This document shows, one piece after another, positions 1 to 64,000 of a stretch of 64,000 nt of DNA (within the stretch, counting starts at the first letter, position 1; every line of letters begins with the position of its first letter). The notes under the pieces were generated by a model. It had not been told where the DNA came from. It worked only from the letters and a program-made list of their open reading frames with translations, and made no database searches. The stretch spans positions 124,001 through 188,000 of the forward strand of contig CP089278.1 of assembly GCA_023920165.1 (NCBI GenBank), written 5' to 3'. The position numbers were made by a program, and so were the translations under genes. Source of the DNA: Curvularia clavata (lineage: Eukaryota).

Positions 1-178
1 ATCGCAGAGGATCGTTGGGCGAATTCGTGGGCTGAGGTATGAGGACGATATCGCCCGACTTGTGCAGCGGTGAGTCTTCTGGTAGGGTGTAGCTGCTCTC
101 GTAGAGCCGTCGCGTGCCGGGAATAACTTCTTCTTCGCTGTGCGCATTGCTGCGACGGCGCATCCTGTTGGCGGACAT
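1..178 (-). CDS. MFS transporter, 5' part (runs off window start)
   Basis: Manual translation from ATG at 178: MSANRMRRRSNAHSEEEVIPGTRRLYESSYTLPEDSPLHKSGDIVLIPQPTNSPNDPLR. The IPGT...IVLIPQPxxxPNDPLxW pattern is typical of fungal MFS N-termini. Not in ORF track. Confidence 0.7.
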   Translation of the reverse strand, partial: MSANRMRRRSNAHSEEEVIPGTRRLYESSYTLPEDSPLHKSGDIVLIPQPTNSPNDPLR

Positions 179-2843
179 GACAGATGGGAGATGATGCCGG
201 GCTGACGCTTCCAGCGTCGCTGTTGTTAGCAGGGCAGCATGTCGCAGCGAGCAGTGGTATCAAGGTATATTTGGGCAGCAAGGCGTGAAGACTTTTTTGT
301 TATCCTCTTATCTCGGAGATAATGTGGCGGAAACCCCGGGCCAACTGGAACCCCGGCAACTAGAATCGGAAGGGAGCGATGCTTGGTTGCGCCACATAGG
401 CTCCAATCAACAACCCCCAATCACACGGTGTACACTGCCATTTGACATGGCTTCATTATCTAGTCTCGCGATAGTTGCGCAACCGAGCTGCGCGATGCGA
501 CGCTTCGCCTTCGACTGCGCTGTATGGAATCCTCCGTCCTTGAAGTGCCATCACGATATTCATTTGGACAAGTGATAAATCCATGCGACTACCACTCAAC
601 TAACACATTCCATGCCGATACTAGATCCCTGTACTTCACGTACGCCTTCAAGCGAGCGCTACGCCATGATGCTGATGTCGTTCTCAGAACTTCACACCAG
701 ACACCTATCAGCTGGCCCCCGCCCCAACTCGAGACTTCGATAGTAGCTGAAGAAGAGAGAAAAGCACAGAAGAAAAGACGGCAAATTAAGAAAGCAATCA
801 TATGATGTTTGCTTGACTTCTGGGACCCGTGAAAGCGCGATCTGCTTCTTTGAGATGAACGGGTACGCCAAGGCGAGTGGCAAGTTCGAGACCTGGGAGT
901 CAAGGTTCACCATTCAAAACCCAAGACTTGGAGAATCAACACCTTGGATTCAGGGTTCGGATTTCAGCGTTTCTATGAGGCATGATTGGCATATCTCAAA
1001 GGCTCGGAACCACTGGAAGGCCTGGACTCAAGAAAAAAGCTGGGCCTTTTCCAAATGACGGCAGCCAGGCTCACCGATGAACGTCGCAACATACCAAGAG
1101 TGGGCACGCTGTAGCATAACTCACAAAGTCTATCATCTACCCCGTACTCTCGAATCAGCTTTCGCGCCCAGTCAGGAGCTAAGCCTGCCGTTAGAGAAGC
1201 GGAACACTAGATGATTGGTGAATTGACTATGTAACCCAACTACTGTGGTCTAGGTGGGCTTGCGCATACCTCCCTCCGATGTGGATACGGAGACCAGAAG
1301 GTGACGCTTGCTGAATGGCTCATTCTTCCGCACCACCAACATGTATATATGCAGTGTGGCTGCCGGCCGTGCGTAACTACACACCTTGATGGAGCCTACA
1401 GATATCCATTCGTTACCACTTTCCCGGATGCAAATGGCTCCTTGCTAAACACCTAATCCAAACAATGGAAACCCCAATTGGCTTCTATCCGCCCTGTTGA
1501 TTGACCTGGCCATTGCCACCGTACGTTAAATCCAACTATGCCACATGTATCAAATTCACCTTTGTTTCTGTTTCTAATGCCGTCAACGTCATTGAGTGGT
1601 GTTTGTATGTGACGACTATCATGCTTGCTGGCTGTCGGTTTGGAATGCACATTCGAAAGAAGACAACGTTAATGTTCATAGCCGACATGTGGCTTGTCCT
1701 TGCCTTCATAGACTGCAACGTTTGGATTGATTGTAACACTGCGACACACAGTGAATGCAATGAATAACTTCGTCTGAGGGTCGGAGTGTGTTCGCAGAGT
1801 ACGTGTGCTACTGCTTCCAGTCGGGTCCTTAACCCACAAAATGCGAAAGTCATGTGGAGCTCCGATATTCCACAACATAGTTGTTTAACAGCGGGCTCTT
1901 CAATCCTCAATTCAGAGTGCTGGCGTTCTTCAAACGTGCCATTCCGCCGACATCACTCAAGATGTACAAAGGGCTATAGACAGTGGCATGTGTCGCGACA
2001 GCATCAGCCATCGCAACTTATGCTGCTATTACCATTTAATGAGGCACTGACATAGCCAGCAATTGGTCCGAAAAGCCAGGAAGTTGCTCCGCCTTCACCG
2101 CGAAGCCGTTGATCCAGCTCATCTCCGAGATTCTCAGCAAGCACGCACGGGCAAGAAGCTCAGCTAAGGTATTATACCAAAAAGGGAAAGGTCAAATCTA
2201 GCCATCACAATCCATTCGCTCATCCCAGTTGCTTCTAGCTCACACTGCAAATGAAGCCTTTTGACCATGCCCAGTGTTTTCTTGTTTATTTACAGACTGC
2301 TGAGGTGGCAAGGGCTCGCAGGTGTCAAGCTTTATGCCGAGCGAGATCCGGATGCCCCTGCATTGCATGTTGCTAAGCCCAAGAAGGAAGGTCTCAAGCA
2401 GCTCGGTAAAGACCTGCCATTCGCAACCAAGCCTGATAAACTTCGTACCACTACTCGTGGCTATGATCCGTGTCTCCTTCTACCTCTGGCTGATCACCGT
2501 TGTCTCTTGCTATCTTGGACTTCGCTGCAAAAATAACTAATTTAGAGAATAGCGGATATCATCGCTTTGAGATTCCGCCAGCGAATCACACCGGCATGCG
2601 GCTTACGTTCACGGGTCAGTGGCACGGATGAGTCGACTTTAGCCAAAAGCATGTTTAGATGCATTAATATCTTTTCTTTGCTGTGCATATATACTATAAG
2701 ATTGTGAACCGCACTTTTTCCTGTCGTTCACTCAGTTCATGAAAGTTCTGGCCTGGTTGGTGAGGCTTTAATTTCACTCTACTCTCCCTGGTGAGCTTGC
2801 TCGCCGTATTCATTTTCGTTCACCCAAACACCATCTTACCGCT

Positions 2844-4631
2844 ATGTGGTCCTCGAAATTGATAGCCGCGCTCACCCTCGCGCTGCTACAGAACGCGAAT
2901 GCCTTGAATGGAGCAATTCAAAACGAGTGGGATTTGCTAGCCCAGATGGGTCTTAATCCGGACGGAACACCTCTTGAAGAATCTTTTCTCAACGCTGCGT
3001 CGTCCAAATCTATCAAGTTCACATCAACCGGAGACGTCTCTGCTTCCCTGGCTGCTGATCCTGGACCTATCGATGCTGAGTATATCGAGCTTCCCCTGGA
3101 TCACTTCGGATCGGGTCCCGGCACCTTTCGCAACAGATACTGGGTCAACACAAAAAGCTATAAACCGGGCAGCCCCGTCTTCATCTATGATGTGGGTGAA
3201 GCCAATGCCAATTCAAGCTCTCAGTTCTCGCTCCGCAACGAAACGAGCTTTTTCAAGCAGATGGTTGATGAATTCAATGGTATCGGCATTGTATGGGAGC
3301 ATCGATTCTACGGTGATTCGTCACCAGTAGATATCTCAATCGACACACCAGCCGAGGCGTTTAGATTCTTGACATCAGAGCAAGCACTTGCGGATGTTGA
3401 TCGCTTCGCGAAGCAGTTTAGCAGAAAGGAAATCAACGCAACACTCACTCCCGACCACACACCATGGATCTTCATCGGTGGTTCTTATCCCGGCATGAGG
3501 GCTGCTTTCATGCGCAACTTGTATCCTGACACCATCTTCGCTTCGTGGGCTGCATCGGCCCCAGTTGAGGCTCGCGTCGATCAGACGTATTATTTTGACC
3601 CCGTATGGCGAGGGATGAACGCAAAGGGGTTTGGAAATTGTACTCAGGACATCCAGGCTGCAGTCAGATACATGGACGGTGTTATGGACAAAGATAAACA
3701 TGCCACTGCTAGGTTGAAAGAGCAATTCTTGGGTCTCGGGGCTGCCAATACCTCGAATGCTGGATTCGCCGACGCACTCACTCTCATTACCGCCAGATGG
3801 CAGTCATACGGCATCGAGGGTAATGCCTATGGACTCCGCCTCTTCTGCGACTGGATTGAAACTGATCCTGCGACCGGAAAAACAGCACCAAAGGAGGGAT
3901 GGGCAACGAGCAAGGGCGCCAAGTGGGTGGTAGATAGGTGGTCTACCTACCCCAACTTTGTGACTATTGTGAATGATTACTTCGGGGTAGAGTGCTCAGG
4001 TCACACAAATAAAACAGGCGGAAATTGCATCCTTGATGGTGCATTTAAGGACCCGTCAACCATATCGTGGACGTGGCAGTACTGCACTCAATGGGGTATG
4101 TCTCAAGCTTGTTTCCTGAACCCTCATAACGAATCCTAACCAAGTATAGGATATTTCCAGGCTGCCAACATTGGCCCTCATCAACTCATTTCCAAGTACA
4201 ACTCGCTTCAGCATCAGCGCGACATATGTCATCTCCAATTCCCCAACGCCACCGCTCCGCTCTTTCCAGAACTGCCTGACACTAAAAAGACTAACAAAGC
4301 CCTTGGTGGATGGTCCATTCGCCCATCCAATACTTATTGGTCTAATGGGGAGTTCGATCCTTGGCGCTTGAATTCACCCGCCTCCGACCTGTCTTTTGCG
4401 CCGAAGGTTAAGATCACACAAGATATCCCCAAATGCGGAGTGAGCACTGGAAAAGACAAGTTGTTCGGTATGGTGCTAAGAGATGCGGCACATTGCTTTG
4501 ATTTCAGGACAACAGGCAGCTCCGTTGTTCCAGATGGAATCAAAAGTCGAGAACTATTTAAAAAGGCCTTGAGAGAGTGGCTTACATGCTACCGCCCAAA
4601 GAAGGGAGTTGCAAAGCGATGGGAAGCCTGA
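2844..4631 (+). CDS. Secreted serine carboxypeptidase, family S28
   Basis: Signal peptide, LPLDHF, WEHRFYG, GGSYPG nucleophile motif, WTWQYCTQWG. Intron 4096-4149 (GTATGT..CTAAC..TAG) joins to exon 2 with NGEFDPW and AHCFD. Confidence 0.93.
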
Positions 4632-5277
4632 ATCTGAACAGATCAGGTCTTTATATCAATTCACTAAAATGAAACTCACTCTATTACACTCAAATTTACA
4701 AAGAGTTCTTGTTGTCTCCATTATAATTGAAAGTATGCGATCGGATGATAAAATTTCCCTGCGAACACAGCACATCTTCTAAACGGGGTGGCCAGACACA
4801 GGCACACATACACCATGTACGGTTCAAGTTCTTGGAACTGTTGGCTAGATATGGCATCGGCTGGAAAGGTCCGGGTTGGGAAACATACACAGCAGTTGTT
4901 TCAAGGTATACACCCAAGAATCTTATAGAATTCTTGGATGCGATCGCAGCTTTCACTGCCATGATTGGAACCATAAGGCAAAGATACCCTCGCTGGTTCA
5001 AGATGCATGTGTAGTAATCCGACTCTGGAATTATCAAACCGACCTGAAGTCCTGGGCTAGGCTAAAAAGGGATGCATTACGGGCCGATTGCTGACAGTGC
5101 ACAGATCTAGAATAGGGTATTTTTAACGTCAAGTAGTAGCATTATCCAATTCGCACGGTGAAACCCAAGTCCAGATCACGTGATGAGTAGGTCCGTGCTA
5201 GTCTGCCACTCTTTTCTCGTATCGAGAGATGTACGTAATCTACTTTGCAACATTCCTTCCATTCGTTTACGTACCAG

Positions 5278-6612
5278 ATGTTTAATATACAGCGAGAATT
5301 ACCACTTTCCTTCACGCAATCCAATGAAGTATCACCTTCTGCGAATGAAGATAGTCATAACGTGGGGAAGATCACAAGACGATCCCATCAAAAGTCGCGT
5401 GCTGGCTGTAAGCAGTGCAAGACGCGTCGCATCAAGGTATGACATGTCAGAGACCTTGCACAGTCTAAATTATATCATGAGTGTCTGTAAAGCCGCAGTG
5501 TGGTAGTCAGAGATGCAGCAGGTAGTCTGCAGTTCCCCCTAAATGCATTAGCTATTGTAAAAAGAGAAGATCGATCCTAACGTTTATAGTGCGATGAGGC
5601 GAAACCACAGTGTAGCAATTGCAAGCGTCGAAAACTACATTGCGGCTTCACTGAATCAGCAGATTCCTCACCACAAAATTCTAGAGGAAATGAGCCCAGT
5701 TTTGGCTCGATAGAGCTGCCAATATCCGAGATTGAGCTCGCGTACCACTATACAACATCAACATGCTTCTCCCTATCAGCATGGCCCACTGGAGGTATCG
5801 CAGCACGAAATCAAATGGATGAGATAGGGTTCAAACACCCTTATGTCCTGCATCTGATGTTTGCATTTACGGCGCTGCATCTGGCGCACTGTCGTCCGCA
5901 TCGGAGAGAAGAATATGTCGCGACAGCAGACCGTCACTACGAGCGTGCCCTGATTCTACTTACCCCACTGATTTCAAACCTAGATCCCGAAAACTGTGAT
6001 GCAGTCTTGCTTGCTGTGCAGTTGGTCTGCTTTGTAAGTTGGGGTCGGGGTCCACAACCTGGGGAATACCTGGCCTTTGGACGAGATAAGAGGTCAGATT
6101 GGTTGATCCTGTTCCGCGGCATTAGAGCAAGTCGCTCAAGCTTTGAGCGCCTAGAGCACGATAGGAAAAACTCTCCTGCAGCACGCGGGATAGGACGCCC
6201 ATTGCCGACCCAAGAAGTGCCCGACCAGTATGAGCAGCACCTCGACGACCTCAAAGAGCATGTAAAGTTCATGTCAAAGAACACATCTGGTTATGAGAGT
6301 GACGTTCAGGCCGTTGATATTCTCCGAGAGATGTATGACAACCGATATCACGGCACAGATGGTGAGTACCATGTGTCCTTTGGGTGGCTCTACCGGGTGA
6401 CGGATGACTTCCTTGAAAGGCTGCAGCAGCATGACCCCATCCCTATGATCATCTATGCGTATTTCGTGGTGCTAGTTCGTGTTTTGGAACAATTTTGGTA
6501 CATGCAAGGATGGACACATCATATCATGACTGGGATCTGGGAGTTGATGCCTAAAGAGCAAAAAGCCTGGTTAGACTGGCCCATGAAAAGAATAGGGTGG
6601 ATCAAACCTTAA
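5278..6612 (+). CDS. Zn2Cys6 transcription factor (Upc2/Ecm22-like architecture)
   Basis: RRSHQKSRAGCKQCKTRRIK, intron 5437-5589, then CDEAKPQCSNCKRRKLHC. Exon 2 is in frame with the 5815-6612 ORF (HPYVLHLMFAFTALHLA; WLDWP near the end). Confidence 0.88.
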
Positions 6613-7861
6613 AAAGAAAGCAGGTATGTCGGATTTCCTGGATCCATATGTTTTGAAAGTTTTAACAGTTCTATAAGGCACATCCTACTTCAACCCATGA
6701 AATCCTACAGGCAGCGAAGTGGCCGTTCTGGGATGGTTATAAATGCGAACTCACTGGTTCCGGCGCAACTCAACGTGCATTGCCACCCGATTGCTCGAAT
6801 CCTAGGCACTTAGGGAGTGGAGACGTCTACGTTAGTTCTTCTGCAGGTTGGTGGAGACACCGTGACTGGTCTCGGTCGCGTAGGATGCGAGACCAGATGA
6901 GCCAGTAATTGGGTCAGGCAAGAGGAGGTGATTTCTGCATGCATCAACGCTGACTTGGTACTGACTTCGAGCAAACAGCTTGGAACGATTGGACACTGAA
7001 TTTGATGAATCAATTTTGGTTGCTGCTACAGTTCATATGCAGCGTAATGTAGGATAGCCCAGCACATTGCATCAGATGTACACTGCTTGCGGCTCTTAGA
7101 GCAGCCCTTTGGTGTGTTGCTTTCGGCATATGTCAGATCGATGCTACATGCAACTCGCAGTGTACAGGATATGTCATTATATAGGGTTGGATACAACGCA
7201 TCAAAGAAGACATGGAATTAATACAATAATATGGCAGACCCCGTCGACTACTTTGAATTGCGCAGCGATGTCATGTGTTATGATTTAAACAAGTTTCACA
7301 AACTGCTAGCCCCGCCAACTTCAACCATAATGCAAGGAAGATGGTTTACGGGACCGCCAGAGGTTTGGCTACGTCTGCAGATAATATTAAAAAACTTGCG
7401 CTTCTCAGTAATTGCGCGGACGAGGCTGCGGAGTGAGAAACCTTAACGAATAAGTACCAGCAAGTGTATTTGTAGTGTGCAAAGTAGTGGTCAGCCATTA
7501 CAATATCAGCCACAACACCAGCCAAAAGCGCCGTCATGTCAACTTTCGTCCCACTCGCACTTAGCATGCGCTGTTGGCCAACTACATCTCTTGCTGCAGT
7601 GCATTCTGCTTCTCTGTCATCCAGATCCTCCAGCCGCATCGCTCCTCCCATAAAGCCGCCACACATACCTCTTGCAATAACGTTGGAAGAAATCCAATAA
7701 CCCCCTTTCCAGGACGCACATCCATAATACGAGCTCTCCGCTTGAGTTTACCATTAATACACCGTCACTGTGCCGCGCAAGATGATATCGTGTAATTCAA
7801 GCGCCTAGCCTCCTGCGGGATTCTTCCGAGTGTCAGCGATTGGCTGGATCTGGGTAAATCG

Positions 7862-8796
7862 TCACACTCTGTTCATTTCTGTACTTCTGAGTGGTACATG
7901 GCTGTCATCAATGTTCGACCAAGCCAAGTTGTCAGCCTTCCTGATATATCTGAATAGCCTGCCAGGATGTATTATTGCATAGTACACGGTACTCGCAAGC
8001 AGAAGCGACGCATCGAAGGCGTACATCATCCACTCTGTTTTTAGGATCTGACCATCTGGACCTTGGCTGAATTCAATCAGGCGAAACAAACTCCTTGCAA
8101 TAATCAGAACGCTGACTGTGTACAGCACCAGCATATGCTTCTCCCAGCTCACGTATGGTCTTTTGGAGACAACAGTGGGGCAGCTGCGGATCCTGGTGTG
8201 CAGTACGATGGCTATGAGAAGGAATAATCCAAAGGCAGCCAGCTGGATGCCAAGTCCGATTTTTACGATGAATATCCCTTGCCTGGCTCCATCTGCACCA
8301 CTAGCTTGAGCCGCGGAACCAGCCATCTGGCACCCGAAACTGGCAATGTCGATGATGATATAGATCTTGGAAATCCATGTGGGCCTGATCAGACAGTAGT
8401 CTGCAGCGCCGAGATTGCGAGCTAGTCGGCCGAGCGTCATGTAAATCGTTGCTGCGAGAAGAGGTGCCGATCCGAGGATGAGCATCATTTGGATGAGGTA
8501 AGGAGTTCCGTTGCGAATGTTGTCGTGGGCCCAAGCTCGTCCATAGTAACCAGCAGCTTCACCTGATCGCGCGTTAGAGACTGAACGAATTAAAGATCCT
8601 TTGAATCCTGCTTACCTATGCACCCAAGGACGAAAGGAATAAAGTACCAGCTCCGATACATGATCATAAGAACAACATGTGCTATGGCCATGATCCCAAA
8701 CATGACCATGAATGCGTATCCGGCGCCAATTGAAGGGTTGTATGGAAACAAGTCGAAGTCGGCCTCTCCACGAGGAGCGAGGTGTATTAAAGACAT
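7862..8796 (-). CDS. RTA1-like lipid-translocating exporter (7TM)
   Basis: YNPSIGAG, intron 8615-8563, GEAAGYYGR, APLLAATIYMTLGRL, RSLFRLIEF, EWMMYAFDA. Confidence 0.9.
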
Positions 8797-9250
8797 GTTG
8801 TGGTGACTAGGAGTTTGACAAAGGGGGAATTGCGGAATGGAAGAAGGAAGCCGGAGTTCGGGTCAAGCGCGGTTTAAGGCATGTCTGTACCCATTGGCTG
8901 CATACTCGTTGCATTTATAGGAGAAGAATAACAGTGTTATATTCTCGTACATTGGTGTATCCGTATCCTAAGAGCGCCAGAAGAAGCATAGTGGTGCCGA
9001 GGTTTCGTAAATCAGCGTATTCGTATTCTAAGAGCGAAACACTTTGCCACAGCCACCCCTGCATTGCCACGCCAGCACAACGCATTGACCATCACGAGGC
9101 CGAGATTAGGTAGATCTACAGGCGATTTCGACCAATATCGTGTTGCAGTTGCCAACGTATGCTGAGATAGGAAGTATTTTGCTGCGTATTTCAACTGCGA
9201 GGCGTACATCGGAAACGAGCGGTATGCCCCTATTAAATTCCAACTACATG

Positions 9251-10275
9251 TTATACCGTAAACTTCAACTTATTCTCCTCTGCGTACCCACGGGCGATTC
9301 TCTTCACCTCCTCATCGCCAATTTCTTCAAATATGTCAAAACCCCACCGCGATTGTACATTAAATCTTTTGTGTCTCTCCAATGCCGTCAACTCATCAAA
9401 GATGTCACTTGGCAAAGCCTTTACCTGCATGTTGGTCTTGATCCGGCTCGGTGTGACACTCTTAGGCAATACCACTGTGCCGCGTTGAATGCCCCAACTC
9501 GCGAGAAGTTGGCCGCGGTCCATACCCAATCTATGGCTCAATACACCCACCAACTCGTCATCTACAGTGCGCGGTTCACCAGTCTGATTGTTTCCCAGAG
9601 GAGAATATGCTTCGATAAGAATTCCTTTCTCCTTGCAAAAATCGAAGAGATCCGTTTGCTGAAGGTATGGGTGTGCCTCGATCTGGTTGACAGCCGGGAC
9701 AATCGTGGCCTTGGACAGTAGATCCTTGAGGCGATTGATCGTAAAGTTAGAGACCCCAATTGCCCGGACTTTGCCAGTGCTGAGTAATTTCTCCATAGCC
9801 TTATAGGTGGTAACGGGATCAATCTCTTCAAGATCGAAAGTTCCGTCCTCGCGTAAAGGAAACCATTTACCCTGCTGACCATTAAACGCACTGAGAGATG
9901 TGAGTACATATTAGGGGCTGAGACTAGGCAGCAGACATACACGGGCCAATGCATGAGAAACAGGTCAAGGTATTCAACGCCAAGATCTCGGAGCGACTGG
10001 TCAAGGGCGCCTTCAACATCTTGGGGTGCGTGCTTGGTGTTCCACAACTTTCCAGTCAGAAAGATGTCTGATCGTGGGACACCACTCCGACGAATGCCGT
10101 CCCCAACTTCTGCTTCGTTGCGATAAATGGCGGCGCAGTCGATGTGGCGATAGCCTGCTCTGAGCGCTGTTTCCACAGCCCGCTCTACCTCACCAGGCTT
10201 GGCTTGCCATGTCCCGAAGCCGACTGAAGGTATCTGCGCACCGGTGTTAAGGGTGAAGTATGTGGGTAGAGTCAT
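9251..10275 (-). CDS. Aldo-keto reductase (Gcy1/Ypr1-like)
   Basis: LNTGAQIPSVGFGTW, GYRHIDCAAIY, GKLWN, YLDLFLMHWP, intron 9940-9891, AIGVSNF, AYSPLG, LPKSVTPSRI. Confidence 0.95.
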
Positions 10276-10516
10276 GGCTACTTCAGGGTGATGGCAATCG
10301 AATGATCTGGCCAAAGTAAGGCAGCGCCGTGAAGTTGAAACGATAAGACCAAGAATGTTAACATGGTAGCGTAGTATGCCGTCTGTGTGATATATAGGCT
10401 CATGCTGAATGTTCCTAGGTGACTAGCGTGATTCGCATAAGGGCCGGAAGGGAGCATCTACCTTTTGCCGGTTGCCGAAACCCCGCGGGTGGAATTGCTC
10501 CGCTTCCGACGAGCAA

Positions 10517-10535
10517 GATATCCGAAACGGATATC
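10517..10535. promoter_or_regulatory. Perfect inverted repeat GATATCCG-AAA-CGGATATC in the AKR/TF divergent promoter; candidate Zn2Cys6 site
   Basis: Read directly from sequence. CGG/CCG triplets are the usual Zn2Cys6 half-sites. The same CGGATAT core recurs at 15150-15191. Confidence 0.5.
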
Positions 10536-10572
10536 CTTCTCATTGGCCTATCCTCCTCATCCTCCTACAACA

Positions 10573-12893
10573 ATGTCCTCGAATCGTCCCACGCAGCTGG
10601 CACCAGCGTCAAGAGATTGTATGTTGAAACCAAGTCAGAGCAATCTTTACATAAGAAGCGTTAAGGCCTGACCCAAAATAGCGCACAGCGGCAGTGTAGT
10701 ACCACAGAAGCGAAGCGCCGATGTCGCCCCTGGCAGGCAACGCGTAGTCAAAGTTACGCGAGCTTGCGATATCTGCAAAGCAAGGAAATCAAAGTGCTCG
10801 GGCGGACAGCCATGCGACAGCTGCGTTCGCCGTGGTCTGCACTGCCGCTACGAGGCTGCATACACGAGGGGAAAGACGGCCGTGCCTCGCACCTCCAGCC
10901 CAATTGCTGTCATCAGTGTTCAGGAATCGATCACTTCTTCAACTGCACCACTTATGGTTGATCAATCAAATACCGCTACTCAGCGCGCAAACGATGCGGA
11001 CCCACCATCACGGGCTTCGCCGGGCCTGGAGGTGGCTGGGCAGTTCTCTGATACCACTTCGGGTCTCTCATTTCTTCATCGAGCTTGGCGGCGCATTTCG
11101 AACAAGGAAAGCACACAAGTCGTGACTGGACAGCTTGGGTCAACGGAAGATAGCCAACTTCTGATGAGCGCTGGCGACAAACCTTTTCATCAGACTGGCC
11201 ACATGCAGATGCCATCGCCAGAACGTGGCCGTGCACTTATGGATTTGTACTTTGACGTATGCATTGCAACGTACCGACTACTACACAGGCCAACAGTTGA
11301 GACTTGGCTCATACGTGTGAATGAGAACGCTCAGCTCAATGTGCCCTTGTCCGAAGGTACGTAGTCCTTCAATTCAGTGAGGTGCCCTGTTGATCTTCAA
11401 TCAAGGTATCGGCCGCGCAAAAACAGCAGTAGTGCTTTCGGTATTGGCCGTCGCGGCCTGTCATGAAGAAAAGGCCAACGAATTCATGGCGTCGTCGCCC
11501 GAAAGCGACATGAACTCAGAGCCTCAAAGTGACCTTTATTTTGCTGAGACTGTTCGTTTGACTGCCAGTGAAACGGGCATGCCACAGCTCGAGTCAGCCC
11601 AATGTAGGCTTATCCAGGTCTTGTATCTACTCATGTCTTCTCGCTTTAATCAGGCCTGGTATATCTTTGGCCATGCTCTCCAGATTATCTCAGCCTTGGG
11701 CTTACATCGAAGAGATGATCGCAAGAGGCCTGGATCTGCACCTAAGCGTGATTATATTGACCAACAGTGTAGGAAAAGAACGTTTTGGGTAGCGTATATC
11801 TTGGACAAGTATCTAGGCGTCATCTTTGGGCGTCCTAGACATTACCACGACGACGACATCGACCAGGATTTTCCAGACGCCATCAATGACGAGAACATGT
11901 CCAAAAATGGGCCGCAGAGCCCCAGTTCAGATGACTGTCACATTGAGTCTTTGATACATCATGCGCAGCTTGCCCAGATTGCTGAACGAATCTCACGTGA
12001 AGTATATTCTATCAAGCCAGTAAGCCAGGCCCCCTAGCATCGTTCCAGTAACTTCCTCATTAAATTTGACTCAGATACCTGACCACATCCGCCTCACTGC
12101 CTCTCATCATCTCGGTACTGCCTTGCGTCAGTGGAAGTCTTCCCTGCCTCCGCTTCTAGGATCTATCAATCCTAGTAGTTTGATTCCCACTTTCCGCCGA
12201 CAAGCGATTGCCTTGAGACTTTCATATTGCCATGCGGTCATGCTGGCTCATCGACCTTTTCTTCTCTCGAATACCTCACGCAGCGACGAGGCTATCCGAT
12301 CTCTTGCAAAAGACAGCCTTACTGAGTGCATCGCAGCTGCTCGCTCAGTTCTGGATGCGGTTGACCGCATGGCACGTGAAGGCCGTATGTTTCACGCCTT
12401 TTGGTGGACGCATTACGTCTGCTTTTGCGCCCTAGTCGTAGTATACGTATCGACTATACAGGATACATCCCGAGAGTCGATATCTGCATGTGATCGGCAA
12501 GCGATATTAGACCAAGCAGAAAACTGCCTCCAACACTTAGCGCGCGCTACAGCATCAAATTCACCATCACGGAGATACAGCATCATTCTCCAAGAGTTGC
12601 GTGCTGAAGCCAAGCGAAAGACTGCCGTACCAACGCATGACCATGTCTTAACTTCGTCAGCGACAGCGGTCTCTGGCAATCCAACTACTCTGCATCCGGA
12701 GTTTTTTGGTGAGTCTAATCCGTCCCAACAAACTCTGCAGATGTGGCAACCGCTTTTTGGCAGCCCAATGGATATGACAACACCAGGCTTGCAAGACTTT
12801 TTGGACCACTGGCAGACGACCGACTGGCTTGATCTTGACTCTTCAGCATTTGGTCATTTCACTGGAGGGCAGGAGGAAAGTTTTCTTGGATAA
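10573..12893 (+). CDS. Zn2Cys6 transcription factor with fungal-specific TF (middle homology) domain
   Basis: After the first intron (~10619-10681): ACDICKARKSKCSGGQPCDSCVRRGLHC. Later exons carry LGLHR...RKRTFWVAYILDKYLGVIFGRP and LAHRPFLL. Confidence 0.9.
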
Positions 12894-12980
12894 GTTGTAG
12901 TAGGAAAGATAGTAATCGTCGCTTTGTATGTGATCGTTCGTCGACTGCCTCCCCGAGCCTCTCCCTACTCATGCCTACAT

Positions 12981-14824
12981 CTACAGTGTATATCTAAAAA
13001 GTGGCGACCTATCTCCCATGTCCAAGAGTTCCTCATCCGTATAACGTGCACGGATCTCGTCTTCACCGAGTTTTGACTTCTTCGAGTTCCCCCACTTGTA
13101 TGATAGTTCCAGCAGAAATGCGACGACGAAACCACTGGCGCCAAAGGCGAGCGACAATCCGAATCCCGTATAGTACTTGGGCTTCTCGCTGTCGAGATAC
13201 ATGTAGCTTCCAATAACACCACCAATATTGCCAACGCATATATTAAAAGCAACGCCGATAGCTCGTCGAGAAGATGGGGCAAGGTTGTTTGCTGCCCAAG
13301 AGCTTCCTGCAGGTTGGACTGGGTAGATGCCCATGCATGTTAGTATGATTGCGAAGAATGCTGGTCCGAGGTTGCCACCAAGATCGCCGTGGAAGGAGAT
13401 TATGACTGAGTAGCCAATGAAGATGAGTGCTAAGGGAATCGCTACGAACGGTAAGCGCCAGAAGAAGCGATCCGAGAGTTTTGCGAAGAAGATGGAGCTT
13501 AGCGCTCCAGCAACGTAAGGCGGCACTGTCATCAATTGCGCATTTGTGTTGCTGAATCCCATGCCCTTGGTTATAGTAGGCAATGTAAACTTGGTCCCTT
13601 TGTGCCAGTTAGCACACATAATATCTTTGCGGAAGTGGATGCATACCGTATGAGCAAGCAGAAATACAAAGCAGAATGTATGCCTGCATGTAAAGGCGCC
13701 AGTTGCACAGCACCATTTTTAGATCATTCCAGTTGAACCTTTCCTCATTCTCCTCGCCAGATTTCCCACCATCTTTGATGAATCGTTGAAGCTCGAGGAA
13801 GCGGATTTCGTCGGGTTTCAACCACCGTCCACTCAGTGCAGGAGAGTCGATCAGAAAGAAAAAGCATGATACGCCGAGGCCGACCGTGACAATTCCCTCA
13901 AGCAGGAAAATCCATCTCCAGCTATCTCACAGTTAGCATTTCGTCATCCAATGCAAGGTTGAATACCAGTCTATCATTTTGAGAATGTATTGATTCAGGA
14001 CTTACCCTTCGTATCCACCTATGCCATCCATCTTAGCGATAGCTGCCGCGAGTAGACCACTGAATGCTCCAGACAATGCGGACGCACAATAAAAGTACGA
14101 AATCCTTGTAGCAAGGTCTTTTGGCATATACCAGTAGGAACAGAGGTATACAGCACCTGGGAAGAATCCAGCTCTAAGATCGATTAAGAAACATTCGCAG
14201 TACGCCGTTGCTGCTGACTTACTCGAAAACACCAAGAAGGATCCTTGTTGCCAATAGTCCGGCGAAGTTCTTGACCACACCCATCATTGTCATAATGATA
14301 CCCCAGCAAACTATAAGAATCCCAAGGTAGTACGATGGACGTTTGAACTTCTTAAGTAACATGTTTGATGGAACCTCCAGTAAGATGTAAGGCACGAAGA
14401 AGACGGACAGGACGACGTTCCATTCGACACCATTCAGCCCAAGGTCGGTTACCATCCCCTCTATCTTTGCATTCTGTTCAAAGTCAGTCATAATGTTTGA
14501 ACAGGTCCAACGTTATGCGTACACCAATGTTTGCTCGATCTATATGGGAGATCAAGTAGAGCACAGCTAGCATGGGTACAAGACGAATGTCCACCTGGTT
14601 AAATCAGTACAATGTGATATTCGGCGTGATCGCGGGAACTTTACCTTGCGAATTACGGTTTCCCGCTGTGCTTCAGAGTAGTTGGTGTAAAACTCAGCAT
14701 CCTCAGGTGTAAGTCCTAAGACGTGGAAATTGTCGATCTTGACGATTTGAGGTGTCTTGGAAGGATGAGTGGAATTGGCTGTGTCATCAACGCATTGGAC
14801 CTCATTCTTATCAATAGATACCAT
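12981..14824 (-). CDS. MFS transporter, anion:cation symporter (DAL5/TNA1) family
   Basis: Multi-exon. IDRANIG, EVPSNMLLKKF, RILLGVFEAGFFPGAVYLCSYWY, GYEGWRWIFLLEG, QLMTVPPY, C-terminal DMGDRSPLFRYTL. Confidence 0.92.
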
Positions 14825-15149
14825 GGTGTTGCGTGCACTGAAAAGGTTTTAGTACGATATATGGAGTTGATACAACGACTCCGTCTCAAGAGGGGTGATG
14901 CCTCCTCCAAAATCAGTCATCTTCCATCGCTTTATACACTGTTCTTGGCTAGTTGAATCGAGCAAAAGAACGCCCAATTTGCGGAGAAACGTACAATCCC
15001 GACCATCTGTTTCCTGGAGAAAGCCAAGTGCGGGGAAATGTTGTTCATGCCAATCCTAATTCAGACATAGTGGGCTGATGTTGTGCGCTAAGGGCTTCCG
15101 AGGGCATCGGAACCTTTTCCGTACAAATCAAACGTAGATCCGGCTTTGG

Positions 15150-15191
15150 CGGATATATGCAGCTGTATCCGAACACTATGGACGGATATCC
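15150..15191. promoter_or_regulatory. Cluster of CGGATA(T)/TATCCG half-sites in the MFS/NRPS-like divergent promoter
   Basis: CGGATAT 15150-15156, TATCCG 15166-15171, CGGATATCC 15183-15191. Confidence 0.45.
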
Positions 15192-15294
15192 TCTATTCAC
15201 TTGCGGCGCTGGAAGTACTTGTTCTACAACATTTAACGCATATTGCGGCCACTTCTTTTGTTTTCACTGCTGCCTCTAGAACTCTATCACAGCC

Positions 15295-18200
15295 ATGGCA
15301 CCTGCACAGATTGCTATTGCTGCTTCAATGCCGCCGTCGCGGCCACAGAGCACATGTTTGGACGTTCACAAAACCACACCACCGCAGGATGAGTCTACGA
15401 TACAGACTGTAGACGCTCTTATCCGACACCGCGCGCGTCAACAACCAAACATCACCATTGTCTCATATCCAAAAACTGGAGTCAATTTCGTCGATTACTC
15501 CATGCAACAATTGGACGTTTTCGCCTTCAGGGTGGCCCGACATTATCAAGCATTGATTCCGACGAGAAAAAGCTCGGCAGAAAAGCCTACAACGGTAGCC
15601 CTACTCGGACCAAGCAATTTTGATTATTTAGTTACAATGCTGGCGTTGACCAAACTTGGCCATACGGTGCTATTCCTTTCGACCAGGATTTCTCAAGCTG
15701 CTGTGAACTCCTTGATAGAGACGACAGGTGCTAAATATCTGTTAGCAGACTCGCGACATGCGCGCACAGCTTCTGAAGCTCAAAACCACCTACCTGGCTT
15801 GAACATCGGTGAGATCGCAAGGTCAGATGTTTACGAATTTCCCATCGAAGTTTATGCGGATACCCGCCTAGACTATCAACTCGATCACTCAATCGAATCC
15901 ATGAACAACATCTACATCATCCATTCCAGTGGCAAGTCGAATGAAAGAATTAGCATTACTGTTGCTAATACCAGTTAGGCTCTACCGGACTACCTAAGCC
16001 TATCTACCAGCCTCAAAAAAGCGCAATTGCAAATTATGCTATCAGCATGAACATGAAGGCTTTCATCACGTTACCACTCTATCACAATCATGGTATCTGC
16101 AATTTCTTTCGCGCTATCTACAGTGGAAAATCCATCCACATCTACAATGCCGACCTCCCACTCACTCAACCGCATCTCGCAGCTATCTTGAAGCAGCATG
16201 ACTTTGGGATCTTTTACGGCGTTCCTTATGCTCTTAAGCTTCTTGCAGAGACGGATGAGGGTATTCACCTTTTGAAGCAACTCAAGATCGTCATGTACGG
16301 GGGAAGCGCTTGCCCAGATGCTCTAGGCAATTTGTTAGTAGAAAACGGTATCCACCTCGTGGGCCACTACGGAGCGTAGGTAGTATCGCGACTCATGATC
16401 GTCATATGGGCTGACATGATGAAGAACAGAGGTGGGTCAGCTGATGACTTCTTTCCGGCCCTCGGGGGATACAGCATGGAACTATGTTCGCGAAACCCCA
16501 AAGCTCTCTCCATTCCTCCGATGGCGCCCTTGCGGAAACAATTTGTACGAATGCATAGTCCTACCAGGCTGGCCAGCAAAAGTTGCTTCTAACCTTCCAG
16601 ACGGAAGTTACGCTACCAAAGATCTTTTCGAGCCGCATCCGACCATTGAAAAAGCCTGGAAATACATTGCCCGAGTCGATGATACAATCACATTATTGAA
16701 CGGAGAGAAGTTCAATCCAGTCATGATGGAAGGAACCATTCGCTCGCATCGTGCCGTCACCGAAACTGTCATTTTTGGTTCCAACCGACCCTACCTAGGC
16801 ATGTTGATCGTACCCAAGATTGAGGGAATGTCGCAGTCAGAGCTTGTTGATGAGGTATGGCCTCTTGTCGAAGCAGCAAACAACATAGCAGAAGCATATG
16901 CGAGAATATCCAGGGACATGGTTCGAGTCCTACCATATGGCTGTTCATTTCCCCGTACGGACAAGGGTAGTGTGATTCGACAAGCATTTTACAAGGAGTT
17001 TGCGAACGAAATCGAAGATGCGTACGATGCAGCAGCAACAAAACTTGGAAGTCTCAAAATATACACTGCCTCGGAACTTGAGGACCATATTCGCTCCATT
17101 CTGCACAAGTATCTCCCTTCAGTGCAAGACGTGGATTGCACAACTGACCTTTTCTCATTGGGCGTCGATTCTCTCCAGTCTCTCCAAATCCGAATGGAGA
17201 TCTTGAAAACCGTCAATATCGGAGGCAACAAACTCGGCCAAAATGTCGTTTTTGAATATCCTTCCATCAAATCACTTAGTGCTCATCTTCATCACCTCCG
17301 TACTGGCGAAGAAGAGCAGCAGTCGACTCCGGCTGAACGGATGGAAGACCTTGTCTCCCGATACACTTCATTTGAACGAGTTCAGAAACCGCGACGTATT
17401 GCACTCACTGGTGCTACTGGATCTCTCGGTGCCCACATCCTAGCACAATTAGTTGAGCGTCCAGACGTCGAGACAGTGCATTGCCTGGTGCGCGCTAAGA
17501 CCAATAGCGACGCTATGCAACGTGTTCGGAGATCTCTATTAGATCGAAAGGTTTACCATGAGCTTTCTATATCAGCGCGCAGGAAGATCAGTGCACTGGC
17601 AACGGACCTTTCTGACTCCCACCTGGGTCTCGACAATGCAACATATACGAAAGTCGCTTCAACTCTTACTGGTGTTATTCATTGTGCTTGGAGTGTCAAT
17701 TTCAACAAAAGCTTAACTTCTTTTGAGAAGGACTGTATCGCAGGCGTACGCTACCTTATTGATTTGTGCCTTGCTACGCCTTCACAGATACCTGCTACCT
17801 TTGATTTCTGCTCATCAGTGAGCACTGTCGCACGCTGTCCCGACTTTCATACACCCGAACGACTAGCAGAGTATGGCTGGGCTCAAGAAATGGGATATGC
17901 CCAGGGTAAATGTGTTGCAGAACACATCTGCATGGCTGCTGCAGAGAAGACGGGTATCAATGCTCGGGTGCTACGTGTTGGCCAGATTGTAGCTGACACA
18001 GTACATGGTGTATGGAATGCTACCGAGGCCATTCCTCTTATAATGCAATCTGCGCTTACTATTGGCGCACTACCTAAACTGCAGGAGTCGCCAAGTTGGA
18101 CACCCGTCGACGTGGTTGCCAAAGCAGTGACGGAAGTCTCACTCAGCAATGCGCATTCTGTGATTGCGAATGTCACGAATGCAAAGACCTTTTCTTGGAC

Positions 18201-19044
18201 GGACCAACTCCTTCCCGCTTTACATGATGCGGGCCTTGACTTCGAAGAGATTGAGCCTAAGGAGTGGGTGCAGAAGCTTCGTGCGTCTGATCCAGATGCA
18301 ATAGCCAATCCTTCTATCAAGCTCGTTGATTTCTTTGCATCAAAGTATGAAAAGGACAGCTTCGGCCCTTCGAGAACTTACGAAACAAAAACCGCTCGAT
18401 TGTATTCTCCTTCATTGGATAATGCTCCTGCGCTCAACACAGACTTTGTTAAAACGTTTGTCCGACGATTTCAAGCTACAGCATGGAGTCCAGCTAGTTC
18501 GAATGTCCAACCAAAGAAGCAGCTGGTTGTCTTCATCGGACCTTGTGGGAGCGGCAAATCAACCATAGCAAGACACGTGAGCCGCCACGCCACAGCTTCG
18601 TTTATCGAGGGTGACGATCTTCATACAGTAGATGCCGTAACCACCATGGCTGCGGGAACACCACTCGATGACGGCACACGAATACAGTGGCTTAGTCGAA
18701 TCAAGCAAAGAGTCTTAGATGCCTTCAACACGCTCGGCTGTGATCGTGTCTTCATCTCTTGCTCCGCGCTGAAGAAGTCTTATCGAGACCAACTCCGAGA
18801 CTTCCCTGATAATGACATCAAGGTCACGTTCTTGAACCTTCAGGTCGAGCAAGAGGAACTTGTACGGCGAATGAAAGCACGAAAAGATCATTATATGAAA
18901 CATGACATGGTAGAGAATCAGGTTGCTCTCTGGGAAAGGCCACATAAGACGGAAACAGATGTACTTCCTGTTGACGCTGGGCAAACTGCAGAGGCAGTTT
19001 TAGAAGAGGTGAAATGGCTTCTATACGAATATATGCGCATGTAG
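15295..19044 (+). CDS. NRPS-like carboxylic acid reductase (A-T-R) with C-terminal gluconokinase-like P-loop domain, ~1217 aa
   Basis: Exons 15295-15931, 15979-16375, 16425-19044. A domain: HSSGSTGLPKP, YGATE, TKDLF, RVDD, PRTDKG. T domain: LGVDSL. R domain: TGATGSLG, GYAQGK. Kinase: GPCGSGKST, EGDDLH, CSALKKSYRDQLR, RKDHYM. Confidence 0.92.
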
Positions 19045-19717
19045 TTAGGCCTTGGTGCTAGCTATACGTTGGAGAAATAAGATGCAGATATAATGACACT
19101 CCGTTCAAGACCCTGAGTGGTAGCCAACAAATAAATAATCATGGCCGCGTGAGGTAGATGAATTGCTAGTCGGGACTAATTCACACCTCTTCGGGCTAAA
19201 ACAAAGGTTTGAGATAGTTACCGGAGACTCAGATTACATGAATTGAATGTAAGATTACTTGCGATACCCTCCTCTCTTAGCGTGAAGGAGATAGTTGATG
19301 GTCATCCTACCCTATCCCACTGATCATTAAGGAAGCGCTTCCCTGTCTCTTGGTACCCTAGTACATAGTTGACCACAATTTAACTGCCAGAATACCATCG
19401 CTTTATTGGTTCTTCAGTGGTTCAGTTCTGCCGCAAATCCCATCTCAGCATGGCGCCATTTGGTGTAAGCTCTCAGCATTTATTCTGTTTTTGCGACAGC
19501 AGGAAGCACCGCGGTCCGTAATGCTGCATCTGGCGCATTGCTACTTGCAGGACCAGTAACTGATTAGGTATGCACATATCAAAGACCTAGCTAGACCTGC
19601 TTCATCACCATCCCGCTGTTCCTTGCCTGCCTACCCTAATGCCAATTTCAATGCCAATTTCAATCCCAATCCTAAATCTCATCCTAATACCGACCTCTAT
19701 GCTCATTTTGAATTGCT

Positions 19718-22532
19718 CTATCTGTAATTGATTGTAAATGAAGGCGATTCTGCGACATCCCATTGCTTCGCATCACTTGCGTTGCCAAAGATATGGAGTG
19801 CTGAGACCCGAAATCTGTAACTACCCGGTGCTACCCATGTCTTATCGGCCAACTGACCATTCCATGTATATGTAACCAATCCACGTGGACTCTCGTCGGA
19901 TGAAGAACCGGGTAACTCGATTCCTTGACCGAGGTTTGCTGTGTAGTTGCCGCTTGTCAAGTTGCCGGTTGACAGGATCTCGACTTTGAGCAGTGGGGAC
20001 CCAAAATACATGTCGATAGCAGCAACTGGAAGGTCATCCTTAATGTTCTTGATGTCCGTGATGTTGAATTGCGGGAACAGGAAAGTCGAGTTACCACCAC
20101 TGACGGGAGCGTTGTCAGGGTCAGATGACCGCGACACATATGTCATATTCAAGACAGTATGAGCATTTAGATCTCCTAGGATACCTTGATATGGGAGAGA
20201 CAGCTTTTCGCCGTTTGTGCCATTGATTTGAATGTAGCCACCGTATACTGGAAGTCGAGCAGCATCTACTGATGGCGGCGTAACCTTGACAGCGACTTTG
20301 GATTTACCACCTGCAGGAATAGTGACCTTGTACTCGCTTAGATGTACTGTTGCGAAAGAATTGTCGAGCTTAAGTCCAGGGAACGGATCTGGCTTCTTAC
20401 TGTCAGAGAATGTGTAAGCGGTGGCAGCACCAATCACGTCCAACTCATAGGTAACGGCTTCATGGCCAGTGTTGGAAATGGTGAAGCTTTTGTCGGTGAG
20501 TCGAACTGTGTCATTGAAAGCCAGATTCGAATCGCTCAAAACAGTATTCGCATAAGCAGCATCAAATGCCTGGGCTATGCCAGCTCCTTGTTGTGCGATT
20601 GGCGCCAGGAAAGGGCTGATGGTGCCATCAGGATCTGCCTGTAGTACGGGCTTAGCTGTAGCAGCGAGCACATTGCGAAGCTCTGAAGGGTCAGTGGACT
20701 TCCGCACGTTTGATACAAGCGCATAGATGGCGGCAGTGAGTGGGGCGGCCATAGAGGTACCGGACAAGACAGCGTAAGAGCCCAACGCAACAGGCCAGGT
20801 TGACAGTATGGACCCGCCAGGAGTACCAAACGTAGGACTGATATTGGCTTCGAAGGAAGGTCCCCAAGATGTGTAGTAGCTCAAGAATCCACCCGTGAGG
20901 TTGTTAGGATTCTCTTCCACTGACATTGGACTGGTGTAGGGGTTGCCCATATCTAATGTAACAACTTTTCCAGCAGCCAGATCTCTGACCCACGTCGCGC
21001 CTAACGTGCCAGTGACTAAGCCAATAGCCGTTAGATTTTGAACGTCCACTGCTATGAGGATCTTTCCAGGAACATTGTTGTACAACATGACGTACTTGGC
21101 CCCTCGCGCCACTGCGTTCTCCGCTTTAGTCTGCCAAGCGCAGGTGCCTCGACGGATAAGAACAACTTTGTTCGATAGATCGGGCGTGTTGTCAGGGAAA
21201 GGATCGCATCCTTGATCGGTTTGGTTTGTGTCGAATGATGGAGTCCAAATCGGTAAATTGACGTCTGTCCAGTTGTCTGGGGAGCCGTTGGCATACTCGA
21301 AGCTCTGTTTCGAGCCACCGGACACTGTATAGTAGCCCCTGACCGATAAAACAGGCGTTTGAGTGTTGTCGTATGAAGCAATAGCAGCAACACCCTTCCC
21401 CCCTGCTGGGGTGCTTTCAACGAACAGTCCTTGATCACCCGAATTACCAGCAGAAGCGATGAAACTGACGCCTCGGGCCACGATGCGGGCGACAACAACG
21501 TTGCCGACTTCCTCAGACCATCCGCTAGCAGCTCCAAGCGAGGCACTAATGATATTAGCACCTTCTTGTTGGGCGCGCAAGAAGGCGGCTATCAAGACAT
21601 CGTTCTCAGTAAAACCTGAGCATCCAAATACGCGATAAGATGCTAGTTTGACGCCCTGGAACATATTAGAAAGCTGTCAGAATAATTTTTCGACAAGTAC
21701 TGACAGGAGCAGCTCCGGTAAAGCCTAACTTGTTCGGCTGAGCAGCAACGATACCAGCTACATGCGTTCCATGTCCCTGTCATGAGTCAGTAATTATGGA
21801 CAAAATGAGGTCCCTGGAAGATTTTACGTACAGCACAATCCATTGGGTCGTTGTCAGGCACCGGATAATTGGTGCCATTGTATTTGTCACCAACGAAATC
21901 ATGACCACCAACAACCAGGCAACCAGGTCCAAAGCACCCGCCCAGAGCTGGGTGGGTATAGTCGATCTATCATCAGATCAGTACCGTTGCAAAGTAGGAA
22001 ACGATGACACATACACCAGTATCAATGATCGCAATTTTCACTCCTTTACCAGTTATGCCCTTGGCTCGTAACTTGTCGACTTGGGTCATGATATGAGGCG
22101 AGAATGTGTCGTTGCTGTAGGACCGCTTGAACATTTGGTCGGATTCTAGTCCTGCTGGCGCGCGCGGTGCAACCCAGTCGATGAAAGGATCGGGTGCAGG
22201 AATCCTTTTCTTTGGCCAGACGTTTTTTATGGCTGGCGACGCTAACAACTGGGCAATATGTTCACCGGCAGGTTTAATGTTGTCAAACTCGACGGTAGCG
22301 CCCTTGAACAATTCGAAGTCCAAATCCATCGTTTTCTTTACACCGGGAATATCCAATGCAGATGTGAGTTGCTGAAATAATTTAGTAAAGTATATTGGCA
22401 CTCTCTTTTCGTAGTTTTTCTTACCGAGGCATCCTCGTATTCAACGATAAAAGCTCTTGGAACAACCTGTAGCGGCTGGGATCCAGCTACAACACCAAGC
22501 AACAGTGATAGGAGATAGGATTTCCAAAACAT
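19718..22532 (-). CDS. Secreted subtilisin-like serine protease (S8) with PA and Fn3-like domains
   Basis: Signal peptide, IIDTG/IDYTHPALGG, GHGTHVAGI, AGNSG, PA motif LIRRGTC, SGTSMAAP; several introns. Confidence 0.93.
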
Positions 22533-24041
22533 GGTGGCGATTTTGAATAAAACGAGTGACTGATACAGAAAAGAGAAAGCAAACGCACACGTAGTGTGTG
22601 CAGATCAAGAGAGTGTCGCTGAGTGAAGACTGAGGCGCGTATACAATGGCAAATGCGTATTTATGTATGATACACGAGATTGCCCCTTTCCAAGACTTAC
22701 TGCCTTGCTTCAAATAACCTTTCGGAAGAACATGTTCTAGCGCGTTGCATGTCCAGCATTGTAAAGTCCCACTATAACCGAACGGGTATCTTCTGTCAGC
22801 ATGCACGCTGACATAGCGTCACCGTCCTCGGTCCTTTGACATCCCATGTCAACTAGTAACTTTAACGTGATATCAAGGACGGTAGGTAACGGAACAGAAA
22901 TTAATCTCAATGCAGATCTGCACCAATTCTCCGAACTCCCATGGGCCAGAATAATCCCTGCCGTGATCCCGCGGCTATTGCTCATAAGCGCTAGCCCGAA
23001 GCGCAAGCTGCTTACTGCAACATCACATTCTCTCCTGTCAGGAGCCTTCTCACATAGATAGACTTCCATGCAGCCCAAGGTATCTCTCATAATACTCGGC
23101 CCGTTTCCCTTGAAATGAAAGCCGGTCATCCGCACCTTCCTAATGTATAGAAAGGGCAATTCTGTGAGTATTAGCATGATCAAGAACATCCCCAAGCCCT
23201 GTGCATATTCAGGAGGAGTTTTCGAATTTTGCGCGGCGTTCTTCCCATCGATATTATCGTTTTCCTCAGATGCGATTTCTCTGCACCATGAAACCGCACA
23301 ATCGATAGTCTTTTGAATCCGGATCAATTATACTCATCACCTAGCCCGGTCTAATCAACTCCAATAGTAGTAGCCTTGGGCATCGTTCTCTATACGAAGA
23401 TAAGCGTGTTCCGTAATTATGACATGGGCTTTTTTCGGGTGCCCTGATCGCCTTGCCATAATGTGAGGCTCTTCTGACTTTTGGATAGCATCTGCAGAAG
23501 CACTTTGTGGATGCTTGGGTTTGAGAAATACGCAAAAGCTTAGCCAGCAGTGTAGTCCTTTATAGAGATTAAAAGCAAAATGAGACCCTTCTTCAGTATT
23601 CCACGATATGAGCTCTACTAACTTTGTGCTAGTGGCTGTTACATGGGGCTAAGCTTTCTTTAGTGGACTGTAGTATGTAAGTTCGCTTGCCCGACCTTGC
23701 ACTAATTGATCCCGTAAAAGTCGTATTGTGAGACAGAAACTGATAATAGAATCGCGATGCTATGAGGCTATTGGTTTGCACGTCGCGACTTGCGACTTCA
23801 TTATAGCCAATAGAGAAGCTGCTAGAATTGAGAAGCTCGCTCAGAGGTTACGGCAATAGTGCAGGTCGACTTTCACAGTTCATGCGCCTTCTTCGTGTCT
23901 CATCCGTTGATATTCGACCGAGATCCCTGGTGCATAGCCTTACTGTTTATTTGCCCTTCAACCATGAGCGATCTAGACCGGGATCATCCCCCTCACCTGC
24001 CTGATGCCCGCCACCTTGAAAGATTCCTAAATGCTCAGACA

Positions 24042-25434
24042 CTACTTCTCTTTCTCCATCCCATTCTCACCTGACTCTTGAATCGTGCAGCTAACTTTGG
24101 TTTGGGTCCACCTGGCCATGCATATGAAGAGAGCAGCAGAAATCGTCAGTGTTCCCGCCCATATCTGTGCCTTGAGAAAGCCTCCATTATCGCTTTCGAT
24201 CAAGGCACCCGCTGTTGGTGGCCCCGCCAATGATGCAAATGCTAGTATAGAACACACCATTCCGAACCGAACGCCTAGCTTGCTTGGATCCGTGGTCAAC
24301 GATGCGAGTCCACTAACAAACACTGTGGGAAGTACTGTTCATCAGCTAATACTCAAAGCGCAATCTTGAGGGCTCAATTTCTGGAAATGCCCCTAGCTTA
24401 AGGGGTGCGAGAGATGAATCGGATGGTAGGGGTGTACACTGACTGCCTTGAGTTGCGCCGGTAGCTAGTCCGTAGAATACCGCATAAACGTATAGACTGC
24501 CAACGCTACGAATTGGAATCCAGACAAACAACATGATGGCGAGAAAAACCGTTGCAAAGATTAGCGTGGGAAGTGATCCGAAATACCTATCCGCAACCAG
24601 GCCGAGGAATGGTCGAACTGGTATTCCCACAGCATTGATGATTACAAGCATGTTGACTGCTTCCTCCGGAGATAGGCCGACAATTGAAGTCGCAAATGTG
24701 TTGATGAAGAAAAAACAGAAATATAGTGTGAGGAATAGCAGAAACACCCCAATCGTGAAAAGAATGTAGGTAGGTTCCGAGAACGCCTTCCATTCCACGA
24801 GTGCGCCTGCCTTGCGCGGCGGAAGACGTGGTCGAAGGAGAAGGTTAATGACGATTGCGCATGCTAGAGCAATACAGCCCTGCACCTGGACTGCGCGAGG
24901 GAATCCGATAGTTGGTTGAAGATGTTGGATGATCAAAGGAAACAAGATGCTGCCGGTCCCGCTCCCTGAAGCAGCTAATCCCAGGGCCATTGCTTTCCTT
25001 TCCTTCCAGTAGGAGCCGATCACAGCCACGGCAGGCATATACAATGCGCCCATTCCAAGACCAGTGCAAAGACCCTGCGCAAGGAATATCTGCCAGTACT
25101 CGGTCGCTAGGCTAGTCATGAAAGTTCCGAACACGATCAGAGTAGAGCCTAGTAGAGTTGTGTGCTGAACGTAGCCAGCATCAGCGGATCGACCGGAAAA
25201 TGTCCCGACGAAGAACGTCAAGAATACTTGTAAGGATCCAATCCAGGCTATTTGAGATTCCGGTAATGACAATGTGGTCGTATAATGAAGCTGGTAGACG
25301 CCAAATGAAGCAGAATATCCCCAGGTTAGTGCGTTGATAAGATGGCCAGCGAGGATCTGGAGCCAAGCCCGCAGCCCACCGTCGGGAGGTGGGCCTACTT
25401 CCTCCTGAGGTAGTGATAAGATTCTAGATAGCAT
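24042..25434 (-). CDS. MFS monocarboxylate-porter family (Mch-like) transporter
   Basis: PPDGGLRAW, WGYSASFGVYQ, WIGSLQ, YWQIFLAQG, 3' intron ~24443-24323, GVRFGM, GPPTAGAL. A short upstream exon from ATG 25572 is possible. Confidence 0.9.
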
Positions 25435-26757
25435 GATGCCGATCCTTGTATCAGGACAAAGAGATGATGGGACTTTCGTAAGAACCCGTTTGAATTCTCA
25501 AAGATTCTCAGGAATTTATCTTAACCACTACCCATTCACCCCAGTAGATTCTTGAACTTCTGTAGACGTCATAGGACTCAGAGGTGGGGCTGAGGCATCG
25601 TTGGTTGAGCCATTTTGGTTATTGTCGTTCCAGTTTTAGCCGTGTTAAGATGCTGACTGCATAGGAGGGAAAAGCAATAACAAGCCGCAACGTGGATTAC
25701 CCGGCCCCAAGTTCTCCCTAGAAGTATGATAACTCCCCAAAGAAATACTCTAGATATATTTTACAAGCTCATGACTGGAGTAACAGTGGCTGATGCTATC
25801 AGCTAACTCATGGGGATAGATTCTTGAGTGGTGATGTCGCTACCCAGCTGTACTGGAGCCGTGCCGCAATGCTAGGATCCTCGGTACTTAGTCGCAATCA
25901 AGACTAGCTCTACGCCCTATGCACATCGAAGGGCATAATACACCTTCCCAATAGCATCCACCGGGTTTTAGCACCATCACACTTCGTCATATCTTTCTAC
26001 TATTGAAGTTCGCGGGTTTTCAGAAGAATGACCTCACTATTTAAAACATCCATCAGGAATTGCTGACCCACATGCAATAGGGTGTTTAGAGAGGGCCGAG
26101 CTAGATTTGTTATATTTCAGGATTTCGTTTCCTTGCTTTTGCACCTATTGCTCGCCTTGCGTGATAAATCGGCAAAGGTTTACGTCTCTACTGGTACAGC
26201 CAATTCGGGTGTTGAGAGATGAATGCACGACTACTTGGCCCAATTAGCGCATGATGTTTCAATTGATGAGCCCATGATCAAGTAATGGTTTCTCTTTTCC
26301 CGGTAAGCTGAGCAACAACGTGACTAGGCCAGCAGGTTACTCGAATATTGCGTTGCGAAAATGTAAAACCAATGTTGATCACACACAAGATCATCAGTAT
26401 CACTAGTTTGTTCGAAGCATGACTAGGTTTTGAGATGAGGGCTCGTCCTGGTTGAGATAGCCTCTTTCATCTTAGAGAAGGTTGTACCTTCTTTCTGTAA
26501 GCTAGCACACAGCACGTATTTTCTTCGAAATAGAAATTGCTAACTAGTTTCATTTAATCTTGCGAATGTAGTCTAATAATGCGGTCGAACCGCGGATAAC
26601 AAGCGATTCTGAATAGGTATCTTGAAAAGATCTAATAACTCCCATGCAGACTAAATAGCTTATATGAAACAGAAAATTGGTACAATCAGTGCGCTCTAGT
26701 CTATAAAACGAACCAAAGACGAAATCGTGCTTTCCAGCCTTTTACATTGCCTTTACC

Positions 26758-28640
26758 CTATTCTACTGCATCAAGCCTCTGACCCTGGCTCTGACCCGTG
26801 TCTAACGAATCCCTTTTCCTTTTCTTTCCTGCTTCATAGTTGTCGCCACCCTGTGCTGCTGAAGTAACAGTAGCTTTGGTAGACGTAACTGATTCCGGCA
26901 TGAATTGCTTAAACTCTACTACCAGATCAGGAGCTGAGGCGAACAAGTCTCCTACTTGGGAGACGAGGTCCTGAACCGGCATCTCATCTCTCTGATAGGT
27001 CTTGAGCATTTCCAAAAACTGTTTGTATATACCTGGATGATCCGAAAAGCGATTCTTGATCTTGTTGACGTAGTCCAACGCGTCGTCAAACTCAACAGTG
27101 CGTTCAGTCAGACTTGTACTGCCATCTTCCTCCCCAGAAATGGTCAATGGTGGATAGAACACCTTTTCCTCCGACACTGATTGATATTTGGGGTCACTAG
27201 AAGATATGGAGTCATGATCCTGGAGGCCGGAAGTCTCGAGCGTATCGGGAGCATCATCACAGAGCTTAGGAGGATCCGAAAGCTCATCATGTGACAACCT
27301 CACGTTCCTGAAAATGCCCACATCTTCCTCCATAGACGAAAACTTAGCCCGTTTGTTCGCCCTATCAGTTTCGATTTTTTGAACTTCAGTTGGTGATGTG
27401 TCTGATAGCATGGAAATTGCGGATACAAGATCATGTAGGGGTCTTGGTCTCTTCTTAGTTGGTGAGAACCATACATTGCATTTACAGCTTCACATAGTCA
27501 GTAAAAACCGCGCGAGTAAGGTGAGCACTACGTACCAAGTCCTGCCACCACCAAGTGCTTTTGCCGTCTGAATGGAGTCACACCCTGGCATGGGACAGGT
27601 CTCATTCGTGAATATTGGGTGAACCACAACAATAGCCATGGTGATTGCTGTTCCCGGGAGTAACAAGGAGGTTTTCGAGAGAACATCACTGCTATTTCTC
27701 GTCTTAAAGTACTCATAATTGCCAGCTTGCACTTCCAAACGACCGGGACCAGTTTTGAACTTTTGTCGGATGATGGCGTCTAAAAGGTCAAAATCATATT
27801 CAGATGGCACAGGAAACTTGTAACCGAGGGCGTCTTCTACAGTCAGAGGAGCCTGGAAGAATGACCAACGCGTATCGGGGCCTGGTAGAGAGCTTTTAAT
27901 CTCGAGTATGACAGCGTATGTTTGCTGAGTTGAGACCCTGAATGCAAGTTAACATACCATCAAGTGCAAGATGTTGAATTGGGGACCCACAGTACTTTAG
28001 CCACCATGTCTCCCAAAGATCTCCACGAGGACCTCAATTCTCCGCTTACCATTGCAAACAGCTGCGAAAGCATATTTTGAGTGTTTTGTAAAGCCAAGAC
28101 CTGCGTTGCCAAGCTACCGTTGATAGTCTTTATGATATCACGAGTGCCATCCAACCTTTCCCGAATCTCAAGGTTGTAAGCGGCAGCCTTATCAGCGGCG
28201 ATATCCATTTTCTCTAAGCTGTGCTCAGCTAGCAGGATATTGATTGTTCCGATGTGAATGTTAAGGTAGCTCTGGAGTTTGCATATCTCTTCTTTACGAC
28301 CAAATCCAAACCGGAGCTTGATAGCTGAACTCTTCATAACGCCACCTCCTCCCCATACACCAAGAGATTTATCATATTGCCGGATCTTTCCTAGAAACTG
28401 CTCGAGAGGACGTCGACAGCTAAGAGCTGCGTATTTGATGGAGTCGAGGATTTCGGACGAGGATGAGGCGCCGACCTGTAGTTTGTCAAGGTGCTGGAGG
28501 ACGTGCTGGAGGCATTCGAGCTCGCGCAGAAGTTCTTGATATTCTGCTTTCGCACCTCCAGTGTCTTGAAGACAGGAGGAAATGTCTTTTACCAGGTTTC
28601 CAACAGCAATGAAGTCGCCAACCGAAAACCCAAAGGCCAT
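26758..28640 (-). CDS. Multidomain protein: STAND-type N-terminal domain + ubiquitin-like domain + Cys4 knuckle + Sin3 PAH2-like domain + NLS, ~593 aa
   Basis: Exons 28640-27991, 27937-27536, 27487-26758 join in frame over GT-AG introns. MAFGFSVGDFIAV; VEDALGYKFPVP...PGTAITM; CPMPGC...CCKC; VEFDDALDYVNKIKNRF...PDLVVEFKQFMP; KKRKR. Confidence 0.8.
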
Positions 28641-29186
28641 GATGAATATAGGCGCAAGAAAGTTGGCAGAAACTTGACGAGGCTGAGGTTTGTAGCTGTC
28701 ATGAATCCATGCTGCGCCCCATCACGTGGTGGCTGAAGTCAAGCCAGCTAAGTCTCGACGACAAAGGCACGCCCTCCAAAGATCTGCCATTGTAAAAGGT
28801 GGCTGTGTGCGCTCAAATCACAGCAACAATTTTTTTGCTGGAAGGGCGGAGGCTTTGAGAAGGATGTTATTTTGCAAAGGTCAGCTCGTTGTTAAGGAAT
28901 GTGGAGCCCCTGGTGTAGCCCCTGTCTCCACGCATAACCCCGCATATTGTTATTACACCCGACCCGCCTCCACATTGACCCGAAGCTAGCATCGTTTTCA
29001 TACAAGTTCATTAAGTACTGCAATATCTTGGCTCTAGAAATCAAACGCCGGAGTACAATCTTGTATTAAAAAGGCAGCTCTACCGGCTATAGCACTGTAC
29101 ACCAAATGCCGATTTGATGTTTAAGTTGTAGCAGACTTTACGTCCTTAGTTAGGAGATAGCAATTCCTGTATTCGCGCTCAAGACC

Positions 29187-31339
29187 ATGACTTCAACTGG
29201 ACTCGCCAGAGTTACTCTATTTCTTATTACACTATGTGGAGATGTCATTGATGCATTAGCTGCACCGAACCCGAGGACGCTTGGAAGCGACCTAACTATA
29301 TTAACACATAACGACTTATATGGTACGTATTAATTTTGCCCACCGTTGCACGTTCTCATAGTAGCAGGAAATTCAACCACTCGTCAAGCCGCAACACTTG
29401 TGCTTGGCGCTTGGCAGCCACACGACAAGGCGCAGACTACGTGTGAACAGCTGAGTGAAGATCTTTGGGAGCCGGACAACAGCACCGATTTCGGATTTTT
29501 AATGTACCTGAAGTACAGCCATACCTCAGAGAAGCCGGGTTTATATTGGATTGGAGGGCGAGGTAAGTCGGGATGTCGAGCCATAACTGCAAGCGGAAAA
29601 ATCCAGGAACATGACTGCAGAACGAACCTTCCAGCGTTGTGTTCACAATCTGCAGTACTGAGCTTTCCTGAAAAAGACGATACCAGTGAAAAGTGGCAGG
29701 TCGCTGTGAATGCTGGTACAGCCTCGATTCTGGGATCCCGTGATAAGCTTTCATTTCGCTTTCGAGGCATCAAGTATGCAGCGGAGCCACAACGTTTCAC
29801 CTACTCGAAATACAAAGAGCCTGATGGCAACATTTCCGCCCTTACATATGGATCTGGGTGCATCAATACCTACTGTGGTACGACGCTCGATTGCCGCGAA
29901 GATTGCCTCTTTCTCAATATCTGGACACCTACTTTGCCAGCAAAGAAATCAGCGAAAAAGAAGGCGGTCATGTTTTAGATACATGGCGGCGGATTTACTA
30001 GTGGATTTGGGAGTGACACCACCTTTGATGGAGGGAACATGGCGTCTCGTGGCGATGTCGTCGTCGTTACCGTGAACTACCGTTTGTCCACCCTGGGTTT
30101 CCTTGCCATGGAAAATACTCCCCTGAAAGGCAATTACTGGTTATCGGATCTTATTGCTGCACTAGACTGGGTACGTGCTAACATCGAAAATTTCGGTGGC
30201 GACAAGAACCAAATTACGATATTTGGTCAAAGCGCTGGTGCTGCCGCTGTACGAGCACTAATCGCGTCGCCTCTTACGAAAGCCAAATTCGCAAGAGCAA
30301 TCATGCAATCCTGCCCAGGAGGAACTTTCTCGGAGTATCAGACTATCGAAGCCGCCACCAATGTAACAAACACAATCTTGAACGAAACCGGATGCACTGG
30401 CCAGGACAAGGCAACTGAGATTGAATGCCTTCGAACACAAGATCCACGGGTATTGATAGGCCTCCGAAACGGCGCTCCAACTGGGACATCTGCTAAGTAT
30501 GTCTAGCACTGGTTACGTGCTGCCATGAACTGACAAGATATAGAAATCCTGTGATTGATGGTACATACTTGAACACCAAGGAGCTATTGCTAGATGGAAC
30601 CGGACCGAGAATGGACATTGCAGTAATGACTGGTGTGATGCGAGATGATGGAAATCCTTTTACCAGCTTTTCCACAAGCCAGAATGCTTCTGCAGCACTC
30701 CAGCAACAAGGCTACAATGCTTCTGCGATTATCGGGTCTGGATTATTCCCACTACCTCAAAACTCCCAGAATGTGACGTTGAACATATTCAATCTCACTT
30801 CGCGTGTCGCAACTGACGCACTATTCCGTTGTCCGACGCAATCGACCGCCTTCTCTGCAGCTAAGAACAATGTGTTCGAGAAAGTTTTTGCCTACGAGAT
30901 GGAACGGTCCTATCAACTTACGCGGTATAGCCCAAACTCAGGAGTATGCGATGCTCCTAAGACGGAGTCGCATCCTTATGGAGATACATCCCTACCTTAT
31001 TACCGATGCCACAGCGGTGATCTTTACCTTGTCTTTGGAAACTACCAACGCGAAGGTCGCAAGATGAGGGATGTAGATGATGTGCCGTTCACTCAGTATA
31101 TTATGGATACCTGGCTTGCGTTTGGACGGACAGGAGATCCAAATCCCGCGCAAGGCTTCTTGGAGGCACGAGGGTTCTTGAACACTTCCCTCAAATTGGA
31201 AGAAAGTCGGCCCTGGAAGCCAGTACGGGCGGAGGACTTGAAATTAAGGGTTCTTGATTTGAAGCCTGTCGACAAGGGATTCAGTGAGCTGAAACAGTGC
31301 GACGTGCTGAGCCAGCCACTGAGTTACTATGCTAGCTAG
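29187..31339 (+). pseudogene. Secreted type-B carboxylesterase with one in-frame premature TAG (29976-29978)
   Basis: EDCLFLNIWTP, VMF*IHGGGF, NYRLSTLGFL, FGGD, GQSAG, CHSGDL. The frame continues across the stop. Confidence 0.8.
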
Positions 31340-31905
31340 ATCTAAACAGCATATACCAATGCTGCCCGATAGACACTGGCTAGTGTGGTGCAGGACCGAA
31401 GAGACAGTCACGTGATCCTTGATCTGATCAGATTCTTATGCATGTAAATAGTGAACAGTTTAAGATACGTACACCTCGACCTCTGCTGTACCCATTCGGT
31501 ACCGAAATCGGTTTTGTACTGCTTCTGTTTAGTCTCTTTCGAGTTCATGAAAGGAAAATCAGGACCCAGTGTTTCGAACTAAACTAGTATTATATTCAGG
31601 GCCTTTGTTGGCCAAACATTGTAACCATCTTACGTTACAAACTCTGCACTTCACCTAACGAGGGTCTTGATGAAATTTTGTTGATATTGTGGCTGGGATT
31701 GAAGAAGTAAATAATGATGATAAATCTAGATTGATTTGAAATTTTCGTGGCCCATGCTCTTTGACGCCTTTCTTGCACCTATAAGCAGCATACAGCCTCA
31801 GCAGTGAGAGTCTAGTCTCTCCGCGCGATGTCCAACCGCGAGATATTCTATATAAAAAGGTATTACGTTTTTGAAATAAAAGGGAAACATTATTCGAGAT
31901 ACATC

Positions 31906-33740
31906 TTAAATCGGAGGCTTTGCCTCGCCTGGTGCGTAATCTTGTGCGATTCTAACCGCACCCGGGCTTGGCTTTGGCCAACTTGTCCGCTTCTTCGCAC
32001 GCACGTAAAAGTTCATGGGGCGGATGAGTTGGAACTCTGGGTCATATGTGACAGCCTCATCTCCCTCTTTGAAGAACTCGTAACGATATACGAGTTCTGG
32101 TAATAAGACCTTTACCTCACCAAGGGCAAAGTTGAAGCCAATGCAGCTACGGGGGCCGGTACCGAAAGGCATGTATGAGTTCTTGGGTCGGTTGGCAACC
32201 TCTTCGGTTCCCCAGCGGTCTGGGTCAAAGCGATCAGGATTTGACCAGATGTTGGGGTTGTTGTGGATGGCGTGCAGGGCACAAATGACAACGGATCCAG
32301 CGGCAAGCTTGTAGCCGCCTGGTACGATACAGTCTACCTTGACCGTGCGTCCAGGCTGGAAAGAGGGGTTATGAAGACGTTGAGTCTCCTTAACGAACTT
32401 GTCAAGGAAAGTGAGGCCATCAGAGAGTTCTGGCGTCCACTTGGTGTTCTCGCTGACACCAGCATCGACGAGCTCTTGCAGCAGTCGATCCTGGTTACCT
32501 GGGTAGACACACAGTGCATAGATAAGCCATGAAAGAAGAGATGATGTTGTTGTGAAACCAGCACCTGCTATTGGCAGCATGTTGGGGATGACGAGGTCCC
32601 GTGGTAGTTTGTTGCCTTGGTCATCGGTAGCGCGTTTGAGGTAATCTACCACACAACTTGCTCCCAGTGCGGCCGAGTGCAGGGGCAGGTCGTCCTCAGT
32701 ATCTCCTTTCGGCGCCTCGTCTATTGCCTTTGAGATAATGTTCCACAGCTTGGTTCCGACGTGATGGAGATACCAGGGAGCTGTGAAAGGTACGACGCTC
32801 AACTTGGAGTACCATGCGCCACGCGACATGACCTTCTTGTTTAGGGAGAGCGAGTATGCAATCAGGATGACCAATTCGTTCAAAGGTGAGTCGGGAGTAT
32901 CGAAGTGGTGAGCGTCATAACCAAGCGCAAATTTGAAGACCGTTTGGGAAGCAAGCTTCAGCATGTACTGGTAGACATTCCAAGCCTCGCCTTCTTCATC
33001 CAGTTTGTCGAAGACCTTGAAAGTATCCTTGACAGAGGCTTCCATGAGGGGAGTGTAATGCCTGATGGCTTTTGGGGCCATGGAAGGCGGAATGAACTTG
33101 TGCGCTGCCCTCCATGCGTCGGTGTCGGTGTCGCAGATGAACAGCGCTCTGTTGTCCTTGATACCAGCCAAAGGATGGTCCGGTGTGATCAGCTTGCTGA
33201 AAAAGGCGGACTCTTGGAATGCAACAGAGGCAATAGCAGGATCATTGGTCAAGTAGTTCATTTTTCCCATGGTTTCATACTTGATGACAGGTCCATACTT
33301 CTGGAACAAGCGAGCATGATTGCCCTGGCAGACGTTAGATGAGCGAGGAGTGTCAGGATGAGAGTAGACTTACAAGATGGTCGGGAAAGACCTCATAGTA
33401 GCTGCCTACAAAGGGCAGTCCTTCTGGACCAGAAGGATCTCTAATGGCCTCGCCATCAACTGTGATGCCAAGATCCTCTTCGCAGTCCAAAACGGCGTCA
33501 AGGTCTGGCAGGTTCTCTCCCTTGGCATCTTGGAGTGCGATACCTGCGAATAACGAGTTAGCCAATGCACACGGGAACAACAGCGACCAGGGAGGGATAG
33601 TTACCAGTTGGCTGGATGATGTTGTACTGTTCGGCTATGGCGACTTGCAGGGACTCAAAGTCATGGCAGTGGTCGATGTGGATGTCCTGGTGGTAGACAT
33701 TTTTGTCCTGGCCGACCAGGTAGAATCCTTTGACAGTCAT
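31906..33740 (-). CDS. Cytochrome P450 without N-terminal membrane anchor (CYP540-like), ~574 aa
   Basis: Exons 33740-33605, 33543-33374, 33324-31906. AGFTTT, ETQR, PDRW, PFGTGPRSCIG. The family assignment is from recall of the motif pattern. Confidence 0.9.
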
Positions 33741-34385
33741 GGTGTACAATGGTGCGAAGCAGGTGATGGTTGAGTCTGAATGCCCGGCCAAGGCAGCAAT
33801 AAGTCCACGGGGAAGTACCGTAATTTCTCCTTCTCCTTATGCGGCGACCGGTGTGGGATACATTCATATCATCGGCCAAGGAGGCGACTAGCCCGATGAT
33901 ATCACGCTTGGCCACTTGCCAACGCACGAATGCGTTGTTTCAGGCCCTGGAACCGAGGCATCTTGACCGAAAGCGTAGGGATGGTGTCGGTCGTGCGAGG
34001 AGCCCGGCCGAACCCTTTTTCGCAAATTTCCCTGCGTCCAGGGTATGGCAAAGAATTGCGCGTATGCGAAGATTGAGGCTCAAGCGGGCCATGTGGGTCT
34101 GATTAACGGATGTGATCTCAGTGGCTGACGCCCCGACGTGCCTCGGCAAGTGGGGCACCGCGTCTCCACCCGCGACTTTTGATGCAGTCATAGCGCAGTT
34201 AGTTTTTACACACCAACAACGCTTCCTGGGCACCGTGTCCTGTGCATGGGCAAAAGACATGCGGCCGATCCACCGTATTCGTGCGACCCCATGGCGAGGG
34301 GCGTCGCTTTCAACCAAAAGCCCTCGCCGTCGCCGTCTCGTTTCCAGCGGTGAAACGCATCACATCCATCATTCCATCTCGCAAC

Positions 34386-35802
34386 ATGGCCGACGCAGTA
34401 TACTCCCTCGCTGAGGTAGCAAAGCACAACAGCAAGACTGATCTTTGGGTCACTCTCTGGAACTATGTCTACGATGTGACCGAATACCAAGAAGAGCATC
34501 CTGGTGGAAAGGAATTCCTCCTCGAGAACGCTGGAGCCGACGCGACTACCGCTTACGAGGACATTGGCCATTCCACCGACGCAAGAGAGATATTGGAGAA
34601 TTATCGAATCGGACGCCTCGCAGACGACGACTGGACCGACCATGAGGCAAGCAGGATGCCCGTCATCACACCAAGCAAGACCTTTGTAGTAAACAGGCTG
34701 CCTCCGCCCAAGTCAAGTATCGCTCAGTTGCCAACAATGGGACTGGGCTTGGCATCGATAGTACTGACCTATGTATACGGTCACGATGCCATGCCATACC
34801 TGCGTCGTTTTCTCAAAAGTGGCTTCTTGAAGGGCTTCGCAGCCTCGTCACTTGCCACCATGGCTGTAGTCGGATATGCCAGTACGTGGGCCGCGAAGAG
34901 CTTTGATGTCGCACACAAGGACTTCAGGGCATACCCTGCACATTTCAGGGCCAAGTCTACGACGTCAAAAGCCACCAAGAAGAAGGACATCAACCTTGGT
35001 GTTCTTAATGCCCGCATCTACCAGCCTTTCCCGCTCATCGAGAAAACCAACGTTTCCCACGATACCATTCGTTTTGTCTTCGGACTTCCTAGCGAGAACT
35101 CTATTCTCGGATTGCCAACTGGTCAGCATGTGGCAATCCGACATGAGGTTGACGGCAAGCAAATCACTCGATCATACACACCAACATCCAGCAACAAGGA
35201 TCTCGGCCGATTGGAACTGACCATCAAAGTGTACGAGGGGGGCAAACTCACACCCTGGTTGAAACAGCTAAACATTGGAGACAAAGTGGAGATTAGGGGA
35301 CCCAAAGGTGAAATGAAGTACCACAAGAACCTAGTCAAAGAGCTTGGAATGATCGCTGGTGGCACCGGCATTACCCCCATGCTCCAAATCATTCGCCGCA
35401 TCTGCGAAGACCCACGTGACCTCACCAAGGTGACTTTGCTGTATGCCAACAAAACCGAAGACGACATCTTGCTGAAGGACCAACTGGACCAATTTGCCAA
35501 GCAAAACGATCGATTTACCGTGCACTACATCCTCAGCAACCCTTCCACAAGTTGGCAAGGGCTGAAGGGTCGCGTCAGTAAGGAACTCATCGAGAAACAC
35601 ATGCCCGCGCCAGCTGGCATGGACAGCAAAGTTTTATTATGCGGTCCGGACCCAATGGTAGAATCCATGTCCAAGCATCTGCAAGAGCGCGGCTTCAAGG
35701 CGCCAGGTATGTAACCCCTGCTGCAAAACCACTGAAACTACTTACTGACATGATTGACCAGGCTCAATCTCCAAACCCCAAGATGAAATTTTTATCTTTT
35801 AG
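34386..35802 (+). CDS. Cytochrome b5 / NADH-cytochrome b5 reductase fusion protein
   Basis: b5: VYDVTEY..EHPGG, DIGHS. Hydrophobic linker. Reductase: LGLPTGQH, RSYTP, GGTGITPM, CGP. Final intron 35707-35761, ending DEIFIF*. Confidence 0.93.
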
Positions 35803-36515
35803 TATCCTATACCACTTTTTAGCGTTTCTTGCATTTTCCTTCCTTGCCATATGCATTGGCTCCGGTATCTAGGGTAGAGGCAATTTGCAGCTCGGGTAGC
35901 TAGAAAATCGCGATTAGACATGTACCAGATGTAATAAGCAAATTTCCTAGCATGATCTCACCATTCGGATTCTAAATGAATTATCCCTTCAACACACCAT
36001 ATTGTTGCAGATGCTTGGATTTACAATGTGTTATCAACGAATGATTTGGCAAAGGCTCACAAAGGACCAGGTTTCCTTCTAACAATGACCTACAAACATT
36101 CCAATCAATGTTGTATCCAAAGTTGAGTCCGTGTGCTCAAGCCGGAGGGAGCCCGGACACTGACTTTCCTCCATCTGCTAGCTTTCATGCACAGAATCTA
36201 GCTTGTGTTCTAATTCCATTGAAGACTGCAACGAACTTGTTTTCTCTACCTACTTGTACCGCTTGTTTGCAGCGAGTGATAACTAGCTAGCGCGGCGCCG
36301 TCATGATGCATTTTAACATACGTAACAATCATAGCAAGGATGCTCCTGTTCGCCATACCGTTTCCATATATGGACCGGAGATTCTCGGCCGAACCCATTT
36401 CGCCATCCATGTACTATAACCTATAAAATGCTCTGTTGGCAAGCTGATATGGGGCCATTTCATATACATACATACCTTGTGTTGATCATCTACTGCATCT
36501 GTCCTTCTCATTCCC

Positions 36516-37445
36516 ATGCCTTCAGCAGTGCCACCCCAATCTGTATCTAGTTGCGTCGAGCAACAATGGAAACGCCCTGAAATATCGGAAAGACCCATCA
36601 CTGTCCTCGGAGGAGGTGTACTTGGACGACGAATCGCCTGCTCATGGGTAGCTGCCGGCTACAAGCTCATACTATGCGAAATCAACGAGGAGCAGAGCAA
36701 AGCTGCAACAGACTACATCGAGCAGCATTGGGAAGAGTTCTCAAAATTCACAGGGGGACAACGCGAGAAAGGCAGCTTCACCACTGCTACTTCTATTGGA
36801 GAAGCGGTTGAGAATGCATGGTTAGTCGTGGAAGCGTTACCGGAGAAGCTGCCATTGAAGATCGAGATCATGGGACAGCTATCGAAACAAGCGCCAAAAG
36901 ACTGCATCTTAGCCTCCAACTCTTCTTCGTACAAGTCAAGCTTGATGCTCGACAAAGTTGACCCAGATGATCGAAAGCGTGTTTGCAACATGCATTATTA
37001 CATGCCACCAGGCAACAACGTAGTCGAGCTAATGACATGCGGTCATACGTACGACGATATTATGCCTTTCCTAAAAGAGAGGCTCGAGGATGCAGGCATG
37101 CAGCCAGCTATTGCGCGCAAAGAGTCTACTGGGTTCATCTTCAATCGGCTGTGGGCTGCAATCAAAAGGGAGAGTCTGCTCATCATGGCTGAGGGTGTAT
37201 CCGAGCCAGAAGAGATTGACAGATTGTTCCAAATTATGTTCAAGAATAACCCCTTAGGGCCCTGCGGTATGATGGATCAGGTGGGCCTCGACACAGTAGC
37301 GTTCATCGAGGACAACTACGTCCAGGAACGAGGCCTTGATCCCACAGCAAGAGACTGGGTACTAGAAAACTTTGTTGAAAAGGGAAAACTTGGGGCAAAG
37401 TCGGAAAAGGGCGGCTTTTATCCTCCACGCAAGGCAACCGACTAA
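36516..37445 (+). CDS. 3-hydroxyacyl-CoA dehydrogenase family protein
   Basis: GGGVLG, VEALPE..LK, ASNSSS, NMHYYMPP, GFIFNR, MDQVGLDT, GKLGAKSEKGGFY. Confidence 0.92.
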   Translation: MPSAVPPQSVSSCVEQQWKRPEISERPITVLGGGVLGRRIACSWVAAGYKLILCEINEEQSKAATDYIEQHWEEFSKFTGGQREKGSFTTATSIGEAVENAWLVVEALPEKLPLKIEIMGQLSKQAPKDCILASNSSSYKSSLMLDKVDPDDRKRVCNMHYYMPPGNNVVELMTCGHTYDDIMPFLKERLEDAGMQPAIARKESTGFIFNRLWAAIKRESLLIMAEGVSEPEEIDRLFQIMFKNNPLGPCGMMDQVGLDTVAFIEDNYVQERGLDPTARDWVLENFVEKGKLGAKSEKGGFYPPRKATD

Positions 37446-37850
37446 ATCTGGTGTATCCAGCACGAAGATGTATAAATAACTAGATAACAAATATACCAGT
37501 ATTGCACTTGTTCATATGGCTGAATCATGGGGAGAAAGCATAACTAGATAATTTTTCGTATCCATTGTAGATAGTGTGTACCTTGCAGCATCTTATCTAA
37601 TGCTGGTCGTCCACTGTTGGTGGTGGGAAGCGCAGTCGCCGACTGGAGTTCGGCTTGCCCAAAACACGATGCCGCACACCGGAGGCCCAAGCTTTTCCGT
37701 CCTAACTTGCGTTCGCACGAGCAAGAGAAATAGCCTACGATAACGTCGCACAGCCCATTACGGCTTCACAACGGCTCGCCTGGACTTGATTGATCCAAGG
37801 GACATTTCATTTTGCCACACATCACGACTCTGGCCCACGCGAACGTCATA

Positions 37851-38688
37851 ATGAACACGATTTCCCCGCCCCCGCAGATAAAACGCCTCTCAGGCCCCAA
37901 ACGCTTCTTGGGCATAGTTATAGGCATCACAGGCGGCTTGGGCGCGAATGCTCTGTTGGCATACAGCGTATCTTCCTTTTACACGCGCAATACGAAATTC
38001 GTGCCCTACGATACCAATTCGCCCGACCTGACAACCAAAATCTTTCGCGACCACAACCCGCTCAACAACCCACCTGCTTGCATAGATCACGCCATAAAGC
38101 AGATTCCATATGGCAAGCTACCAGAGAAATACTGGGTAAAGGGCAGTGGGGGAAGAATATCCGTAGACCAGAAAGCACTCACAACGGACTTCTGTAGGGG
38201 TATTTGGAGCGGCGTTGGATTCCGCGTGCAGAGAAGGCTCATGGAGAGAAAGTACCGCGCACTACCAGGCAGGGAAGACCACCTTTGGGATGTGAAAGAT
38301 TTGGAGAAAAGCCCCTACCAGGTCGGAACAAAGATTGTTGACCACTTCGAGGTCGTTGAACACACGGATGACAAGGTATGTCCATTTGTACTTGTCGACG
38401 GACATTCTGTACGACACATGCTTACTGATGCGCGATCAGGTTATTGTGCGATGCGGTGATTCTCCTCTCGTAAACGACCACCGACCCTCCGATGGTCTTT
38501 TCTCCATGGAGGTTTCCAAGGACGACGAAGCGCAGATGGCTACTTTCCACCTCAAATCGGTTTTCGTAGACACAACACCAGAGGGCAAAGGCACCCAGCC
38601 CCAGCCAGAATTCCTTCAAGCTGCGCATCGCTGGTATGCCAAGCTTTGGATGGAGAGCGCTACACGCAAGTTGATCAAGGAAACATAG
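37851..38688 (+). CDS. Hypothetical protein with N-terminal hydrophobic segment
   Basis: Two ORFs joined in frame by intron 38376-38439 (DDK|VIVRCGDSP). No function recognised. Confidence 0.7.
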
Positions 38689-39029
38689 ATCACTTGCAAG
38701 GTGTTCCTAAAAAATAGAGGCGTTTTCATGGAAGCATGTAGACGATGAGCGGCCCGTCATTCAATAGTGACTGCTGGCAGACCTCATGTGTATAAGCCTT
38801 TACCAGTCTTTGTATATATATCCGCAATGTTGATTTCGTCGATCAGCAAGTAAACCAACTTTCCACTCAACACAGGTCCCAATGGCATTGCTCAAGGATC
38901 CAACTCATTTTTTTTTTCGATACAAGATGATTTCTAAGTAGTTCGAGGCTCGAGTCAAGATGGGATATCGATATGGACGCGATGTGGTACTAGATGACGG
39001 AAAAAGGTTGTCAAATAGCGCTGCTACTA

Positions 39030-40574
39030 CTAGCTCCTGAACAGCATCAGACCTGTCTCCTCTGCGTCTACACCATCTTCCTCTTCACTCTCAACTTCGT
39101 CATGCTCCCCGAGTCCAAGTCTCTGTCCGAACAAACTACTAAACAGCTCATCCCGCTGTCTATCGCCCCACTCGCCCCTGTCCTCCGGAGCCATGAAATT
39201 CTGTAGCTTCTCTTGCACAGTGTATCGGAGCTTTCGTCCTTTGCTCGCCTTTGTGTCGACTACCTTCTTTGTCTTGGCCTCACGGGCAACTTGCCATGGT
39301 GCTTGCACAACGAACTCGGCAGTTCCGTTCGCATTGAGGTCTGCAGATCGCTGCTCGAGGAGCTCCTTGAGCATCAAGCCATAGAAATCAGCATCGTCGT
39401 AGATGGCAGGATCAGGCTGGGCTGCTTTGTTGGACGACTGCAGGGGTGCACATGAGCGAGGTGTCTGTGTACGAGTGATGAGATGCGACGAAGTGAGTTG
39501 CGAGTCGAGGACTTCGGTAAGCGTTTGTTGTGCAGAGGCGTTGAGGCGTGCTTTGTTGTTGGTCACGGTTGTGGCTTTTGTCTTGTTGGACCACCGTTCA
39601 AGAATGGCCTTGCGGTGTGGCAAAGTGCTCTTCTCAGTATCCTGAATGTTGGACCAGATCTCGGACGATGGGGTTGTAGAATCGAAGTTGGCTCGCTTCC
39701 TTTTCTGGCCTGTTCGTGACTCTTCTAGCGACAGCCGAAGATTGGTAAGATTGTTCAGCAATGTCAGGGCCGCAGCCTCCGCAGCTTCAACGGGTGCATC
39801 TTGAGCGGCTTCATTCTTGTACGGCTCCGCAGCCATGGAGTTGGTGCCAATCAAAGCCTTCTGTAATCGAATACGCGAATTGAGCAACGTGTCGAAAGTC
39901 TTACGTTGAGTCTTGACGGCCTCTCCCTTGGCAACGTCGGATTGAGTGCCAGCAGCGATTGTCGACGTAAACGACTTGCTCGCAGCCATAAGATCGCGCA
40001 CGGCAGAAGCATCGAGCTTTTTGTCCTTGCCAGACATATCTTCATCTGACGCCTCAGAATCATCGTTGTCATCATCCCCCTCCTCATCGTCGTCGTCCTC
40101 GCTTACTCCCTCAGCAGCGCTGTCCATTTCTTCATCTCCGTCCGTCATGTCCTCGTCAAAACCGCCGTCAGAGTCACTTCCTTCACTATCCTGTTCGCCA
40201 TCAAGCTCGATACCGTTAAGGCCATCACCCTCTTCATCCTCGCTATCCTCATCGTCGTCATCGAAGCCTCTAGCAAACGGATCGTCGCTGTCACTGTCCT
40301 CAAGCGCTTTGCGGTCTATTTTGCGCCCAGCGTACTCCGGGCCGAGTGGCACTTCTACTGGCTTTCGCAGTTTGCTCTTTCCTACAGCTGTGTAATGTTC
40401 CCGCCCGGCGTTGTCGTCTTCGCTGGCTGAGATTTCGCTGTCGGAACGCTCATCTTCGCTGGAGCTGGGCGCAGGGTCAAGCAGGGACTCTGGGTCGAAA
40501 TCTGATACCTTGGTTAACATTTGTCTGTCGCATAGCCATTGCGAATCCGTACCTCTGATCTTGGACTTCTTCAT
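39030..40574 (-). CDS. BFR2: Bfr2/AATF (Traub domain) ribosome biogenesis protein
   Basis: DFDPE, GREHY.AVGKSKLR, acidic tract, RIRLQKAL, IYDDADFY..LKEL, VDTKASKGRKLRYTVQEKLQNFMAP, ELFSSLFG. The exact start codon is uncertain. Confidence 0.93.
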   Translation of the reverse strand: MKKSKIRGTDSQWLCDRQMLTKVSDFDPESLLDPAPSSSEDERSDSEISASEDDNAGREHYTAVGKSKLRKPVEVPLGPEYAGRKIDRKALEDSDSDDPFARGFDDDDEDSEDEEGDGLNGIELDGEQDSEGSDSDGGFDEDMTDGDEEMDSAAEGVSEDDDDEEGDDDNDDSEASDEDMSGKDKKLDASAVRDLMAASKSFTSTIAAGTQSDVAKGEAVKTQRKTFDTLLNSRIRLQKALIGTNSMAAEPYKNEAAQDAPVEAAEAAALTLLNNLTNLRLSLEESRTGQKRKRANFDSTTPSSEIWSNIQDTEKSTLPHRKAILERWSNKTKATTVTNNKARLNASAQQTLTEVLDSQLTSSHLITRTQTPRSCAPLQSSNKAAQPDPAIYDDADFYGLMLKELLEQRSADLNANGTAEFVVQAPWQVAREAKTKKVVDTKASKGRKLRYTVQEKLQNFMAPEDRGEWGDRQRDELFSSLFGQRLGLGEHDEVESEEEDGVDAEETGLMLFRS

Positions 40575-40733
40575 GGTGTATGCGTTGCGTTGTGTCGTCC
40601 TGGGTCGCATGCGCAGACGAAGAGAAAGTTCACTTTGAGCCCCACAAAAAAGTCCAAGATGTCGGCATTTTATTTCCCCGACTCGCGTCACCTCCGTGGT
40701 CAACTCCGCAAGTCCATTTCCATCTCTCAAGTC

Positions 40734-41788
40734 ATGCTGAAGCCACGACTCTTCTCAACATTGCGGCGTTTGCAGCATGAAAATCCTCTCGTATGTTTAT
40801 CTATGAGACGGGGCACCGCAGTCGTTGATGTCTTCCGCAGGGCCTTCCTCGCTCCGGCGCGCCACCACAAATGCCTCGGATGCAGCGAGGACTGCCGCAG
40901 AAGAGGAAGATCAAAGATGTAAACAAAGTCATTGCCGTTTCATCAGCAAAAGGCGGAGTTGGAAAGAGCACCATTGCCGGTATGCCTGGCCAACATGAGT
41001 GCTTGAGAAACAACAAGACGCTGAAACAACATGTTAGTGAATCTGGCCTTGAGCTTCGCACGCCGTGGCTACAGAGCTGGTATTCTTGACACTGATATAT
41101 TTGGTCCCTCTGTACCAACGTTGCTTAATTTATCTGGCGAACCTCGACTATCTACCAGTCAGTCTACTATGCGTCCCGACGCACGAATATGCCCTGACTT
41201 ATGCATCCAGACAACCAGCTCCTACCACTTTCAAACTATGGCCTCAAATCCATGTCTATGGGTTATCTAGTTCCGGAGTCTTCACCTGTAGCTTGGCGGG
41301 GTCTAATGGTGATGAAAGCACTGCAGCAACTGCTCCATGAAGTAGAATGGGGCGGTCTGGACGTCCTCGTTCTCGACATGCCACCTGGAACCGGGGACGT
41401 GCAGCTGACTATCACTCAGCAACTAATTTTGGATGGCGCTATCATTGTCTCGACGCCTCAGGAGTTGTCGCTTAAAGATGCCGTAAAAGGCGTTGAGCTG
41501 TTTCGAAAAGTCGATGTAAAGTTGCTAGGCCTTGTGTGTAACATGGCGGGATTCAAATGCCCAGGTTGCGGAAACGTGCATGAGGTATTTGGCAGCATGG
41601 ACAACATTAGGGCCGTTTGCAACAAGTACGAACTGAACATGCTGGGCGAGATCCCATTAGATGGCAGTGTTGGCGCGAATGCGGATCGCGGCAAACCGAC
41701 TGTCGTGTCACAGCCTGACGGAGAGCGAGCTATGACTTTTGCAAGGATTACTCAACAACTGGAAGGTTTGATTGGATTGCAAAAATGA
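40734..41788 (+). CDS. IND1: Mitochondrial Fe-S assembly P-loop ATPase (Ind1/NUBPL, Mrp/NBP35 family)
   Basis: Presequence-like N-terminus, [42 protein letters not shown]; three introns. Confidence 0.92.
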
Positions 41789-42741
41789 GTCACGATCTCC
41801 ATACAATCCAGCTTATCGTCGAGTCTGAATAGAGAGAATGAGGCACCAATGTCAAGTTACCAAATGTTTTCACTCTGGGTCATACCATCACGCGAGACAT
41901 AACCACAAATCAACTTCTAGATCTTCGTATATCCTGGTCCCAGCCTACTACAATTCAAGCAGCTAACCAGCCTTCAACAATCAAACTTTGAGGGTAGCTG
42001 CTAAGTTTCACTCATACGTGGCAGCTGAGAAGCAAACTGCAGTGTAACGATACCGAAGAAAAAGCAACAAGCTCTCTCTAATCACGCCATTGACGCCCGA
42101 CATCGGTGGTTGCTTTTGGCCGAAAGATATGTCATCTGCTTGTGATACAAATATGCATCTTTCTTGTCCCTCAGCGAGTTCCAGAGTGTCCGGGATTCTG
42201 TGGTTAGACTTATCTCAAATTAGGTCCATGGAAAAAGACATCAGAGTAACCTCGGCGAATGCTTCAGGCGACCATATAAGATACCCCGCATCAACCCCGC
42301 AACCAAGTTCATGACCAGCAGCTGCTATGATTGGAGTGGAAAAGAATCTAATCCATAAGCTGACCTTCAGTTCTAGTAGAAAAGCCACTAGGACTACGGA
42401 GTGGCTGGGATGGTTCATCGGTGGTCAAGAGCTGCTCAGCTCGCACTATTCGATTGGTACGGCTAAACTATGAATTTGGATGATATGACGTCGACCTATG
42501 TAGAACATTATAAATATGTAGCTGCGCCCGACGATAATGTCCGGTGTAGGATTGTCAAGGCAACTCTTTAAGCTCCTGAGAATTTTCGTCAACGCGGTCG
42601 GTTTGTACTCCACTTCAATAACATCAACAGTGGTTGCAGCAAGTGCTGAGATTGTACATTTATCTTTAAAGACTACTTCTTCTAGAAAATCACTTTTATA
42701 CTTGCCTGCAGGATTTCCTTCATTATCCTAGATATTCGGTC

Positions 42742-44747
42742 ATGGCGCCAGATCTGAATGCTGTAGGAAGTAACGGGCGATGGGACTATTCCACGCCAGG
42801 GTCGAGCGGATATGATATTCCCAACATCGTTTACAACGTGAGCCTTATTATCTTTTTCCTCCGAAATCTAAGTTCTGATAATGTAAATAGGACCCCTCGA
42901 CTCGGAAGATGAGAGTCTTGACTGTCGGGGCTGGTTTGTCTGGTATCCAAATGGCATATCTAATCCAAAAGTCCACGGAAAATGTAGAGCATGTCATCTA
43001 TGAGAAGAATGCAAATCTTGGAGGAACCTGGTACGAGAACCGATATCCAGGTAAGAGTGACAGGAAATTTTGCGTTGCATTCAGCTGAGTGCCTCAAGGA
43101 TGCGCCTGCGATATCCCATCGCATGCATACACACTCAACTGGGCGCTGAACCCTGACTGGCCTCGATTCTTTTCATACGCTCCAGATATCCAAAAGTATC
43201 TGGAAAAGGTATGCGACGTTTTTGATTTGCGCAAGTACATGACTTTCAACACTGAAGTTGTCCGAGCCGAGTGGCAGGATGATGTCGGCAAGTGGAAGGT
43301 CACGTTGCGCCAGAAAACGCCTTCGGGTGACGAGCGAGAATTTCAAGACGAATGTGACCTTATGCTGTATGCTTCGGGACTTCTCAACAACCACAAATGG
43401 CCAGGTATCAAAGGCATCAATAGCTTCAAGGGACGCATTGTGCACACAGCAAAATGGCCGCAGGACTACCAGAGTGAGCAATGGAAGAATGACCGCGTAG
43501 CTGTCATTGGTTCTGGCGCTTCTTCAATCCAAACGGTGCCTACTATGCAGCCACACGTTAAACATTTGGATGTATTTGTCCGTACAGGCGTTTGGTTTGT
43601 GCAGATTGCGAACAACTTCGGTCAGAACAAAGAGTATTCCCAGGAAGAACGCGATGAATTTCGGCACGACCCCCGCAAACTGGTTGCCCATGCGAAGGAT
43701 ATTGAGAACCAAGTCAACGGCCTGTGGGGAGCTTTCTACGCGGGAAGTGAAACGCAAAAGATGATAACAAAGATGTTCGAAGACAGGATGAAAGAGTTTA
43801 TCAAGGACGAACGACTCCTGAAGGGTTTCACTCCAAAGTTCGAAGTTGGCTGTAGGTTGCAACACTGACTCGTTGGAGAATCGATTACTAAATCCATTGC
43901 AGGTCGAAGAATCACACCAGGAGACCCGTATATGGAGGCAATCCAGAAGCCCAATGTGGATGCACACTTCACTGCCGTCGACGAGATCACAGAGAAAGGC
44001 GTGATTGGCGCCGACGGTTTGGAGCGCGAAGTAGACACAATCGTCTGCGCAACTGGCTTCGACGTGACATACCGGCCTCGCTTCCCAGTCATTGGGAAAA
44101 ACGGCGTCAACCTATCTGAAAAGTGGAAAGACGAGCCTGAAGCTTATCTGGGCCTCGCATGTCCTGACATGCCAAATTGGCTCATGTTCATTGGCCCAAC
44201 ATGGCCTGTCGAAAACGGCTCGGTGACCGGGCCTTTGTATTCAGTCGCCGAGTACGCGATCAAGATCATCAAAAAGATGCAGTGCGACCACATCAAGTCG
44301 TGGGTTCCGCGACAAGATATCACAGATAAATTCAACGAGCATGCTCAGGAATGGATCAAGCATACCGTGTGGAAGGACGAGTGTCGCTCATGGTACAAGA
44401 ACAACGATACCGGGCGCGTGAATGCCGTATGGCCAGGCTCTTCAAATCAGTACGCTGAAGTCATTGAAACGCCTCGGTACGAAGACTTTGAGATCGAGTA
44501 TATGCACAAGAACCCGTGGGCGCACCTTGGTATGGGATATGCTGTGTGCAATGCCAAGTTCCCCAACAGCGATATTAGTCCGTATCTGCAGCTGGAGAAT
44601 ATCGATCCCAAGTGGCTCAAGGCGGTGGGGTGTGAAGTGGCTGGGGACGAGGTTCAAAAGGTAAGAGACACCAAGGAAGAGCCGGCCGTGGAAAGAAAAG
44701 GAGCAGATGCAAATTTGGGACAAGGGGATGGGAACACTCTGACATAA
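42742..44747 (+). CDS. Flavin-dependent Baeyer-Villiger-type monooxygenase (StcW/MoxY-like)
   Basis: [39 protein letters not shown] fingerprint, [20 protein letters not shown]. Confidence 0.92.
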
Positions 44748-45471
44748 GCAAAAGTTACACTCGCATTGCCGTGATATTAGAAACGTGCAAGGTATTGGTC
44801 GGAAGGAGAAACTCTTTGCGAAGCTTTGAAGTGGTCGTGAGTAGGTTATTCGGGAGCAGGTTACTTTCTTCAAATTATCGTGCCTATAAATTCACCAGTC
44901 TTGCTGTTAGCTAATCGGTATGAAGCGGAATATACTCGTTGACACTATACCTCGAGTAACCCAGAGATGTGTGGATATCCATTTTCGTCTCTAATGCTGT
45001 AGAACCACACCACTGTGACAACTTGCCGCTAGAGCATCCGAGTACCATACTCATTGTACATTGTACTTAGCTTCTTACCCATGATAAAGCCGACGGGATA
45101 GCACGTAACCATCGACTAAACCTTACTCCAGACTTGTTGTTCATCTCATTGGCAGGGAATCATCAGGCAAAACAAACGTGAGGAAAACTAAAAAAAAAAA
45201 ACTTTGGCCAGGCACAAGCATGTATCGGTACGGATGAACGCACCGCCACAAAGCGGGGGATGGGAGTGGGTGGGGAGATGTATGCATTAGTCTCTCCCGA
45301 ACCCCGCATCCTCTCTATCCAATAACAATCAGATACCTTATCCATACCTGCATTGATGTGCATGTACGTACCGCAGCTGTACAAGCTCGGACTCTCCTTT
45401 GTCCTTATCGCCGACCTCATGCTGAGTCCCTCCCAAACGCCCGTCAATACAACCAAAGAGTAGTACCAGCC

Positions 45472-46779
45472 ATGTCGGAAAAGCGCCTTCTCGACGCTAC
45501 ACCCAAAGCAGGCGTCATACCGCGCATCATTATCCACGGAGGTGCAGGCAACATTACGCGCACATCTGTTCCGCGAGACCTTTATGAAAAGTACCGTGCC
45601 TCTCTCCTCCGCATTGTCGACCTTGCGGCCAAGCAGCTCGCGGAACCGGGAGCCACGGCCTTGGACGTGGCAACGTACGCTGTCAGTCTCTTGGAAGACG
45701 ACGCCTTGTACAATTCAGCCCATGGAGCCGTGTTTACACGTGAGGGTAAGAATGAGCTAGAATGCAGCATCATGGTGTCAAATGGGTATAAGAAACGTGG
45801 TGTGGGGTGTATGCTGCTGCGACATGTCAAGAACCCTATTAAGCTCGCCCGAGAGCTTCTCGTCAGGGGTCAAGAAGTAGACGGGGGAGGTGCAGGTGGT
45901 CATTGCCAGTATAGCGGGGAATTTGCTGAGAACCTCGCACAGAAATGGGGCTTGGAATTGGTGGACCCGGCCTATTTCTTTACCGAGAGAAGGTGGAAGG
46001 AGCACTTGCACGGGCTTGAGAAGGAGAACAAACTGGACGGCGCGGGCGCACAAGCAGATCAAACAAGTGATTTCGAGAAGAACAATTATATTCCGCTTGG
46101 TACTTGCGGTGCTGTTGTCGTGGACAGCTATGGAACCGTGTGTACTGCCACGTCTACAGGGGGTTTGACAAACAAGGTAGCGGGGCGTATTGGTGATACG
46201 CCAACTATTGGGGCTGGGTTCTGGGCCGAAGAATGGTACGAAGAAGAGGCTTCAGCTGCCCAAATGGTGTGTCAACCTGTTTCAACACTGATTGACCGGC
46301 TGTCGAGAGGTGATCTGTACGGTGTGCTGGGGGGTTGTCTGCCAGTGTTGAGCTCCCCTTCTTCCAGACCCATCACAACTCCGTTAAACCAGGCACACGG
46401 AGATTCTTCTCGCCAAGCTCGCCACGCCGTCGGTCTCTCTGGAACTGGCAATGGTGACTCCTTCCTCCGTACATCTGCCGCTCGTACAACGGCTGCCAAA
46501 TCTCGCTTTTCTTCACAATCCCTTCGCGATGCAACCACGTGGATGGCTGGACGTGGCGGGGAACTTCAAAAAAGTGCCGGCGACCGATGGGACGGAGTCC
46601 ACGAGGGTGTCGGCGGAATCATAGGTATTGAGGTTATTGGGAACAGAGCGGAAGTTGTACAGGATTACAACGGCGGAGGAATGTTCCGCGCCTGGACAGA
46701 AGAGAACGGACATCGAAAGTGTTCCATTTTCAGACATGACAACTGGGAAAGTGGGCCATTGGATTGGCGAGATGTCTAA
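45472..46779 (+). CDS. Isoaspartyl peptidase / L-asparaginase (Ntn hydrolase)
   Basis: IIIHGGAG, VKNPIKLAR, GTCGAV (Thr nucleophile), ATSTGG, GRIGDTP, SGTGNGD. Confidence 0.92.
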   Translation: MSEKRLLDATPKAGVIPRIIIHGGAGNITRTSVPRDLYEKYRASLLRIVDLAAKQLAEPGATALDVATYAVSLLEDDALYNSAHGAVFTREGKNELECSIMVSNGYKKRGVGCMLLRHVKNPIKLARELLVRGQEVDGGGAGGHCQYSGEFAENLAQKWGLELVDPAYFFTERRWKEHLHGLEKENKLDGAGAQADQTSDFEKNNYIPLGTCGAVVVDSYGTVCTATSTGGLTNKVAGRIGDTPTIGAGFWAEEWYEEEASAAQMVCQPVSTLIDRLSRGDLYGVLGGCLPVLSSPSSRPITTPLNQAHGDSSRQARHAVGLSGTGNGDSFLRTSAARTTAAKSRFSSQSLRDATTWMAGRGGELQKSAGDRWDGVHEGVGGIIGIEVIGNRAEVVQDYNGGGMFRAWTEENGHRKCSIFRHDNWESGPLDWRDV

Positions 46780-46864
46780 AGGTAGCCTCATATTGTTCTA
46801 ACACAAAAGAAGGTGAAGAAAAGGTCTGCTTTTGTTACAGGATGGTAGCACAAACAAGACAGTA

Positions 46865-47951
46865 TTATACCGGATCCATTGAGTGTGCCTTTGTACGTGT
46901 TGTGAGGTTGATCGACTCGGACGGAGCTTCGCGGGAGTCTTTCCCAGAGTTTGTCACAGTGTATCCTATTGACTTCAACTTGAAGCCGTATCCGAGATAT
47001 CTGGAGAAATGGGGAAAGGTGGGGAAAGCGCCACAAAGGAGTAGTGCAGAGATCTCAATGATGGCACAGATCGCGACTATTGCAAGCCAATATGTGTGGT
47101 CGTCGCTGGCGAGGTGCTTGAGTGTATAGTGGAGTCGGAATGCACTACCGATACATGCACTAAGGCAAGGATTAGCTTCATTACTTTGCTTGATTCTGTA
47201 CATTGACTTACAGAGCCGCGGACCCAAAGATTCCACAAACGGCAATCTTTTTCCTCAGGTTCATTTGCAGGCGCGACACAGAGTAGATGGGAAGGAGCAG
47301 CAGCGCAATGTCGGTGACTAGGTTCATGATACCGCTCATGAAACTAGGCTCGGCCACTGTATTGTGGCAAGTTCCCGGAATGAAAGGATCCCATTTCTTT
47401 CTAATGGGGTTGCAAGGGAAGATCCAAGTAACGAGGCTGGCGGTATAGACGCAAGTGAAGGACACGATGCAGGCCCAACAGGACCAGAACATGAAATCGC
47501 GCGATCTGCTGTCGAAGGTGGCTTTGATCTGGAGAATTACGCCGATTTTTGCGAGATACATGGCAATGCAGTAGACGATCTCGACGGCATAAGCGCGGCG
47601 CAGAGCTCGCATGACCTCGCCGACGGTGACGTTCCACTGATGCTTGCCGAAGCCCAGGCTGATGCTCTCCAAGGTGATGGCGACGAAACCAAAATAGGTG
47701 ACTGTTGCAAGGATCATGACTACATCTTCGACGGCAAACATTTTGGTGATGTATGCTCTTGTGAAGATGCGGATCATCATAGCGACAGCAGTGATTGACA
47801 AGCAAGTCAGGATGATTGGCAGCCCCCAGGGCCAGATGGACGTGGCATTGGGATCGAGCGGCACTTCCCCAGATGGTGGCAGAAGAGCTGGACAAGCATC
47901 GTCAGGTCTTTGGACACCGAGACATTTGATCAGCATCTCTAGCAGTTCCAT
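46865..47951 (-). CDS. PTH11-like (fungal rhodopsin-domain) membrane protein
   Basis: RIFTR, GFGKHQW, LAKIGVILQ, CNPIRKKWD, NLVTDIALLLLP, LQMNLRKK; one intron near 47210-47160. Confidence 0.88.
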
Positions 47952-49037
47952 GGCGGCGACAAAAAGGCAGCAGTCCTGCAAGGTAGAGGCAATGAATGTC
48001 GGAGAAAGGTGATGTCGGAGTCGGAGCATCCAAGCACGGCAAGACAAACAAGTCATATAGGGTAGACATGGAGCAACCAGACTAGCCGTAGCCAAAGTCA
48101 ATTCACGGCACTATTCTAGTCGCTAGATGCCGTGCCACACTAGTGCGACAATGGACATGGTTAGTGTTGAGGATGTGCAGGGCAAGTCGATGGCACTAGC
48201 AGCGTGTGGCGTGCGGGTTGGGCTGCAAGGGACCACTCGGAGTATTTACATCGTGAGGAGGCGTCAAGCCCCTGGGTAGTGAGATAGACATATCCACGTC
48301 GGAGCATTATCCTAAGGGTGTGGCTTTTGTCAGATTCGTGGCTGCTGGCATCACACGGCTTCTTCTTATGCTTGGCGTACGGTAGTTGACGCGCCTCAGG
48401 TGACTTTTTTTTCGCCGATGGTGGACTGCAGCGTCCTTGGTGCAATGGGAAGTTGGCTGGTAAACAGTGGGCCTGGGCTTTCTAGTGCTGGCTGAAGGTG
48501 TGGAGGAGAAGGCAAAGCGACTCGTGCGGTGGAGGATCAGCAGCAGCGACGCTTCACGCTTGCAACGCGATGCTACCGGATCCCGATTGCCCGTAGTCGA
48601 TCATCGGATGGCGTAGCGGTGATGCAGGACAGGGGTGCCACGCGATGGGACGGCAATTGGAGATTGGAGAGGTCGGTTTGAAGCGGCCGCGAAACCTGCG
48701 GCCCAGGGTTGCTTTTTTAGGCTGCATGTTAATTTCCTAATGCGTGCGGGGAGCATCGAGACACGGGTGCCGAAAGCGATTGAGAGCAAGAGCAAGAGCA
48801 AGGTGAGGATGAATGGACACGATGCGACGTGTGAAGAGAAGGAGAGAGAAGGACGAAGAGGCGCGGTTGGACCGGACGACTCAGCCACACTATGACATGG
48901 TCCCCCGCGCCTGCCATTCCTCCTAGTACCAACAGGCAGCTGCCCGTCCACAGGCGCCCTCTTCTCTTCACTGCACGCACAGCTCGACCTCGGACACCAG
49001 AACTCGCGCCTCTCTGCAGAGCACCCTAACCGCCATC

Positions 49038-50559
49038 ATGGGTTTCAGTCTCAACAATCCGCTGCCATCGTCCATGAGCAGTAAGTCGTCCACCCGCCAC
49101 ACTTTGGGCTACAGGGCTGCCTAGCCGGTGACGTCGCTGACACAAACTCGCGCCGCTCCACAGGCGAATGTCGCAAGACAGGAAAGATTCTGGCCTCCTT
49201 TGTCGACCCACGACAGGCGTTTGGCCCAGACAAGATCATTCCCCCAAGTGTCCTCGCAAATGCAAAGGTAAATAGCTCTCCCAGTGCCTATCCGCCCGCT
49301 TCCTAGACGCCGCTCGCGCGTGCGCCCCATCTATGCTACAACACGCTACCGCACACATGCAACACCATAGACTGACTGGAACCACTCTTTAGGGCCTTGC
49401 CATCCTCACCGTCTTCAAGGCCGGCTTCCTCGGCACAGCGCGATTTGGTTCGGGCGTCGTCGTTGCGCGCCTCGCTGACGGATCGTGGTCAGCTCCTACG
49501 GCCATTGGCACCATCGGAGGTGGATTCGGCGGACAGATCGGCTTCGAGCTTACAGACTTCGTCTTCATCCTCAACGACGCTGCCGCCGTGCGAACATTTG
49601 CTCAGGCGGGCTCGCTGACACTGGGAGGAAATGTCTCCATTGCCGCGGGACCAGTGGGTCGCAATGCCGAAGCTGCCGGCGCAGCCAGTCTGAAAAGCGT
49701 GGCTGGCATCTTCAGCTACAGCAAAACAAAGGGCCTGTTTGCTGGTGTCAGTCTTGAGGGAAGTGGTATTATTGAACGGCGAGACGCCAACGAGAAACTA
49801 TACGGTCGCCGATGGACAGCTCGTGAGATCTTGAGCGGCCAGGTTCCCCCGCCTCCAGCCGCCGATCCCCTCTTGCGCGTCCTCAACTCGAGAGTATTCT
49901 CAGGTGTAGGAGGAGCTCAGAATGTTACCAACGATTCTATGTACAACGATATCCCCGTCTATGATGATGCGCACGACAACGTGGTATGGCAGGGTCGCCG
50001 CGGCTCTGCCATGGGTGAAGGCGTACGACGAGACCGTACTGGGTCAATGGGCCAACACGACGACTATGAGTACAGAGACCGTCCCCAGCATTCTTCCACG
50101 TGGGCAGATGACGTCTACGACCGGCAACCATCGTCAGCACCCGGTGGTCTTAATCGCTCCTTTTCCACACGCGCCAACCCCACCGAAACGTTCGATCGTA
50201 TTGACTCACGGCACCGCGCCTCAACTTTCGGTGACGAATATGCGTACAGTGATCGTAAGCCTGGAAGACCTTCAGCGCCCAAGCCCGTCTTTGGTCAAAC
50301 AACTGGACAGAAGAAGGCGAGCCTGCAGTCGAACCAAGCCATAGCCAAGTTCACTTTTGACGCTGACCAACCGGGAGATTTGGGCTTCAAGAAAGGCGAA
50401 ATTATTACCATTATAAAACGCACCGACAACGACACCGATTGGTGGACAGGTCGAATAGGAAATAGGGAAGGTATTTTCCCAAGGTACGTCTTCACATCGC
50501 CGGCCTGGCCGTCCTTCTTTCCACTGACCTTTGCTAGCAACTACGTTGAAACCGTTTAG
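49038..50559 (+). CDS. YSC84: Ysc84/Lsb3 actin-binding SYLF + SH3 protein
   Basis: NNPLPSSM, GLAILTVFKAGFLG, GGQIGFELTDFVFILN, YSKTKGLFAGVSLEG, SH3 (WWTG...GIFPSNYV after intron 50484-50537). Confidence 0.93.
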
Positions 50560-52852
50560 AAGATTACGCAATTGGGCCATCTATCCAATCTGTGTAGATC
50601 CTATGAGCTCGTTCGTCACTTTACGAAGATACTATCTTGCGTATCGTGACGCCCGATTTCCGGAAGTACATACGATCCAACATTTTGAGAAGTGCTTTGG
50701 GCCTGCAGACAGTCATCAAGATATGGTTTGGTGACGTAAGAAATGTTTACTATCTATCGACGTTTTGGCGTTAGTGCTTTTCTCCGTTTTCTTTCTTCTA
50801 TTCTTGTTCGCAGATACCTATCCAGCGTAGCATGCCACTTACTTTCCCCAGATTGTTAATCTTAGAAAGAATACATATCGAGTCATGTCGTACGAAACAA
50901 CTGTTTGACCCATCGCGCTAACCGTAACCCTGCACCCCTGCCTGATTAGTCGCAGTATCTAGTTGCATATTAAAAATTCTGCAAAGGGTTTCTGTTGCAG
51001 AAGCAAAAGACATGCTATGCGATTGGTCGACAGTGACCCTTTTACAGTGGACATTAACGCAAGAGTCACTTGTTGACACCACTGCTACCATTTTCTCCAC
51101 CAACGGTCCAACCCAGCCCTACCGGAACAACCTGAGATAGGTGAGAAATAGTCTTCTCTCAGATTAGCAAAGCGAATTAGAGCAAGAGCGGGTTGCATGT
51201 ACACCTCCAACTCATTAACTGCAGCCCGGGCGTGACAATTCCGCGCATACCATGAAACAGGAGCTTTTGACTTCGTCCGTTTTTTTTTTCTCACTTCGTC
51301 TACGACTCTGCATCCACATACAGCTACTAGCAAACGCGTTGAAAATATTCATAACCAGGTTAGCTTTCTCCCGAGATTTCACCTTCCGAGACTCCACAGC
51401 ATTGCCGATTTTCGACGAAACCTTGTTTCAGTTGAGCTTATATCTAGCGCGGTTGGCCATGTGCTGTGGCGTACGCCTATCCTTTAGTTTCCTTGGTTCC
51501 CAGCCTTCTAGAGCACAACCACAGCCATTGCTCTGAGCGCCTGAACTCGCTTCTTTCTATCTAGTAGCTAAAGTAGGTCTGGTACAAGGTATATTCGCGA
51601 TTCTGAGACCTTTATTGGTCGCTTTTCTTTTGGTTCCGCTATGATACCAGCACTGCTCTTCATCTTTTCTGGGTGTACATTTACTGTTCAGCCCTAACGA
51701 CTTTTGTGGAATTTCGAGCGATAGGCTGCTTTTTCGCCGCCTCCGCAGCCGCTGATCACCCCAAGTGCGCGACTGGCCCCTTGACTAGGCCAACCTTATG
51801 CCGTCCTTGACTAACAACTCCTGTGCAGTACATGTCGGCTTAAGCTTTATGGGTTCACCCGCGTCATATATGTCAGCGCTGACCTATCCCACTAGTGGGA
51901 CTTTTATACTTTTGATAGTTGATCTGGCTAAACGAAGAAGCCTGTTCACTCTAGGGGTGTGCGGAAACGCCACGTGATGTACCCAGCAGTCTGGTCCAGC
52001 CAGTAATGTTTGTGAAATATTCCCCGTAGTCGGAGGCATGGCGACAATTCTTTATTTTTACAGTTTCCACGTCTTCCGAGGTAACTCGGCGTTATTGTTC
52101 TTCCCCTGAATATCTGAGGTATAAACCGCGTTTGATAGGTCACTTAAATAATACTAAAGAAACGATCATCATGATCTACAACGGTGCAAAATCGCTTGGA
52201 GGTTCGAGAAGCTAGGAAAGAAGTCATCAGTTTGCCTTCGGATAGCCTTTCTAGTTCAGAGAGGCGGTACGGGTAAAACATAGGGGCCAAACATGACATC
52301 ACATAGGAACCAAGCAGAATCGAAGTTGGGCAAGGTGGCTCTCATGCGGTCGTTACAGCAAGTTCATTAGCCACATGAGACTCCAATCAGGTCTATCCTA
52401 CATTCACGCCATGTTCATTCTTTCCAACAATCTTCGGCTTCCTCAAACCGAATCCTTGCAACAACTCACTCAACAAGGACCGGTCTAATATGCACATTAG
52501 CACAGTACAGCATCCGCGAGTAGACATCACATACACAGCATTTTCGCGTTTTCTGGCTAACTTCGGCTGCATTACAAACAATGTTGCAGTTTGTGTCTTT
52601 TTTGTGTATGCACAAAACATTTTGTAATTGAGTGCTCCACAGACTCAAGTCATATACTAAACAACTATGTCAACCCCCATAATTCATGTGCATTAATTGC
52701 GCTGCGCAATACAAAGTGAGCTGTCAGCGGCGGTCAACATTTCTCAAGATATTCAGCATCGTGTCAGATTTTAGGCAAGCCAATAATGATATGCTATTCT
52801 TGACGGCGACTTGGCATTTATTGTCCCCACGCATGGTGACGAAGGGAATTAA

Positions 52853-55800
52853 CTACTTTGTAATAACGATCTTCTCACCCCAAGTGATATTGACATCTCC
52901 TACCAGCCCATACTCCGTGAAGGGCATTGAAGCGTACAAAGGTTGCAGCTGACCAGCTGTCTGGCCTACAACCCAAGTTGAGTTTGCTTCTGCCTTGATG
53001 CGGTTGAATAAAGGTGTCGTAACATCAATGCGCAATTGATATGTTTTGCCCGATACCAATCCGTCGAGTTGTACTACAGGCTTAACCGGGTCTACGGGCG
53101 GCTGTAGCTTTCCATCAATGTACACACGCGCTGTATGCTGAATAATTGGTAACTTCAGAATACCGAATAGGCTATTCTTTGAGTTTGGCGGTGTAGTCGG
53201 TACTGTGAACTTTGTTGTGTAGTGTCCTACGCCCGATACCTTTTCAAGCGAAGAACCGTCGATTGGCGAAACTAGTCGGTTCCAAGGTACAAGCGTAGTA
53301 TTGGTGAAAGTATGATTGGTGATCTCTGTTTGAACGGCAAGCCGATTGCTTGCCGAGTGCCAGTCTTCGACCGTGAGATCCCAATTCTTGAGGTTCTGGG
53401 TGCCGTTCAGCCTCGGCTGGAGGCGATAAACCTCTCCAGTACTGGATGTTATCACAGTAGGACCTGTGACGAGAGCAAGAATTGAGTTTTTGGATGCTTC
53501 TAGAGACACCAATGAGTCGGAAGAGGAAGTGTAGCTGCGCTGAGATCCGGGCTCGCCGCGGTGAAGAGCAATGATAGCAGTCTCGTTGGAGTTGAGTTCA
53601 GCCGAGAAGCTGAAGGTAGATTTGTTTACAGAATATCGAAGCAGCGGTTTTTGAACTCCAGTCCACGCATTGTATGAGTAAGGTGTTACTCTAGATGCAC
53701 CGACAGTGGCGTTACATTTTGCGGAGCCTGGTTGGTCGTTGAAGAGATAGATGTAGTCAATGTCCTTCGTCGAGCGGTAGACCGAGAGAACTGAGCTTGT
53801 AGAGCACTGCAAAGAGACCCGGGGCTTAATTCCAATCTTAGAAAGTAACCCTGGTAGATCTTCGGTCCTCTCAATCTGATAAACACCTTTGGTGGCAAGA
53901 AGTTTTGAGATTGCTGAGGTCAGTGTTTTTTGGCTTGAAGAGAGAACTGGATACGTCTGGCTTGGCAAGGGTCCAATGAAGATAACTGGCAGACCCTGGG
54001 CTGCCTTTTCTGTTACAGCATCTATTGCTTCGATGGTAACCACAGTCTGTTGGTTGAAGATCAGTGCTTTGTACTCTGGGACACCGAGCGTACTCTCTTT
54101 CACGAATGCGTCCTTGGACACAAGATTGTCCGGACCAAGATAGTCATATGTGAAGCCTATCATTGTTAGTTATGTAATTAACCACATGGAATTTACGTAC
54201 CAAAGCTTTCTAGGTTGGTGGAGTTATACTGGGTCGTTGGTAACCATGGTGAAGCGAACAGATAGAACGCAAGGTCGACAGTTGGGTCGCCTTGTTGCAA
54301 GACCCATTGATTCCTCCCAACATAATCCAACACATCCTTCATGTGTTGCCATGCAGGCTGTATCTTGTTCCACATGTCCGTGAATTGGTAAAAGAATGTA
54401 GTGTATCCTGGCCAAGTTGTGTTCTGATAAGGGCCAGAGAAAGAATACCCATGAAGCACGTGCATCGTGAAGCCTCCTGCGAGAGATCTCTTCACTTGTT
54501 GCAGAAGATCAGGAACTTGAAGGCTATAGGCTGGAACCCTCACAGCACCAAGCTCTGATGAGATCACCTTTTTATTCGCTAGATGTGCCGCTCCTGCAAA
54601 CTGGCGGTATGCGTCTGTCAGTTGGGAAAATCCCAAGGACTCCCCTTCTGGCGCATCGAGCAATGGGATGTCACTCAACTAGAATCCAAATCAGCGGGGC
54701 CTTTTGAATTGGATGACAGTGGCACTTACCATTTGCAGTGGCAAGTTATATGCTGGCTGTGTTGAGTACTTTGCACCAATCGAATGCGCCCACTTTTCGA
54801 AGTGTGATAGATAATCCCGGTATCCATCATTCAATATATCGCGATAGTCGAGTTGGAAGGCGCTTTTGTCTCCAATGGAGTCATTACTAAAACCATAGAC
54901 CTCGTCATATATTGGGAGCAGCTGTCCCCAAGTGTTGGAAGGAGTGAACAGTAACGGGAGATAGGGTTTCAATTCGTAGCCATGTGTGCTCTTGAAACGA
55001 TGGAGTAGTCCAGGTGACCAATAAAGAGATGCGAGCATCTCCATACTATCCTCCCATGCTAGATGAAATCGGAAGTCAGTGTTTGATTAACTCATCACTA
55101 GGAAGGGTATCGCACCGTATCCGCTCACTGTTTTTAGAAGCCTTGCCACGGTTTCGTCCGACATGATGTACTCGTTCCAGAAATCTGTAACTTTCGTCGC
55201 ACCCGTCGCACTGAAATGATCCACGATCCACGATCCGTTTCCAATCCAAGTTGTCGCATTTGGTCCACCGTCGCACGATCTTTGGTTCGTGTAAGATTCC
55301 CAGAAAGTGAGTATCTTCCAAGTTTTGGTCCGGTCAGGTGGAGTCCACTGCAAAGACAACCCATCTTTCACAAGAGGCGTCAGGTCAATGTATGAGCTCT
55401 GGTTGAGAACGACGGGCTTTGATCCTGTTCTCATATCAGGTGCGCCCACAGATAAAACTTGATAAGCAATCACAGCTGTGAGATTAGATGTCCCGAATTG
55501 CTCGAGAGCATGCATAAAGCCGAGACCTTCTCGTATGATTTCTGGAAGCTGGCGAGCCTCAGGCACAGGTCCCGAGAAGCTGCTATTTGGCATTATAGTC
55601 GTGTTTCCCAACAGCAATTGGACTGCTAGTCCTGGGGAGCCGACTTCAGCTGGGACACCTTGCCCTTGGTTGGCACCCAACGCAAAGTCCATAATGAGCT
55701 TGTTCTTTTCAGCTGCTTCTAGAGCATCGCCAAATAACGAGACAAATGAAGGGGTTCCGAAGCCATATTTAGTCCAGTCTGGCAGACCAGGAGCATTTCC

Positions 55801-56085
55801 CATGCCGTATAGGTAAAATGGTAGGAACTCTAGACCACCGGCTCCAGCGACTTTCGCCTCTTGGAAGTCATCGGCAACGATTGCAGGAGATACGCTGGCA
55901 TCTGGTAACCTTCTCGTTGTGAGACAATAACATGATCATTTTGGCTTATCAACTTACCAATATCGGAACTTCGGACGATACTCGGGTGCTGGATTTTCGA
56001 AATCGTTGCTCAAAGTTGATGCAGGACGGGCAATGCTCAGTGCAAGTAAGCTTGCAAGCAATGTGGGAGATGTTCCCAGCACCAT
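52853..56085 (-). CDS. Secreted glycoside hydrolase, GH106 (alpha-L-rhamnosidase-like)
   Basis: Signal peptide, FENPAPEYRPKFRYW|LPDASV, GAGGLEF, VDHFS, AWEDSME, PEGESLGF, ISSELGA; four introns. The family call is by recall. Confidence 0.75.
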
Positions 56086-56417
56086 TTCCTAGGACGAATG
56101 GGAGAGAGTACAAAGATCTTGTAGACATCTTTTACCTCCTGAACATCTATGTACTTAAATAAGAATTCTACATGACTGGTGCTTGGACGGCTCATAATTA
56201 CCAATGACCATTAAAAATCTGGAAACCTGGGGTAAATGGGGCCTCCGCAAGCACTAGTGACCCATTAAGAGCCCACTAACGTCATTGGACAAGGCTGGTC
56301 CGGAGTCGAGAAGTATTCGCCAATGGGGATTCCGAGCTTTATGGGAGGAGCGGTACATACCATGTGTAGTTTGAGGGGCATCTGGGGTCACTAGTGGACT
56401 GTGGGGTAAAAGAGACG

Positions 56418-56459
56418 AATACGCATACGCACAATACGCATACGCACAATACGCATACG
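56418..56459. repeat. Short tandem repeat (AATACGCATACGCAC) x ~2.8
   Basis: Read directly from sequence. Confidence 0.85.
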
Positions 56460-57236
56460 GCGTGACAGACCACGATTTTCGGTATCTTTTCTCGCGAAAC
56501 CCCGAGCCTCGGACAACTCTTCCTTGCGGTAAACAATGGCAGCGTCCTAGTCTGCTAGTCCGGGGAATCTAAATAAAACCATGCCCAAGTGTTGGCCAAC
56601 ACGCAGAGCGCACACGGACTCAGCTTTCATTACTTTTAGCTTTTAGAGGCAATCAAAGTTGTATGGCTGTTTCTAGATCAATGCGCGTCTAAGATGTCGT
56701 ATCTTGATATTCTGCCGAGTTCCAGTTCCTCGGAACATACATGCAGCTAGGTGATTTGCGAGGTATGCAGAAATGCATAGGAGACTCGGGTATAAGACTT
56801 GAACAAAGTCATTAATCGTTCAGCAAATCCCAGAAAGAAGGATCGCTTGAGAAATAGATTAGTCAAAAGAAAGCCCCATCTCTGTGACAGAAGACAGAAG
56901 GTAATTTTCTGGCTCGCTTTCTTTTCTTGAAGCAGACTAATTCTGACTTAGAACGGCGGCGGCGGCGTCTATTGTGCTTGTCTTGGTGTTTTGCATGCAC
57001 AACAATCAAACAATCCTGTAGCTAGTACTCTCGTCTGACTGCAAGTCCCACCCACTCACCTGTAACGTATGCACTGGTACCAGTACGCACAAAAAAGGGA
57101 GCAACCTCAATTTCTACAGCGGAGATAGCTTAACTCCGTGTTACGTCACCGATGGACGAACGAACAACTTCCAGACCGCATTGCATCGCTTCCTGCATTA
57201 TCTTCTACCTTCGAGAGACTCCGCTAGCCCTAGAAA

Positions 57237-58131
57237 ATGTCAGTCTTTCGTCCTTCAGCCCACGCACTCATTACAGGCGGCGCCTCCGGCGTCGGCTACG
57301 CAGTTGCCCAACTTTGCCTTAAGCACTCCATGCGCGTTACCATCACCGACAACAACCAAGAGACACTCGATCTCGCTGCTAAGAACCTATCGGGCTCTGT
57401 TACCTGCCTGAAAGCTGATGTGAGTTCTCGCTCAGACTGGGAGACTGTCCAGCGCAAGGTCGGTTCCGATGTGGATTTCCTGATGCTGAACGCGGGGATT
57501 GGCGGAAAAGGAACATGGGGCGATGCCGACTACTTTGACAAGATTCTCGGAGTAAATTTGGGGGGCGTGATCAATGGGTTGAATACGTTTGTGCCGTTGC
57601 TCCAGGCGAAAGAGTCCAAGGAAGCAAGGGCTATTGTCATCACGGGGAGTAAGCAGGGTATTACGAACCCACCTGGCAATGCGGCGTACAATGCTAGCAA
57701 AGCCGCTGTGAAGACGCTTGCCGAGCACTTGAGTTATGATCTCAAAGACACGAATATCGGGGTTCATTTATTGGTTCCCGGTTGGACTTTCACTGGTTTG
57801 GTAAGTTCTCCAGCCCTATTAAATCAACAAGATTGTTCTTCTTTTGGTACGTATGCTTACAGCTCCACAGTCTGGAAACGTGCCAGGTACCGAAAAGCCA
57901 AAGCCTGAAGGAGCTTGGTCGGCAGCCCAGGTGGCTGATTACATGTATTCCAAAATGAAGGACGGCAAGTTCTACATCATCTGTCCCGATGACCAGGTAA
58001 CCGAGGAGACGGATAAGAAGCGCATGTTGTGGAGTGTCGGCGATGTCATCAACGGACGACCACCGTTAACCAGATGGCGTCCAGAATATAAAGAGGAAGC
58101 GGAAAAGTGGATGGCGCAACAGCAAGTCTAA
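57237..58131 (+). CDS. Short-chain dehydrogenase/reductase
   Basis: TGGASGVG, LNAG, TGSKQG, YNASK; intron 57801-57870. Confidence 0.93.
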
Positions 58132-58295
58132 GAGAATATACTGGCCGCTCGAGATGTGGGACGACACAACTGCGTACTACGAAAAACTGCCAAAAAGAAA
58201 CAATTTCTAAATTAATATTATGTGTGTTATATACTGGGTATCTACAGGCCAAACTCCTCGCTTTTTACACTGACGAACCTTTTCAATGTTTACTA

Positions 58296-61200
58296 TTATA
58301 GTTTCGCATCGCCTGTAGCAAGCGTATCTAGATGTTCTTGCGCAGTCTCAAACCTTTCAACAGGCGGGCGCTCAATCTTCTTCTCCACACCAGACTCACG
58401 CTCCTCAACTCCACTGCTGAAAAGCCCAGCGCCTTTCCCGTCAAGGGAAACCCGGTCAATGCCTGAGCGCTGCTCGTTCATTATCTGATCATTCACGGTC
58501 TCAGAAATTGACGCCGAATGTCCAAGTTGTTTCTCATGCTCATTCGCATCGGTAGCTGGGGGTGTAGTGATGTTGACACTGGCAAGTGTAACTGTGCTAG
58601 CGTTCACGTCCCTGCCCTCTGCCCCATCAATTCTGAGGCGGAATGGGTAGGCAATGCCACCTGCTGTGGGCCGAGTGGTCAATGTATCAGTATTGGGAAT
58701 GATTGTGCTGGGTAGTGCAGGATTGGCTGACGCAATCACGTTTGGTTGCGGTTCAACGCTCTCTTCTTCGACGAATACCGGTGGCAAGCCTGAGGTGGCT
58801 CGTTCAGGCGCTAGCCTAGTAGCGTCGGCCAGGCCAGGTTTTGGTAGCTCCATCTTAGACAAATCATCCATCAGCACCTCAGTTTGACCTTGGTCAGTGA
58901 CATTGGAATGGTGAGAGCGTGCTCTTGGGCGTGTAGATTTGGGTTTGCCTAGACTGGTTGTGCGGCCTCGTTTGGATTTGCTTTCTGCGGCGCCATCTGT
59001 GTTTGGAGACTGATGGTCCGGTACAGAGGTGGGTGGCTCGGCAGCAGTCTGGTCTGCTTTCTCTTCTCGCACAATCTGCTTCGGTTAGCCAAATGCAGCG
59101 AGTATCTGGTATGATAAGCGTTTCTAACTTACAGTGGCTTGGTCGTGCGAGCTACCCCAGAAAGACCACATAGACATACCCCAACTCTTTTTCTTGGCCT
59201 TTTCGGCCTTCATGCCTTTCACCCTTCTTCCTGCCAAAGCTGTCAGAGGTGGTGTTTCTCCATCAAAGCCCTCAAATCCTTTCCGCATGTCCTCAATTCT
59301 TTGCTTTTGGATCTTGACCTTTTGCTTTGCAAATTTTGTATTCCATTGCGACTGCGCCTTCATCCACTTGCTCACAGGACCCTTTTTTGGCACTCCAACA
59401 TCAATGCTTGGTACATTGAGAGCCGGGAGGTCTTCTTTGGCGGAAAGTTGATAGATTCGCCCGTGGCGATCTATGCGTTGACGGATCATGTGGTTCTCGA
59501 AAGGTGGAATCGGATCACCAGCCCTGCCAACGCGGCCATTTGCTTGCTCTTTGTTTTCAGATGCCGAGCCATTCTGGGATGAGGGATGCTCGGTGGACTT
59601 CTCGGGAGCTTTTGAGCCCGTTCTCCCTTGTTCCGAAGAAGAGTTCGAGTCTGTACTCACAAAGGAAACGTCATCGTCATCGAGTATGTCGATTGACTTC
59701 TTCTGAGCCCGCGCAAGTGCCCACGCGCCAAACTGGGCGATGCTGCGATACATGTGCTTGGCTGGTCGTGTAAAGCTCAGCGTAGGGCATACATGGCATA
59801 AGTCATCCCAGACTTGCAGCTGGACATTGGTCGGCTTGTAGTTGGCTACTTGAGCTTCAATTTCTTCAGCAGTTTGGTTGTTGGACGGGGGTGGTATGTA
59901 TGCAAGTGGCTGCGCAGCTTTGTGGGCAAGATAAATCTGCTCGTCTCTGAGCAGTTCACCACCACCCGTTTGGATCAGTAAAGGAGGCAAACCCCCGAGA
60001 GTTGGCTGCAGTACTGGTGAGACCAGTGGGTGAGTGAGCATGTGGTTAGGAGTGTACATCTGAATTTGATCCTTGATCTCGACGCGTTCATCTTCAAGTT
60101 GCACCGAGAGCTGGCTTTTTGGCCCTATACTGTATTTGCCGCTAGGTGAGACCCACACGTTAATGTCCTGGCCTGTGCCGGAAGGCTGCGAGCCATTATC
60201 CAGCACAGGGCGATCCGTGGAGTGGACGGAGAACCCGCGTACGCGTTCTGATTTCTGTTCCTTGGTTTCTTGTTCAGGTTTTGCTTTGTCCGACCCGCCA
60301 CTTTTTCCAGATGCTCCTTTTGCCGAGTTCTCGATTTCGACCATGTCGTCTGCATTTGGTGGTGCTGAAATAAAGTTAGCCACTGGATATGCATGCTTGA
60401 TGAAGGTGACTTACGCCAACTGATACTAGGTTTGTGCAGAAAACCATGTGATGGGATGTAGTCCATCTCGCCATTACCACCTAGGCTTGGGAAGCTGTGT
60501 GTCAAATCGACCCAGGGGCTGATCAGAATGGCTCCCGCGGGTAGAGGTATGCCCTGGTCACGGAGTGTGACCAACATGCTCAAGACCATGCCTCCACCTG
60601 CGGAGTCGCCGGCAAGAATTATGGTGGTCGGGTCATGCTTTTCCTCTAGAAGATACAGGTATGTGGCCAGGCCTATAGCTATTAGCATAACGCACGAGCA
60701 AATAAACAAGCGTTGGTTACCCACAGTCGTGCAGACCACAGGGAAATGGAAATTGTGGAGCAAGTCTGTATTTGGGAGCCAGAACCCTGGCCTTGAGCTT
60801 GCGTGCATGCCTCTGCATTTGATAGCGGTGCTCGTCTACGCTGCCAAAGAAGTAAGCGCCACCGTGCACATACAGCATGATGCGGTCGCCTTTAACAATC
60901 GCCAGCTGCTTCCTCGCCTCGTAATCCTTTCGCATCTCGATCCATTCTGCCTTGAGTGGAGTTCCCTCACGCCGCCACTGCCACCACGAGTTACCTCCTA
61001 CGGCCTTGATGCCCTTGGGACCTAACTGAGCATTGACGAGCTGAGCTGAGCGCTGCAGAAGATTGTCTGGAATTTCCACCACATTGACATGTACCCAGCG
61101 CGGGACCGGGACCCACTGTGATGTGAATGCTTGTAATTCATCGACCGTGTGAAGGGAGGCGTAGTGGAGGAAGCGACGAATGAGCTCGAGGCCCTCGTGG

Positions 61201-61319
61201 TAGGATATGTGCGCAGTCGGTTTCTGGGCAAGGGGACGTCGATTGAGGTAGTGCGAGAGATACGTCTGGATGACGGTGGGCGTTACAGCAGCGCCGACAG
61301 ATATCGTATTGACAGGCAT
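58296..61319 (-). CDS. Alpha/beta hydrolase (HSL-like lipase/esterase) with long low-complexity C-terminus
   Basis: YVHGGAY, YRLAPQFPFP, AGDSAGG, ISPWVDLT, GLPPLLIQ; three introns. Confidence 0.9.
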
Positions 61320-62341
61320 GGCGGGTCCCGTTCAGGGGTGGAGCTGTGAGGATAGCCGCGGGACACCCCAGTCAGACGGTATGAAGAGGGTGGTGAGCCG
61401 CAAGTCCGGATCCAAAAGCAATTCACAGCGCGTAGTGAAGAAAGCAAAAACGAGCGATTGGCAAAGCAACAGGAGCGTTGTCGCGTGAATATTAGGGGTT
61501 AATTAGGGAGCACGGAGGCTAGAAGCCAGTGGAGACGAACCCCCCGGATTTGCATTGCTTGTGCTTGGAGGAGCTGGAGCCGGGTCCACCCGATGATGTC
61601 ATCGAGACCCTTTGCCCTGCCAAGCTTCCTCTCCTACGACTAGTAAATCTGGGCTGTCAACACCGTAAAAGACATTATGACAACTGCCGTTACTTTTTAG
61701 AGTAGAGTCATGAGTGCTAAAGATATAGTAGATGAGAAGTAGCTGTGACGACTACAACTACCTTAAAAAGTGGTGATTTTGTAGGGTGCTATTTTCAGGT
61801 TTCACAATCGTAGAGAGGCTTCCTCTCAAAACACACAGAGCCAGCTCTGGTTCTGTTATTTCTTCGTTATTGGAGGAGTATTGCACGATGCATATCTCTA
61901 GGATATATCGCTGGGTTCGTCAAATATTTTGTAATCGCATTTCTTCGTGCACACATGGAGGTTGATAAGACTAGGTACAATTGTATCTCTTTCGGCAAAA
62001 CACTCAGCAGAATGACACAGCCATAACAAACAAGTCCTAATCTCTTATGCGCGCCTTTTCGGCCCTAATATTCAACCCACGTCTTCAGAAGTTGTCCAAT
62101 TAGCTCACAATGTCGCGTATGTACACACCATTGTGACCTAATTGGTGCTCACTTATCGATCGCTCAAAGTGGCGCCGAGCTGAAGAACTGGCGTGGGGCT
62201 GTGTTAGGCAACGAGCTGAGCTGAAGTTTGTCGCATAACTCCAAACCCCATATAGACTACTTGTATCCACATTTCCCTAGTCCATCTCTTACTTTCAATA
62301 GGACACAGCGAAGTGAATAATCAAATATCAAACATTCAATC

Positions 62342-64000
62342 ATGGAAGGCTCACGCCCCAAGATCGTGTATGGCGAAGAGGCTAAAAGTTATGTCACAGA
62401 AGTCCTTGACAACTGCGTCTGGCGCAGAGCGACTGTTGTCGATGGAAAGACATACTGGGCGACGGATGAAACCGGTGGAATCGGCGAGCAAATCCAGGAT
62501 GGAAAGTTCAAGGTCCGGCACATGGGGGGTTATCTTCTTCTAGCTCCGATAGATGAAGACGACTCTGATGATCCGGAAGCACGAGCTAAAGCAATCCAAA
62601 AGTACGTTGACGCTCTTCAGGCTACACATCGCTAATCCGTCTAGAGAAAATGACGCTCGCGTCACTGCCTTCGTCAAAAGCGTGGCAGAACGCCTTATCA
62701 AATTCCATCGGGGTCGTAAAGAACCAGAAGATCAACAGGAAGGAGCTTTCAGAATGTTCACAGAAAAGACAGCGAGCGATATCATCGACAAGATCACACA
62801 AGCTTTCGTCGAGATTCTGTCAGAATATGGTCGCGAAGTAACCGCTCAGGATGTCCAAAACATGCTCGATGAAGATGCCATTGCAACTGTCCTTTTCGTC
62901 AAGCTCACAGACTTCCTCCCTGACCTTCTGGTGGACAGGGTCCTTGTCACAGATGTTCATGGCTATCTGGACGACGACTTCGACAATCCCGGCCCTGAAT
63001 TGAGGCCTGACAGTCAAATGATCTCGAGTGGCCTTCTCAGCTTCCAAAACAAGGACTTTGAAGGCCTAAGGCAGCGAGTATTGAGAACAAATGTTGAGTC
63101 ACTCCTGCGGCCTCTGAACAGAATGGATGTCAAAGAGAACGATGATGGCTATGAGTCTGATAGTTCGAGGGTATCACAAGAACACTGCCGGATGTCTCCG
63201 TATTATCCTCCTTGTGACGACGATTGCTGGCTGCGACACATACCACTGCAGGGCGAACGAGCCGCTGAAACCAATGCTGCTACGATTGTGACGAAATCGG
63301 TACCTCCAATCTATCAGAGTCTTGAACCAGATTATATCCGTATTCTTACTATCCAGCCAGGGTTGCGCGATACGACCCTCTCATGTGAGCTTACGGCTTG
63401 CTCCATATCAAGTCTGGCCGGAGATGCATCAGGGGTAACAAGTATCCCTTTCAAAGCACTGTCTTACACGTGGGGAGACCCAACACCATGCCACATTATC
63501 AAGTGCAATGGATATGATCTTCCAATTGCCAATAACTTGTATTATGCACTCCAGTATCTTCGAGAGACAGACCGCCCTGTAGCATTCTGGATAGACGCTA
63601 TTTGCATAAACCAGTACGATGTTGCGGAAAAGAGCGAGCAGATTCGTCATATGTACGAAGTATACCAATTTGCCACTCAGGTTGTAGTATGGCTCGGACC
63701 CCATTACGACAACTCTGAGCTAGCCATGCAGAGCATCAATCACTTGGAGAATGCTGACAATCGACACTCAATACTACGACGAGATCATGGAGCGGTTTGC
63801 ATCTCGAATCTCGAGCGGGTGGTGATTTTTCTGGAAAGCTTGTTTCAACGCCAGTGGTTCTCGCGTAGCTGGATAAGGCAAGAGATTGCAGCTGCCCGGA
63901 AAGTCATAGTTAAGTGTGGGAATGATGAGATTCCTTGGAGTTCCCTGAAAAAAATTGCCAATTGCATGTGGAGGTTGCAGGAGAAGATTGTGTCAAGCGG
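62342..64000 (+). CDS. Heterokaryon incompatibility (HET domain) protein, 3'-truncated by window
   Basis: Exon 62342-62601, intron 62602-62644 (GTACGT..GCTAAT..CTAG), then open frame to 64000 with IRILTIQPG, ALSYTWG, WIDAICINQ, VVVWLG, WFSRSWIRQE. Confidence 0.88.

Follow-up and report, generated by a model that had tools for sequence, protein, structure and literature searches.

Four adjacent genes in Curvularia clavata, encoding an aldo-keto reductase (AKR), a Zn2Cys6 transcription factor (TF), an MFS transporter and an NRPS-like enzyme that ends in a kinase domain, raise the question of whether they serve one pathway and on which compound. They lie in a 64,000-nucleotide stretch of contig CP089278.1, hereafter the window. 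An earlier note on this DNA had read them as a self-contained module for uptake of an acid, acid reduction, aldehyde reduction and phosphorylation, under its own regulator and devoted to nutrient use rather than toxin synthesis. Gene models built from the sequence confirmed four intact genes at positions 9251-19044 (Table 1), and the three spacings claimed in that note were exact. In the gene for the large enzyme, the first intron (15932-15978) has GC-AG borders and the second (16376-16424) GT-AG borders.

Table 1. Genes, spacers and predicted enzyme domains of the module (positions in the window).
Feature	Position	Strand	Details
AKR gene	9251..10275 (exons 9251-9890, 9941-10275)	-	2 exons, 324 aa
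AKR/TF divergent promoter, start to start	10276..10572		297 bp
Zn2Cys6 TF gene	exons 10573-10618, 10682-11356, 11406-12019, 12075-12893	+	4 exons, 717 aa
Tail-to-tail spacer, TF stop to MFS stop	12894..12980		87 bp
MFS transporter gene, putative anion:cation symporter type	12981..14824	-	6 exons, 520 aa
MFS/A-T-R divergent promoter, start to start	14825..15294		470 bp
A-T-R-gluconokinase gene	exons 15295-15931, 15979-16375, 16425-19044	+	3 exons, 1217 aa
Adenylation (A) domain, split by both introns	15424..17034	+	PF00501 on exons 1 and 2; PF23562
Thiolation (T, carrier) domain	17089..17289	+	PF00550, 35.8 bits, residues 223-289 of exon-3 frame
Thioester reductase (R) domain	17398..18474	+	PF07993, 150.3 bits vs cut-off 20.1
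GntK/IdnK-type gluconokinase domain	18529..19011	+	TIGR01313, 158.6 bits vs curated subfamily cut-off 113.75

Four Pfam families were found on the large gene (AMP-binding, AMP-binding_C_3, PP-binding and NAD_binding_4), and the A, T and R domains share one frame with the GntK-type kinase. PF23562, within the adenylation domain, scored 146 bits (residues 86-204 of the exon-3 frame). Over the searched region the protein is 100% identical to an NCBI-listed 1216-aa Curvularia clavata protein (P0001). No variation was seen among the 17 aligned family members in the adenylation core-motif residues, the phosphopantetheine-attachment serine of the carrier domain, the nucleotide-binding glycines and Tyr/Lys pair of the reductase, or the P-loop and further blocks of the kinase. 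Judged on all three domains, the gene product is a predicted A-T-R adenylate-forming reductase, that is, a CAR-like NRPS-like enzyme, for which acid reduction would be the expected activity. Identity with the Lys2 alpha-aminoadipate reductase was rejected (TIGR03443, 136.2 bits vs a cut-off of 1030.1), as was that with bacterial carboxylic acid reductase (NF041592, 67.1 bits vs 1300), both scored on the exon-3 part only. The reductase domain reached 194 bits against TIGR01746, slightly below the cut-off of 213.35. The C-terminal domain is of the GntK/IdnK gluconokinase type and not a generic kinase, as it passed the TIGR01313 cut-off, and it aligned over its full length to E. coli GntK 1knq (residues 9-165 of 175, 91.6 bits); the phosphorylation step proposed in the earlier note can thus be assigned to a predicted gluconokinase.

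The products of the other three genes fit the roles that had been assigned to them. The AKR matched PF00248 (Aldo_ket_red) on both exons (77.0 and 75.9 bits vs a cut-off of 24), which places it in the superfamily. Among solved structures it is closest to 8yp2/8yp9 (Magnaporthe MGG_00097, Gcy1-like), and plant AKR4C and the aldehyde reductase AKR1A are also among the best matches; aldehyde reduction is its predicted activity. With Zn_clus (36.5 bits) for DNA binding and the middle domain Fungal_trans (113.2 bits) in Pfam, the TF gene is by domain content a predicted Zn2Cys6 regulator. All eight Aspergillus/Talaromyces gene models that fuse a TF with a kinase-less A-T-R enzyme match it in their TF portion, at 34-37% identity across some 600-670 aa. 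The MFS protein was scanned in pieces; MFS_1 was found on three exons, each under the whole-protein cut-off. It was collinear with the anion:cation-symporter model TIGR00893 (TC 2.A.1.14) in four of four exons tested (51.8, 24.2, 25.4 and 19.0 bits; a piecewise sum of ~120 bits vs a cut-off of 395), and an importer is predicted on the basis of these sub-threshold scores. The same family, TC 2.A.1.14, includes Dal5 and Tna1 as well as GudP, GarP and DgoT relatives.

The earlier note had set co-location in other genomes as a test. Eighty metagenome loci yielded 68 distinct ones, of which 19 have the kinase domain, 21 lack it and 28 are truncated by a contig end; eight distinct kinase-bearing contigs extended 6 kb or more upstream and could be evaluated. 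The AKR was the most constant neighbour (7 of 8) and was 62-85% identical where the large enzyme itself was only 46-71% identical. The TF likewise occurred in seven of these contigs, the MFS in five, and all three together in four. Order and orientation of the three changed, and all other neighbours varied by locus. Of 13 evaluable contigs with a fused enzyme, 7 had a divergent MFS gene less than 800 bp from the A-T-R start, and a divergent MFS/A-T-R promoter of 470-720 bp was preserved in 13 distinct loci. Counting against a fixed four-gene unit, the AKR was absent from one and the MFS from three of the eight loci, and the kinase domain is missing in some relatives: it was cleanly lost in a 68%-identical relative (L003) whose cluster stays intact, and the tree indicates loss in at least two other lineages. 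Because the same neighbours recur by the A-T-R-kinase gene in unrelated contigs and in Aspergillus niger, the four-gene arrangement is more than chance. Tailoring enzymes were absent from the window flanks, and none recurred among 62 flanking ORFs of 12 related loci, which agrees with nutrient use.

Both divergent promoters carry repeated motifs. In the AKR/TF promoter, two copies of a 7-base CGG-type half-site on opposite strands (10518-10524 and 10528-10534) form an inverted repeat with a 3-base spacer; a CGG-rich block was also visible on the AKR/TF side in the relatives' promoters, where the alignment is weak. Two further half-sites lie in the MFS/A-T-R promoter (15150-15156 and 15183-15189), so that the two promoters, 767 bp together, contain 4 of the 11 matches in the window (binomial P = 6.4e-6). 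Several close relatives (L002, L006, L061, L062, L064) lack the half-site in their A-T-R promoters. An 8-base motif occurs twice in the MFS/A-T-R promoter (14981-14988 and 15030-15037). Of 36 loci examined, 12 have it on the same strand and in the same place (-259 to -406), with a density of 0.74 per kb vs 0.10 per kb overall, and an alignment of eight MFS/A-T-R promoters revealed conserved blocks. The concentration of motifs in both promoters, the recurrence of the TF and the presence of the same TF family beside kinase-less Aspergillus relatives are consistent with a module under its own regulator.

Expression data are available for a counterpart in A. niger. According to the supplementary table of Kuivanen et al. 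2016, four genes lie within 14 kb on chr_202: an AMP-synthetase (1082594, older ID 170633, 3794 bp), an AKR (1082229), an MFS (1207097) and a Zn2Cys6 TF (1207101), the latter two tail to tail and 156 bp apart (PMC5153877). The large protein (EHA27189.1, ASPNIDRAFT_170633, 1234 aa) is a kinase-bearing family member and 46% identical to the window protein end to end, kinase included. On galactaric acid, 1082594 rose from 0.016 to 50.5 and 60.4 FPKM (3063-fold, fourth in the induction-sorted galactaric-acid sheet), and the AKR was co-induced (rlog2 3.71, 7.89 and 8.70) (PMC5153877). The cluster MFS (7.96 to 8.79) and TF (8.07 to 8.17) were not induced (PMC5153877), so only two of the four genes responded. 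The co-regulation expected in the earlier note thus held for the A-T-R-kinase and AKR genes but not for the other two. The main text of Kuivanen et al. is silent on 170633 and the adjacent AKR, the chr_202 locus appearing only in the supplementary table (PMC5153877).

The same family includes the product of a second A. niger gene, 39114, which lacks the kinase domain and shares 46% identity with the window A-T-R part over 1053 aa. Deletion of 39114 abolishes galactarate use, the kinase-bearing gene notwithstanding (PMC5153877). The kinase-bearing enzyme therefore cannot replace 39114; its substrate or step may be a different one, or its expression may be too weak (about 50-60 vs about 5000 FPKM). 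Expressed in yeast, 39114 showed no activity on galactarate, the cofactors named being only NAD(P)(H) and not ATP (PMC5153877). All three oligos aimed at the 39114 ORF encode hexapeptides exclusive to the An11g05500-type Aspergillus clade (518 proteins compared). In a phylogenetic tree, the window enzyme and the 39114-type protein fall within the same 51-row clade (SH-aLRT 94). Orthology of the two was rejected, as 39114 belongs to a separate kinase-less subclade (18 rows, SH-aLRT 99); four subclades form a polytomy in which the position of the window clade, nearer to 170633 or to 39114, was not separated. Residues near the A-domain core motifs, which presumably line the substrate pocket, are shared by the window enzyme and 39114 but not by the outgroups. 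From this kinship we infer only that the window enzyme might function like 39114.

Taken as a whole, the interpretation of the earlier note is supported, and the evidence points to aldaric acids as the substrate class, which that note had left unnamed. We put at about even the chance that the module is a self-contained system for the catabolism of an aldaric (hexaric) acid, galactarate and/or D-glucarate, with substrate and enzyme activities as predicted here. The MFS, putatively of the anion:cation-symporter type, would take up the diacid. The A domain would adenylate one carboxylate and load it onto the carrier, and the R domain would release the aldehyde (a uronate) with NADPH. From the aldehyde the AKR would make an aldonate with a new primary alcohol, and the fused gluconokinase domain would phosphorylate that alcohol. 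Since an aldarate has no primary alcohol, a gluconokinase would be sensible only after two reductions, which suggests the order A-T-R, AKR, kinase. As related clusters manage without a fused kinase domain, the kinase must use free product. D-glucarate would thereby pass through L-guluronate and D-gluconate to 6-phosphogluconate and enter the pentose-phosphate pathway. From galactarate the kinase would form 6-phosphogalactonate, for which we know of no onward route. The Zn2Cys6 factor would drive both divergent promoters. If this is true, the fungus can feed on mucic acid and other oxidised sugar acids by a route whose enzymes were never worked out.

A catabolic module for another carboxylate is possible, but we regard it as rather unlikely. 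The acid might be uronic, aldonic or keto-aldonic; it might also be tartrate, a non-sugar acid or an intermediate from further along aldarate breakdown, with the gluconokinase serving gluconate made otherwise. The substrate of the module is itself deduced, the kinase-bearing paralogue does not make up for loss of 39114 (PMC5153877), and at one presumed pocket position this A. niger enzyme differs from both 39114 and the window enzyme. The gene 1082594 was also slightly up in a column headed 'Gl05h' (6.96 vs 3.69 at Ga00h; the columns are undefined in the text; PMC5153877), and the fungal D-glucuronate route, in the available part of its description, has a 5-keto-D-gluconate reductase step (PMC5814732). 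Against such a substrate, galactaric acid is the strongest inducer on record, and the window enzyme shares its presumed pocket residues with 39114, which is genetically needed for galactarate use. Moreover, reduction of a monocarboxylic sugar acid would yield an aldose, with no obvious use for a gluconokinase.

We consider it improbable that the locus is a cryptic secondary-metabolite cluster whose NRPS-like enzyme makes an aldehyde or alcohol natural product exported by the MFS. Annotation leans that way: in the available part of one survey the A. flavus counterpart is the backbone of SMURF cluster 18 ('A-T-R-gntK') and is hardly expressed on potato dextrose agar (RPKM 0.0-0.3; PMC4073137), many database entries are titled 'NRPS-like protein biosynthetic cluster', and An11g05500 is given as a predicted cluster backbone (PMC3689640). 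Yet the backbone-type enzyme has no tailoring enzyme in or near the module or recurring in the 12 related loci, and its family spans Dothideo-, Sordario-, Leotio- and Eurotiomycetes at 45-80% identity, unlike lineage-restricted metabolite clusters. In addition, the A. niger gene is induced about 3000-fold by a carbon source, the close family member 39114 is required for catabolism, and the MFS, at scores below cut-off, resembles the importer-rich anion:cation symporters. That the four genes are mere neighbours of no common function, as the commonness of AKR, MFS and Zn2Cys6 families in fungi and the uninduced A. niger MFS and TF might suggest, is very hard to credit and already disfavoured, given that highly similar AKR, TF and MFS genes recur despite reshuffled order while other neighbours change, and that the short MFS/A-T-R promoter is kept.

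The preferred aldarate pathway can be set beside several known systems. Like the fungal glycine betaine reductase ATRR, which acts in primary metabolism, the window enzyme is an NRPS-like A-T-R enzyme; ATRR, as described in the available part of its report, has two reductase domains, no kinase and a different substrate class (bioRxiv 10.1101/559534). With CARs and Lys2 the window enzyme is predicted to share adenylation, carrier thioester and NADPH-dependent aldehyde release, all three domains being present, but it scores far under both equivalog cut-offs and has the extra kinase domain. That domain keeps the P-loop and all conserved blocks of E. coli GntK (1knq and others), but is the C-terminal part of a 1217-aa enzyme, its activity being predicted. 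A. flavus AFLA_054270 has the same domain architecture and family, with a TF listed in SMURF cluster 18, but unlike the sugar-acid reading it is filed as a secondary-metabolite backbone, with product unnamed and no sugar-acid link in the part of the survey available (PMC4073137); the 90% cluster of P0309 includes A. flavus proteins of 1245-1251 aa. The A. niger chr_202 locus has the A-T-R-gluconokinase order, the same four families and the tail-to-tail MFS/TF pair, but differs in gene order and orientation, has two or three small unnamed genes interspersed, and its enzyme is only 46% identical and in another subclade. In the A. niger pair 39114 (A-T-R, An11g05500 type) and 1090836 (AKR), a same-clade A-T-R enzyme is likewise partnered with an AKR (PMC5153877). 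Unlike the window enzyme, with its gluconokinase and its tight four-gene module, 39114 is a 1048-aa protein without kinase domain whose AKR partner lies on a different chromosome (chr_701 vs chr_502). Galactarate induces both genes several thousand-fold, both are needed for its utilisation, and Kuivanen et al. already proposed that 39114 might reduce the galactarate carboxyl group (PMC5153877).

All four genes of the module were found intact (Table), as the earlier note had described them from the sequence alone. Gene models were built from open frames and splice borders, the DNA of the window being fungal with short introns. The spacings of 297, 87 and 470 bp claimed beforehand were exact in these models, and Pfam returned each of the gene families that had been named. 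The "kinase" of the large protein is a gluconokinase of the GntK/IdnK type (NCBIfam, 158.6 bits; curated cut-off 113.75), a C-terminal domain that aligns to E. coli gluconate kinase across the latter's full length. The A-T-R-kinase scores under the curated cut-offs of the Lys2 and bacterial carboxylic acid reductase models and is an A-T-R lineage of its own, apart from both. The MFS transporter matched TIGR00893 (anion:cation symporter) collinearly in all four exons tested, with a score below cut-off. PDB sequence searches made with two of its exons gave no match, and no intron-free copy was found in the metagenome locus L001. The large protein was 100% identical to a 1216-aa Curvularia clavata protein over the region searched. 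Its first intron reads best with a GC-AG border; the deposited 1216-aa model apparently splices this intron at a GT three bases upstream, which leaves the third adenylation core motif without a glycine that at least 90% of 17 family members have.

Table. Coordinates of the module, of A. niger genes (expression on galactarate from PMC5153877) and of accompanying features
Feature	Sequence	Position	Strand	Remarks
AKR	window	9251-10275	-	2 exons, 324 aa, intact
Zn2Cys6 TF	window	10573-12893	+	4 exons, 717 aa, intact
MFS transporter	window	12981-14824	-	6 exons, 520 aa, intact
A-T-R-kinase	window	15295-19044	+	3 exons, 1217 aa, intact
First intron of A-T-R-kinase, best reading	window	15932-15978
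First intron, deposited model (apparent)	window	15929-15978
8-base motif, two copies	window	14981, 15030
Second Zn2Cys6-type frame	window	5590-6612		Fungal_trans_2, weak Zn_clus
RTA1-like gene	window	7862-8611
P450 and cytochrome-b5/FAD reductase	window	31906-35714
Same Pfam families	L058	12371-16216
PF04199 "putative cyclase"	L039	13752-14564		strand opposite to enzyme
PF04199 "putative cyclase"	L053	6203-6826		strand opposite to enzyme
Region with end of enzyme frame at linker	L003	13100-14300
AKR 1082229	A. niger chr_202	3706296-3707333		rlog2 3.71, 7.89, 8.70
MFS 1207097	A. niger chr_202	3709951-3711700		rlog2 7.96, 8.76, 8.79
Zn2Cys6 TF 1207101	A. niger chr_202	3711857-3714263		flat
MFS 1220612 and Zn2Cys6 TF 1125622	A. 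niger chr_601	1336852-1344216		FPKM 0.24, 108.6, 1284.6 (MFS); 0.085, 63.9, 185.4 (TF)
1139058 (older ID 39113)	A. niger chr_701	1416026-1416467		rlog2 1.45, 10.87, 7.39; strand opposite to 39114

Co-location of the four genes elsewhere, a synteny check proposed in the earlier note, was observed in metagenome loci, where AKR, TF and MFS recur beside the enzyme. The metagenome was scanned with a 17-member alignment, and the best 80 of 96 stretches encoding a relative were searched with the four spliced proteins of the window. After loci whose enzyme genes were at least 97% identical had been merged, these best 80 gave 68 distinct loci: 19 have the kinase domain, 21 lack it though the contig continues, and 28 end at a contig edge. 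Neighbours were counted as present at identities of at least 50% (AKR), 45% (MFS) or 30% (TF), each over at least 60% of the length. Among loci of this best-80 set with at least 6 kb of upstream flank, the eight kinase-bearing ones had AKR in 7, TF in 7, MFS in 5 and all three in 4, and the eleven kinase-less ones in 3, 6, 2 and 2, respectively. AKR copies were 62-85% identical, compared to 46-71% for the large enzyme in the same loci. The exact gene order and orientation of the window are kept in the closest relatives with enough upstream flank (enzyme 66-72% identical); more distant loci retain the genes in shuffled order. Within the same best 80, a divergent MFS/enzyme pair with a spacer of 478-723 bp was present in 7 of 13 evaluable kinase-bearing loci, and such a pair in 2/17 kinase-less and 4/17 cut loci. 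No gene recurred generally among 62 flanking ORFs of 12 loci, where only a PF04199 cyclase and a FrsA-like esterase appeared twice (2 loci each). Since the same four genes recur while other neighbours vary, the four genes form a conserved unit.

The PF04199 cyclase lies directly downstream of the kinase-bearing enzyme in two unrelated loci, and the esterase upstream of the AKR in L021 and L027; both could be lactone- or ester-opening accessories. In the window, a second Zn2Cys6-type frame is found 2.6 kb beyond the AKR, with an RTA1-like gene in between; neither is a recurrent neighbour in related loci. A P450 and a cytochrome-b5/FAD reductase lie ~13 kb downstream of the module, and the same families only ~3.5 kb downstream in L058, a 79%-identical relative. 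This suggests an insertion or rearrangement in the window, where the separating region holds a subtilase, a second MFS, PAH/ULD-domain genes and a carboxylesterase.

One 11-base word is common to both divergent promoters. Across the window, a 7-base CGG-type half-site was matched 11 times (4.9 ± 2.1 expected; 1 of 100 shuffles reaches 11), and the two promoters, 767 bp in sum, hold four of these matches (binomial P = 6.4e-6). Two copies in the AKR/TF promoter form an inverted repeat with a 3-base spacer. This half-site is found in L003, L067 and L058 and is absent from the A-T-R promoter of L002, L006, L061, L062 and L064; as several close relatives do not keep it, we refrain from calling it the binding site of the TF. 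The AKR/TF promoter aligned weakly with its relatives, without readable blocks. Two of the seven window matches to an 8-base motif lie in the MFS/A-T-R promoter (P = 1.1e-3), within the best-conserved blocks of an eight-promoter alignment. The strand and position of this motif (-259 to -406) are kept in 12 of 36 loci examined, with a density of 0.74 per kb compared to 0.10 per kb overall. The promoter motifs are candidate sites for the Zn2Cys6 factor of the cluster.

The enzyme family comprises 1128 proteins with E <= 0.001 among 8000 candidates scored, and its named members belong to Dothideomycetes, Sordariomycetes, Leotiomycetes and Eurotiomycetes. Core residues are invariant in all four domains, the kinase P-loop included, in an alignment of 17 full-length members. 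Cluster memberships of ten 50%-representatives contained no kinase-bearing Aspergillus member; it was found by further homologue search. A tree of 63 proteins trimmed to the A-T-R part (IQ-TREE quick search, LG+G4, 1008 columns) contained a clade of 51 rows (SH-aLRT 94) with four subclades in unresolved branching order. Two are kinase-bearing with support of 100: one of Pleosporales and Sordariomycetes, including the window enzyme, and one of Eurotiomycetes and Capnodiales-type fungi, including A. niger 170633. A Leotiomycete-rich subclade is kinase-bearing with two kinase-less rows nested, and a fourth (18 rows, support 99) is kinase-less and includes 39114, the A. niger galactarate gene. The rows immediately outside the 51-row clade are without kinase, so the fusion arose on one or a few occasions and was lost several times. 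In L003 the kinase domain is cleanly gone: the AKR/TF/MFS cluster is intact, the frame of the 68% identical enzyme ends at the linker, and neither a search of all frames downstream nor tblastn (E <= 10) gave a kinase remnant. Pleosporales enzymes join Sordariomycetes (100), and those of Aureobasidium, Hortaea, Elsinoe and Elasticomyces join Eurotiomycetes (100); this deviation from the species tree points to either old paralogy or transfer.

A. niger catabolises galactaric acid by a route that is not established (PMC5153877). Deletion of 39114, an AMP-synthetase/aminoadipate-reductase-like gene, abolished this catabolism, and deletion of the AKR 1090836 or the FAD-oxidoreductase 1121140 reduced it; 39114 spans just 3246 bp, and 1090836 sits on another chromosome (PMC5153877). 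A search seeded with a kinase-less Aspergillus relative retrieved a 1048-aa A. niger protein of the An11g05500 type. Three oligos aimed at 39114 are given in supplementary file 2 of PMC5153877, a primer pair "to amplify ORF 39114" and a guide-RNA protospacer; all three translate, in the expected orientation, to hexapeptides of this protein, which among 518 proteins compared are limited to its Aspergillus/Paecilomyces relatives. The gene essential for galactarate use thus encodes an A-T-R without kinase, 46% identical to the window enzyme over 1053 aa. In 25 of 120 listed relatives of its clade, Zn_clus and Fungal_trans precede A-T-R in one long protein. These joined models (P0128, P0421-P0443 and others from Aspergillus/Talaromyces; ~1780 aa) are either real fusions or merged annotations of two adjacent same-strand genes. 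In all eight tested, the TF part was 34-37% identical to the window TF over ~600-670 residues; the regulator, too, is common to the module and the kinase-less Aspergillus relatives. Just upstream of 39114, the small unannotated gene 39113 is strongly induced on galactaric acid (PMC5153877 supplement).

The supplementary table of PMC5153877 further lists an AMP-synthetase gene, 1082594 (3794 bp), in the fourth row of its induction-sorted sheet, with 0.016, 50.5 and 60.4 FPKM on galactarate (3063-fold). Little or no induction is given in columns Ga and Gl, labels that the paper's text leaves undefined. The figures of this chr_202 locus stand in the supplementary table only; 1082594, 1082229 and "kinase" have no occurrence in the text of the paper. 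By table mapping 1082594 is the older ID 170633, and EHA27189.1 "ASPNIDRAFT_170633" (1234 aa) shares a 90% cluster with a 1243-aa A. niger protein having AMP-binding, carrier, reductase and P-loop kinase domains. ASPNIDRAFT_170633 and the window protein are 46% identical end to end (kinase domain, 38.6%). MFS and TF on chr_202 stand tail to tail, 156 bp apart, in the same arrangement as in the window. A. niger thus has the same kind of four-gene locus, in which galactaric acid turns on the enzyme and AKR genes. Another MFS and Zn2Cys6 TF pair, 3 kb apart on chr_601, is also strongly induced (PMC5153877 supplement).

Gene content, domain families, conservation of the module, galactarate induction in A. 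niger and kinship to a gene required for galactarate use were considered together, and an aldarate catabolic module is the best explanation, one that we hold with as much doubt as confidence. The MFS would import a hexaric acid, the A-T-R would reduce one carboxylate to the aldehyde, giving a uronate, the AKR would reduce the uronate to an aldonate, and the gluconokinase domain would phosphorylate the newly formed primary alcohol. This sequence of uptake, two reductions and phosphorylation agrees with the pathway put forward in the earlier note, a reading that the analysis supports. As aldarates lack such an alcohol, the gluconokinase can act last only. Since kinase-less clusters exist, the kinase must take a free product as its substrate and can also be provided in trans; for the same reason, action on an enzyme-bound intermediate was rejected. 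D-Glucarate would pass through L-guluronate and D-gluconate to 6-phosphogluconate, a clean entry into the pentose-phosphate pathway. From galactarate the product would be galactonate 6-phosphate, for which we know of no onward route. More tentatively, filamentous ascomycetes may possess an undescribed ATP- and NADPH-driven reductive aldarate route, in which a carrier-dependent reductase makes the aldehyde from one carboxylate of galactarate or glucarate, the aldonate is formed by a dedicated AKR and the fused gluconokinase feeds 6-phospho-aldonate to central metabolism.

In the alignment, residues adjoining the adenylation core motifs are identical in the window enzyme and 39114: His-Asn-His in the fourth core motif, Tyr in the next conserved block, His just before and Gln-Leu just after the fifth. 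The A. niger kinase-bearing enzyme differs from them by Asn to Ala, and seven outgroup rows differ at several (gap or Gly; Arg or Phe; Phe). By GrsA numbering we take these positions to line the substrate pocket, whose polar, His-rich make-up would fit a polyhydroxy acid.

Several observations stand against aldarate catabolism, and that the module acts on another acid, although unlikely, is the strongest alternative. MFS 1207097 and TF 1207101 are not induced on galactarate, and 39114 expressed in yeast was inactive on galactarate in crude extract, the named cofactors being nicotinamide only (PMC5153877). Galactarate use stops when 39114 alone is deleted, so the kinase-bearing paralogue is no substitute for it, whether owing to its ~100-fold lower expression or to a different substrate. 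In the tree, the window enzyme is joined specifically to neither A. niger gene, and MFS is missing in 3/8 and AKR in 1/8 evaluable kinase-bearing loci (best 80 of 96). A role in secondary metabolism is improbable. Automatic names in the family are mostly "gluconokinase", "male sterility protein" and "NRPS-like protein biosynthetic cluster", a 2014 table gives the A-T-R-gntK domain order for A. flavus as backbone of a predicted secondary-metabolite cluster (PMC4073137), and An11g05500 is catalogued as a predicted cluster backbone (PMC3689640). However, the window flanks, with an RTA1-like gene, a second Zn2Cys6 fragment, an S28 peptidase and a subtilase, contain no tailoring enzyme, as had been claimed, and the nutrient use favoured in the earlier note is supported by galactarate induction of the A. 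niger counterpart and kinship to 39114. Chance adjacency is highly improbable given the recurrence of the four genes.

Fungal breakdown of galactaric (mucic) acid has long been an open question, since A. niger was seen consuming the acid it is engineered to make. T. reesei reportedly does not use galactarate up. Catabolism of aldarates by the module offers a complete, testable scheme of importer, carboxylate reductase, aldehyde reductase, kinase and regulator, and the comparison brings out a second, overlooked galactarate-induced locus of A. niger. If true, this would supply the missing fungal galactarate pathway and the first example of a metabolic role defined for an NRPS-type enzyme that is physically joined to a sugar-acid kinase. 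A widespread "NRPS-like biosynthetic cluster" would move from secondary to primary metabolism, affecting genome-mining counts, and enzymes would be at hand to interconvert aldaric, uronic and aldonic acids from pectin waste. The literature searched, which did not extend to bioRxiv supplementary files and subscription-journal papers, contained no function for the kinase-fused enzyme, no description of the conserved four-gene module and no mention of galactarate induction of the chr_202 locus or of kinship to 39114. A 2025 review still describes galactarate breakdown by gene knock-outs only. That an A-T-R might reduce galactarate was already proposed by Kuivanen et al. (PMC5153877). Compared with known systems, the module involves no new principle: a CAR-type reductase with a fused kinase would have been recruited to a sugar-acid catabolic cluster.

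What the first reader, a model, noticed from the sequence alone, without database searches (positions are those of the whole stretch)
15295..19044. NRPS-like carboxylic acid reductase fused to a gluconokinase-like kinase (A-T-R-K)
Seen: one 2620-nt exon carries the end of the A domain, the T domain (GVDSL), the reductase domain, and then, with no stop or intron, a ~175 aa domain (18514-19044) with GPCGSGKST, EGDDLH, GTPLDD..R..WL, CSALKKSYRD and R..HYM. Established: A-T-R proteins are fungal carboxylic acid reductases, and those latter motifs define the GntK/thermoresistant gluconokinase family. A-T-R-R extensions (glycine betaine reductase) are characterised; I know of no characterised A-T-R-kinase. 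Inference: one polypeptide couples acid-to-aldehyde reduction with phosphorylation of a sugar acid or its product, implying an undescribed catabolic, salvage or biosynthetic route.
Basis: partly seen in the sequence, partly recalled or inferred. Interest (0 to 1): 0.87.

Follow-up and report, generated by a model that had tools for sequence, protein, structure and literature searches.

The report
Acid reductase fused to gluconate kinase
A fungal gene really does encode one protein that joins an ATP-driven acid-to-aldehyde reductase to a gluconate-type kinase, and its conserved neighbours and a relative's expression suggest it helps fungi consume sugar diacids such as glucaric or galactaric acid, a pathway whose enzymes are still unknown.

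Summary
Window 15295-19044 (+) is a three-exon gene for a 1217-aa A-T-R-K protein. Spliced transcript contigs from two studies cover it in one piece, across the reductase-kinase junction and the stop codon. The C-terminal domain is a GntK/IdnK-type gluconokinase: TIGR01313 scores 158.7 bits against a cut-off of 113.75, and the fold matches E. coli GntK at TM 0.83-0.86. All catalytic motifs of A, T, R and K are invariant in 74 homologs.

The fusion is widespread in Pezizomycotina: 167 of 190 full-length homologs carry K. Two genome papers list it as 'A-T-R-Kinase' or 'A-T-R-Ki' without a function.

The gene sits in a conserved four-gene set: aldose-reductase-type AKR, Zn2Cys6 factor, ACS-type organic-anion MFS transporter, and A-T-R-K.

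The A. niger family member is the fourth most induced gene on galactaric acid, at 3064-fold. Its neighbouring AKR rises 87-fold.

My best reading is inferred. A-T-R reduces one carboxyl of an aldaric acid. The AKR completes the reduction to an aldonic acid, D-gluconate in the case of D-glucarate. K then phosphorylates that same carbon to give 6-phosphogluconate. No biochemistry exists, so the substrate is unproven.

The parts
15208..19196 (+). Minimum extent of the mRNA (5'UTR, three exons, 3'UTR)
   Evidence: Spliced transcript contigs of runs X1 (15208-19154) and X2 (15247-19196), from two studies.
15295..15931 (+). Exon 1: start codon and N-terminal half of the adenylation (A) domain, up to the first base of the Gly codon in the A3 motif
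   Evidence: AMP-binding hit at E 2.9e-9. Exon end fixed by the RNA joint.
15932..15978 (+). Intron 1, 47 nt, GC-AG (gcaagt...ttag)
   Evidence: Both RNA contigs skip 47 nt here, with 3 nt of placement ambiguity. Only the GC-AG placement keeps the frame and restores HSSGSTGLPK.
15979..16375 (+). Exon 2: A-domain core from motif A3 (SSGSTGLPK) through LPLYHNHG to motif A5 (HYGATE, split by intron 2)
   Evidence: AMP-binding hit at E 1.3e-15.
16376..16424 (+). Intron 2, 49 nt, GT-AG
   Evidence: Joint with no ambiguity in X1, X2 and X9.
16425..19044 (+). Exon 3 (2620 nt, stop codon included): end of A, then T, R and K without interruption
16678..17034 (+). A-domain C-terminal subdomain (AMP-binding_C_3), including the invariant A10-type TDKG lysine
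   Evidence: PF23562 at 146 bits. T179, D180, K181 and G182 are invariant in 74 sequences.
17089..17289 (+). Thiolation (carrier) domain. The phosphopantetheine-attachment Ser of GVDSL lies at 17170-17172.
   Evidence: PF00550. G247 and S250 are invariant.
17398..18474 (+). Thioester reductase (R) domain with the TGATGSLGAH NADPH motif and the Y492/K496 catalytic pair (exon-3 frame numbering)
   Evidence: PF07993 at 150 bits. TIGR01746 at 194 bits, below its 213.35 cut-off. The fold matches terminal R domains 4U7W (TMt 0.81) and the N. crassa CAR R domain 8AEP. The motifs are invariant.
18529..19011 (+). GntK/IdnK-type gluconokinase (K) domain, with the P-loop GPCGSGKST at 18538-18564
   Evidence: TIGR01313 at 158.7 bits against a 113.75 cut-off. 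1KNQ at E 4e-25. Fold TMt 0.83-0.86 to 1KO5 and 1KNQ. The P-loop, E.D..H, W, CSAL..YR and R...R..HYM residues are invariant.
15108..15121 (.). Palindromic CGG-N8-CCG site in the 470-nt divergent promoter between the MFS gene and the A-T-R-K gene. It is a candidate Zn2Cys6 binding site and only a lead.
   Evidence: A CGG-N8-CCG site also occurs in the equivalent intergenic region of L001, L002 and L003 (4 of 4). The spacing was chosen post hoc. The pattern is not enriched over the whole window (6 found, 4.64 expected).
12981..14824 (-). Divergently transcribed MFS transporter of the ACS (anion:cation symporter, TC 2.A.1.14) type, multi-exon, coordinates approximate
   Evidence: MFS_1. Four exon pieces hit TIGR00893 collinearly at model positions 19-96, 97-143, 146-234 and 237-383. 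The bits sum to about 123, below the 395 cut-off. Orthologous exons lie divergently upstream of the A-T-R(K) gene in L001, L002 and L003.
10570..12893 (+). Zn2Cys6 fungal transcription factor (start approximate)
   Evidence: Zn_clus and Fungal_trans hits. A collinear ortholog is present in L003. A fungal transcription factor sits in the A. niger cluster.
9251..10275 (-). Aldo/keto reductase of the aldose/aldehyde-reductase type, two exons
   Evidence: PF00248. It is 80% (89/111) and 65% (133/204) identical to the AKR part of the A. egyptiacus AKR-A-T-R merged model P0153. It is 78-85% identical to the AKR in L003. The best solved relatives are aldehyde and aldose reductases.

Best explanation
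SHOWN:
- The gene is real and expressed as a single mRNA.
- It encodes a four-domain protein: adenylation, carrier, thioester reductase and gluconokinase-family kinase.
- All catalytic motifs of all four domains are intact.
- The family is widespread in Pezizomycotina.
- The gene belongs to a conserved set of four genes: an aldose-reductase-type AKR, a Zn2Cys6 regulator, an ACS-type organic-anion MFS transporter, and the A-T-R-K gene.
- The A. niger member and its neighbouring AKR are strongly induced on galactaric acid.

INFERRED MECHANISM:
1. The transporter imports an aldaric (sugar di-carboxylic) acid.
2. The A domain adenylates one carboxyl and loads it as a thioester on the carrier domain.
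3. The R domain reduces the thioester with NADPH to the aldehyde, a uronic acid.
4. The clustered AKR reduces the aldehyde to the primary alcohol, giving an aldonic acid. Alternatively the R domain does this itself in a four-electron reaction.
5. The fused kinase phosphorylates that newly made hydroxymethyl group.

For D-glucarate the sequence would be D-glucarate, then L-guluronate, then D-gluconate, then 6-phosphogluconate, which enters the pentose phosphate pathway. This would explain the fusion: the carbon that A-T-R reduces is the carbon a gluconokinase phosphorylates. Kinase-less relatives would serve substrates whose aldonic acid product (for example galactonate) needs no GntK-type kinase.
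For: Gene, transcript and domains.

Functional constraint on K:
- The P-loop G706/G711/K712, E729, D731, H734, W756, C780-L783, Y787, R788, R792, R816, R820 and H823-M825 are invariant in 74 sequences spanning three fungal classes.
- Between two strains, 8 of 11 substitutions in K are synonymous.

Conserved cluster:
- The window has AKR(-), TF(+), MFS(-), A-T-R-K(+).
- Metagenome locus L003 has the same order and orientation. L001 and L002 have the divergent MFS.
- A. niger chr_202 has A-T-R-K, AKR, MFS and TF within about 14 kb (PMC5153877 supplement 1). The same cluster is NRRL3_02851-02858 in PMC12368960.
- A merged AKR-A-T-R gene model exists in A. egyptiacus.

Expression in A. niger ATCC 1015 (JGI 1082594 = ASPNIDRAFT_170633, matched through the protein cluster):
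- FPKM goes 0.016, then 50.5, then 60.4 at 0, 5 and 18 h on galactaric acid. That is 3064-fold, the fourth row of a sheet whose rows read run in descending order of induction.
- The neighbouring AKR 1082229 goes 0.25, then 22.2, then 44.6, or 87.5-fold.
- In the other series of the same table, 1082594 stays near baseline in 'Ga' and rises modestly in 'Gl05h'.

Precedent: the two top-induced genes in that experiment are another A-T-R-type gene (39114) and another AKR (1090836). Both are required for galactarate consumption, and their biochemistry is unknown (PMC5153877).

Behaviour unlike a secondary-metabolite cluster: over-expressing the cluster's TF to 4019 TPM left NRRL3_02852 at 0.07 TPM. 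The gene stays at 0-0.21 TPM in all 43 over-expression strains. This fits an inducer-dependent catabolic regulon.

Accessory enzymes fit sugar acids: the AKR resembles aldehyde and aldose reductases, and the transporter resembles the ACS family model TIGR00893.

Established chemistry, not from a call: gluconokinase (EC 2.7.1.12) phosphorylates C6-OH of D-gluconate, and reducing the C6 carboxyl of D-glucarate to CH2OH gives D-gluconate.
Against: - No enzyme assay exists for any member, and the A-domain substrate was not predicted here.
- The induction data are for galactarate, not glucarate. They come from an A. niger family member that is only 46% identical to the window over the exon-3 region.
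- Strict orthology is not established. In the A-T-R tree, Pleosporales group with Sordariomycetes, while Capnodiales and Dothideales group with Eurotiales. That could reflect old paralogy or transfer.
- In A. niger the genes proven necessary for galactarate use are 39114, 1090836 and 1121140, not this gene. This gene was never deleted.
- The baseline sample came from rich pre-culture, so part of the induction could be a medium-shift effect. The 'Ga' and 'Gl' column labels that argue against this are not defined in the parts I read.
- The kinase has been lost or is absent in 23 of 190 full-length homologs, with at least 11 changes on the tree. It is therefore dispensable for whatever A-T-R does.
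- In the proposed order the fused R and K steps are separated by a free AKR, unless R performs a four-electron reduction.
- For galactarate the analogous product, galactonate 6-phosphate, has no known fungal fate (recalled).
Confidence: 0.45

Rival explanations
1. The components are the same but the order or substrate differs. In one version the kinase acts first (D-gluconate to 6-phosphogluconate) and A-T-R then reduces the C1 carboxyl to give glucose 6-phosphate. In another version A-T-R reduces an aldonic or uronic acid such as gluconate or galactonate to the aldose, the AKR takes it to the alditol, and the kinase handles a side stream of gluconate.
For: The domain facts are the same as for the best explanation. 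In a fusion, consecutive steps are the more usual arrangement. The transporter's best family model is named for D-galactonate, an aldonic acid. There is modest induction in the 'Gl05h' column.
Against: Gluconate already enters metabolism through gluconokinase alone, so spending ATP and NADPH to remake glucose 6-phosphate has no obvious benefit (inference). The strongest known inducer of a family member is an aldaric acid. The AKR has no role in the kinase-first version.
Confidence: 0.2
2. It is the backbone enzyme of a cryptic secondary-metabolite cluster, as genome-mining pipelines label it, and makes an aldehyde building block. The kinase would provide a phosphorylated intermediate or self-protection.
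For: Sources annotate family members as 'NRPS-like protein biosynthetic cluster' or 'secondary metabolism biosynthetic enzyme'. The family is listed among biosynthetic clusters in P. subalpina and A. niger. A P450 and a carboxylesterase lie further downstream in the window.
Against: The conserved neighbours are only an AKR, a transporter and a regulator. The P450 and esterase are about 10 kb away beyond unrelated genes and are not conserved in L003. Over-expressing the TF did not switch the cluster on. The family is broadly and syntenically conserved across classes, which is unusual for a secondary-metabolite cluster. A family member is induced by a carbon source.
Confidence: 0.1
3. The kinase domain is not a sugar-acid kinase in this context. 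It would be a nucleotide-binding or regulatory module, for example sensing gluconate or ATP, or a decaying remnant.
For: K has been lost many times, with at least 11 changes on the tree. L003 ends precisely at the R/K boundary. The domain reaches only the family-level model, not the E. coli GntK or IdnK equivalog cut-offs: 119 bits against 265 and 103 against 304.
Against: Every motif that aligns with the E. coli GntK P-loop and conserved substrate-side motifs is invariant in 74 sequences. The strain differences in K are mostly synonymous. The predicted fold is confident and GntK-like.
Confidence: 0.07
4. The fusion is an artefact: a merged gene model, read-through, or an assembly error joining two genes.
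For: Some databases split or merge the gene. A. niger CBS 513.88 has a 296-aa 'gluconokinase' piece, An01g14850, and there are merged 1536-1570-aa models.
Against: The window has one uninterrupted frame. Spliced RNA contigs from two studies cross the junction without a break. 167 of 190 full-length homologs carry the same fusion.
Confidence: 0.01

Closest known systems
Fungal NRPS-like carboxylic acid reductases (A-T-R), e.g. Neurospora crassa CAR (R domain 8AEP), A. terreus ATEG_03630, Lys2
   Same: Same A-T-R order. ANL adenylation motifs, a carrier Ser and a terminal SDR thioester reductase are all present. The expected chemistry is ATP- and NADPH-dependent reduction of a carboxylate to an aldehyde.
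   Different: It carries an extra C-terminal P-loop kinase. Its genomic context is sugar-acid-like rather than aryl-acid or amino-acid. Its substrate is unknown.
ATRR, the fungal glycine betaine reductase (A-T-R1-R2; Hai, Huang and Tang, bioRxiv 10.1101/559534, passages read)
   Same: It is an A-T-R enzyme extended by a fourth catalytic domain that acts on the product of the R domain. It works in primary metabolism, not secondary, and is widely conserved in fungi.
   Different: The fourth domain there is a YdfG-like short-chain reductase. Here it is a gluconokinase-family kinase, and the second reduction would fall to a separate clustered AKR.
GntK/IdnK gluconokinases (E. coli GntK, 1KNQ/1KO5; fungal stand-alone gluconokinases)
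   Same: The family HMM is passed, and the P-loop and conserved motifs are present. Identity to the E. coli GntK chain is 34% in the structural alignment, with TMt 0.83-0.86. The nearest named stand-alone relatives are fungal gluconokinases at about 40% identity.
   Different: It is fused behind a reductase. It scores below the E. coli equivalog cut-offs. Its substrate is untested.
A. niger galactaric-acid catabolism genes 39114 (A-T-R-type) and 1090836 (AKR) (Kuivanen et al. 2016, PMC5153877)
   Same: The logic is the same: an adenylate-forming reductase paired with an aldo/keto reductase. Both pairs are induced thousands-fold or hundreds-fold on galactaric acid in the same experiment.
   Different: 39114 is a different gene: chr_701, 3246 nt, too short to hold the kinase. 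1090836 is unlinked on chr_502. I could not obtain the 39114 sequence, so its relationship to this family is untested. It is not among the 120 best relatives of the A. granulosus member.
Orthologous or family members already tabulated: P. subalpina PAC_02202 ('A-T-R-Kinase') and A. niger NRRL3_02852 ('A-T-R-Ki')
   Same: The architecture is the same. For A. niger the neighbours are also the same: AKR NRRL3_02854, MFS NRRL3_02856 and TF NRRL3_02857.
   Different: They are only listed as domain strings in tables of biosynthetic genes. No function, substrate or product is proposed.
Bacterial D-glucarate/galactarate pathway (dehydratase route, gud/gar genes)
   Same: It takes the same proposed substrates, and its transporter belongs to the same ACS family as GudP and DgoT (family assignment recalled; TIGR00893 hit).
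   Different: Bacteria dehydrate the aldarate. The route proposed here reduces it with ATP and NADPH, and I found no description of such a route. Searches for 'glucarate reductase', 'galactarate reductase', 'aldaric acid reductase' and 'guluronate reductase' returned no paper using those terms. The 11 listed papers matched the two catabolism phrases, and the titles and abstracts shown concern bacteria.

Membership tests
NRPS-like carboxylic acid reductase (A-T-R adenylate-forming reductase) | ANL-type adenylation domain with core motifs (A3 SSGSTGLPK, A5 YGATE, A8 hinge region, A10 lysine) | tested here: met
   AMP-binding and AMP-binding_C_3 hits. The motifs can be read. T2/E3 (the TE of A5, split by intron 2) and T179, D180, K181, G182 are invariant; the A3 residues are nearly invariant (at least 90%) in 74 sequences. 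The motif names are recalled.
NRPS-like carboxylic acid reductase (A-T-R adenylate-forming reductase) | Carrier (thiolation) domain with the phosphopantetheine-attachment serine | tested here: met
   PP-binding at E 9.5e-9. The Ser of GVDSL (S250) is invariant.
NRPS-like carboxylic acid reductase (A-T-R adenylate-forming reductase) | Terminal SDR-type thioester reductase with an NADPH-binding glycine motif and a Tyr/Lys catalytic pair | tested here: met
   NAD_binding_4 at 150 bits. T329-G336, Y492 and K496 are invariant. Foldseek gives 4U7W at TMt 0.81 and the N. crassa CAR R domain 8AEP at E 1.8e-23. One caveat: TIGR01746 scores 194 bits, under its 213.35 cut-off.
NRPS-like carboxylic acid reductase (A-T-R adenylate-forming reductase) | ATP- and NADPH-dependent reduction of a carboxylic acid to an aldehyde | not testable with these tools
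   This needs a holo-enzyme assay.
GntK/IdnK gluconokinase family (TIGR01313) | Score above the curated family cut-off | tested here: met
   158.7 bits for the domain alone and 154.6 bits in the 873-aa frame, against a 113.75 cut-off.
GntK/IdnK gluconokinase family (TIGR01313) | P-loop and the family's conserved motifs, retained under selection | tested here: met
   Alignment to 1KNQ. The residues are invariant in 74 sequences. 8 of 11 strain differences in K are synonymous.
GntK/IdnK gluconokinase family (TIGR01313) | GntK fold | tested here: met
   AlphaFold model at mean pLDDT 88.9. 1KO5 and 1KNQ match at TMt 0.83 and 0.86 with 34% identity.
GntK/IdnK gluconokinase family (TIGR01313) | Equivalog-level identity with E. 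coli GntK or IdnK | tested here: not met
   NF008583 scores 119 bits against 265. NF007336 scores 103 bits against 304. Membership is at family level only.
GntK/IdnK gluconokinase family (TIGR01313) | Phosphorylation of D-gluconate at C6 | not testable with these tools
   This needs an enzyme assay.
ATRR glycine betaine reductase (A-T-R1-R2) | A second, YdfG-like SDR reductase domain at the C-terminus | tested here: not met
   The C-terminal domain is a P-loop kinase, not an SDR. The gene works like ATRR only in the sense of 'A-T-R plus a follow-up domain'.
A. niger galactaric-acid regulon (Kuivanen 2016) | Strong, specific induction of the family member on galactaric acid | tested here: met
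   1082594 is induced 3064-fold and ranks fourth. The neighbouring AKR is induced 87.5-fold. This is data from A. niger, not from the window's organism.
A. niger galactaric-acid regulon (Kuivanen 2016) | Identity with the genes shown by deletion to be required (39114, 1090836, 1121140) | tested here: not met
   The A. niger family member is a different locus, chr_202 3700736-3704529. 39114 lies on chr_701.
Secondary-metabolite biosynthetic gene cluster | Conserved tailoring enzymes and a product, with activation by the cluster's regulator | tested here: inconclusive
   The conserved neighbours are only AKR, MFS and TF. TF over-expression did not activate the A. niger cluster. No product is known.

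The most novel reading that the evidence does not exclude
This protein and its three conserved neighbours would be the missing enzymology of fungal aldaric-acid catabolism. The route would be ATP- and NADPH-driven and reductive: aldarate to uronate to aldonate to 6-phospho-aldonate. No organism is known to use it, since bacteria dehydrate aldarates instead. The protein would be the first carboxylic acid reductase known to act on a sugar diacid, and its fused kinase would phosphorylate the very carbon it has just reduced. The kinase-less paralog or ortholog class, including A. niger 39114, would be the galactarate-specific version of the same idea.
Probability: 0.4. Interest if true: 0.85.

Novelty: new variant of a known kind. 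Interest (0 to 1): 0.72.

Why it matters
Fungi consume galactaric (mucic) acid. In 2016 three A. niger genes were shown to be needed for this, including an A-T-R-type gene and an AKR. The reactions were not identified, and a crude-extract assay with NAD(P)(H) failed (PMC5153877). I found no later paper that resolves this.

The A-T-R-K family has three useful properties. It has the same A-T-R plus AKR logic. It is co-induced in that same experiment. It carries a kinase whose family specificity (gluconate, C6-OH) points to what the product of the reduction should be. Together these turn the open question into a direct test: supply ATP, Mg, NADPH, a phosphopantetheinyl transferase and an aldaric acid.

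If the reading is right, three things follow.
- A new catabolic entry into the pentose phosphate pathway would be defined.
- The substrate range of carboxylic acid reductases, which are of biocatalytic interest, would extend to sugar acids.
- Strain engineering for glucaric and galactaric acid production would gain knock-out targets.

The finding also warns that many fungal 'NRPS-like biosynthetic clusters' flagged by genome mining may be catabolic.

Tried and rejected
- The window's own genome is not held. I therefore could not look for a stand-alone gluconokinase or paralogs in this organism.
- Earlier notes of this scan returned nothing by place, sequence or words.
- These literature searches returned nothing relevant: NRPS-like + gluconokinase (1 irrelevant paper); adenylate-forming reductase + kinase domain (0); carboxylic acid reductase + gluconokinase (0); locus tags of Bipolaris and Curvularia orthologs (0); A. 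niger, A. terreus and T. virens locus tags (only the two table papers); names for an aldarate reductase (none used; the 11 listed papers matched 'glucarate/glucaric acid catabolism' and look bacterial from their titles and abstracts).
- I could not obtain the A. niger 39114 sequence. Its relationship to this family is left open.
- The metagenome scan gave only 7 loci. L005-L007 are distant A-T-R genes at 29-31% identity and were not followed.
- The MFS exon had no solved-structure relative. The protein-atlas look-up said only 'MFS'.
- DUF7703, which is merged onto the N-terminus of two Aspergillus models, has no counterpart in the window or in L001-L007. It is not part of the conserved set.
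- The CGGA-N7-CCG pattern is not enriched across the whole window: 6 found, 4.64 expected. The promoter site stays a lead only.
- Run X13 (metatranscriptome) gave only three short pieces, and run X9 covered part of the gene. I draw no conclusion on habitat or expression level.
- The supplement's column labels 'Ga' and 'Gl' were not defined in the parts I read. I take them to be the authors' D-galacturonate and D-glucuronate series, which is an inference.
- I ran no complex prediction, because I make no claim of protein-protein binding.

Full report
**The observation**

Window 16423-19044 (+) is one 873-codon open frame.

Two short upstream frames hold the rest of an adenylation domain. Reading the DNA gives this model:
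- exon 1, 15295-15931
- a 47-nt GC-AG intron, 15932-15978
- exon 2, 15979-16375
- a 49-nt GT-AG intron, 16376-16424
- exon 3, 16425-19044

The total is 3654 nt, or 1217 aa.

The model is confirmed by RNA. In coded runs X1 and X2, from two studies, single contigs of 3851 and 3854 nt cover 15208-19154 and 15247-19196. They skip exactly 47 and 49 nt at those places and have no indels. They are unbroken across the reductase-kinase junction and the stop codon. Run X9, a third study, also splices intron 2.

The deposited protein, P0001, is 100% identical over both searched regions (residues 690-873 and 1-690) of the exon-3 frame and is named as a hypothetical protein of Curvularia clavata. It is one residue shorter because its model uses a 50-nt GT-AG intron. 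That choice deletes the Gly of the A3 motif. The RNA supports the GC-AG version.

**The domains**

Pfam finds AMP-binding, AMP-binding_C_3, PP-binding and NAD_binding_4, followed by AAA_33/AAA_18/SKI.

NCBIfam places the last 160 residues in TIGR01313, gluconokinase of the GntK/IdnK type, at 158.7 bits against a cut-off of 113.75. It scores below the E. coli equivalog cut-offs. The best solved sequence relative is E. coli gluconate kinase 1KNQ at E 4e-25.

An AlphaFold model of the 873-aa exon-3 product, built on a 74-sequence alignment, has mean pLDDT 88.9 and pTM 0.68. By Foldseek the reductase part matches terminal thioester reductases:
- 4U7W at TMt 0.81
- the Neurospora crassa CAR R domain 8AEP
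- CAR PCP-R didomains

The last domain matches gluconate kinase 1KO5 and 1KNQ at TMt 0.83-0.86 and 34% identity.

In the 74-sequence alignment, which spans Dothideomycetes, Sordariomycetes and Eurotiomycetes, these residues are invariant:
- the A10-type TDKG
- the carrier Ser
- the NADPH glycine motif
- the reductase Tyr/Lys pair
- the kinase P-loop, plus the E.D..H, W, CSAL..YR and R...R..HYM motifs

Between the window and the strain behind the RNA contigs, 16 of 25 coding differences are synonymous. In the kinase the figure is 8 of 11. Both halves are therefore under purifying selection. The kinase is not a decaying appendage in this lineage.

**Distribution**

A search restricted to the kinase region, among proteins of 480-1528 aa, found 56 proteins at E <= 1e-5. 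Nearly all of them have the full A-T-R-K domain set.

Searches with the A-T-R part of the window protein, and with an Aspergillus member, each listed 120 best hits. These cover:
- Pleosporales
- Colletotrichum, Verticillium, Trichoderma, Fusarium and Xylariales
- many Aspergillus and Penicillium species, including A. niger, A. terreus ATEG_06998, A. flavus and P. chrysogenum
- Aureobasidium, Hortaea, Elsinoe and Capronia

A Leotiomycete example comes from the literature.

The three searches returned 251 proteins. I dropped 61 that were shorter than 980 aa, which are fragments or exon-only gene calls. Of the remaining 190, 167 have a kinase hit and 23 have none.

I built a FastTree of the A-T-R part with the kinase columns removed. 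On it, the presence or absence of the kinase needs at least 11 changes. The kinase-less proteins sit inside kinase-bearing clades:
- Boeremia, within Didymellaceae
- a Xylariales group of 5
- a Mycosphaerellales group of 9
- Talaromyces atroroseus, and others

The tree is unrooted, so gain and loss cannot be told apart. Some kinase-less entries may be truncated gene models.

One case is checked at the DNA level. Metagenome locus L003 is 69% identical. Its gene ends right at the reductase/kinase boundary, with an oxysterol-binding-protein gene following on the other strand. It also has an in-frame stop at 11066-11068.

The nearest named stand-alone relatives of the kinase domain are fungal gluconokinases at about 40% identity.

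One caution applies. In the tree, Pleosporales group with Sordariomycetes, while Capnodiales and Dothideales group with Eurotiales. One-to-one orthology across classes is therefore not established.

**Neighbourhood**

Upstream of the gene in the window lie three genes:
- An aldo/keto reductase at 9251-10275 (-).
- A Zn2Cys6 transcription factor at about 10570-12893 (+).
- A multi-exon MFS transporter at 12981-14824 (-), transcribed divergently from the A-T-R-K gene.

The four MFS exon pieces each hit TIGR00893, the ACS anion:cation symporter model named for the D-galactonate transporter. The hits are collinear, but their summed score of about 123 bits is far below the 395-bit cut-off.

The AKR's best solved relatives are aldehyde and aldose reductases.

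The same four genes recur elsewhere:
- L003 has them in the same order and orientation. Identities are AKR 78-85%, MFS 73-87% and TF 45-67%.
- L001 and L002, which reach only a little upstream, both show the divergent MFS exon.
- In A. niger ATCC 1015 the family member is JGI 1082594, the same as ASPNIDRAFT_170633, linked through the 90% protein cluster. It lies at chr_202 3700736-3704529. An AKR (1082229), an MFS (1207097) and a fungal TF (1207101) lie within the next 10 kb (PMC5153877 supplement 1, parts 49 and 63).
- PMC12368960 defines the same cluster as NRRL3_02851-02858. Its backbone is NRRL3_02852, 'A-T-R-Ki', with TF NRRL3_02857.
- A merged AKR-A-T-R gene model in A. egyptiacus, P0153, shows adjacency there too. 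Its AKR part is 80% and 65% identical to the two window AKR exons.

Downstream genes in the window (subtilase, second MFS, P450, carboxylesterase) are not shared with L003.

**Expression of a family member**

Kuivanen et al. (PMC5153877) shifted A. niger to galactaric acid and sequenced RNA at 0, 5 and 18 h. I read the abstract listing, passages, section 5 and parts of supplement 1. The FPKM sheet appears sorted by fold induction: the rows I read run in descending order. The top four rows are:

| Rank | Gene | Type | Induction |
|---|---|---|---|
| 1 | 39114 | A-T-R-type | 8701-fold |
| 2 | 1090836 | AKR | 8031-fold |
| 3 | 1183117 | isocitrate/isopropylmalate-dehydrogenase-like | 7428-fold |
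| 4 | 1082594 | the A-T-R-K gene | 3064-fold |

For 1082594 the FPKM values are 0.016, then 50.5, then 60.4. Its neighbouring AKR 1082229 rises 87.5-fold, the MFS 2.2-fold and the TF 1.6-fold.

In the rlog sheet, 1082594 stays at 3.6-4.6 in the three 'Ga' columns. It reaches 7.0 in 'Gl05h' and 11.4-11.8 in 'Ma05h/18h'. 'Ma' matches the galactaric (mucic) acid time points. The other two labels are not defined in what I read.

The authors deleted seven highly expressed genes and found 39114, 1090836 and 1121140 necessary. They did not test 1082594. A yeast crude-extract assay of 39114 with NAD(P)(H) showed nothing. My inference is that an A-T-R enzyme would also have needed ATP and phosphopantetheinylation. 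The passages I read do not say whether ATP or a phosphopantetheinyl transferase was supplied.

In PMC12368960 (passages and supplement s03), over-expressing NRRL3_02857 to 4019 TPM left NRRL3_02852 at 0.07 TPM and the AKR at 0.28 TPM. The gene stays at 0-0.21 TPM in all 43 over-expression strains. This is the behaviour of an inducer-dependent regulon.

**Interpretation**

What is shown is a conserved, transcribed, four-domain enzyme with intact catalytic machinery. It is embedded in a transporter, regulator and AKR set, and one family member belongs to the galactaric-acid response.

What I infer is a reductive route for aldaric acids:
1. Import by the ACS-type transporter.
2. Adenylation and thioesterification of one carboxyl.
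3. NADPH reduction to the uronic acid.
4. Reduction of the aldehyde by the AKR, or by the R domain itself.
5. Phosphorylation of the new hydroxymethyl by the gluconokinase domain.

On step 4: the closest structural match, the myxalamid R domain, is, as I recall, a four-electron reductase.

For D-glucarate this gives L-guluronate, then D-gluconate, then 6-phosphogluconate. The appeal of this scheme is that the reduced carbon is exactly the one a gluconokinase phosphorylates (established: EC 2.7.1.12). That gives the fusion a rationale. It also explains why versions for galactarate, whose product is galactonate, could do without the kinase.

I put 0.45 on this scheme. The rivals are:

| Rival | Confidence |
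|---|---|
| Other orders or substrates with the same parts | 0.2 |
| A cryptic secondary-metabolite role | 0.1 |
| A non-catalytic kinase domain | 0.07 |
| An artefact | 0.01 |

The main weaknesses are these:
- There is no biochemistry.
- The inducer known is galactarate, not glucarate, and only in a relative that is 46% identical over the exon-3 region.
- The gene has not been tested by deletion.
- The kinase has been lost repeatedly.
- The relationship to 39114 is unresolved.

**Comparison with what is known, and novelty**

The protein is a member of the A-T-R carboxylic-acid-reductase kind and, at family level, of the GntK/IdnK kinases. It is not an ATRR, because its fourth domain is not an SDR.

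The architecture has been printed twice as a domain string. It was overlooked once: ATEG_06998 is listed as plain 'A-T-R'. No function has been proposed in anything I could search.

Subscription-journal papers, such as the basidiomycete adenylate-forming reductase survey that I recall but did not see, are outside the library and could bear on this.

I classify the finding as a new variant of a known kind. It leads to a concrete, testable proposal for an unsolved fungal pathway.

Noticed in passing
window 15929-15978: The deposited gene model (P0001, 1216 aa) uses a 50-nt GT-AG intron 1 and so loses the Gly of the A3 motif (HSS-STGLPK). RNA contigs from two studies skip 47 nt, which fits a GC-AG intron and gives HSSGSTGLPK and 1217 aa.
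   Followed up: yes
window 15108-15121; L001, L002 and L003 intergenic regions: A palindromic CGG-N8-CCG site lies in the divergent MFS/A-T-R-K promoter. A CGG-N8-CCG site also occurs in the equivalent region of all three related loci. It could be the binding site of the cluster's Zn2Cys6 factor. The spacing was chosen post hoc, and the pattern is not enriched across the whole window.
   Followed up: partly
L003 8642-12064: An environmental relative at 69% identity keeps the AKR/TF/MFS/A-T-R synteny but has no kinase domain. Its frame ends at the R/K boundary and also carries an in-frame stop at 11066-11068. This may be a pseudogene or a sequencing error.
   Followed up: partly
A. niger chr_302 994471-998093 (PMC5153877 supplement 1, FPKM sheet): Two adjacent genes are among the seven most induced at 5 h on galactaric acid and fall back by 18 h. 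One is isocitrate/isopropylmalate-dehydrogenase-like (1183117, 7428-fold). The other is a sugar transporter (1084943, 1625-fold). Neither was among the seven genes the authors deleted.
   Followed up: no
Proteins P0263, P0279 (Aspergillus brasiliensis, A. welwitschiae): Merged gene models add an N-terminal DUF7703 protein to the A-T-R-K enzyme. This probably corresponds (inferred from position only) to the small gene (1171939) between A-T-R-K and the AKR in A. niger. No counterpart exists in the window.
   Followed up: yes
A-T-R tree: The class-level topology is incongruent with the species tree: Pleosporales group with Sordariomycetes, and Capnodiales and Dothideales group with Eurotiales. 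Curvularia kusanoi P0032 sits with Didymellaceae rather than with Curvularia and Bipolaris. This hints at old paralogs or horizontal transfer of the gene or cluster.
   Followed up: no
window 18514-19041 versus the rest of the CDS: Strain-to-strain substitutions are denser in the kinase region (11 in about 530 nt) than in the rest of the coding sequence (14 in about 3100 nt). They are mostly synonymous.
   Followed up: partly
window 2772-8611 and 19721-33369: Other genes in the window are an S28 serine carboxypeptidase, a second Zn-cluster factor, an RTA1-like membrane protein, a PA-domain subtilase, a second MFS, a PAH-repeat protein, a carboxylesterase and a cytochrome P450. None is shared with L003 in the stretch examined.
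   Followed up: partly
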